30,000 bases of DNA, from positions 3,634 through 33,633 of the forward strand of contig NZ_JBKJYW010000348.1 in assembly GCF_046715635.1 (NCBI RefSeq), read 5' to 3'. Below, piece after piece: positions 1 through 30,000 of the stretch; the stretch's first letter is position 1, and each line of letters opens with the position of its first letter. Made by a program: the position numbers and the translations under genes. Source of the stretch: Serratia sp. (in: enterobacteria). Its GTDB lineage: Bacteria > Pseudomonadota > Gammaproteobacteria > Enterobacterales > Enterobacteriaceae. The notes under the pieces were generated by a model. It was not told the DNA's origin. It was given only the letters and a program-made list of their open reading frames with translations, and did no database searches.

Positions 1-230
1 TCACGGTTGTCTCACCGGGCTTTGTAGATACGCCGCTTACCCGTAAAAATGATTTTGCCATGCCCGGCCAGGTGAGCGTCGAGGATGCCGTGAAGGCGAT
101 CCGTCGCGGGCTGGCGAAAGGGAAAAAGCACATCGCCTTTCCCAGCGGATTCAGCCTGGTCATGAAGCTGCTTTCAGGGCTCCCCAATTTCCTTCAGCGC
201 AGGCTGTTGCGCAGGATGGTTCGCTCATGA
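1..230 (+). CDS. SDR-family oxidoreductase, C-terminal fragment (5' end lies upstream of the window)
   Basis: The frame is open from the window edge (codons phased from nt 3): TVVSPGFVDTPLTRKNDFAMPGQVSVEDAVKAIRRGLAKGKKHIAFPSGFSLVMKLL... The PGFVDTPL segment is the conserved stretch after the YxxxK catalytic region of classical short-chain dehydrogenases. Stop TGA 228-230 overlaps the next start (ATGA). It is absent from the ORF track because no start lies in the window. Confidence 0.7.
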   Translation, partial: TVVSPGFVDTPLTRKNDFAMPGQVSVEDAVKAIRRGLAKGKKHIAFPSGFSLVMKLLSGLPNFLQRRLLRRMVRS

Positions 231-1486
231 ACATCGCCATTATCGGCAGCGGTATCGCAGGGCTCACCTGTGCCTGGCGGCTGGCCGGACATCATCAGGT
301 CACGCTTTTCGAAGCGGCACCCAGGGTGGGTGGGCATACCGCCACGGTGGATGTCAGCACGCCGCAGGGCACGTATGCCATTGATACCGGGTTTATCGTC
401 TACAACGACCGTACCTATCCGCGCTTTATGGGCCTGCTCAGCGAGTTGGGCATCAGCGGGCAAAAAACGCAGATGAGCTTCTCCGTACATAATCCGCAAA
501 GCGGGCTTGAGTATAACGGCCACACCCTTACCTCGCTGTTTGCACAGCGTCGTAACCTGGTTAATCCAGCGTTCTGGGGGCTGCTGAGAGATATCATGCG
601 CTTCAACCGCCTGGCAAAAGAGGCGTTGGCGGACAACGTTAACGAAAACGCCACGCTGGGGACTTTTCTTGAACAGCACGGCTTCAGCGCGTTTTTCGCG
701 CGTCATTATATTCTGCCGATGGGGGCTGCCATCTGGTCCTCGTCGCTGCAGGAGATGCGCCGCTTCCCGCTTCCGCTGTTTTTGCGCTTCTTTGAGCATC
801 ACGGCCTGCTGGACGTCACTCAACGTCCGCAGTGGTATGTGGTGCCCGGAGGTTCTCGCGAGTACGTACGCGCCATTTTGACCCAGTTGGGTGACCGCCT
901 GACCCTGCACCTCAACGCACCGGTGCAACAGGTCATCCGCCACAACGGGGGAGTTGAAATCCAGCTTGCGCAGTCGAGCCACACGTTCGACCAGGTGATC
1001 TTCGCCTGCCATTCCTCACAGGCGCTGGCGATGCTTGCTCATCCAACTCCTGCAGAAAGCGAGGTTCTGGGCGATATTGGCTGGCAGCATAACGAGGTGG
1101 TTTTGCACAGCGATCCACGCTGGCTGCCGGTGCGCGAGCGTGCCTGGGCAAGCTGGAACTATCGCCTGAGCGAACGGGACCAGGCCAGCGCCTGCGTCAC
1201 CTACAACATGAATATCTTACAAGGGTTACCTGAGGGTAGCCCCCTGTTCTGCGTCACCCTGAACCCGGAAACGCCGGTGGACGAGCGCTACGTCTGGAAA
1301 CGCTTTGTCTACGAGCACCCGCTGTTTAACCCGCAAAGCTGGCGCGCCCAGTCTCGCCGCAGCGAGATTAACGGCCACCAACGGAGCTGGTTCTGTGGAG
1401 CTTACTGGTACAACGGTTTTCACGAGGATGGGGTACGCAGCGCGCTGGACGTGGTGAAAGGGATCGCTGCAGGGGAGGACCTGTAA
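227..1486 (+). CDS. NAD(P)/FAD-dependent oxidoreductase (amine-oxidase / phytoene-desaturase-like; UfaD-like by context)
   Basis: 419-aa ORF. The N-terminal Rossmann fingerprint is MNIAIIGSGIAGLTCA (GxGxxG), followed by LFEAAPRVGGH. It sits directly upstream of a DUF1365 gene and a CFA-synthase-like gene, the canonical neighbourhood for this family. ATGA overlap with the upstream SDR. Confidence 0.85.
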   Translation: MNIAIIGSGIAGLTCAWRLAGHHQVTLFEAAPRVGGHTATVDVSTPQGTYAIDTGFIVYNDRTYPRFMGLLSELGISGQKTQMSFSVHNPQSGLEYNGHTLTSLFAQRRNLVNPAFWGLLRDIMRFNRLAKEALADNVNENATLGTFLEQHGFSAFFARHYILPMGAAIWSSSLQEMRRFPLPLFLRFFEHHGLLDVTQRPQWYVVPGGSREYVRAILTQLGDRLTLHLNAPVQQVIRHNGGVEIQLAQSSHTFDQVIFACHSSQALAMLAHPTPAESEVLGDIGWQHNEVVLHSDPRWLPVRERAWASWNYRLSERDQASACVTYNMNILQGLPEGSPLFCVTLNPETPVDERYVWKRFVYEHPLFNPQSWRAQSRRSEINGHQRSWFCGAYWYNGFHEDGVRSALDVVKGIAAGEDL

Positions 1487-1487
1487 G

Positions 1488-2201
1488 ATGAACAGCTGCC
1501 TTTACCAGGGTGTGTTACGCCATCGTCGCTTCCAGCCGAAATCACACCATTTTCGCTATAACGTGTTTATGGCCTGGATCGATCTGGACGAGCTGGATGC
1601 GCTGCCGTCGGCGGGGATCCGCCGTAATCGATTTGCCGCGGCCGCCTTCCATGATGCGGATTACCCACTCGGCACACCGCTTAAAGAGAACGCCCTCGAC
1701 CGGCTGCAAACCCTGACCGGGGAACGTCCCGATGGCCGCGTCATGCTCCTGACCCAGCTTCGTTATTTCGGCTTCCATTTTAATCCAATCAATCTCTACT
1801 ACTGCTATGACAGTACGGGCATCCTGCGCTGGTTGCTGGCCGAAGTGCGCAACACCCCGTGGAACGAGCGCCATTACTATGCGGTGGATGGCCAGGCGGC
1901 TCGCCCGCAGCCGAAAGCCTTCCATGTCTCCCCGTTTAATCCGATGGATATGGTCTATCACTGGCGCTTCAACGCCCCCGGTAAAACGCTGCATATGCAT
2001 ATCGAAAATCATCAGGAGTCGAAGGTGTTCGACGCCACGCTCGCGCTTCGCCGTGAGCACCTAACGCGCGCGACCCTGAGAGCGATATTGCTGCGCATAC
2101 CGCTGATGACCCTGAAAACCGTCCTGGCGATTTACTGGCAAGCGTTACGGCTGTGGCTTAAACGCGTGCCGTTGTACAACCATCCCGTTAGAAGGAGTTA
2201 G
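1488..2201 (+). CDS. DUF1365 family protein (UfaO-like by context)
   Basis: 237-aa ORF. The N-terminus LYQGVLRHRRFQPKSHHFRYNVFMAWIDLDEL matches my recollection of the DUF1365 signature (hRRxxPxxHxFxYxxFxxxxDLDEL). The start is 1 nt after the upstream TAA, with GGGGAGGA as Shine-Dalgarno (SD). Confidence 0.8.
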   Translation: MNSCLYQGVLRHRRFQPKSHHFRYNVFMAWIDLDELDALPSAGIRRNRFAAAAFHDADYPLGTPLKENALDRLQTLTGERPDGRVMLLTQLRYFGFHFNPINLYYCYDSTGILRWLLAEVRNTPWNERHYYAVDGQAARPQPKAFHVSPFNPMDMVYHWRFNAPGKTLHMHIENHQESKVFDATLALRREHLTRATLRAILLRIPLMTLKTVLAIYWQALRLWLKRVPLYNHPVRRS

Positions 2202-2206
2202 CGCTC

Positions 2207-3427
2207 ATGACCGATCCTGCCTTTGCGCTTGAATCCGATATCCCTCGTAACGCCCGTATCGCGCGCTGGCTACTCTTTCGTTTGCTGAGCGGTATCCGCG
2301 AGGGCTCGCTCACCGTGCGTGAAGGACAGCAGACCCTCCATTTTGGCGATGAGTCTTCCGCGCTGCGTGCTGAAGTGCAGATCCTCGCGCCGGGTGTTTA
2401 CTGGCGTCTGCTCACCGGCGGCAGCCTCGCCGCGGCCGAATCCTGGATGGAGGGTGAGTGGGAGACGCATCAGTTAACCCCGCTTTTGCAGATCCTGGCC
2501 CTCAACGGCAAGGTGCTGGGAAGGCTGGAAAGTGGCTTTCGCCTGCTGGGCAATCCCTTGGAGCGGCTTCGCCACTGGACGCGGCGTAACTACCGCAAAC
2601 AGGCGCGGGAAAACATCGCTGCCCATTACGACCTGGGTAACGAATTCTATGCGCACTTTCTCGATGAAGATCTGCTCTACTCCAGCGCGCTGTTCACCGC
2701 CGACGACCAGGCTCTCTCCCAGGCCCAGCAGGCAAAAATGGCGCGCCTGTGCGAACAACTGGGGCTGACCGCAAGCGATCACCTGCTGGAAATCGGCACT
2801 GGCTGGGGGGCGATGGCGGAATACGCCGCCCGTCACTACGGCTGCCGCGTCACTACCACGACGCTGTCGCAGGAGCAGTACATCTGGGCTACAGAGCGGA
2901 TTGCCCGCGCGGGATTGCAGGACAGAGTTCAGGTTCTGCTGTGCGACTACCGCGACCTGACCGGAGAATTCGACAAACTGGTATCGGTTGAGATGATTGA
3001 AGCCGTGGGTAAACGCTACCTGCCGGACTTCTTCCGCACCTGTCAGGCGCGCCTGCGCCCGGGCGGCAGAATGGCGATTCAGGCCATCACCATTCAGGAT
3101 CAGCGCTACCGCGACTACAGCAAAAGCGTCGATTTTATCCAGCGTTACATCTTCCCCGGCGGGTTTCTACCGAGCATCACGGCAATGAGTGAACTGATGA
3201 CGCGTCACACCGATTTTGTCGTCCGTAATCTGTTCGATATGGGGCCAGACTATGCCCGCACGCTGACGCACTGGCGGCAACGTTTTCTGCACGCCTGGCA
3301 GGACATTGAAAAGCTCGGTTTCGATGAAAGGTTCCGCCGTATGTGGCTCTACTACTTTGGCTACTGCGAAGCCGGTTTTAACGCACGCACCATCAGCGTG
3401 GTGCAACTGACCGCAGAGCGCGTATGA
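2207..3427 (+). CDS. Cyclopropane-fatty-acyl-phospholipid synthase family SAM-dependent methyltransferase
   Basis: 406-aa ORF. It carries AHYDLGNEFYAHFLD (the CMAS-family N-terminal block), SAM motif I LLEIGTGWG, and the C-terminal WRQRF...W..Y..YCEAGF block typical of Cfa/mycolic-acid-synthase-like enzymes. GAAGGAG SD lies 9 nt upstream. Confidence 0.88.
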   Translation: MTDPAFALESDIPRNARIARWLLFRLLSGIREGSLTVREGQQTLHFGDESSALRAEVQILAPGVYWRLLTGGSLAAAESWMEGEWETHQLTPLLQILALNGKVLGRLESGFRLLGNPLERLRHWTRRNYRKQARENIAAHYDLGNEFYAHFLDEDLLYSSALFTADDQALSQAQQAKMARLCEQLGLTASDHLLEIGTGWGAMAEYAARHYGCRVTTTTLSQEQYIWATERIARAGLQDRVQVLLCDYRDLTGEFDKLVSVEMIEAVGKRYLPDFFRTCQARLRPGGRMAIQAITIQDQRYRDYSKSVDFIQRYIFPGGFLPSITAMSELMTRHTDFVVRNLFDMGPDYARTLTHWRQRFLHAWQDIEKLGFDERFRRMWLYYFGYCEAGFNARTISVVQLTAERV

Positions 3428-3909
3428 ACCGCTCTGTGCAGGTCGTGCTGATGGCTCTCGCGTTCGATCTCTACTGGACGCTGGTAGTGTTGTTTCGCGA
3501 GCGTGGACTGTTTCTGTGGCTCGCCCTGGCGATCCTGGCCTGGCTGATGCTGTCGCCTGCACACCGTGTTTACGCCCTGCTGCTGGCCGCAGCGGGCAGC
3601 GGTCTGGATGCTCTCTGGGTGCTGACAGGGCTGATCGGCTTTAACAGTGACGCTCTGTTGCCCCTGTGGATGATGGCGCTGTGGCTGATGTTCGCTACCG
3701 TCTGGACCCACTTGACCTTCACGACCACGCTGCCGGGGTGGATGCTGGCTCTGCTGGCAACCGTTGGCGGTCCCGTAGCGTATGTGATTGGCGAACGTCT
3801 GGGCGCCATTACCTTCCGGGAGCCGACCTTTATCGTCGTCAGTTGGATGGCACCGGGTTGGCTGGTTCTGATGTTGTTGTTCCATATTCTGACGGGGAGG
3901 CGACAATGA
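3424..3909 (+). CDS. DUF2878 family integral membrane protein
   Basis: 161-aa ORF that is almost entirely hydrophobic, with about 4-5 predicted TM segments (e.g. VVLMALAFDLYWTLVVLF, LWLALAILAWLML, VYALLLAAAGSGLDALWVL). ATGA overlap on both sides. The position after the CFA-like gene is typical for DUF2878. The family name is from memory of this neighbourhood, not a search. Confidence 0.65.
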   Translation: MNRSVQVVLMALAFDLYWTLVVLFRERGLFLWLALAILAWLMLSPAHRVYALLLAAAGSGLDALWVLTGLIGFNSDALLPLWMMALWLMFATVWTHLTFTTTLPGWMLALLATVGGPVAYVIGERLGAITFREPTFIVVSWMAPGWLVLMLLFHILTGRRQ

Positions 3910-4433
3910 GAACTTCTTTACTGATGCTGCTGTGGTTGGCGGCCATCGCGCCCGTCGCCCATGCTGCCGACTGGTTAAGCTGGCGCAAAGTGGGTGATGC
4001 CAGCCTCACATGGGGGCCGTTTACCGTTTATACCTCCCAACTGAGCACGCCGGATGGCCGGTATCACGGGCCGGAGCAGGATCAGGCGCTGATTATTACC
4101 TACAAACGCGATATCGATCGCGACCAGTTGGTCGAAGCCACCCGTGACCAGTGGCAGGCGCAGGGGATCCTGGAGCGCGAACCACAGAGCGAAGCCTGGC
4201 TGCGCATGCTGCAGTCACTCTGGCCGGACGTCACGCCGGGTTCTCAGCTTACCTTTGTTCTCAAGGGTAAGCAGGGGCAGTTCTGGTATCGCGCCTCAGC
4301 GGCAGAAAAAAGCTTTACCCCGCTCGGCCCCAGCCAGTCTGCAACCTTCAGTACCAACTTTCTGGCCATCTGGCTCGATCCACGCACGCAATATCCCGAA
4401 CTACGTCAGCAGTTGATCGGAGGTGAAAAATGA
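3906..4433 (+). CDS. Secreted chalcone-isomerase-fold (CHI-like) family protein
   Basis: This uses the internal start of track ORF 3666..4433. ATG 3906 overlaps the upstream stop (ATGA) and opens a classic Sec signal peptide, MRTSLLMLLWLAAIAPVAHA/AD. The 175-aa size and operon position match the CHI-like proteins I recall in these clusters. The fold assignment is unverified. Confidence 0.55.
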   Translation: MRTSLLMLLWLAAIAPVAHAADWLSWRKVGDASLTWGPFTVYTSQLSTPDGRYHGPEQDQALIITYKRDIDRDQLVEATRDQWQAQGILEREPQSEAWLRMLQSLWPDVTPGSQLTFVLKGKQGQFWYRASAAEKSFTPLGPSQSATFSTNFLAIWLDPRTQYPELRQQLIGGEK

Positions 4434-4960
4434 AACGCATTCTGACACTTGGCCTGGCGCTGATGATGCTTCTGGTGGGTTGTAGCACAGACATCAGCGA
4501 CTATCGGCATCAACAACCGTCGCTAGATATCTTCCACTACTTCCAGGGGAAAACCGAGGCATGGGGCATGGTACAGGACCGCAGCGGAAAACAGCTGCGC
4601 CGCTTCCACGTGGAAATCACTGGCAACGTCATCGGCGACACGCTGACGCTAAATGAACACTTTGTCTATGACGATGGCGAGAAGCAGCAACGGGTGTGGC
4701 ATATCCGGCGCGTGGGTGCCAATCGCTACGAAGGTACTGCAGGCGATATTGAAGGTGTGGCCAGCGGCGTGGCGGAAGGCAACGCCTTTAACTGGCGTTA
4801 CAGCATGAACGTGAAAGCCAATGGCAGTACCTGGCTGCTTCACTTTGATGACTGGATGTACCTGCAGGATGACACGCATCTGTTTAATAAAACAGAGATG
4901 AAGAAATTCGGCATCACCGTCGGTCAGGTAACGCTTTTCTTCACCCGAAAAGAACAGTAA
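4430..4960 (+). CDS. DUF3833 family (lipocalin-like) lipoprotein
   Basis: 176-aa ORF with a lipoprotein signal peptide and lipobox, MKRILTLGLALMMLLVGC/S. GGAGGTG SD and ATGA overlap with the upstream gene. The DUF3833 name is recalled from the conserved neighbourhood. Confidence 0.6.
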   Translation: MKRILTLGLALMMLLVGCSTDISDYRHQQPSLDIFHYFQGKTEAWGMVQDRSGKQLRRFHVEITGNVIGDTLTLNEHFVYDDGEKQQRVWHIRRVGANRYEGTAGDIEGVASGVAEGNAFNWRYSMNVKANGSTWLLHFDDWMYLQDDTHLFNKTEMKKFGITVGQVTLFFTRKEQ

Positions 4961-4972
4961 GAGGATAGCGAC

Positions 4973-5932
4973 ATGAATAAGCAACCCGTCATTGGGATCA
5001 GCGGATGTTTAACCGGCTCGACCGTACGGTTTGACGGTGGACATAAACGCATGAGCTTTGTCATGGACGGGCTGGCGCAGTGGGTGACCTTCAAACCCAT
5101 CTGCCCGGAGATGGCCATCGGCCTACCCGCGCCCCGTCCGGCCCTGCGCCTGGTTCAGACCACCAAAGGGGATTTCCGGCTGCACTTCAGCCAAGCTCCT
5201 CACGACGATGTGACGGAAAAAATGGCCGAATTCACGGATTCCTATCTCTCACATCTGGACGAACTATCAGGCTTTATCGTCTGCGCGAAATCGCCGAGCT
5301 GCGGTATGGAACGCGTACGGTTGTACGATGAAAAAGGCAATCGCGGGCGTAAAGAGGGCGTGGGCGTCTTTACCAGGGCGCTGCTGGAGAAATACTCGTG
5401 GTTACCGGTAGAAGAAGATGGCCGCCTGCACGATCCGGTGCTGCGGGAAAACTTTGTCGAGCGCATCTTCGCCCTGCACGAGTTGAACACCCTGAAGGCC
5501 AACGGCCTGACCCGCCATGCGCTGCTGGACTTCCACAGCCGGTACAAACTCCAGCTGCTGGCACACCACCAAGCAGGCTACCGAGAAATTGGACCGTTTG
5601 TCGCCTCGTTGCACGAGTGGGAAGACCTGGACGCATTCTTCGTGGCTTATCGCGAAAAACTGATGACGATCTTGAGAAAACCCGCCTCGCGCAAGAATCA
5701 CACCAACGTGTTGATGCACATTCAGGGGTATTTTCGTAACCAGTTGAACTCACGCCAGCGCGGCGAGCTGAATAACGTGATCCTCCACTATCGCGAGGGG
5801 CTGCTGCCAATACTCGCTCCGTTAACGCTGCTGAAGCATTATCTGGGCGAATACCCAGACCGCTACCTGCTGACGCAAAAATACTTTGACCCCTATCCGC
5901 AGAATTTAGCTTTGCGGCTGGCGATTAATTAA
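4973..5932 (+). CDS. ybgA: YbgA family protein (DUF523 + DUF1722)
   Basis: 319-aa ORF. The N-terminus KQPVIGISGCLTGSTVRFDGGHKR and the later CAKSPSCGMERV match the DUF523 2-thiouracil-desulfurase-like half. The C-terminal half (HALLDFHSRYKLQLLAHH...NVLMHIQGYF) matches DUF1722. GAGGA SD 7 nt upstream. Confidence 0.8.
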   Translation: MNKQPVIGISGCLTGSTVRFDGGHKRMSFVMDGLAQWVTFKPICPEMAIGLPAPRPALRLVQTTKGDFRLHFSQAPHDDVTEKMAEFTDSYLSHLDELSGFIVCAKSPSCGMERVRLYDEKGNRGRKEGVGVFTRALLEKYSWLPVEEDGRLHDPVLRENFVERIFALHELNTLKANGLTRHALLDFHSRYKLQLLAHHQAGYREIGPFVASLHEWEDLDAFFVAYREKLMTILRKPASRKNHTNVLMHIQGYFRNQLNSRQRGELNNVILHYREGLLPILAPLTLLKHYLGEYPDRYLLTQKYFDPYPQNLALRLAIN

Positions 5933-5959
5933 GTGCGCATGATGAGAAGGTCAGAATGC

Positions 5960-5984
5960 CCCTGATAGGAGACCCTTATCAGGG
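5960..5984 (+). terminator. Hairpin after ybgA, a candidate operon terminator (weak U-tract)
   Basis: CCCTGATAGG-agac-CCTTATCAGGG. There are 8 contiguous pairs (5960-5967 with 5977-5984) plus 2 more with a 1-nt bulge, followed by TTTG. It is the only strong hairpin downstream of the 8-gene operon. Confidence 0.45.
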
Positions 5985-6182
5985 TTTGCCGTTGCCACTT
6001 CATACAACGCCAGCAGCGGCCCACATACAGCGTTTTCACCTTCATTGGGCTTTAGCACGTCATCCATGGAGTTTGAGTCGGTTTTGCTTGGTAAGTCAGT
6101 ACACTCGCAGTGTCTCCGCTGACATCCCGTTGCATTAATCAGCAGGGAGCAGATCACGGCATCGTTATAGATACTTTTACTG

Positions 6183-6881
6183 TCAAAACGGACAAGCATT
6201 ACGAGCCTTGATCAACTCCCCACTAATAGGATGAACAAAATCCAACCCACTGGCATGCAGCATCAGTCGAGGAGACCCTTCGGTGCCTGGCAGCAAGAGA
6301 CCGCCGTACAGGTCGCAGCCCAAAATAGGATGGTCTAGTTGCTGGCAGTGAATGCGAAGTTGATGGGTGCGCCCGGTTTCTGGGGTTAGCTCTACCCGCG
6401 TCAACGGCATTAACGTCCCGTCTCCCAACTCGCGATAAAAGCGCTCAACGACCCGATAGCGGGAACGAGCGGGTTTGCCGTGGATTGAGCAAATAGACAT
6501 TAGCGGGAACAGCGCCGGGTCTTTGGCAATCGCAGCGTCTATCACCCCTTGGTCATCGTCCAGATGTCCGCAGAGCAGCGCACTGTAAAACTTGGTCACG
6601 GTGCGCTGGCTGAACTGGTGGCAAAGAGCGGCATTGATAGCCTTATTGCGGGCAACCACCATCAGCCCGGAAGTGCCGAAATCTAGGCGGTGGACCAGGG
6701 TGCAGCCGGGGAATATCTTCACCAACCGATGATGCACCGAATCGAGATTTTGCGGATTCTTCCCCGAGAGGCTGAGCAGCCCGGCGGGTTTATCGATCAG
6801 CACCAGATGATCGTCCTGATAGAGAACCTCTATCTCGTCATGGCACGGCGGGGCAATAAAGGTATCGAGGATCGTAGACAT
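6183..6881 (-). CDS. RluA-family pseudouridine synthase
   Basis: 232-aa ORF. It carries VLYQDDHLVLIDKPAGLLS (the RluA N-terminal block), the catalytic-Asp motif VHRLDFGTSGLMVVA (HRLDxxTSG), and TGRTHQLRIHCQQLDHPILGC (GRxHQLRxH...GHPIxGD-like). By eye it is only about 35-40% similar to E. coli RluA, so I give no orthologue symbol. Confidence 0.85.
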   Translation of the reverse strand: MSTILDTFIAPPCHDEIEVLYQDDHLVLIDKPAGLLSLSGKNPQNLDSVHHRLVKIFPGCTLVHRLDFGTSGLMVVARNKAINAALCHQFSQRTVTKFYSALLCGHLDDDQGVIDAAIAKDPALFPLMSICSIHGKPARSRYRVVERFYRELGDGTLMPLTRVELTPETGRTHQLRIHCQQLDHPILGCDLYGGLLLPGTEGSPRLMLHASGLDFVHPISGELIKARNACPF

Positions 6882-6997
6882 CGGGCTGCCGGATGGAGAA
6901 TGAGGGCGGATAATAACGAATTTTCAGCCAACTGACGAATCTGGCTGACGTGGCGCTCCCCCAATGACGTAATCTGAACCCATCTATGCGCCCCCCT

Positions 6998-7019
6998 CTT
7001 TTATGCATCTGCATAAAAG
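6998..7019. promoter_or_regulatory. Perfect 10-bp inverted repeat (candidate operator) in the rluA-like / acyl-CoA ligase divergent region
   Basis: CTTTTATGCA-tc-TGCATAAAAG. The arms are exact reverse complements. It lies 117 bp upstream of the rluA-like start and 224 bp upstream of the ligase start. Confidence 0.35.
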
Positions 7020-7162
7020 CAAAACCCGTCACTCACCATTCCCATCATAATTTTTATCATTTTTGATAACATTTGCTAACCAGCACGTCATAACATCGAT
7101 TTTTTTGCCCTCCCCGGATTGGCATTTTATACAAAGCGTCGGCCCCGTTTGCCGAAGAAAGA

Positions 7163-7206
7163 TGTGAAATTTTGCGCATTCTTGCACCGTTGCCTTTCCC
7201 TATACT
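7163..7206 (+). promoter_or_regulatory. Candidate activator-dependent promoter of the acyl-CoA ligase gene: -10 TATACT plus a CRP-like site
   Basis: TATACT lies at 7201-7206 with no good -35 at 16-18 bp spacing (TTCTTG/ATTCTT). TGTGA-aatttt-GCGCA at 7163-7178 matches the left CRP half-site 5/5 and the right 3/5. It is centred about -42.5 relative to a TSS predicted near 7213, which is class II-like geometry. Confidence 0.3.
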
Positions 7207-7242
7207 CACCACCATCAGTAAATGTCGGTGAAGGGGCAAGCT

Positions 7243-8784
7243 ATGCAGCAGGTAAAAATCACACACCTCTATCAGAGCTTACAGCAGAGCGTTAACCGCC
7301 GGGCTGAGCATACCGCCCTGTTCTTTGAAGGCCACAAATACAGTTATAATCAGTTAAATCATAATGTTAATTTATCTGCCGCCTGCCTGAAAGAGAGTTT
7401 TAACCTCGCCAAAGGCGATGTGATCGTCCTGGCTCTGGGTAACCGACCTGAATTCTGCTCGCTGTTTTATGCAGCCATGGCGCTGGGGATTATCGTGGTG
7501 CCGTTAAGCACCAAGTTAAAATCGCAAGACAGCCATATCATCCTGTCCAGTGTTAATGCCAAGGCGGTGTTTTACGATCCCAACAGTCAGCCGTGGATGG
7601 CAGCGCTGGAACCCGTGAAGCAAAGCCATGTGGTGTCGCTGGCCGATTGGCAACTGATGCTCAGTAATGCAGATGACCAAAAGGTGATCCAACCCGTAGA
7701 GCCTGTCGCCATCGTAGCGGATGATATTGCCTCGATTATTTATACTTCCGGCACTACTGGCTCCCCGAAAGGAGCAGCGCTCACTCACGGTAACTTTATT
7801 GCGGCCATCACGGCTTATCAGCAGGCTCTGAAGTTAACCGAACAAGACAGCGCCATCCTGCCAATCCCCATCTGTCATATTACCGGTCTGTCGGCTCTGC
7901 TCTGCCTGTTTATTCACCTTGGCGGCACGTTGCATTTGCAGCAAAGGTTCAATGCAGAAGAGATCTTAAAAACCGTCAGCAGCCATAACATTACCTTCCT
8001 GCATGGTTCGCCAACGGTGTTTATCCTACTGTTGCAAGAAGCGGAAAAGTATCCACAGGTGGGGAACTACACCAGCTTGCGGATGATCGCTTGCGGTGCC
8101 GGGCATTTGAACGTGGGAATTATCGAAAGGCTCGCGCAGCTGTTCCCAGCTACGGAAATCAGGCCGATCTATGGGCTGACAGAAACCTCTTCACCGGCCA
8201 GCATTTTCCCGGTCGATGTTCGCAGCAGCGATAAGATAGGCAGTTCTGGCTTACCCATTCCCGGCCTGAGTTGCCAAATCCGCGACGATAATCTCCAGGT
8301 ACTTGCTGCCGGTGAAATTGGTCATCTGTGGCTGAAAGGGCCGGTGGTCATGAGCCAGTACTGGAAGAACCCGGCGGCGAATCAGCAGTTCTTCCACGAC
8401 GGCTGGTTCTACACCGGCGATATCGCCTGCCTCGATCAGGATAACTATTTGTATATCAAAGATCGCAGCAAGGACATGATCAACCGCGGCGGTGAGAAAA
8501 TATACTGCATTGAAGTGGAAAACCTGATCTCGAATTATCCTGGCGTCAAGGAAATTGCCATTGTTCCCAGCAGCAGCGAAATCTACGGAGAAGAAGCCGT
8601 CGCCTTTATTGTGGCACACCGGAATAAACCCTTGGTCAGCGATAATATTATTCACTGGCTCTCGAATAAAATCGCCAAATTTAAAGTACCTTCAAAAATC
8701 GTCTTTGCAGCAGAATTACCGAAAAATGCCAACGGTAAAATAGATAAATTGGCATTACGAAAAAAACTAACACCGCCAATATGA
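7243..8784 (+). CDS. AMP-forming acyl-CoA synthetase / fatty-acid-CoA ligase (class I adenylate-forming enzyme)
   Basis: The motifs present are IIYTSGTTGSPKGA (A3/P-loop), YGLTET (A5), GWFYTGD (A7), DRSKDMINRGGEKI (A8) and the C-terminal NGKIDK (A10 Lys). I chose the start at ATG 7243 (GAAGGGG SD 6 nt upstream) rather than track start 7222, which has no SD. Confidence 0.9.
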   Translation: MQQVKITHLYQSLQQSVNRRAEHTALFFEGHKYSYNQLNHNVNLSAACLKESFNLAKGDVIVLALGNRPEFCSLFYAAMALGIIVVPLSTKLKSQDSHIILSSVNAKAVFYDPNSQPWMAALEPVKQSHVVSLADWQLMLSNADDQKVIQPVEPVAIVADDIASIIYTSGTTGSPKGAALTHGNFIAAITAYQQALKLTEQDSAILPIPICHITGLSALLCLFIHLGGTLHLQQRFNAEEILKTVSSHNITFLHGSPTVFILLLQEAEKYPQVGNYTSLRMIACGAGHLNVGIIERLAQLFPATEIRPIYGLTETSSPASIFPVDVRSSDKIGSSGLPIPGLSCQIRDDNLQVLAAGEIGHLWLKGPVVMSQYWKNPAANQQFFHDGWFYTGDIACLDQDNYLYIKDRSKDMINRGGEKIYCIEVENLISNYPGVKEIAIVPSSSEIYGEEAVAFIVAHRNKPLVSDNIIHWLSNKIAKFKVPSKIVFAAELPKNANGKIDKLALRKKLTPPI

Positions 8785-8927
8785 AAGCAAGCGGTGTTTA
8801 ATTAAGTGCGCAAACATCAGGAAACGTGAAGCGCAACCATTAAAACAATAGAGCACCTGTACCTCTAACAATAATACAGAAAAGCTCTACCCTGTTTAAT
8901 CGCCTCATTACGAGGAGGAGCCTTATC

Positions 8928-10283
8928 ATGTCAAACCGGCCGTTAGATATTGCATCGAAAAGCCAGGCGGCAATAACGAATGCAAAAATATATAAACACC
9001 TGATGCCGTTACTGATCATTGTTTATATCATCAGCTTTATCGACAGAACCAATATCGGCATTGCCCGAGCCTCGATGTCCATCGATCTTGGCCTTTCCGC
9101 TACCGCCTATGGGTTGGGAGCCGGTCTGTTCTTTCTGACCTATTCCACCATGGAGATCCCCAGCAACCTGATTATGGCACGGGTCGGGGCCCGATTCTGG
9201 ATCACCCGCATCATGTTCACCTGGGGTGTGATTTCCGCCGGTATGGCCTTCGTCACCGGCCCTACCTCGTTCTATGTCATGCGTCTGTTGCTAGGGGCGG
9301 CAGAAGCGGGGCTGTACCCCGGTATCATCCTGTATCTTACCTACTGGTTTGGCCGTGAAGATCGCGCCAGAGCCGTCGGCATGTTCCTGCTTGGTGTCTG
9401 TATCGCCAATATTGTCGGGGCGCCATTGGGCGGCGCATTGCTGATGCTGGATGGCCTGGGTGGGCTGCACGGCTGGCAATGGATGTTTATCGTGGAAGGG
9501 CTCCCGGCGGTGCTGCTGGCATTTTATGTGTATGCCGTACTACCCAATAAACCACGCGATGCCAAATGGCTGACCAAAACCGACATTGAGTATATTGAAA
9601 ACAAGCTGGCCGCGGAGCAACCGGTTGGGGTAGATAAGAACCAGAAGTTTTCCTTTAAAACGGCGTTTACCAATAAGACCTTCATGCTGATCGTGGCGAT
9701 TTATTTCACCCATCAGATTTCGGTCTACAGCCTGACCTATTTTCTGCCCAGCATTATCAACAGCTACGGCAAAATGAGCACCCTGATGCTCGGCCTGTTA
9801 ACCGCCATTCCGTGGATCGCGGCAGCCTTGGGTGGCTTCTTCCTGCCCAAATATGCCAATACCGCCACCCGCTCACGCATCATGCTGGTGTCCGGCTTTA
9901 TGTCGATGGCCGTCGGTTTCCTGATTGGCGTGCTGGGTGGCCCAGTATTAGGGCTGATCGGCTTCTGTATCGGTGCTTCGATGTTCTTCGTCGTGCAGTC
10001 CATCATCTTTACCTACCCGGCCACGCTGATGAGCGGCCCCATGCTCGCTGGCGGGTTGGGGTTACTGGCTTGCCTTGGCATCACCGGCGGGTTCTTCGGG
10101 CCATATGTGTTCGGTCTCCTGGAGGATAGAACGGGGTCACCTAGCGCAGGCCTGTGGTTTGCCATCGTGCTGCAGACCCTTGCCATCATCGGGGCTGCAC
10201 GGGTGAAACAACCCGCAGGCAGCAAAGATAAACCGGCCAATCAATGCCCCCCGGCAGCAATGAATAGCGTGATTGAGAAATAG
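8928..10283 (+). CDS. MFS transporter, anion:cation symporter (ACS) family (tartrate/sugar-acid/aromatic-acid transporter-like)
   Basis: 451-aa ORF with about 12 hydrophobic segments. The N-terminal block YIISFIDRTNIGIA...L..S...YG.GAG.FF..Y...EIPSN and the LRLLLGAAEAGLYPG..LYLT.WF block are characteristic of TtuB/ACS-family MFS proteins. Strong GAGGAGGAG SD. Confidence 0.85.
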   Translation: MSNRPLDIASKSQAAITNAKIYKHLMPLLIIVYIISFIDRTNIGIARASMSIDLGLSATAYGLGAGLFFLTYSTMEIPSNLIMARVGARFWITRIMFTWGVISAGMAFVTGPTSFYVMRLLLGAAEAGLYPGIILYLTYWFGREDRARAVGMFLLGVCIANIVGAPLGGALLMLDGLGGLHGWQWMFIVEGLPAVLLAFYVYAVLPNKPRDAKWLTKTDIEYIENKLAAEQPVGVDKNQKFSFKTAFTNKTFMLIVAIYFTHQISVYSLTYFLPSIINSYGKMSTLMLGLLTAIPWIAAALGGFFLPKYANTATRSRIMLVSGFMSMAVGFLIGVLGGPVLGLIGFCIGASMFFVVQSIIFTYPATLMSGPMLAGGLGLLACLGITGGFFGPYVFGLLEDRTGSPSAGLWFAIVLQTLAIIGAARVKQPAGSKDKPANQCPPAAMNSVIEK

Positions 10284-10292
10284 AGCCTAAAC

Positions 10293-10312
10293 GCGGTGCC
10301 CTGGTGCACCGC
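10293..10312 (+). other. Intercistronic stem-loop between the MFS and CoA-transferase genes
   Basis: GCGGTGC-cctggt-GCACCGC, a perfect 7-bp GC-rich stem with no U-tract. It starts 10 nt after the MFS stop. Confidence 0.4.
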
Positions 10313-10334
10313 CGCACAGACGTAAGGTAGCAAT

Positions 10335-11912
10335 ATGAGAAATAAAGTCATTTCGGCTCAGCAGGCCGCAGAGTTAGTGAATAACGGCTCGACCCTGTGC
10401 ACCATCGGCATGACATTGATTGGGGCCGCGGAGTCGATCTTGAAAGCTCTGGAAAAGCGCTTTCTTGCAACAGGGGCACCGCACGGGCTGACCTATATTC
10501 ACTCTGCGGGGCAGTCGAATCGTGAGCGCGGTAATCAGCATTTTACCCCGCCAGGCATGGTAAAACGCATTATTGGTTCGCACTGGGGGCTGGCACCCAA
10601 GTGGATGGAAAAGATTGCCGCCAACGAGGTCGAAGCCTTCTGTCTGCCACAAGGGCAGATTGTCCATCTGTATACGGCCATGGCGGCCGGTCAGGCCGGA
10701 TATCTGTCCAAAGTGGGGCTAGGCACCTTTATCGATCCCCGCCTGGAAGGCGGCAAAATGAATACGTTGACCCGCTCCCTGCCAGATTTGGTGGAAGTGG
10801 TTAGCCTGCGCGAGGAGGAATATCTGTTCTATCCGGCACTCCCGCTGGATACGGTGATCATTCGTGGCACTACGGCGGATACCGCTGGCAACCTCACCTG
10901 TGAGGAAGAGGCCATGAAGCTGGAGATCCTGCAGGCGGTGCTGGCGGCTAAACGCTTTGGTGGCAAGGTGATAGTCCAGGTAAAAAACCTGGCGGAAAAA
11001 GGGAGTCTGCACCCGAAACAGATCGTGGTGCCGGGGAATTTTATTGATGCCATTGTGGTATGTGAAGACCCCGAGCAAGACCACCGCCAGACCTCTTCCT
11101 GGTTCTATGATCCAGCCTATTGCGGCAACCTGGTGACCCCTGCCAGCGCAGTGGAAACGCTGCCGCTCAACATCCGCAAGGTGATTGGTCGCCGAGCTTG
11201 TCAATTTCTATCCCCGGACTGTGTGATCAATCTGGGCACCGGTATTCCCAACGATGTTATTGGCACTATTATCCATGAAGAAGGGGTAAGCGAAGCGGTC
11301 ACCATCACGGTTGAATCAGGTATCTACGGCGGCGTACAGGCCGGTGGGGTTGATTTTGGCATCGGTAAAAACCTGACCGCCATGATTAACCATCAGGAGC
11401 AGATGCTGTATTACAACGGTGCGGGTGTGGATATTACCTATATGGGGGCGGGCGAGATGGACGCCAACGGGCATATCAACGCCACCCGCATGGGGGACCG
11501 CTGTACCGGGGCCGGAGGGTTTATCGATATCACCCAAAATGCACACCACGTGGTGTTTTGCTCCACCTTTACCGCCAAGGGGCTGGAGGTGGCATGCCAG
11601 CAAGGGCAATTAACCATTCTACAGGAAGGCTCGGTTAAAAAACTGGTGCGGTCGATTAACCAGATTTCCTATAACGGCGAAATAGCCCGCCAGAAAAAAC
11701 AAAAAATGCATTTGGTCACTGAGCGAGCAGTGTTTGAACTGACGGCGCAAGGTCCGATGTTGATAGAAATCGCCCCCGGCATCGATCTTGAGCGGGACAT
11801 CCTGCAACAAATGGAGTTTATGCCGCTGATTTCCCCCTCATTAAAACAGATGGACGCGGCACTATTTTGTGATGCCCCTTTTGGCCTGAAGGAAATGCTG
11901 GCCAGGCAGTAA
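10335..11912 (+). CDS. Acyl-CoA:acetate/3-ketoacid CoA-transferase, single-chain (YdiF-like family I CoA-transferase)
   Basis: 525-aa ORF. The length and blocks (ISAQQAAELVNNGSTLCTIG; GLTYIHSAGQ; IIGSHWGL; ITVESGIYGG, where the family's catalytic Glu is expected; GAGGFIDITQNA) match fused alpha/beta CoA-transferases such as E. coli YdiF, as I recall them. Confidence 0.85.
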   Translation: MRNKVISAQQAAELVNNGSTLCTIGMTLIGAAESILKALEKRFLATGAPHGLTYIHSAGQSNRERGNQHFTPPGMVKRIIGSHWGLAPKWMEKIAANEVEAFCLPQGQIVHLYTAMAAGQAGYLSKVGLGTFIDPRLEGGKMNTLTRSLPDLVEVVSLREEEYLFYPALPLDTVIIRGTTADTAGNLTCEEEAMKLEILQAVLAAKRFGGKVIVQVKNLAEKGSLHPKQIVVPGNFIDAIVVCEDPEQDHRQTSSWFYDPAYCGNLVTPASAVETLPLNIRKVIGRRACQFLSPDCVINLGTGIPNDVIGTIIHEEGVSEAVTITVESGIYGGVQAGGVDFGIGKNLTAMINHQEQMLYYNGAGVDITYMGAGEMDANGHINATRMGDRCTGAGGFIDITQNAHHVVFCSTFTAKGLEVACQQGQLTILQEGSVKKLVRSINQISYNGEIARQKKQKMHLVTERAVFELTAQGPMLIEIAPGIDLERDILQQMEFMPLISPSLKQMDAALFCDAPFGLKEMLARQ

Positions 11913-11989
11913 AAACGGGCGGCACGACATATTTATTATCTCTGCGCTAATTCAGCGTGGTCAGGAATTAAAACGATAAGGAGTACCCT

Positions 11990-12727
11990 ATGTGTTTAAC
12001 AAATAAAGTGGCTATCGTCACCGGGGCCAGCCGTGGTCTTGGGCGAGGCATTGCCCAGGTATTGGCTGAAAAAGGGGCCGCCGTAGTTATTTGTGATGTC
12101 GACCAGGACGGCGGCAATAAAACCGCCGCCGAATTGGTGAGCGCGGGCCATACAGCTATTTTCATCGCCTGTAATATTGCCAACCGCGAAGAGGTTAACC
12201 AGTTATTTATTGCCGCGGAGCAGCAACTGGGGCCGATAGATATTCTGGTCAATAACGCCGGGATTAACCGTGATGCCATGTTGCACAAGCTAACGGAAGA
12301 GAATTGGGATCTGGTGATGGATATCAACCTGAAAGGGACCTTCCACTGTATGCAGGAAGCCGCCGTACGCATGCGTGAGCGCGCCTGCGGGCGGATCATC
12401 AATATCTCGTCGGCCAGCTGGTTGGGCAATGTGGGGCAGGCCAACTATGCCGCTTCAAAAGCCGGGGTGATCGGCCTGACCAAAACGGCCTGCCGGGAGC
12501 TGGCAAAAAAAGGGGTTACCGTTAACGCCATCTGCCCAGGCTTTATCGAAACCGATATGACCCGCGGAGTACCGGAAAAAGTATGGGATATCATGATCGG
12601 CAAAATTCCCGCAGGTTTCGCTGGCGATCCGGTTGATGTCGGCCATTGCGTCGCCTTCCTGGCTTCCGACGAGGCACGCTATATCAACGGCGAAGTGATC
12701 AACGTTGGCGGCGGCATGGTGCTGTAA
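11990..12727 (+). CDS. SDR-family 3-oxoacyl-(ACP/CoA) reductase (FabG / PhaB acetoacetyl-CoA reductase-like)
   Basis: 245-aa ORF with TGASRGLGRG (TGxxxGxG), NNAG, the catalytic YAASKAG (YxxxK) and PGFIETDM. By eye the overall block pattern is close to PhaB/FabG. AAGGAG SD 6 nt upstream. Confidence 0.9.
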   Translation: MCLTNKVAIVTGASRGLGRGIAQVLAEKGAAVVICDVDQDGGNKTAAELVSAGHTAIFIACNIANREEVNQLFIAAEQQLGPIDILVNNAGINRDAMLHKLTEENWDLVMDINLKGTFHCMQEAAVRMRERACGRIINISSASWLGNVGQANYAASKAGVIGLTKTACRELAKKGVTVNAICPGFIETDMTRGVPEKVWDIMIGKIPAGFAGDPVDVGHCVAFLASDEARYINGEVINVGGGMVL

Positions 12728-12737
12728 GGAGAATCGA

Positions 12738-13922
12738 ATGAAAAATGCAAATGACATTGTCGTCGTCAGCGGCGTACGCACGGCGATCGGCACCATGGGC
12801 GGTAGCTTTAAAGATACGCACCAGCATGATTTAGGCGCAGCGGTGATCCGTGAAGCCGTGGCCCGTGCCGGGCTGCAACCAGCACAAATTGATGAGGTGG
12901 TGGTAGGTAACGTCGGGCAAATCGCGGAGAGTGGTTTTATCGCCCGCATTTGCCAACTGCGCGCTGGCTTACCGAACGAAACAACGTCCTATTCGGTGAA
13001 CCGCCAGTGCGGTTCGGGTCTGCAAGCGATTGTCGATTGCATGCTGGAACTGCAAACCGGCAATGCCGAGATCACCGTCGCCTGTGGGACAGAGAATATG
13101 ACTCAACTGCCCCACTATATTCGCAAGGCTCGTTACGGTTATCGCCTTGGGCACGGAGAGCTGGAAGACGGCATCGTCTCTATTTTAACCTGGCCGGAAG
13201 GCCCTTATCACAATGGCATGACCGCCGAATTCGTCGCGGAGCGTTTTAACATCAGCCGTGAGGCGATGGACGAGTTTGCCTGGTGCAGCCAGCAAAAAGC
13301 CTTGGCAGCCATCAAAGAGGGGCATTTTACCTCACAAATCCTGCCGCTGGAGGTTCGTGAAGGCAAGAACAGCCGCCTGTTTGCCACTGATGAACACCCA
13401 AGGGATACGCCGAAAGAGAAGTATGCTCAGCTGAAACCGGCGTTTAAAAAAGACGGCACGGTTACGGCAGCAACGTCATCAGGTATCAATGATGGGGCCG
13501 CCGCGCTGGTTGTCACTACCCGAGCCAACGCTGAAAAACTGGAGCTGCCAATCAGGATGGTGATCCGCGGTTGGGCAGTGGCAGGTTGCGAGGCAGAAAT
13601 CATGGGCTTTGGCCCAGCTCCGGCAACTCGTAAACTGATGCAAAAGTTGAACATGTCGGTGCATGATATCGACCTTATTGAGCTTAATGAGGCCTTTGCC
13701 GCCCAATCATTGGCGGTGATTAACGATCTGGAGCTGGATCCGGCCAAAGTGAACGTCAATGGGGGAGCAATTGCGCTGGGGCACCCTGTTGGGGCCAGCG
13801 GGGCCATCATCGCTGTAAAACTGATGTATGAGATGGAGCGCCGCGGCGTCAATACCGGTTTAGCCACCATGTGTATCGGTGGAGGCCAAGGGATCTCTAT
13901 GCTGTTTGAGCGGGAAAGGTAG
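12738..13922 (+). CDS. Acetyl-CoA C-acetyl/acyltransferase (thiolase II-like)
   Basis: The motifs present are VNRQCGSGLQA (nucleophilic Cys), NEAFAAQ, NGGAIALGHPVGASG (His) and CIGGGQG (C-terminal Cys). The start is ATG 12738 (MKNANDIVVVSGVRTAIG, AAGGAG SD), not track start 12705. 394 aa. Confidence 0.93.
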   Translation: MKNANDIVVVSGVRTAIGTMGGSFKDTHQHDLGAAVIREAVARAGLQPAQIDEVVVGNVGQIAESGFIARICQLRAGLPNETTSYSVNRQCGSGLQAIVDCMLELQTGNAEITVACGTENMTQLPHYIRKARYGYRLGHGELEDGIVSILTWPEGPYHNGMTAEFVAERFNISREAMDEFAWCSQQKALAAIKEGHFTSQILPLEVREGKNSRLFATDEHPRDTPKEKYAQLKPAFKKDGTVTAATSSGINDGAAALVVTTRANAEKLELPIRMVIRGWAVAGCEAEIMGFGPAPATRKLMQKLNMSVHDIDLIELNEAFAAQSLAVINDLELDPAKVNVNGGAIALGHPVGASGAIIAVKLMYEMERRGVNTGLATMCIGGGQGISMLFERER

Positions 13923-13950
13923 TCTCTTAAGTTAGCGCAATAGATATTTC

Positions 13951-13977
13951 CGGCCCTCTGCCAAAGAGAGGGTCGGA
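13951..13977. terminator. 10-bp stem-loop after the thiolase gene (possible terminator or REP-like element; no U-tract)
   Basis: CCGGCCCTCT-gccaaag-AGAGGGTCGG, with 9 Watson-Crick pairs and 1 G.U. There is no T-run on either strand. The core CCCTCT..CCAAAG..GAGAGGG resembles the hairpin of the 22238-22431 repeats. Confidence 0.35.
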
Positions 13978-14107
13978 TGGCAAACATCGGCTTACGCATT
14001 GAGTTAACTGAATTGTATTAAGTTTAATACGTAGATTTGTTGATGGGTCAATAAGGTTACCGTGAAATTGGCAAGAAACATTCGATATTATATTTAACCC
14101 CCCTCAC

Positions 14108-14113
14108 TATAAT
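14108..14113 (+). promoter_or_regulatory. Consensus -10 hexamer (TATAAT) upstream of the CdaR-family gene
   Basis: Perfect TATAAT 23-29 bp upstream of the two candidate start codons. The -35 is poor (ATATTA at 17-bp spacing). The surrounding intergenic region is AT-rich. Confidence 0.3.
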
Positions 14114-14135
14114 AGAGGTTTTATATCATAAAGGT

Positions 14136-15302
14136 ATGAGTATGCTGATCACCTTAGAGCTGGCTAATACCATTGTGAAACGAGCGATGAGTATTATCCA
14201 TTATAACGTTAATGTTATTGACCATCAGGGCGTAATTATCGCTTCGGGCGAACCACATAGGATCGGTGAACGGCATGAAGTGGCCTTTGAGGTGATAAAG
14301 AACCGCCAGCGGATGACGATAGAAAATGCTCAGCAGGCGGCCCGGTACAAAAATGTGCAACCCGGTATCAATCATCCGATTATCGTGGATGATCAGGTGG
14401 TTATGGTGATAGGTATCAGTGGCAATCCCGCCGCGATTGCGCGTTACGCCGAGCTGGCCATCTTGGCGGCAGAGCTGTTGATCAAACAGTCTTTAGCTAT
14501 CCGGGAAATGAACTGGCAATACCGTATCAGAGATCTATTGCTAAAACAGTATCTTGAGGTGGGCGATACTGACAAAGGCAAGGAAATACTTCACCAGTTG
14601 GTACAGCAAGAGATTGACCTGTCACAACCCCTGTTGCCGGTATTGATCAATATTGAAACCGGCGGGCATTTATTGGGGCAAACCATCGATCACATCCTCA
14701 ATAAACTGTCACATATTTTAAAATCCCAACGGGTAATATTGCTCAGCAATGATGAGATCCTGTTAATTATCACCGCGATCGAACAGACCGAAGCCACGGT
14801 TAAAGCTATGAACGCCTTTATGGAAACTCAGCTGAGCCATTACACTATTGGCATTGGGGTAGAGTCAGGCTCTGCTGGGATTTTCCGCCAATCGGTATTT
14901 ATGATCAAAGAGATGATAGAACATGCTCGGGAGTCGTTACCACAATCGCGGGTCATTAACGGCCAGCAGTTTGCCTTCAGCGGGTTGTTGAATGAAGCCA
15001 GAAGCAGCTCATTTACCCTTTATTTCAAACAGAGAATCGATAAATTACTGATGCTGAGCACCGGTCAAATGCTGCTCAACACTTTGAGTACCTATATCGC
15101 ACACAATGCCGAACTGGCAAACGCTGCGCGGGAACTTGGGGTACATCGCAACACGCTTACCTATCGGCTTAATCAGATCAAAGAAGCGACGTCGTTGGAT
15201 CCGTTTAATTTCAAGGAACTTAGCCAACTGATGATTTCGCTTTACTATCATCAGGGGACGCGGCTGTCTAATGCGGCGGCTGGCACCAACGATCCCCAAT
15301 GA
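14136..15302 (+). CDS. CdaR/SdaR-family transcriptional regulator (N-terminal sugar-diacid-recognition domain, C-terminal PucR-type HTH)
   Basis: The N-terminus ANTIVKRAMSIIHYNVNVIDHQGVIIASGEPHRIGERHEVA parallels E. coli CdaR (AQDIVARTMRIIDTNINVMDARGRIIGSGDRERIGELHEGA). The C-terminal A.ELGVHRNTLTYRLNQIKE.T.LDP.NF matches the PucR-type HTH (IHRNTLEYRLNRI). ATG 14142 is an equally plausible start with better SD spacing. Confidence 0.88.
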   Translation: MSMLITLELANTIVKRAMSIIHYNVNVIDHQGVIIASGEPHRIGERHEVAFEVIKNRQRMTIENAQQAARYKNVQPGINHPIIVDDQVVMVIGISGNPAAIARYAELAILAAELLIKQSLAIREMNWQYRIRDLLLKQYLEVGDTDKGKEILHQLVQQEIDLSQPLLPVLINIETGGHLLGQTIDHILNKLSHILKSQRVILLSNDEILLIITAIEQTEATVKAMNAFMETQLSHYTIGIGVESGSAGIFRQSVFMIKEMIEHARESLPQSRVINGQQFAFSGLLNEARSSSFTLYFKQRIDKLLMLSTGQMLLNTLSTYIAHNAELANAARELGVHRNTLTYRLNQIKEATSLDPFNFKELSQLMISLYYHQGTRLSNAAAGTNDPQ

Positions 15303-15511
15303 TGTGTCTGGAGAGGTTGCTACGATCCACTCACCCTCTTTGTCAGAAAACATCATTATTCACCCGAATAACCGCACAGTAAAATCAGTATATTCATTAA
15401 GTTATGGAATGATATGATTATGACTGAATGACTAGCTGTTATCACCATACTGACCATCATCAGCCCGGGGCCGAATTCTGCAATGGTTAACAAACAAAGG
15501 AAGGGGTAAAG

Positions 15512-15970
15512 ATGGAAATAAGCTGGCAGGCATTGAAGGGCAGCAGCCTCAGCGCGCAGCAGTTGCATGATATTCTGGCACTGCGCATGGCGGTGTTTGT
15601 CGTAGAGCAGACTTGCCCGTTTCAGGATATTGATGGACAGGATCTGCTGAATAGTACCCTTCACGTTGCCGGATACCGCGACGGTAAGCTTGTCGCCTAC
15701 GCGAGAGTGCTGCATGTGGATGATTCTCTGGATGCGGCCAAAATCACGCGAGTGATTGTTGATGATTCCGTCAGGGGTCAGAAGCTGGGTGTCAGGCTGA
15801 TGGAAAAAACGATGTCCTTAATCCACCGTGACGAACCGGGCAAGGCGATAAAGCTCTCAGCACAGTCTCACCTCGTCAAATTCTATGAAGGATTCGGTTT
15901 CAAAACGGTATCCGACGAATACCTTGATGATGGCATACCCCATATGGATATGGAGTCTACGGACGCGTAA
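15512..15970 (+). CDS. elaA: GNAT-family N-acetyltransferase ElaA-like
   Basis: The 152-aa ORF aligns along its full length with E. coli ElaA as recalled (W..L....LS..QL..IL.LR.AVFVVEQ.CP.QDIDG.DL......H..G.....LVAYAR.L......D.....RVIV....RG.K.G..LM......FY..FGF..V...Y.DDGIPH..M). AAGGAAGGGG SD. Confidence 0.85.
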   Translation: MEISWQALKGSSLSAQQLHDILALRMAVFVVEQTCPFQDIDGQDLLNSTLHVAGYRDGKLVAYARVLHVDDSLDAAKITRVIVDDSVRGQKLGVRLMEKTMSLIHRDEPGKAIKLSAQSHLVKFYEGFGFKTVSDEYLDDGIPHMDMESTDA

Positions 15971-16030
15971 TCCAGGCTGGGCCTTATCCGGTTTCACATT
16001 GATGTAGCGCGCCAGCTGTAATTAGCTTTG

Positions 16031-16054
16031 GCCCCAACCCGCGAGGGTCAGGGC
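16031..16054. terminator. Weak bipartite hairpin between convergent elaA and tldD
   Basis: GCCC-ca-ACCC-gcga-GGGT-ca-GGGC: two 4-bp helices around a GNRA-type loop and a 2x2 internal loop. No U-tract on either strand. Confidence 0.25.
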
Positions 16055-16076
16055 TTGGTACATTACTCAGTTGCTA

Positions 16077-17522
16077 TTACGCCGTGCCGCCCACGGTAAG
16101 TGAATCCAGCTTCAGCGTCGGCTGGCCAACCCCTACCGGCAGGCTCTGCCCTTCTTTACCGCACACGCCCACGCCCTTATCCAGCGCCAGGTCGTTGCCC
16201 ACCATCGAAATCTGCTGCATCGCCTCAATGCCTGAACCGATCAGCGTGGCCCCCTTCACCGGCTTGGTGACGCGGCCATTTTCGATCAGATAGGCTTCAG
16301 AGGTGGAGAAGACAAATTTCCCGGAGGTGATATCAACCTGACCGCCGCCAAAGTTCGGCGCATACAGGCCATACTCCACGCTGGCGATAATATCTTCTGG
16401 CGTCGACTTGCCCGCCAGCATGTAGGTGTTGGTCATGCGCGGCATTGGCAGGTGTGCATAAGACTCGCGGCGGCCGTTACCGGTAGGCGCAACGCCCATC
16501 AGCCGTGCGTTGAGCTTATCTTGCATATAGCCTTTCAGAATGCCTTTCTCGATCAGCACGTTGTACTGGCCCGGCACGCCTTCGTCATCGATCGCCAGGG
16601 AACCACGGCGGCCTTGCAAGGTGCCATCATCCACCACGGTGCACAGCTCAGAAGCTACTAACTGACCCATCTGGCCGCTGAATACCGAGGTGCCACGGCG
16701 GTTGAAGTCACCTTCCAACCCGTGACCGACCGCTTCATGCAGCAACACCCCAGGCCAGCCCGCGCCTAGTACCACAGGCATGGTGCCCGCCGGGGCCGCC
16801 ACGGCAGAAAGGTTAACCAGCGCCATACGCACCGCTTCTTTGGCAAAAGCATCGGCACGGACTTCGCCATCCACCACTTCCAGGAAGTAGTCATAGCCAA
16901 AACGGCCACCGCCACCGCTGGCTCCGCGCTCACGCTTGCCGTCTTCTTCCACCAGCACGCTGACGGAGAACCGCACCAGCGGGCGAACGTCCGCCGCCAA
17001 GGTGCCATCCGTTGCCGCAACCAATATCTGCTCATACACACCGGTGATGCTAGCCGTCACTTCCTGCACACGCTTGTCTGCAGCACGCGCGACCTTGTCT
17101 ACCCGATGCAATAGCGCGATCTTCTCTTCCCGCGGCAGGCTTTGCAGTGGATCGAGCAAAGGATACAGCGCCTGATAGCCGATCTCGCCCAGCGTATGGA
17201 CTTTGCCATTGCCGCTGTCACGCACAATGCTGCGAGCAGCCTGAGCGCTTTGGTTCAGGGCATTCAGGGTGATTTGGTCTGCATAGGCAAAGCCGGTCTT
17301 TTCACCGCTGACCGCGCGTACACCAACGCCCTGATCGATATTGTACGAGCCATCTTTAATGATACCGTCCTCAATCACCCAGGCTTCGTGGTAGCTGGAC
17401 TGAAAATAGAGGTCGGCGTAATCGAGGCGGCGTTCGGCCAGTCGACCCAATACGGAAAACAGGTCTTGATGACTCAGCTTATTCACAGCGAGTAACTGCT
17501 CACTGACAAACGACAGGCTCAT
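16077..17522 (-). CDS. tldD: Metalloprotease TldD
   Basis: Near-colinear with E. coli TldD (MSL..VSEQLLA...[46 protein letters not shown]) and carries the metal site [13 protein letters not shown]. The start is ATG 17522, giving 481 aa as in E. coli. Track start 17534 is a GTG overlapping the upstream stop. Confidence 0.95.
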
Positions 17523-17530
17523 AATTTTTT

Positions 17531-18388
17531 TCACTCTTTATTGGAGGAGTTTTCAACCGGCGCAATCAGCGTCGGCTGGAATCGGTTGTGCTGCATCACC
17601 GGCATCTGTTTGCGGATGGTATGCAACTTGCCGGTATCCACGCGCACTTTCAGCGCGGAGACCGCGTCGGGGTTTTCTGCCCGCACATTACCCCAGCTGT
17701 CTACCACCATGGAATGTCCCCAGGTGCGGCGGGTGGCTCCGTGGCGGCCCACCTGCGCGGGAGCCAGGATCACACACTGGTTCTCGATAGCGCGGGCGCG
17801 CAGCAAAATCTCCCAGTGTGCCTCACCGGTCACGCGGGTAAATGCGGCGGGCACCGAGATCAGTTCCGCACCTTGCGCGCGCAGCGCCTGATACAGGCCA
17901 GGGAAACGCAGGTCGTAGCATATCGTCATACCCAGGCGGCCCACCGGCGTATCGACCACCGTCAATTGTTGGCCATGCTGATAAGTATCCGACTCGCGAT
18001 AATGGGCGTGTATATCATTGATATCCACGTCGAACATGTGCAGTTTATCGTAACGGCCACGGATTTCGCCCTGGTCGTCAAACAGCAGGCTACTGGTGGT
18101 GATGCGTGCCGGATCTTCGCGGCTGATCAATGGCATAGAACCCACCAGCAACCATACCCCATAACGGCGAGCCATATCGCGCACCGCCTGCTGCAACGGC
18201 CCGTGACCTTCCGTTTCCGCATGTTCACGGTAGGCGGCCGAGTTGGCAAACAGTAAGGCGTTCTCCGGAGTCATCACCAGTTTTATCCCTGGATTGAGCT
18301 GCTTGATCTGCTGTTCAATCTGGGCCAGGTTGTCCCGTACCTGCTCACCGCTACACAGCTGTAATAACGCAACGTTAGCATTTTTCAT
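17531..18388 (-). CDS. Carbon-nitrogen hydrolase (nitrilase superfamily, Nit1/YbeM-like amidase)
   Basis: 285-aa ORF with the nitrilase-superfamily Glu-Lys-Cys triad contexts: VMTPENAL (Glu), RYDKLHMFD (Lys), [11 protein letters not shown] (Cys). It also has the later AFT...[15 protein letters not shown] block. Its ATG overlaps the yhdP stop (ATGA). Confidence 0.85.
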
Positions 18389-21300
18389 GGCGACTTATCC
18401 TCTTTTGGCTTACGCAACACCTCATGAATACTTGGGTGGTCCAGGCTACCGGTAATGTTGTAGCGGATCAGCGAGATCTTGTTCCACAACGGAGCCAGTG
18501 CCTTGGAGGCCGCAAACACCGCCGCCCCCACAATCGGGTTGATCACAAACGCGGTCGCTACTCCCACCGTCGCCGAGATCTCTGGCGCGATTACGGCCTG
18601 CATATCAATCTGGCGCTTCACCAGGTCAATCTGGCCGCTCATGGCGATATCGGCCGCCAGCCCATCCACCAGCAAGTTATCTGTATGCATTATGCCATCT
18701 TTCGCCCAGATAGTGCCGCGTATGGAGTCAAAGTAAAATCCGTTGCCGAAGGTATCACGGAAGTCGAACTGCAATTTGCGCAGCAGGGCATCGAAGCTGA
18801 CCAGGCGTAACAGCTGTCCGGCCCGGCCACCGCCGACGTTATCGATCTCACCTTTACCCAGATCGACCTTCATGGTGCCATTGAGCGTGCTGATCTGCGG
18901 TTTCCATGGCTGCCCGTGCCAGTGCAGATCAAAATCGATATCGTAAGGTGCATCTTTTAATGGAATGATCATGCCGAAGAAACTGGCGGTGCGATCGATT
19001 TTGCTGCCCAGCAGCTTGCCCTTTAACCCACTACGCTCTTCCTGAGCGTTCTGTTTCCACAGGCCGGTGGCGCTCATGCGGCCATAGCCGGTATCCACCA
19101 GGCCATGGCTTAGCACCAGCGAGTCACCTTCGCGTTTGAGATCAGCCTCTACCGTGCCAAGGTTCTGCCCCATCATCCAGCAGGATTTACAGCGCAACAT
19201 CAGTGAAGGCCAATCCTGGAACGAGATCCGCTCCGCCGAGTCCAGCGGGTTGGTACCGCCTGTACTGCCGTCGCCGCTGGTAAACTGCGGGTTGTAGTAA
19301 AGATAGCCGAGATCCGCGCGCCACACGCCGTTATCCGGCATCGACAGGCTGCCATCAATCTCTTTGCCCTTGGCGGTCACCTTCGTTCCTGCCAGCTGCT
19401 GTTCTACCGCAAGCTGCAGGTTATGCCACGCCTGCCCGCCCAGCGTCAGCTGTGGGGTTTCGAGCGTTACGCTGGTTGGGAACACAAAGTTGCCCACTTT
19501 GCCTGCGCCGTTGCCTTGTTTCATCGCCGGAGCCACTAACCCCAGCCATTGTTCGCCATCCAACGCGGGCAGATTGAGCACCAGGGATTTGTTTTTGGGT
19601 AGCGGTGGAGTTGCCGAGCCGCCTGTTTGCCAAGCGGCACGTGCCAGCGTCACCTGCTGTTTGGCCAACAGCCATTCGCTGTTGAAGTGGTTTTGCTTGC
19701 CCGCGCTGCCATTGAGCATAAATCCTTGCAGGCCGCCGTTCACTTTTACGCTAACCGGTAACGCTTCCCCCGCGGATTTGTTAAGAGGAGAAGGTAAGTG
19801 ACTGCTTACTTTTTTCAGATCGGCATTGACACCAATCTCATAGCTCGGCTTGCCTTTATGCGGCAGATTGATCGCCACTTTACCTTGCCAGGCGGCGCTG
19901 CCAGCCAACAGTTTGGCAAACTCGGGCGGCAGACCGTCAACCTTGGCTGGTTGCCAATCGCCTTTCAACCCAACGTTAACCTTATAATCCTGTTTACCTT
20001 CCAGCGTATCGAAGTTGACCGCCAGCGGCTGCCCAAACCAGTTGGCCGTCAGGGTATCGCTTTGCAGGTTGCCGTTGTTGAAGCGGAACTTGCCGCTCAC
20101 TCTCTCAAGCTGACTTTCCAGCGGCTTGACCAGCAGCGAGTTGTTGTTCAGCGTGACTTCACCGCTGGCGTTAACCAGTTCGCCATCCAATGGGATATTT
20201 AGATGTAAGCGCCCACTTACATTGCCCCCTACCTGCAACTCATCTAGCGCTGCCCCGACCGAATCATCCAGTGGGGTCTGCATGAAATAGTCGTGAATAG
20301 CTTGCCCGGTGCCCGCAACATCGGCATCAATCAACAGGCGTTCTTTGCGATAGTCCGGAATGACGGCGGTAATGTTTCTGCCCGTCGCGTTGCCCAGTTT
20401 GGTTTGCGGCGCATTCATCCACAGGCCGCTGTTGGCAAAATCGAGATCGATCGCCAGATCGTTCAGCGCTGGCCACTCCGGCTGGAACTGGAAGGTAGCG
20501 TGGCGTAGTGGGACAAACACCTCAAACTGTCCTTCGTTCTTCTCATACGGGAAGTGCTGCGGATTGCCCGCATAGATCAGAGTAGCATTATCAACCTGCC
20601 CGCCCTGGATTGCCCCGCTGAGATAATCCACCAGATGTTTACCCATCAGCGGTTCAGGGAAATAACGCCAGGCATCGGCACCATCATACAAACGGATGCC
20701 AGCCAGAATATCCAGCCAAGGCTCGCCGTTAGCCGGTTGCTGATAGCGGAAATCGCCGTTAACCCACAGGGATTTGGCTTGTACGTCCAGACTTTGACTT
20801 GCCAATTGCCAGCCTTGATCGTTGTTTTGCCAGGTCAATGCCCCGCTCGCACGGCCGATCTCCAACGGTGCCCGGAACATATCGCCATAAGGCAGCGTGC
20901 TGTTGTTCAGCCCCAGCGTCAGACGGCCATTTTCTACGCTCCCGGTTAACGCGCCGGAAAAGTGATCGACACCCGGCAACAGTTTCCAGTGTTGCCAGCT
21001 CAGATCCTGCCACCACGCCTGAAAACGAGTTTTTTCCGGCTGTTGCAGCGGGATATCCAGCGCCAGCGCCCTGAGCATGCCGCGAGGTTGTAAGTCTTTC
21101 CAGCGCTCCAATACTTCCGGGCTGAGGAACGAGAAGGTGGGTAGCAACGCTTCCAGCCGTTCCAACTGGATGCCGGTGGCACGGATACGCAGTTCTTCAC
21201 TCTGGTTTGGCCCGATAAATTGGGTATTTTCCGGCAACCACAGCGCGGTGAGGGTTCCTGGAGCCCAGGTTTGGCCATCGGTTTTCAGGTTCAGCGCAGG

Positions 21301-22197
21301 CACATGCACCTGCCAGCCGTTACCCTGACGGCTCAGTGCCAGCGCCAGATTATCGACGTCCAACCGGTGTTGATCGCCCCCCGCCGACCAATTGGCGGTG
21401 CCTTTATTGAGCAGGGCATTACCACTGTAGATTTCGCCATTTTTGATATTGAGCCAGGCCGCCAGGCTGAAATCGGCGCTTTCGAGGCCGGTATTGGTTT
21501 GCAGCCAGCGGCTGAACCAGGGCTTCATGTCGATCTCATCGGCCTGCATATAGATGGTGCCAGTGTTGAGCAACCCCTGCTCATCCCGCAGATCCAGACG
21601 TAGCTGTACCGCACCGTGCTGGCCATTCAGACTGGTCAGGCTGATTTGACCCTCGGCGCGATGGCGGTTATGGCTGTTGAGCCAGGTCATTTGCGGAATG
21701 TGGAATTCAGCACGCGAGCCTGATGGGGTCAGGAACGAGAGGCGGCTGTTACGCAGATCAAAGCGATCCAGCTGATACAGGAACAGATCGCTGACCCCGT
21801 TCGGGGTAAGGCCATTGCCATTGCTGCCTTCACCCCCGAGCGTCGCGTTAAGATCGAGCTGCAGTTGATAGAAGGTGAGATCGCGGAACTGCCAGCGCCA
21901 ATGCAACAGGGATTGCCACACGTCCAGCGCCAGCGTGACCCGCTCAATCTGGATGGTGCTTTTTGGCAGGGTTAAACGGATGTTGCGAGCTTCCAGCGTT
22001 GGGCCAAACGTTTCCCAACTGCCCTGGACAAAGTCGGCCTCGACGGGCACCCCGGCGATCGCCTGCACCTTCTCCAGCAATAGCGGACGATAGTGGTTAA
22101 GCTCAGGCAGCACCAGACGCAACCCGCTGATCAGCAACGCCACAACAACAATCAAACTGGCGCCTGTGGCTAACAGGATCCCGGGCAGTCGCCTCAC
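18385..22197 (-). CDS. yhdP: AsmA-like envelope phospholipid-transport protein YhdP
   Basis: The N-terminus (V/M)RRLPGILLATGASLIVVVALLISGLRLVLP and VTLALDVWQSLLHWRWQFRDLTF match E. coli YhdP. I chose GTG start 22197, preceded by AAGGAG at 6 nt, giving 1270 aa (E. coli 1266). The 16 extra codons of the track ORF have no E. coli counterpart. Confidence 0.93.
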   Translation of the reverse strand: MRRLPGILLATGASLIVVVALLISGLRLVLPELNHYRPLLLEKVQAIAGVPVEADFVQGSWETFGPTLEARNIRLTLPKSTIQIERVTLALDVWQSLLHWRWQFRDLTFYQLQLDLNATLGGEGSNGNGLTPNGVSDLFLYQLDRFDLRNSRLSFLTPSGSRAEFHIPQMTWLNSHNRHRAEGQISLTSLNGQHGAVQLRLDLRDEQGLLNTGTIYMQADEIDMKPWFSRWLQTNTGLESADFSLAAWLNIKNGEIYSGNALLNKGTANWSAGGDQHRLDVDNLALALSRQGNGWQVHVPALNLKTDGQTWAPGTLTALWLPENTQFIGPNQSEELRIRATGIQLERLEALLPTFSFLSPEVLERWKDLQPRGMLRALALDIPLQQPEKTRFQAWWQDLSWQHWKLLPGVDHFSGALTGSVENGRLTLGLNNSTLPYGDMFRAPLEIGRASGALTWQNNDQGWQLASQSLDVQAKSLWVNGDFRYQQPANGEPWLDILAGIRLYDGADAWRYFPEPLMGKHLVDYLSGAIQGGQVDNATLIYAGNPQHFPYEKNEGQFEVFVPLRHATFQFQPEWPALNDLAIDLDFANSGLWMNAPQTKLGNATGRNITAVIPDYRKERLLIDADVAGTGQAIHDYFMQTPLDDSVGAALDELQVGGNVSGRLHLNIPLDGELVNASGEVTLNNNSLLVKPLESQLERVSGKFRFNNGNLQSDTLTANWFGQPLAVNFDTLEGKQDYKVNVGLKGDWQPAKVDGLPPEFAKLLAGSAAWQGKVAINLPHKGKPSYEIGVNADLKKVSSHLPSPLNKSAGEALPVSVKVNGGLQGFMLNGSAGKQNHFNSEWLLAKQQVTLARAAWQTGGSATPPLPKNKSLVLNLPALDGEQWLGLVAPAMKQGNGAGKVGNFVFPTSVTLETPQLTLGGQAWHNLQLAVEQQLAGTKVTAKGKEIDGSLSMPDNGVWRADLGYLYYNPQFTSGDGSTGGTNPLDSAERISFQDWPSLMLRCKSCWMMGQNLGTVEADLKREGDSLVLSHGLVDTGYGRMSATGLWKQNAQEERSGLKGKLLGSKIDRTASFFGMIIPLKDAPYDIDFDLHWHGQPWKPQISTLNGTMKVDLGKGEIDNVGGGRAGQLLRLVSFDALLRKLQFDFRDTFGNGFYFDSIRGTIWAKDGIMHTDNLLVDGLAADIAMSGQIDLVKRQIDMQAVIAPEISATVGVATAFVINPIVGAAVFAASKALAPLWNKISLIRYNITGSLDHPSIHEVLRKPKEDKSP

Positions 22198-22237
22198 GCA
22201 TTTCTCCTTATGACCAAAAATATAACCTAACCTTGTT

Positions 22238-22431
22238 CCCCTCACCCTAACCCTCTCCCAAAGGGAGAGAGGACCGATCGAGTTAGGCTGAAAGTATTGT
22301 GATCCTTCATGAGCACCGGCTGATCCACCTTGGATGAGGGGACGATCACGGTTGCCTAGATGACTTCTTTACCTCCAAAAGAGCAGGAACTAACAGCTCC
22401 CTCTCCCCGTGGGAGAGGGTTGGGGTGAGGG
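22238..22431. repeat. MITE-like nested palindromic element bounded by two inverted copies of a REP-type repeat
   Basis: The left end is CCCCTCACCCTAACCCTCTCCCaaaGGGAGAGAGG (22238-22272). The right end is CTCCCTCTCCCcgtGGGAGAGGGTTGGGGTGAGGG (22397-22431). The tails CCCTCACCCTAA and TTGGGGTGAGGG are reverse complements with 1 mismatch, and each end carries its own 7-9 bp hairpin. The core has an interrupted 12-bp stem (22299-22310 with 22334-22349). The element fills almost the whole rng-yhdP intergenic space. Confidence 0.7.
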
Positions 22432-22433
22432 TA

Positions 22434-23903
22434 TTACATCATCACGACGTCAAACTGTTCCTGGCTGTATAAAGGTTCGATCTGCACCTTGACCTGTTTG
22501 CCAACGAAGATTTCCACTTCCGCCAGCGCGTGTGACTCTTCGCCTTTCAGCGCTTCACCCACGGCCGCAGATGCGTAGACCAGGAAACGATCGGAATCGT
22601 AAGCATGATGCACACGTACGATCTCACGCATAATCTCATAGCAGACGGTTTCCACCGTTTTTACCGTGCCACGGCCCTGGCAGGTCGGGCAGTCGTTACA
22701 CAGCACATGCTCAATACTTTCACGCGTGCGTTTACGCGTCATCTCCACTAATCCTAGTTGAGAGAAACCATTGATTGTGGTTTTTACCCGATCTTTACTC
22801 AGCGCCAGTTCCAACGAGTGCAACACCCGGCGACGGTGTTCATCATTATTCATATCGATGAAATCAATGATGATGATGCCGCCCAGATTGCGCAGCCGCA
22901 GCTGCCGGGCGATGGCTTGTGTCGCTTCGATGTTGGTATTGAAGATGGTTTCGTCAAGATTGCGGTGGCCGACAAAGGCCCCGGTGTTGATATCCACGGT
23001 GGTCATGGCTTCGGTTTGATCGATGATGAGGTAACCACCGGACTTCAATTCAACCTTGCGCTCCAGCGCACGCTGGATCTCGTTCTCAACGTCGTACAGA
23101 TCGAAGATCGGCTGGCTACCGGTATACAGTTCCAGCTTATTGGTGATATCCGGGATGTACTCGCCGGTAAATTCCACCAGTTGATCGTGCGTCAGGCGTG
23201 AATCGACGCGGATACGATCCAGCGCCGCGCCGGCAAAGTCGCGCAGGATACGGTGCGCCAACGCCAGTTCGCCATACAGTTTGTACTTGGTCTGGTTACG
23301 CTTTTTGCGCTCCATGACCTTGGTCCACAAGCGCTTGAGGAAGGCAGCATCCTGCGCCAGCTCTTCTTCGCCGATCCCTTCCGCTGCGGTGCGGATGATA
23401 AAGCCACCCAGATCGTCGCAATATCCCGCCACGGCACGCTTAAGGCGCTCGCGTTCGGCTTCGCTTTCAATGCGTTGGGAAACCCCCACGTGCGCAGCAC
23501 CCGGCATAAAGACCAGGTAGCGCGAAGGTAGAGTAATGTCGGTAGTGAGGCGCGCGCCCTTGGTGCCAAGCGGATCTTTCACCACCTGAACCATCAGATC
23601 CTGCCCCTGACGCACCAGTTCGGCAATATCACGCACGGAGAAATTCTTTTGTTCATCACCGGCAACACATTCGGTGTGCGGCATGATATCGGAAGCGTGC
23701 AGGAAGGCCGCTTTATCCAGGCCAATATCGACAAAGGCCGCCTGCATGCCGGGTAACACGCGGCTGACGCGCCCTTTGTAGATATTGCCCACGATGCCAC
23801 GTTTGGCTTCGCGCTCGATATGGATCTCTTGCAGAATGCCGCCGTCAATATAGGCAACCCGCGTTTCCGACGGCGTGATATTTACCAGTAGCTCAGCTGT
23901 CAT
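22434..23903 (-). CDS. rng: Ribonuclease G
   Basis: 489 aa. The first ~135 residues are almost identical to E. coli RNase G (MTAELLVN.TPSETRVAYIDGGILQEIHIEREA.RGIVGNIYKGRVSRVLPGMQAAFVDIGLDKAAFLHASDIMPHTECVAG), including the S1 domain. Confidence 0.97.
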   Translation of the reverse strand: MTAELLVNITPSETRVAYIDGGILQEIHIEREAKRGIVGNIYKGRVSRVLPGMQAAFVDIGLDKAAFLHASDIMPHTECVAGDEQKNFSVRDIAELVRQGQDLMVQVVKDPLGTKGARLTTDITLPSRYLVFMPGAAHVGVSQRIESEAERERLKRAVAGYCDDLGGFIIRTAAEGIGEEELAQDAAFLKRLWTKVMERKKRNQTKYKLYGELALAHRILRDFAGAALDRIRVDSRLTHDQLVEFTGEYIPDITNKLELYTGSQPIFDLYDVENEIQRALERKVELKSGGYLIIDQTEAMTTVDINTGAFVGHRNLDETIFNTNIEATQAIARQLRLRNLGGIIIIDFIDMNNDEHRRRVLHSLELALSKDRVKTTINGFSQLGLVEMTRKRTRESIEHVLCNDCPTCQGRGTVKTVETVCYEIMREIVRVHHAYDSDRFLVYASAAVGEALKGEESHALAEVEIFVGKQVKVQIEPLYSQEQFDVVMM

Positions 23904-23989
23904 GCTTTCTCCTCAGAGCCGGTGTAACGCCCGCCCCTTATCTTTCCCGTGCTCACGCTATAGCGGCGACGGGAAATCTAGTGGTGACA

Positions 23990-24574
23990 TCAACCGGTTC
24001 TTACCTCTCGTAATGCGACAAAATGACTGAGCAGCTCATGTGTTTCGACCAGCGGCAACCCCATCACCGCATGATAACTTCCGGTTATCGATCTGACGAA
24101 ACAACCACCCTTGCCTTGAATTCCGTAAGCGCCCGCTTTATCCATCGGTTCGCCCGTGGCGATATAGTCGCAGATATCCTGTGGTGACAGGTTGCGAAAC
24201 GTCACGTCGGTGACCACCAACTGGCATAAAACGCCCTGTTTATCGGCGATCGCCACGGCGGTCATTACCTGATGCTGTTTTCCGGACAAGGCTGCCAGCA
24301 TCTGCGCCGCATGCTCTTCATCCCGCGGTTTTTCCAACACCTGGCCGTTCAACACCACGATAGTATCTGCGCCCAGCACGGGCCTATCATATTGCGCCAG
24401 GGTAACACCCGCCCTGGCTTTATCCTGCGCCAGACGGCGAACGTAATTTTCCGCTGCTTCCCCTTCCTGACGTTGCTCTTCAGTATGCGTCAGAATGACT
24501 TCAAACGGTACGCCGAGCAAAGTCAGCAGTTCATGACGACGGGGAGAACCGGAAGCAAGATAGAGCGAAAACAT
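23990..24574 (-). CDS. yhdE: Maf-family nucleoside-triphosphate pyrophosphatase YhdE (dTTP/UTP)
   Basis: [20 protein letters not shown]......EEQRQ..E.A..YV.RLA..KA.AGV matches E. coli YhdE. I chose the start at ATG 24574, the position of the E. coli N-terminus. The 8 extra track codons are not conserved. Confidence 0.92.
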
Positions 24575-24584
24575 TGTTATAACC

Positions 24585-25073
24585 TCATTGTACGGCAAAC
24601 TGGCGGCGGATCTTACGCATCAGCAGGAATAACCACGGCCAAAGCACGCCGTTGACCACACTACTCCAGAACACCTCGGGGCGGAAAGAGACGTTGATTA
24701 CCAAAAACTCCGCCCAGAACACCACCACATCCATAGCCAATGATAGCAGCACGACGATCAACGCTTGCTGCCACAGTGCCATATTGCGGAATAATTGGAA
24801 TTTGAACGCGACGAGATAGGCGATGATGCCCATGGCCAGAGCACGCACGCCAAGCGTGGAGCCCAGGATCAGATCCATGATCAGCCCTAGGATAAACCCG
24901 GTACCGACGTTAACCCGATGGGGCAACGCCATTACCCAGTAAGTGAGGATCAGCAGCAGCCAGGATGGCCGGAACATGTAGATTTGCTCCGGCCACGGCA
25001 TGATTTGCAGCACTAATGCTACCAGGAATGACAGCCAGATAATCCAGCGCCCGTTGCTGCGATAACGATTCAT
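24585..25073 (-). CDS. mreD: Rod shape-determining protein MreD
   Basis: 162-aa polytopic membrane protein. YRS.GRW.IWLSFL.AL.LQIMPWP matches E. coli MreD. Its ATG overlaps the mreC stop (ATGA). Confidence 0.95.
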
Positions 25074-26062
25074 CGGGTTGCCCCCACCGGTGGCGGCTGA
25101 ACGGTACCGGTAGCCGGGGCTGGCAGTGGAGCCGGTGGGCCCATGGCATCCGCCGGTGGCAATACCTGCGGCATCATCTGCATCAGGCGTTCATTGGCAA
25201 CGCGGTGAACTTCTTCCGGCGGCAGCGGCATAGTGCCGTTACGATCGGCGCCCCACAGTAACAACAGATAGCGCAGGCGTTGCAGACCAGCGGTTGGCCG
25301 CGCCTGGATCACAGTATAGGCGCGTTGGTTATCCACTTTTACCGAGGACACCACGGCTACCGGATACCCTTCCGGGAAGCGCCCACCCAAACCAGAGGTG
25401 ACCAGCACATCCCCGACGCGAATATCAGTATTGCCCGGCAGATGTTCCAGCTGCAGGTCATCCGTGCAGCCACTGCCTGCGGCAATCACCCGGATGTCAT
25501 TGCGCAATACCTGGATCGGCAACGCATGGGAAGCATCACAGATCAGCAGGACGCGGCTGGTCATTTTAGCCACCGCCACCACCTGCCCGACCACGCCTTT
25601 ATCACTGATAACCGGCTGGCCTTCATAAACCCCGTTGTCCGACCCTTTATCAATCACCACCTGATCGCTATAGGGGTCAGAACCGGTAGAGATCACCTGA
25701 GTGACCATTTTGTGTTCATCCTGGCGCAACGGCGAGCCTAGCAGCTCACGCAAACGGGCATTTTCCTGTTTGAATTGGCCAAGAAGAAGAATATCGCTGT
25801 TTTTGAGTAACAGTTCCTGCCGCAGAGCTCGGTTTTCCAGCTCTAGCTGTTGGCGGGTAGCCAGCGTTTCCGATACGCTGTCCAAAACTTTACGCGGCCC
25901 ATTAGCCAAGAAATAAAAAGGGCTGACGGCGGTATCCATGTAGTTTCGTATTTTAACGAACGTACCGAGCCGGCTGTCGGCAACGATCAGCGCAATCGCC
26001 ACGATCACTGCCAGGAAAAGTCGTAGTTGCAGGGAAGGCCCCCTGCTAAAAATCGGCTTCAT
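25070..26062 (-). CDS. mreC: Rod shape-determining protein MreC
   Basis: [35 protein letters not shown] matches E. coli MreC. It has a coiled-coil segment ([16 protein letters not shown]) and a Pro/Ala-rich C-terminal tail. 330 aa, shorter than the 367 aa of E. coli because of tail length. Confidence 0.95.
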
Positions 26063-26158
26063 AAATTATGCACGTTCCTCGACAACAGAAAGGGGAACGC
26101 ACCAGATGCCCGGTTAATGCCGTCATCCGCTACGATCCCTCCATTCTGGGGCTGCTCA

Positions 26159-27253
<1,095 letters not shown>

Positions 27254-27480
27254 TTACCAACCACACGAAGCAGCGACAAGGCGCAAAAACGTCCTACTTC
27301 GGTGAAAAATAGTCTGCGTTATTTGCGACCGAATGCACGGAAGGCGAATGGGGCCTGATATCCCTCAACAAAGGCTCAGCTAGCCACCAAATCAACGTAC
27401 CAAACGGCAGTAACACAGCTCATAAAATCTAACATTTTTCCTGATTGTCACCGGTGGTAAGCACCTACTGACGCCCACAG

Positions 27481-27518
27481 GAAAAGACGGGCCATTCTAC
27501 GTTAATTTTTGCCCGGTC
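27481..27518 (-). terminator. Candidate intrinsic terminator downstream of csrD
   Basis: On the - strand: GACCGGGC-(18-nt loop)-GCCCGTC followed by TTTTCC, starting 6 nt after the csrD stop. The stem is 7 bp with one bulged G. The large loop lowers confidence. Confidence 0.4.
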
Positions 27519-27524
27519 ATCAGG

Positions 27525-29456
27525 TTAAACACGATATCGACGCGAATATTTTTTGCGAGCTATATCGATCGGCTCTGGCGAGGCGAAAAAGTCCCCCTGC
27601 CCACCTAGGATCCCGCGCTCTTTCAGCGTCTGCCATTCGTTGCGCGTACGCACGCTGGCGGCAAAAACCTTCGCCTGAGTACCTTCACAGGCACCGGTCA
27701 GGCTTTGAACAAACAGCTGATTCTCATCCCGCCGGTCAATACTCCGCACCAACCCTGGGTGAAGCTTGACGATCTCCACCGGTAACGACTTGATATAAGA
27801 GGTACTCACCACCGTCAACCCGGCCTGAGAAACCGCCAGACGACAGCCCACTCCGGTCAGCAATCGCAGCACCGGACGCAAACGGTCGATATGTTGACAC
27901 ACATCTGCCTCTGCAAGTTCAATCAGAATTCGCCGACGGTGACTTTTTTCACACTGTAACAGGGTATCACGCAGCCAACGTTGGAAACTGCGCTGCAATA
28001 ATGAATCAACGCATAGCGGAAACGCCAGCGTCTCTTCCGGCCACAGCGCCAATAAAGGAATAATCCGATTCATCAGCTGGCGGTCATAGCTTTCCGCCAA
28101 CCCAAGCTGATTGACCAGCGGCATATACTCGGCAGGCAACAGTTCCTGCGCACCATCATAAATCCGGCTCATGATTTCACGGTGATGCACATCGCCATCC
28201 ACCGTCACCGCCGGTTTTTGATATAAACGCGGGCCGCCACGTGCCAGCACCTGTTCGAGCAGCGTACGCCATTTAACACTGCCGCGCCCTTTCTCTGGCA
28301 CGTCACTATCATAGACGTACCAGCCGTTTTCGCCCTGCAGCACGGCATGGCGGGTCGCCTGTTCGGCGTAATCGATGATCTCTTCCGTGGTCTGCCCGCT
28401 GCGGTAGGCAACAATACCGATATGCAAGAACGCCTCACGTTCAATCAGCGCCGTTGAGGGCAAGGAGTCGATCGCGTTGACCAGCTGCGCCGCGATGCCG
28501 TCCGCTTCTTTCAACGTGCGGTGTGGCAGCAGAACGGTAAAGTCACTGTGGAAATAACGGGCCAGTAAGGCGGCCGGGTAGCGCATGACAAAGGTGGACA
28601 ACAGGTTGACCAACGAATACATCAACTCCTGTACCGCCGCGTTGCCGTGGATTTCACGCAGGGTATCGAAATCCGGCAGGCGCACCATCATGACGATGCC
28701 GTGTGACCCGACATCTTCCAACTGAGTAGTGAGCTGGTTATCAAAGAACAGCCGGTTGTTGAGGCCGGTTTTCGCATCCTGAGCGGCAAAAGCGCGGATC
28801 AAGGTATCCACCCGGCTGCGCTCCTCACGCGCTTCGGCCAGATCGGCCAGCAGGCGATCCAACGCACCGCTGACGCTGGCGGGCCATTCACGAACGTCTC
28901 CCTTCAGCACCTGTTCACGTTCGCCGTTGAGAATGCGCCGCGCTCGGCGTTCCAGGCGATCTTCCCCTACCGCCTGTTCGCGCAACCAGCGTAAGCTGAA
29001 CAGCAGGATCACCACCATGATGACGATCGACAGCGTGACCGCCGCCGTGGACTGCAAAGAGCGCACGTCGCTGGCGAATGGATCGAGGTAAGTGACATTT
29101 ACCCGGGTGCCGGGGTGATGCATCATGGTTAACGAGGTTTGGCGGTAGCCGGTCAGCGATGCCCAGGGGGCTTTGATGGTAGGCAGGCTGTAGGAGAAAA
29201 TGTTGCTGGTTTCGGTATCGACATGAATGGCAACGATGCCTAGCGGCCGCATCACCAAGGGCAGCCAGTTATCCTGAGCCTGCAGAGGTTGGAGCAGCAT
29301 TGCCTGATCGATGGAGGTGGCCAGGGCTTCAAAACGGCGCTCGAGGCGCTCCTGAGTCACGTAAAAGAAACTGTATGAACACCCCATCAGCATCAAGAAC
29401 ATAGCCAATGCGACGAGCAGGGTGATTAGAGCAGAGAGTTTGGTTGTAAATCTCAT
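27525..29456 (-). CDS. csrD: RNase E specificity factor CsrD (degenerate GGDEF-EAL membrane protein)
   Basis: Colinear with E. coli CsrD from MRFTTKLSALITLL (E. coli MRLTTKFSAFVTLL) to the C-terminal KKYSRRYRV. The GGDEF position reads FHSDF and the EAL position reads EIM, both degenerate as in E. coli (HRSDF / ELM). I chose the start at ATG 29456 (643 aa). The 27 upstream track codons are not conserved. Confidence 0.93.
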   Translation of the reverse strand: MRFTTKLSALITLLVALAMFLMLMGCSYSFFYVTQERLERRFEALATSIDQAMLLQPLQAQDNWLPLVMRPLGIVAIHVDTETSNIFSYSLPTIKAPWASLTGYRQTSLTMMHHPGTRVNVTYLDPFASDVRSLQSTAAVTLSIVIMVVILLFSLRWLREQAVGEDRLERRARRILNGEREQVLKGDVREWPASVSGALDRLLADLAEAREERSRVDTLIRAFAAQDAKTGLNNRLFFDNQLTTQLEDVGSHGIVMMVRLPDFDTLREIHGNAAVQELMYSLVNLLSTFVMRYPAALLARYFHSDFTVLLPHRTLKEADGIAAQLVNAIDSLPSTALIEREAFLHIGIVAYRSGQTTEEIIDYAEQATRHAVLQGENGWYVYDSDVPEKGRGSVKWRTLLEQVLARGGPRLYQKPAVTVDGDVHHREIMSRIYDGAQELLPAEYMPLVNQLGLAESYDRQLMNRIIPLLALWPEETLAFPLCVDSLLQRSFQRWLRDTLLQCEKSHRRRILIELAEADVCQHIDRLRPVLRLLTGVGCRLAVSQAGLTVVSTSYIKSLPVEIVKLHPGLVRSIDRRDENQLFVQSLTGACEGTQAKVFAASVRTRNEWQTLKERGILGGQGDFFASPEPIDIARKKYSRRYRV

Positions 29457-29655
29457 CCCTGTGCCTTCTGCGCGATGATAAAATGAAGAGTCACCTTTTG
29501 ATGTGGCAAGGCCCCGTTCCTGCTCGATTGAAAACAACGCAATACCCTGATATTAAAAATCATGAAGCAACTTCAATTTCTTTGCCAAGCATCAGGTTAG
29601 CTCTACAAAGCTATCAAGCCTAGCCGACGAAGAAAACCATTAAGCACTATTTTTT

Positions 29656-29681
29656 TGTCCTTTATCAGGACAGGCTTTTTT
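29656..29681 (+). terminator. Terminator-like hairpin plus T6 in the csrD-acuI divergent region
   Basis: TGTCCT-ttatc-AGGACA, then GGC and TTTTTT (29676-29681). The stem is only 6 bp with 3 GC pairs. No annotated + strand gene lies upstream of it. Confidence 0.35.
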
Positions 29682-29720
29682 ATTATGCATATAGTCAGAC
29701 ATTACTGAACCATACATTCA

Positions 29721-29726
29721 TATAAT
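29721..29726 (+). promoter_or_regulatory. Consensus -10 hexamer (TATAAT) upstream of acuI
   Basis: Perfect TATAAT 26 bp upstream of the acuI ATG, leaving room for a short leader with GCGGGGA as SD. No convincing -35. Confidence 0.35.
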
Positions 29727-29751
29727 ATATGAAAAAGCGGGGAACAATGAC

Positions 29752-30000
29752 ATGCGTGTATTATTGTTGGAACAAGTTGGCGAAAAAACCCTGGCCCAAG
29801 TCAAGGATATTGACAGCGATCGGCTGCCAGAAGGAGATGTGACGGTCGACGTCAACTGGTCCAGTCTCAACTATAAGGATGCCCTGGCGATCACCGGCAC
29901 GGGGAAAATCATCCGTCACTTCCCAATGGTTCCTGGCATCGATTTTGCTGGCCAGGTACACAACAGCAAAGATCCGCGTTTTAAACCAGGCCAGAGCGTA
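29752..30000 (+). CDS. acuI: Acrylyl-CoA reductase AcuI/YhdH (zinc-independent MDR family), N-terminal fragment; 3' end outside the window
   Basis: ATG 29752 opens a frame running to the window edge: MRVLLLEQVGEKTLAQVKDIDSDRLPEGDVTVDVNWSSLNYKDALAITGTGKIIRHFPMVPGIDFAGQV. This is colinear with E. coli YhdH (M.ALLLEQ..GKTLA.V...D.SRLPEGDVTVDV.WSSLNYKDALAITG.GKIIR.FPM.PGIDFAG.V). It is absent from the ORF track because no stop lies in the window. Confidence 0.9.
   Translation, partial: MRVLLLEQVGEKTLAQVKDIDSDRLPEGDVTVDVNWSSLNYKDALAITGTGKIIRHFPMVPGIDFAGQVHNSKDPRFKPGQSV

Follow-up and report, generated by a model that had tools for sequence, protein, structure and literature searches.

A nine-gene operon of the Serratia fonticola type, probably coupling furan-lipid synthesis to tRNA 4-thiouridine removal

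Extent and organization of the operon

What does the closely packed array of genes at the start of our window, a 30,000-nucleotide stretch of Serratia DNA, produce, and is its chemistry still undescribed, as a sequence-only reading had proposed? Novel chemistry now seems unlikely: the product of a Halomonas in-cluster methyltransferase is already in the literature, as is a furan acid cited from Enterobacter agglomerans, and the operon looks like the enterobacterial copy of a known system. We consider it probable that this is the form taken in enterobacteria by a pan-proteobacterial photo-oxidative-stress module, which combines furan-lipid synthesis with the removal of 4-thiouridine (s4U) from tRNA.

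Positions 1-5932 contain the 3' part of a nine-gene operon, with one partial and seven complete genes (Table 1), and the cluster is of the Serratia fonticola type. The earlier count of eight genes describes what can be seen in the window, where the first is partial, but the unit is cut by the window's edge; close relatives carry a SnoaL/NTF2 gene and a complete SDR gene 5' of the core, for a total of nine. In S. fonticola (locus L005), the SnoaL/NTF2 gene spans 8845-9288 and shares an ATGA overlap with the full SDR gene that follows (9285-10004; 239 aa, with adh_short). The operon order is (i) SnoaL/NTF2, (ii) SDR, (iii) UfaD-like, (iv) UfaO-like, (v) CMAS, (vi) DUF2878, (vii) CHI-fold, (viii) DUF3833, and (ix) RudS.

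Table 1. Features of the operon within the window
Feature	Position	Strand	Basis or remark
SDR oxidoreductase gene, 3' end, 75 codons	1..230	+	gene and operon start upstream of window
UfaD-like FAD-dependent oxidoreductase, putative fatty-acyl desaturase, 419 aa	227..1486	+	Pfam
UfaO-like DUF1365 protein, putative O2-dependent furan-ring-forming enzyme, 237 aa	1488..2201	+	Pfam
CMAS-family SAM methyltransferase, putative UfaM-like cis-vaccenate methylase, 406 aa	2207..3427	+	Pfam
DUF2878 small polytopic inner-membrane protein, 161 aa	3424..3909	+	Pfam, hydrophobic segments
Periplasmic chalcone-isomerase (CHI)-fold protein, fatty-acid-binding-protein-like, 175 aa	3906..4433	+	AF2 model and Foldseek
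DUF3833 lipoprotein, calycin-like 10-strand beta-barrel, 176 aa	4430..4960	+	Pfam, AF2
RudS (TudS desulfidase fused to DUF1722), 319 aa	4973..5932	+	Pfam, PDB match, Cys ligands
Intergenic hairpin, candidate weak intrinsic terminator	5960..5984	+	stem, shuffle z-score

When re-checked on the sequence, all seven junctions lay where they had first been placed: ATGA overlaps at 227-230, 3424-3427, 3906-3909, and 4430-4433, a TAAgATG junction at 1484-1490, a 5-nt gap at 2201/2207, and a 12-nt gap upstream of 4973. Across 80 loci compared by tblastn, gene order is shared by Serratia, Klebsiella, Enterobacter, Citrobacter, Pectobacterium, Dickeya, Kosakonia, and the Vibrionaceae, and the UfaD-like gene lies directly 5' of the DUF1365 gene in every locus. 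In some 60 Enterobacterales loci the overlaps recur with the same relative positions; they are absent from the Vibrionaceae, where intergenic distances are 20-120 nt. Photobacterium has RudS, MerR, and photolyase genes immediately 5' of the same core, and Pseudoalteromonas presents a single array, sigmaE-ChrR-RudS-PhrB-NTF2-SDR-FAD-DUF1365-CFAS-DUF2878-CHI-DUF3833.

Core enzymes and the predicted lipid product

Searches with Pfam and NCBIfam profiles placed every product in the family that the sequence-only reading had named. The SDR fragment (3-227) matches NCBIfam PRK06101 at profile positions 168-240 of 241 (E 5e-21). The UfaD-like protein matches Amino_oxidase (E 1.3e-26) and NAD_binding_8 (2e-15), with weak matches to the HpnE/CrtI desaturase class in NCBIfam; UfaD itself is an NAD/FAD-binding, phytoene-desaturase-like protein. 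DUF1365 covers the full length of the UfaO-like protein (2.1e-82), for which we found no solved structural relative.

The fourth protein in Table 1 matches CMAS (6.5e-87) and shares the CMAS fold, the SAM motifs, and equivalents of E239 and Y317 with E. coli Cfa and plant cyclopropane synthases. Unlike a true Cfa, it scores 271.7 bits with the NCBIfam Cfa equivalog model, whose cut-off is 400 bits, has only 35% identity to the E. coli enzyme, and is encoded in an operon with a DUF1365 protein. Its bicarbonate-site residues are S/E/Q/Y, versus C/E/H/Y in Cfa, and the two substitutions (C139S and H266Q) are shared with the plant enzymes. The Q is common to alpha- and gammaproteobacterial in-cluster CMAS proteins, while H is kept at position 266 in E. 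coli Cfa and in a second, out-of-cluster Rhizobium homologue. Judged by its sequence, the protein belongs to this in-cluster ("plant-type") subfamily. Among the 150 nearest CMAS cluster representatives, approximately 50 have lengths of 600-775 aa, and nine of ten scanned from this size class are natural DUF1365-CMAS fusions, tying the subfamily to the furan-forming enzyme family.

The proposed link to the Rhodobacter sphaeroides operon RSP1087-1091 holds: there UfaD is an FAD protein and UfaO a DUF1365 protein (PMC7380195), the pathway genes being RSP2144, RSP1091, and RSP1090, and the operon likewise contains an SDR gene (RSP1087). The in-operon methyltransferase RSP1089 is dispensable and the working methylase, UfaM, is encoded elsewhere, so operon position alone is no proof of UfaM activity. 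In R. palustris, the FAD oxidoreductase, DUF1365, and CMAS genes (RPA2569-2571) stand in the order found here, and the UfaD-UfaO-UfaM set is necessary and sufficient for a methylated furan fatty acid; the Halomonas methyltransferase yields 11-methyl-octadec-12-enoate in E. coli. Family membership and synteny are the basis on which the Serratia proteins may be called orthologs of the tested UfaM, UfaD, and UfaO.

Modification of phospholipid acyl chains, as first suggested, is a reasonable idea. By analogy with the characterized relatives, the CMAS protein would methylate phospholipid-bound cis-vaccenate to 11-methyl-12-trans-18:1, from which the FAD enzyme would produce the 10,12-diene by desaturation, and closure of the furan ring with O2 would fall to the DUF1365 enzyme; the predicted end product is 9M5-FuFA, a scavenger of singlet oxygen and radicals. 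It is also conceivable, if rather unlikely, that the acyl chains are modified to something other than a furan: either the plant-type CMAS makes a cyclopropane ring that the FAD and DUF1365 enzymes convert to cyclopropene or oxygenated species, or the pathway stops at a methyl-branched alkene or diene. The C139S and H266Q substitutions occur in active cotton cyclopropane synthases, and plant cyclopropane synthases are described as having the same conserved catalytic residues; since the cotton enzymes make cyclopropane rings, the S/E/Q/Y pattern is no guide to the product. No contribution of RSP1089 to FuFA synthesis was detectable, and diene and cyclopropene FAME have identical mass spectra, so that assignments made by GC-MS only (e.g., that in Halomonas) are not decisive. 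However, the two bacterial in-cluster methylases tested to date (RPA2569 of R. palustris and UfaM of Halomonas) form the 11-methyl-12-ene and no ring, and the DUF1365 fusions and the enterobacterial furan acid also argue for the furan.

Envelope accessory proteins

Relative to the UfaM/UfaD/UfaO systems, with which they share a stress-protective context, the Enterobacterales add SnoaL, DUF2878, CHI-fold, DUF3833, and RudS genes. The DUF2878 protein (7.6e-23) is a succession of hydrophobic segments, and the location of its gene is common to the clusters of Enterobacterales, Photobacterium, and Pseudoalteromonas. The CHI fold assigned by the sequence-only reading was upheld, but this required a structure model, since the Chalcone_3 profile match was sub-threshold (E 0.0096). 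The AlphaFold model (pLDDT 89.7) has 48 Foldseek PDB matches at E<=1e-3, and the best 50 matches are all CHI, CHI-like, FAP3, or Aim18p, at a TM of about 0.6. The protein carries a signal peptide (MRTSLLMLLWLAAIAPVAHA/AD), and we favor the ATG at 3906 over a GTG at 3666 as its start because homologues are 175 aa long. The DUF3833 protein (1.7e-66) has the lipobox LVGC with Ser at +2; its ten-stranded model (pLDDT 91.6) matches BFA1, CpeS lyase, the FABP-like Ycf58, nitrobindin, and lipocalins.

Two of the five accessory proteins are thus modeled with lipid-binding folds. We speculate that the DUF2878, CHI-fold, and DUF3833 proteins bind or move lipids or oxidation products in the envelope, and that the cytoplasmic SDR and SnoaL proteins might process oxidized products.

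RudS

The last gene had been labeled YbgA, with a role not established. That label was rejected: the product is a fusion of a TudS domain (2-thiour_desulf, DUF523; 1.4e-37, residues 7-149) to DUF1722 (4.6e-40, residues 192-309), whereas E. coli YbgA is the DUF1722 half alone and is inactive on s4U. It matches the TudS structure 6z92 (E 1e-5), and both domains and the three cluster-binding cysteines (Cys12, Cys44, and Cys110, numbered as in Salmonella RudS_ST) match Salmonella STM1389 at identical positions. RudS is a characterized tRNA s4U desulfidase family, whose tested members include the Salmonella orthologue (PMC11417400). The Serratia protein would remove sulfur from s4U8, lessening near-UV tRNA cross-linking and growth arrest. 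As elsewhere, a MerR-family regulator is a neighbor; unlike RudS genes elsewhere, which are stand-alone or photolyase-linked, the Serratia copy is the last cistron of a lipid-modification operon.

Upstream control and unity of the operon

The inducing signal had also been considered not established, yet in relatives a conserved promoter-operator and an MlrA/BluR-type MerR regulator lie upstream, outside the window. The operator, a palindrome (TTGGACA-N12-TGTGTAAG), lies some 70 nt upstream of the SnoaL start in >60 loci, some of which lack an adjacent regulator, and overlaps both hexamers of a sigma-70-type promoter (TTGGAC, 17 nt, TAAGTT). This site agrees with the footprinted consensus T(G/A)TACA-N12-TGTA(C/T)A of the repressor PplR1/PmlR2, although the enterobacterial half-sites, TGGACA and TGTGTA, depart from TGTACA.

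PplR1 and PmlR1-2 are class II LitR, MerR-family repressors in Pseudomonas putida and P. mendocina whose regulon contains a homologous gene set (phrB-SDR-FAD oxidoreductase-ufaM region) and RudS, with the operator over the -35 region. The enterobacterial cluster differs in that RudS is joined to the lipid operon, neither a LOV partner nor a photolyase gene was identified adjoining the clusters examined, and the regulator has the MlrA/BluR architecture (MerR, MlrA_helical, and MlrA_C domains) in place of the sigmaE-ChrR of the UfaM/UfaD/UfaO systems. The regulator is similar over its full length to E. coli BluR (38% identity), a repressor relieved by blue light via an anti-repressor, and to MlrA (43%). 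Those proteins target ycgZ-ymgABC and csgD; here the target is a lipid/tRNA operon without an adjacent BLUF gene.

By analogy with class II LitR in Pseudomonas, the regulator would sit on the palindrome as a repressor until light, or a signal derived from light, released it. We think it doubtful, by comparison, that the Enterobacterales lack light control, with an MlrA-like activator (stationary phase/c-di-GMP) or another envelope or oxidative cue acting instead, and the TGTACA-N12-TGTACA-like site being the regulator family's generic DNA motif. The regulator is nearer to MlrA, its closest E. coli paralogue and an activator responding to c-di-GMP partners and not light; the half-sites are degenerate, no photoreceptor gene lies within the 21-kb loci, and Yersinia and Salmonella reportedly lack BluF. 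Against this, a site overlapping both hexamers with a normal 17-nt spacer is repressor and not MerR-type activator geometry, and the motif also precedes RudS and MerR-photolyase units in the Vibrionaceae. Moreover, blue light induces homologous clusters in two further gammaproteobacterial genera, Pseudomonas (ufaM of P. mendocina rises 25-33-fold) and Vibrio (VC1122 of V. cholerae), and UVA lowers tRNA s4U in Enterobacter cloacae (PMC11417400).

That RudS, and perhaps the three envelope genes, are unrelated, independently transcribed, and simply tightly packed seems very improbable. In favor of that reading, a Shine-Dalgarno-like purine run precedes each start (by direct reading), clusters of the Enterobacter cloacae complex lack RudS, the gene lies upstream in the Vibrionaceae and Pseudoalteromonas, Buttiauxella (L024) has a divergent RudS with its own operator, and some Klebsiella and Dickeya loci lack the DUF2878 or CHI-fold gene. 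However, intergenic gaps are all <=12 nt, promoter and operator scans found no promoter-like site or LitR-type operator inside 1-5932, and in E. amylovora one cDNA amplicon covers both CFAS and DUF3833. Separate RudS genes bear the same operator, indicating that RudS stays in the same regulon.

The hairpin past RudS has a 10-bp stem and a 5-nt loop, followed by a weak U tract, UUUGCCGUU (z = -2.53 vs shuffles); the terminator scan did not pick it up. The hairpin is real, but its description as the only strong one is true for intergenic sequence: several intragenic 36-nt windows rival it, those at 4242 (-19.1 kcal/mol) and 3409 (-17.8 kcal/mol) folding at least as well. The next gene past the operon, encoding a pseudouridine synthase, is convergent.

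Organization of the operon

The gene cluster at the start of the window probably adds no chemistry beyond what is described: it would extend a known system, the synthesis of furan fatty acids (FuFA), and draws attention to the accessory parts of that system. As antioxidant lipids, furan fatty acids are both rare and valuable, and to our knowledge the bacterial pathway has been worked out in two alphaproteobacteria only. The sequence-only reading, which took the cluster for a translationally coupled lipid-modification operon, was essentially right overall in its observation and its family calls: every gene junction that it listed, including the two short gaps, is present in the sequence, and Pfam and NCBIfam profile searches (for the chalcone isomerase (CHI)-fold protein, a structure model) agree with it on all products. 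Because the junctions overlap or nearly so, the genes are tightly packed. Each start is preceded by its own purine-rich ribosome-binding site, and translational coupling is plausible, though these sites mean that it is not required.

The earlier count of eight genes reflected truncation of the unit by the window. The window proteins are approximately 97% identical to those of Serratia fonticola and S. silvae; of three window proteins sought by exact sequence, two gave no match and the third was on a 1.5-kb contig. Upstream, S. fonticola (locus L005) has both a SnoaL/NTF2 gene and the full form of the SDR gene, of which profile searches find only a C-terminal fragment at the window start. The operon therefore comprises nine genes.

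The hairpin after the last gene had been described as the only strong one. It is real, and in a sliding-window fold (36-nt windows) no other strong intergenic hairpin was found at the operon, but several intragenic windows equal or exceed its stability; its U tract is only UUU, and a terminator scan made no call at this position. Another hairpin spans the CMAS/DUF2878 stop/start overlap, with the AUG in its loop; of all the operon genes, DUF2878 has the weakest Shine-Dalgarno sequence ahead of its start. We considered this structure as a coupling device that masks the DUF2878 start and rejected it, as only the S. fonticola group and a handful of further loci have the hairpin in strong form. 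An Rfam search of window positions 1-6200 returned no family.

Coordinates of features in the window and in the homologous loci compared
Feature	Locus	Position (strand)	Remarks
Operon part	window	1-5932 (+)	start upstream of window
SDR fragment/UfaD-like junction	window	227-230	ATGA
UfaD-like/UfaO-like junction	window	1484-1490	TAAgATG
UfaO-like/CMAS junction	window	2201/2207	5-nt gap
Hairpin at CMAS/DUF2878	window	3409-3444	-17.8 to -19.5 kcal/mol
CMAS/DUF2878 junction	window	3424-3427	ATGA
DUF2878/CHI-fold junction	window	3906-3909	ATGA
CHI-fold gene	window	3906-4433 (+)	
CHI-fold/DUF3833 junction	window	4430-4433	ATGA
DUF3833/RudS junction	window	before 4973	12-nt gap
RudS gene	window	4973-5932 (+)	
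Hairpin after RudS gene	window	5960-5984	10-bp stem, z = -2.5
Acyl-CoA-synthetase-like to regulator cluster	window	7222-15302	
yhdP	window	18385-22245 (-)	
Rev11 match	window	20099-20515 (+)	99.9 bits (gathering score 91.3)
GAPES4-GGDEF-EAL gene	window	27525-29537 (-)	
MlrA-type regulator gene	L005 (S. fonticola)	7440-8177	
Transthyretin-like/HIUase gene	L005 (S. fonticola)	8272-8685	
SnoaL/NTF2 gene	L005 (S. fonticola)	8845-9288	ATGA overlap with SDR gene
Full SDR gene	L005 (S. fonticola)	9285-10004	ATGA overlap with SnoaL/NTF2 gene
Tandem RudS paralogues	L077-L080 (Photobacterium)	~2460-4870	
Fullest array	L088 (Pseudoalteromonas sp. CF6-2 chromid)	997-10570	

The probable furan-forming core

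The FAD protein of the window is, like the desaturase UfaD, an NAD/FAD-binding, phytoene-desaturase-like oxidoreductase (Pfam Amino_oxidase, 1.3e-26; NAD_binding_8, 2e-15; weak NCBIfam matches of the HpnE/CrtI class). The protein encoded beside it matches Pfam DUF1365 over its full length (2.1e-82), and shares both family and position with the ring-forming enzyme UfaO. Between its start and the UfaD-like stop there is a single nucleotide, and the two genes are adjacent in all full-length loci; a sequence search found no solved relative for the DUF1365 protein. The pathway substrate, cis-vaccenate, is the standard C18:1 in Enterobacterales.

The link drawn earlier to the Rhodobacter sphaeroides operon holds by family content. 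In that species RSP1091 (UfaD, the FAD protein) converts 11-methyl-12t-18:1 to the 10,12-diene, and deletion of RSP1087, RSP1088 or RSP1089 has no effect; for RSP1087, the SDR gene of this model operon, the fatty acids did not change (PMC7380195). The adjacent R. palustris genes RPA2571-2570-2569 encode UfaD, UfaO and UfaM (Lemke et al. 2020, PMC7380195), an order identical to that of FAD-DUF1365-CMAS in the window. The three Ufa genes are likewise consecutive in Halomonas, whose in-cluster methylase, when placed in E. coli, yields 11-methyl-octadec-12-enoate; furan acids of Enterobacter agglomerans are attributed in a review to Shirasaka (1995). By analogy with these systems, the product in Enterobacterales is most likely the known methylated furan 9M5-FuFA, and given this likely product and the published function of RudS (discussed later), the idea of a still undescribed chemistry is unsupported.

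The third core protein belongs to the CMAS (cyclopropane-fatty-acid synthase) family (Pfam CMAS, 6.5e-87) and in that respect agrees with UfaM, which is defined as a SAM-dependent CMAS-family methylase whose product is 11-methyl-12-trans-18:1, not a cyclopropane. Judged by its sequence, it is not a canonical Cfa: it is 35% identical to E. coli Cfa, scores 271.7 bits where the NCBIfam Cfa equivalog demands 400, and carries S160/E265/Q292/Y349 at the Cfa bicarbonate-ligand positions C139/E239/H266/Y317. When the 150 nearest representatives of 50%-identity clusters were compared, 146 had the Q at the H266 position, the other four being short fragments. The in-cluster CMAS proteins of Rhizobium, Pseudoalteromonas and Photobacterium have it too, whereas H is kept at this position in another Rhizobium homologue, which is encoded outside the cluster. 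As a marker of UfaM chemistry, the C139S/H266Q pattern is ruled out by its presence in active cotton cyclopropane synthases, which have the same two substitutions. Since the distinguishing residues are common to true plant cyclopropane synthases, product specificity is not readable from the sequence, and the S/E/Q/Y pattern is the mark of a subfamily, not of a product.

Among the 150, approximately 50 have a length of 600-775 aa (e.g., P0262, P0264, P0245, P0255 and P0278). Nine of the ten long representatives scanned combine an N-terminal DUF1365 and a C-terminal CMAS domain in a single polypeptide; the tenth, P0243, has two CMAS domains instead. Fusions of this kind are a Rosetta-stone link that ties the methylase subfamily to the family of furan-forming enzymes. 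Ten representatives that were looked up proved to be mostly metagenomic proteins (Alteromonas, Reinekea). A homologue search with the window protein returned Enterobacterales sequences only, at 86-99% identity, and no named UfaM; it is from synteny that we infer its orthology to UfaM.

RudS as the final cistron

The last gene had been called YbgA and its role regarded as not established. The name was rejected, as E. coli YbgA is the DUF1722 half only, and the window protein is the full fusion of TudS to DUF1722 that defines RudS: Pfam places 2-thiour_desulf (DUF523) at residues 7-149 and DUF1722 at residues 192-309, and the N-terminal domain matches TudS 6z92. C12, C44 and C110 occupy positions identical to those in Salmonella RudS_ST, and E46, S107 and S109 are also present, so that the three predicted [4Fe-4S]-binding cysteines and the putative catalytic Glu and Ser are all found. 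A function for RudS has been published: removal of sulfur from tRNA 4-thiouridine was shown for several orthologues, including Salmonella STM1389, and the enzyme was connected with light-responsive operons and with the easing of growth arrest under UVA (PMC11417400). In its main text the same paper names photolyase and carotenoid neighbours and makes no mention of the lipid cluster (PMC11417400). That RudS stands last in a lipid operon is a new, if modest, observation.

Distribution and synteny

When 80 related loci, from Serratia, Klebsiella (including K. pneumoniae ATCC 13883), Enterobacter, Citrobacter, Kosakonia, Pectobacterium, Dickeya, Buttiauxella and others, were surveyed by tblastn, the order SnoaL-SDR-FAD enzyme-DUF1365-CMAS-DUF2878-CHI-fold-DUF3833 proved to be conserved. 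This order is also kept in Photobacterium, Salinivibrio and Thaumasiovibrio at 40-60% identity; the 4-nt gene overlaps are kept across Enterobacterales, but not in Vibrionaceae. The position of the RudS gene varies within the neighbourhood. It is terminal in most Enterobacterales, whereas the clusters of the Enterobacter cloacae complex lack it; in a Buttiauxella genome it is upstream and divergent, and in Vibrionaceae it lies upstream of the cluster, adjoining a MerR regulator and a photolyase. Many Klebsiella, Enterobacter, Citrobacter, Serratia, Pectobacterium and Dickeya carry the cluster; these organisms are easy to manipulate genetically and matter in the clinic and in agriculture.

The fullest version of the module among the loci seen is that of Pseudoalteromonas sp. 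CF6-2, where sigmaE-ChrR-RudS-PhrB-NTF2-SDR-FAD-DUF1365-CFAS-DUF2878-CHI-DUF3833 form an uninterrupted same-strand array; in Rhizobium tropici, FAD-DUF1365-CFAS adjoins sigmaE-ChrR. The flanks of the S. fonticola cluster, unlike those of the Pseudoalteromonas and Rhizobium tropici homologues, contain no ECF sigma or ChrR gene, so that it does not fit the sigmaE-ChrR singlet-oxygen regulon of the R. sphaeroides type. Taken together, the distribution indicates a single ancient module whose regulators have been swapped.

E. coli has truncated remnants only, in 13 of 5426 genomes. At two E. coli loci, one chromosomal (L001) and one on plasmid p027_SK3a (L002), the 3' end of the cluster stands alone (a DUF2878 or CHI fragment, DUF3833 and RudS). 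IS5-family elements interrupt the plasmid remnant, whose neighbours are a carbohydrate porin gene and lacIZY; next to the chromosomal one are a porin gene and genes for PTS sugar utilisation. The remnants look like hitch-hikers on a mobile sugar-utilisation island.

Operator and regulator

The site AACTTGGACA-N12-TGTGTAAGTT is found upstream of the SnoaL gene in >60 related loci, including ones without an adjacent regulator. In the form TTGGACA-N12-TGTGTAAG, it overlaps a promoter (TTGGAC-17 nt-TAAGTT) approximately 70 nt before the SnoaL start codon. Mangrovibacter has a perfect palindrome (TGTACA-N12-TGTACA) and Vibrionaceae a near-perfect one, and the Enterobacterales half-sites are degenerate relative to TGTACA. 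The palindrome also lies ahead of the RudS genes and of the MerR-photolyase unit in Photobacterium, and a second operator copy precedes the separate RudS gene of Buttiauxella. Photobacterium loci L077-L080 have two tandem RudS paralogues, the first with a TGTACA-N12-TGTACA-like site upstream. No operator-type site is present inside the window, and all eight window genes therefore rely on the upstream promoter.

The class II LitR repressors PplR1 and PmlR2 of Pseudomonas have the DNase-footprinted consensus T(G/A)TACA-N12-TGTA(C/T)A; their Site 1 overlaps the -35 region, and release is effected by a blue-light-activated LOV protein. The predicted site in the relatives, outside the window, shows this consensus overlapping the target promoter. 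Light induces homologous genes as well: the phrB-SDR-FAD-ufaM region of P. mendocina by 25-33-fold, and V. cholerae VC1122, the cluster's "CFA synthase", strongly under blue light. The inducing signal, which had been left as not established, is likely to be light or photo-oxidative stress, by analogy with these homologues and given the LitR-type operator.

A MerR/MlrA-type regulator adjoins the cluster in Serratia and most Enterobacterales. That of S. fonticola has MerR, MlrA_helical and MlrA_C domains and is an MlrA/BluR paralogue (43% identity to E. coli MlrA, 38% to BluR); BluR is a repressor relieved by the BLUF protein BluF. Because the promoter spacer is 17 nt and the operator lies over both hexamers, we infer that the regulator represses by occupancy, rather than acting by MerR-type activation. 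No photoreceptor gene was found in the 21-kb flanks of the S. fonticola locus. Between regulator and operator, that locus has a gene for a periplasmic transthyretin-like/HIUase protein with its own hairpin; the same insertion is found in L032, L052, L054 and L060, and most Enterobacterales are without it at that site.

If this reading is right, the bacteria that carry the cluster would have a light-switched programme guarding membranes (through FuFA) and translation (through RudS) simultaneously. A defined operator and a candidate MlrA/BluR-family repressor offer testable handles, as do two envelope proteins of lipid-binding fold and three further accessory proteins (SDR, SnoaL and DUF2878).

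Accessory proteins

The DUF2878 product is a membrane protein, small and polytopic. The CHI-fold protein has a Sec signal peptide and gave a sub-threshold match to Chalcone_3 (E 0.0096); after this weak match, the fold was confirmed by a structure model (pLDDT 89.7), whose top PDB matches are all CHI, CHI-like, related fatty-acid-binding protein or Aim18p. The CHI fold is that of plant fatty-acid-binding proteins. DUF3833 (Pfam, E 2e-66) has the lipobox LVGC followed by Ser at +2, a residue that suggests sorting to the outer membrane; its model (pLDDT 91.6) is a ten-strand barrel resembling FABP-like Ycf58, CpeS, nitrobindin and lipocalins. A sequence search found no solved relative for the CHI-fold protein or DUF3833.

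Our search found no functional test, in any system, of SnoaL, DUF2878, the CHI-fold protein or DUF3833. Two hydrophobic-ligand-binding folds and an inner-membrane protein in the envelope lead us to speculate that they may handle the modified lipid or its oxidation products. A far more specific arrangement, which we consider rather improbable, is that DUF2878 (inner membrane), the CHI-fold protein (periplasm) and DUF3833 (outer-membrane-targeted calycin barrel) would form a dedicated route between inner and outer membrane for FuFA lipids or oxidised dioxo-ene products, with the whole lipid-plus-tRNA operon switched by a third MlrA/BluR paralogue that has a hidden light or redox sensor partner.

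Other features of the window

Downstream of the operon, co-directional genes encode an AMP-binding, acyl-CoA-synthetase-like protein, an MFS transporter, a CoA-transferase, an SDR and a thiolase, followed by a PucR/CdaR-type regulator. At the ends of this cluster (7-9 kb and 14-16 kb), the GC content is 0.45-0.48, relative to approximately 0.57 elsewhere. A possible reading is that an accessory catabolic island here separates the lipid operon from the core tldD-yhdP-rng-maf-mreDCB region. Antisense to yhdP lies a match to Rfam Rev11, an antisense RNA of soft-rot Enterobacteriaceae. A gene for a GAPES4-GGDEF-EAL (CsrD-like) protein adjoins mreB, as part of the core region, and has no connection with the lipid operon.

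Follow-up and report, generated by a model that had tools for sequence, protein, structure and literature searches.

What would a bacterium import, join to coenzyme A and cleave with six co-oriented genes that run from 7243 to 15302 in a 30,000-nucleotide stretch of Serratia DNA (hereafter the window), and was the block pieced together from parts of different origin? A sequence-only reading had described a horizontally assembled, mosaic module, catabolic or reversible, for an imported hydroxy- or keto-carboxylate of unknown identity. 2-Deoxyribonate is a waste product of the DNA sugar; 2-deoxy-D-ribonate is 3,4,5-trihydroxypentanoate. The block, which comes from a genome of the Serratia fonticola type, is most likely a reduced form of the 2-deoxyribonate growth cluster of Klebsiella. 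It is probably a compact, self-regulated cassette for CoA-dependent 2-deoxy-D-ribonate catabolism. The catabolic role with an imported hydroxy-carboxylate is supported; the mosaic origin is not.

ORF and family-profile checks placed all six genes, in the families first named for them, exactly where the earlier reading had them, all on the plus strand. The first encodes an AMP-forming acyl-CoA ligase (7243-8784; PF00501 and PF13193) with the motifs TSGTTGSPK, YGLTE and a C-terminal GK. Its start at 7243, already chosen in the sequence-only reading, is right, since in Serratia sp. L9 a stop blocks the longer reading frame that begins at 7222. An ACS-type MFS transporter (8928-10283; TIGR00893-like) follows, then a single-chain family I CoA-transferase of the YdiF type (10335-11912). 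The transferase matches E. coli YdiF, an acyl-CoA:acetate CoA-transferase (2AHU), at E = 1.9e-111 and aligns with it over residues 4-518, so that a single chain holds both subunit-like halves of the fold, and its E327 is the counterpart of the catalytic glutamate, YdiF E333. The relation to YdiF is nonetheless distant: a YdiF-like paralog in the source genome is 38% identical to the block transferase, and the genomic context of YdiF is unlike that of the cassette. The fourth gene encodes a classical SDR (11990-12727) with TGxxxGxG, NNAG and YxxxK motifs. Its Asp36, at the end of beta-2, is a signature of NAD preference. All six homologs in the comparison share this residue, as would suit an oxidative enzyme that depends on NAD, but the SDR also has Arg15. 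The thiolase (12747-13922) scores 447 bits with TIGR01930 (cutoff 240), matches both PF00108 and PF02803, and has Cys88 (CGSG), His346 (GHP) and Cys376 (CIGGG) in place, as expected of its superfamily. Catalytic motifs are thus complete in four of four enzymes. The last gene (14136-15302) encodes a CdaR/SdaR-family regulator, with a PF05651 Diacid_rec sensor domain (residues 6-137) and a C-terminal PucR-type HTH (PF13556 HTH_30, 313-369). E. coli CdaR (SdaR) has the same N-terminal domain and HTH type, but the block regulator scores 150 bits against an equivalog cutoff of 612 and sits with CoA-thioester enzymes rather than with glucarate or galactarate genes.

Family profiles could also suggest an accessory set for fatty-acid degradation, like the FadX-containing fad operon of staphylococci. 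The best NCBIfam match of the transferase is indeed Staph_FadX, and the ligase matches long-chain fatty-acid ligase models. Both scores fall far under the cutoffs, however (412 bits against 750 and 387 against 476), genes for an acyl-CoA dehydrogenase and an enoyl-CoA hydratase are absent from the block, and neither an anion:cation-symporter-type MFS nor a sugar-diacid regulator suits fatty acids; the chance that the block serves fatty acids is close to negligible.

The case for 2-deoxyribonate is built on a cluster in K. michiganensis M5al (BWI76_RS23695-RS23730; Price et al. 2019, mSystems, PMC6365646). It encodes, in order, a CoA-synthetase, a CoA-transferase, a beta-hydroxyacyl-CoA dehydrogenase, a thiolase, an MFS transporter, a lactonase, another MFS transporter and a glycerate kinase (PMC6365646). 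By mutant fitness, the cluster mattered on deoxyribonate but in none of 92 other conditions; the first transporter (RS23715 type) was strongly required, and the lactonase and second transporter gave milder phenotypes (Price et al. 2019, PMC6365646). The five structural genes of the block all have homologs in the M5al cluster. All six block genes have homologs in Klebsiella-type clusters (loci L085 and L102), at 46-79% identity, and each is by a wide margin the best match in the source genome to its Klebsiella-type counterpart. Identity is 50% for the ligase (next best paralog in the genome, 29%), 61% for the transporter, orthologous to the RS23715-type MFS, 69% for the CoA-transferase, 72-75% for the SDR, 78-79% for the thiolase and 46% for the regulator (next best paralog, 30%), which is homologous to the last gene of the Klebsiella-type cluster. 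A CdaR-family regulator follows the cluster in the Klebsiella-type relatives examined and goes undiscussed in Price et al. 2019 (PMC6365646). The eight-gene M5al order plus this regulator is found in L085 alone and in L101 and L102 taken together. The link to M5al was made through this identical gene order, through lactonase and MFS identities to a Pseudomonas cluster that match those in the paper, and through a K. michiganensis member of a 90%-identity cluster, which holds the MFS of these loci along with K. michiganensis and K. pneumoniae proteins, rather than through the BWI76 sequences. In a tree of CoA-transferases, the Serratia-type and Klebsiella-type arrangements form sister clades (support 100/98), and a branch of length 1.38 sets both apart from YdiF-like paralogs.

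The two arrangements also differ. In Serratia the MFS gene lies between the ligase and transferase genes, and the SMP-30-type lactonase, second MFS and glycerate kinase are absent from the cassette. The source genome has no MFS2 match at E <= 1e-20, and its sole lactonase-like match (32% identity) is unlinked; some Klebsiella-type loci likewise lack the lactonase and second MFS. The M5al cluster has a mutant-fitness phenotype, whereas the Serratia/Budviciaceae clade is known here from its genes. The statement that no characterised operon of this composition was known is therefore refuted in part: the same core gene set has been characterised genetically, but not biochemically, in a different order and with three accessory genes that the block lacks. 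Its substrate probably need no longer be called unidentified, given that homologs of all six genes stand in a cluster tied to growth on 2-deoxy-D-ribonate. The pathway itself had already been proposed on Klebsiella mutant fitness rather than on enzymology, of which we found none for the Klebsiella deoxyribonate pathway in the literature searched, and the cassette is a new member of it.

What the acid is, in which order the steps run, what each CoA enzyme does, and which ligand and site the regulator uses are all inferred. The MFS permease, a proposed deoxyribonate importer, would bring in the acid, and the ligase, a proposed deoxyribonate-CoA ligase, would convert it to deoxyribonyl-CoA, a 3-hydroxyacyl-CoA. 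The NAD-type SDR, as the proposed 3-hydroxyacyl-CoA (deoxyribonyl-CoA) dehydrogenase, would yield 3-keto-deoxyribonyl-CoA, which the thiolase, with CoA, would split into acetyl-CoA and glyceryl-CoA. The YdiF-type transferase is proposed to carry out the step from glyceryl-CoA to glycerate and may pass the CoA to a fresh molecule of acid, sparing ATP. An unlinked glycerate kinase, encoded in the source genome at C209:5763-6857, could then channel glycerate into glycolysis. Another CdaR-like gene adjoins this glycerate kinase gene.

Relatives of the transporter point independently to the same kind of substrate. Those at 55-65% identity (sampled from Pseudomonas, Caballeronia, M. smegmatis, Rhodococcus, Arthrobacter, Parasphingorhabdus, Klebsiella and Providencia) lie, in eight of eight cases, in clusters built on beta-keto-acid cleavage of the deoxyribonate type. 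Six of these clusters have a BKACE enzyme and two a CoA-dependent thiolase set; five include a glycerate kinase and three an SGL lactonase. Identity to the BKACE-cluster MFS of Pseudomonas, Caballeronia and M. smegmatis is 56-62%, and the relatives in Rhodococcus, Arthrobacter and Parasphingorhabdus come from clusters of similar kind. The oxidative deoxyribonate pathway of the Pseudomonas simiae WCS417 type consists of an SDR deoxyribonate dehydrogenase, BKACE, a lactonase and two MFS transporters. It shares a transporter orthogroup with the cassette (56% identity to the Pseudomonas MFS) and reaches the same chemical outcome, an acetyl unit and glyceryl-CoA, then glycerate. It differs in oxidising the free acid and cleaving it with BKACE, whereas the cassette would work on CoA esters with a thiolase; the SDRs are only 28% identical, and the regulators are of the GntR or LacI families instead of CdaR.

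The sister copies in Budvicia, Pragia and Leminorella have an additional gene of roughly 1.2 kb that separates the thiolase gene from the CdaR gene. The one in Budvicia aquatica was confirmed to encode a glycerate kinase; the other Budviciaceae copies have a gene-sized gap at this position. This bears on a rival reading in which the logic of import, CoA activation, 3-hydroxy oxidation and thiolysis is retained and the substrate differs. It could be a stereoisomer or another 2-deoxy-aldonate, or else a short 3-hydroxy acid (3,4-dihydroxybutyrate, for example), and the Serratia/Budviciaceae clade would then be a variant of the Klebsiella cluster with altered specificity. The two proteins likeliest to set specificity, ligase and regulator, are the most diverged from their Klebsiella-type counterparts, each arrangement forms a clade of its own, and the cassette has no lactonase or second MFS. 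The glycerate kinase missing from the Serratia cassette also counts against deoxyribonate. Yet the in-cluster glycerate kinase of Budviciaceae copies suggests a glyceryl remainder, that is, a C5 2-deoxy acid. Ligase and regulator are also the genes that evolve fastest within each clade (Serratia and Budvicia copies are 73-74% identical, whereas the thiolases reach 92%), and the transporter is as close to the deoxyribonate-type transporters of M. smegmatis and Pseudomonas as to its Klebsiella counterpart. A different substrate is rather unlikely.

Much less probable still is a module for ketone bodies or short-chain acids (acetoacetate or 3-hydroxybutyrate, ato-like) or a reversible PhaA/PhaB-type route through acetoacetyl-CoA. 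The top models for the thiolase are BktB and acetyl-CoA acetyltransferase, those for the SDR are FabG and PhaB-like, and the transferase family works on short acids; the scores of the block thiolase and SDR against these equivalog models, PhaA, PhaB and BktB included, nevertheless all fall under the curated cutoffs. Asp36 marks the SDR as NAD-type, where an NADPH-only signature might have been expected, and C4 ketone bodies are a poor match for this transporter family, for a CdaR regulator and for the glycerate kinase of sister copies. The 92 conditions without a phenotype for the homologous Klebsiella cluster (PMC6365646) speak against it as well.

Control of the putative deoxyribonate cassette may lie at its left edge. 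The transferable unit, control region plus six genes, spans 6991..15270 on the plus strand, as delimited by homology in four different contexts. At its left edge is a perfect 10+10 palindrome, CTTTTATGCA-TC-TGCATAAAAG (6998..7019), read directly from the sequence. This palindrome occurs once in the window and is unchanged in five Serratia copies, irrespective of the left neighbour; Budviciaceae have a degenerate form, TTTTATTCATTTGCACAAAA. It is a candidate operator, through which the CdaR-family protein could plausibly control the operon together with a CRP-like site. The latter, TGTGA-N6-GCGCA (7163-7178), precedes a TATACT -10 element (7201-7206) upstream of the ligase gene (7163..7206, plus strand). 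Both motifs are invariant across the Serratia alignment, and Budviciaceae retain TGTGAAACTTTACAC and CTATACT ahead of the ligase gene; the promoter motifs of the M5al cluster are unlike those of the Serratia cassette. Between thiolase and regulator genes lies an AT-rich spacer of 213 bp (GC 0.376) with a hairpin 3' of the thiolase gene (13950..13976, plus strand). As no T-run stands behind it, the hairpin is not a clear terminator.

The block is a real accessory cassette. A presence/absence check across the genus, which bears out the accessory status first suggested for it, found it in 8 of 16 Serratia species genomes. The copies occupy at least four chromosomal settings: some adjoin tldD, in one orientation or the other, and others are located elsewhere on the chromosome. 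The six genes move as a single unit across Serratia, Budvicia, Pragia, Leminorella and Citrobacter, and divergence between lineages scales alike for all six. This argues against horizontal assembly from separate sources, as does a GC pattern that recurs in every host compared.

The composition argument for patchwork assembly is weak. The three 60-nt hand counts of the sequence-only reading came to exactly 17, 20 and 41 GC on recount, and the end genes are more AT-rich than their flanks, as claimed (ligase 0.496 and CdaR 0.470, against 0.565-0.585 for tldD and yhdP); the middle four genes lie at 0.54-0.56, above both. Set against the whole genome, however, the GC and codon usage of the block are within the normal range. 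Its GC of 0.518 compares with 0.533 for the genome and ranks at the 27th percentile among windows of 8 kb. The ligase and CdaR genes fall at the 18th and 12th percentiles, and codon-usage distances of block genes fall at the 19th-79th percentiles of long ORFs. Low GC in ligase and regulator recurs in all hosts compared, with overall GC following the host, and so travels with the cassette and is no sign of patchwork assembly here.

The cassette does not look like a classical genomic island either, as it lacks tRNA, repeats, mobility genes and atypical composition. In agreement with the sequence-only reading, no tRNA or direct repeat was found at its borders, and no integrase or transposase adjoins any copy examined; the M5al-type cluster is likewise accessory and free of mobility genes. 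The borders are sharp and shared between contexts, at about 6991-6999 and 15256-15277, the latter within about the last 15 codons of the regulator gene. Around them lies a variable hot spot from a ybgA-like gene to tldD (5944..16020), where homology is lost at 5943 and picks up again at 16021-16024 in comparisons with G005, S. fonticola GTA-SR07 and S. fonticola RP0009. In the source genome it holds three modules: rluA-like, cassette and GNAT. An RluA-family pseudouridine synthase gene (6183..6881, minus strand; Pfam and NCBIfam) occupies a separate module at about 6136-6990, which adjoins the cassette in genomes of the Serratia sp. H1w type and is missing from S. fonticola GTA-SR07. The GNAT acetyltransferase (15512..15970, plus strand; PRK10314-like) lies in a module at about 15277-15976 that follows the cassette only in genomes of the S. 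fonticola type, being missing in H1w-type genomes, L9 and S. aquatilis; it is outside the pathway. In the closely related G005, the ybgA-tldD gap is filled by 1.9 kb of unrelated AT-rich cargo.

Pfam and NCBIfam models upheld all six gene families named in the sequence-only reading: an AMP-forming ligase (7243–8784), an ACS-type MFS transporter (8928–10283), a single-chain CoA-transferase (10335–11912), a classical SDR (11990–12727), a thiolase (12747–13922) and a CdaR-family regulator (14136–15302). The ligase start at 7243 is right, because a stop codon closes the longer frame from 7222 in Serratia sp. L9. A ybgA-like gene (4973–5932) forms the left flank and is followed by an RluA-family gene on the minus strand (6183–6881); beyond the regulator, a GNAT gene (15512–15970) precedes tldD (16077–17534, minus strand) on the right flank. 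The ligase has intact TSGTTGSPK, YGLTE and C-terminal GK motifs, and the SDR has intact TGxxxGxG, NNAG and YxxxK motifs. The thiolase keeps its catalytic residues C88, H346 and C376, and E327 of the transferase aligns with E333, the catalytic residue of E. coli YdiF. An Asp at the end of beta-2 marks NAD preference in the established SDR classification. The SDR's Asp36, at this position, is kept across all homologs compared and would fit an NAD-dependent oxidative role.

An acyl-CoA route for 2-deoxy-D-ribonate has been proposed from transposon fitness in Klebsiella michiganensis M5al (Price et al. 2019, PMC6365646). The M5al cluster, BWI76_RS23695–RS23730, encodes a CoA-synthetase, CoA-transferase, beta-hydroxyacyl-CoA dehydrogenase, thiolase, MFS, lactonase, MFS and glycerate kinase; fitness depended on it with deoxyribonate and in none of 92 other conditions (PMC6365646). 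A family-wide search with the window's transferase recovered a second group of loci, at 62–70% identity. Within this Klebsiella type, locus L085, and the metagenome contigs L101 and L102 combined, carry the exact eight-gene order of M5al followed by a CdaR-family gene. The L101/L102 MFS is one of 2,619 sequences in a 90%-identity cluster whose names come from K. pneumoniae, K. michiganensis and Salmonella. The Klebsiella-type lactonase shares 67% identity with its counterpart in a Pseudomonas SDR-BKACE-lactonase-MFS-MFS cluster (BKACE, beta-keto-acid cleavage enzyme), and the two Klebsiella-type MFS share 58% and 69% with that cluster's two MFS. These identities match the P. simiae relationships reported (PMC6365646), and together with the MFS cluster membership they tie the Klebsiella-type loci to the clusters of that paper.

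Identities between the cassette and the Klebsiella type, with the next paralog in the genome in brackets, were 50% for the ligase (29%), 69% for the CoA-transferase (38%), 72–75% for the SDR (35%), 78–79% for the thiolase (51%), 61% for the MFS (38%) and 46% for the CdaR regulator (30%). The CoA-transferase tree resolves the two arrangements as sister clades with support of 100/98, and a long branch leads to the YdiF-like paralogs. The cassette can be placed in the CoA-dependent deoxyribonate cluster family as a new and compact member. The two cluster types occur in 8 and 9–10 of 401 genomes, too rarely for co-occurrence in one genome to say much about their equivalence.

Transporter contexts independently point the same way. 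Eight relatives of the window's MFS, 55–65% identical, were chosen across phyla on the basis of host, without prior knowledge of their contexts. Those in BKACE clusters come from Pseudomonas, Caballeronia, M. smegmatis, Rhodococcus, Arthrobacter and Parasphingorhabdus, and some of the clusters in these six hosts also contain a lactonase or glycerate kinase. The other two, from the Klebsiella type and Providencia, lie in a CoA-dependent cluster with a glycerate kinase. One transporter is therefore common to two enzymologies that converge on glycerate, as expected if the substrate is what they share. Budvicia, Pragia and Leminorella have the window's gene order, a transferase 82–87% identical and, between thiolase and regulator, a gene of ∼1.2 kb that in Budvicia aquatica was confirmed as glycerate kinase. 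The glycerate kinase of the Serratia genome is unlinked and adjoins another CdaR-like gene. From the Klebsiella-type kinship and these contexts, the substrate, to which the sequence-only reading had put no name, is probably 2-deoxyribonate.

In the proposed pathway, the MFS would import deoxyribonate, the ligase would convert it to deoxyribonyl-CoA, and the SDR would oxidise this product at C3. A thiolase step would follow, after which the transferase would release glycerate for phosphorylation by the unlinked kinase. We infer that the transferase hands CoA to a new acid molecule and that the ligase merely primes the cycle; such recycling would explain the retention of both activation chemistries. 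A literature search found no published enzymology for the Klebsiella CoA-dependent deoxyribonate pathway. The CoA-dependent route is absent from GapMind, which lists deoxyribonate oxidation as missing the glyceryl-CoA hydrolase step.

The ligase and regulator, likely determinants of specificity, are the genes most diverged from the Klebsiella type, as might be expected if the cassette handled some other, related 2-deoxy or 3-hydroxy acid. However, these two are also the fastest evolving within each clade (Serratia and Budvicia share 73–74% identity in them and 92% in the thiolase), so their divergence alone is no sign of a different substrate, and we regard this alternative as improbable. Just as doubtful is the proposal that the Serratia/Budviciaceae/Citrobacter clade is a variant for a different sugar acid of the 3-hydroxy or 2-deoxy kind, served by a CdaR-type sensor of its own and by a ligase that merely primes a transferase-run CoA loop. 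Were it true, priming ligase and recycling transferase would constitute an ATP-sparing thioester cycle; to our knowledge, no such cycle has yet been shown for any sugar acid. A ketone-body, PHB-type or fatty-acid module is also unlikely: the equivalog models for these functions all score below cutoff, the block encodes neither an acyl-CoA dehydrogenase nor a hydratase, and its association with this transporter, this regulator and glycerate kinase is at odds with such a role.

Several candidate control elements accompany the genes. A perfect 10+10 palindrome (6998–7019) coincides with the cassette's left edge; it is invariant in Serratia copies and recognisable in Budviciaceae, and no second copy beyond chance was found elsewhere in the block. 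Downstream lie a conserved TGTGA-N6-GCGCA (7163–7178) and its TATACT -10; the regulator gene is preceded by an AT-rich spacer of its own. The palindrome, the TGTGA-N6-GCGCA with its -10 and the spacer are all putative control elements, and the palindrome is a candidate target of the CdaR-type protein. Upstream of the ligase gene, nine Klebsiella-type loci have in common the conserved motif TTGTGCAAnGTTACAA, the motif TTGTTGTGA and a -10 of sequence TAGACT (e.g. L085 7560–7640). These motifs are unlike the Serratia-type palindrome and may be the CdaR-type operator of the Klebsiella-type clade.

The mosaic look of the block does not stem from the patchwork assembly first suggested for it. The three 60-nt GC counts of the sequence-only reading are exact (17, 20 and 41), and the ligase and regulator genes (GC 0.496 and 0.470) do lie below the middle four (0.54–0.56) and below tldD and yhdP (0.565–0.585). 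Whole-genome GC is 0.533. Among 8-kb windows the block, at 0.518, ranks at the 27th percentile; the ligase and regulator genes rank at the 18th and 12th, respectively. Codon-usage distances of the block genes to the genome's long ORFs span the 19th to 79th percentiles, and GC3 percentiles are also ordinary. The low-GC ligase and regulator recur in every copy of the window's arrangement (in Budvicia, 0.40 and 0.36 versus 0.47–0.48 for the middle genes), and the regulator is the lowest-GC gene in nearly all Klebsiella-type copies. Cluster GC tracks the host, from 0.33–0.46 for the genes in the most AT-rich host to 0.61–0.64 in the most GC-rich. Since the low-GC ends recur in all hosts, the mosaic look belongs to the genes themselves. 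Ordinary GC, GC3 and codon-usage percentiles, together with this intrinsic pattern, rule out composition as a sign of recent or piecemeal transfer. Neither the compositional anomaly nor the piecemeal assembly therefore survives; the accessory catabolic cassette does.

Of the genus's 16 species genomes, 8 carry the whole block, this one counted, and its context varies. The source genome is of the Serratia fonticola type, and the window's DNA recurs in named relatives at 93–95% nucleotide identity. In S. fonticola GTA-SR07 and RP0009 the order is ybgA, cassette, GNAT, 3.8 kb of other DNA and tldD; in Serratia sp. H1w and one Serratia MAG it is rluA, cassette, tldD. Serratia sp. L9 carries the cassette inverted at the same site, and S. 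aquatilis carries it elsewhere, between fimbrial and glycosyltransferase genes. In Budvicia aquatica, the one such host checked by named neighbours, it lies downstream of trkA with rpoA further on. Across all contexts homology starts at 6991–6999 and stops at 15256–15277, which falls in roughly the final 15 codons of the regulator. The L9 MFS gene (L044 8594–9945) matches as two pieces in different frames (8594–8893 and 8890–9945), which suggests a frameshift; the cassette may be decaying there.

In G005, a close relative without the cassette whose flanks are ∼95% identical to the window, the gap corresponding to 5944–16020 is filled by 1.9 kb of DNA carrying two hypothetical genes unrelated to those of the window. 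This gap is a cargo-swapping hot spot, and the window's layout of rluA, cassette and GNAT joins modules found apart in relatives. No integrase, transposase, tRNA or border repeat was found with any copy examined, in line with the sequence-only reading, which saw no integrase, tRNA or clear flanking direct repeat at the block's borders. The hot spot, which lies downstream of tldD in Serratia, is recombinase-free. The G005 cargo (G005:C86, joined from L011 and L021) consists of two AT-rich genes of 167 and 235 aa. Separately, an 18/20 direct repeat occurs at 5920–5939 (GGCGATTAATTAAGTGCGCA) and 8793–8812 (GGTGTTTAATTAAGTGCGCA). Each copy spans a stop codon, of the ybgA-like gene and the ligase, respectively, and the first ends 4 bases short of the hot-spot border at 5943. 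The repeat could be a recombination scar or chance (rough chance probability ∼0.05–0.1).

Cassette proteins of Serratia and Budviciaceae are 68–93% identical, and core TldD, Rng and MreC 74–86%; with divergence so similar, no recent transfer between the two is demonstrated. A further genome, G291, stands nearer to Serratia in core proteins (87–89% identity) and further off in the transferase (80%), a pattern incongruent with simple vertical descent. Serratia copies fall within a grade of Budviciaceae copies in the transferase tree. With G291 grouped with Budviciaceae, a group defined after the tree was seen, the AU test gave p = 0.045, so the apparent nesting of Serratia copies among those of Budviciaceae is borderline.

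The CoA-dependent 2-deoxyribonate route has so far been proposed from transposon fitness only, and this cassette is the smallest self-contained version among those examined (8.3 kb, five structural genes and its own regulator). It is therefore handy for transfer into E. coli K-12 and for purification and enzymology. Routine annotation is also corrected, as the names FabG, long-chain fatty-acid ligase and MFS transporter mask a sugar-acid pathway. Among 5,426 complete E. coli genomes, the single match is a Klebsiella-type cluster in GF4-3 (L095, NZ_CP053258.1 1872707–1882882) that replaces lac between mhpR and cynX. It comprises ligase, transferase, FabG-named SDR, thiolase, MFS, lactonase, a frameshifted second MFS and CdaR, without glycerate kinase. 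Some Klebsiella records call the MFS and the next lactonase as one protein (P0053, K. pneumoniae AMA25180.1, 645 aa, PF07690 + PF08450), probably a read-through or annotation fusion. In the window, a 119-aa ORF at 15356–15715 (minus strand) has no family match, overlaps the GNAT gene start on the opposite strand and is probably not a gene. An Rfam scan of the block found no family at threshold. Beyond it, a match to RF02736 (Rev11), an antisense RNA of soft-rot Enterobacteriaceae, lies antisense within the yhdP gene at 20099–20515 (plus strand; 99.9 bits, above the gathering score).
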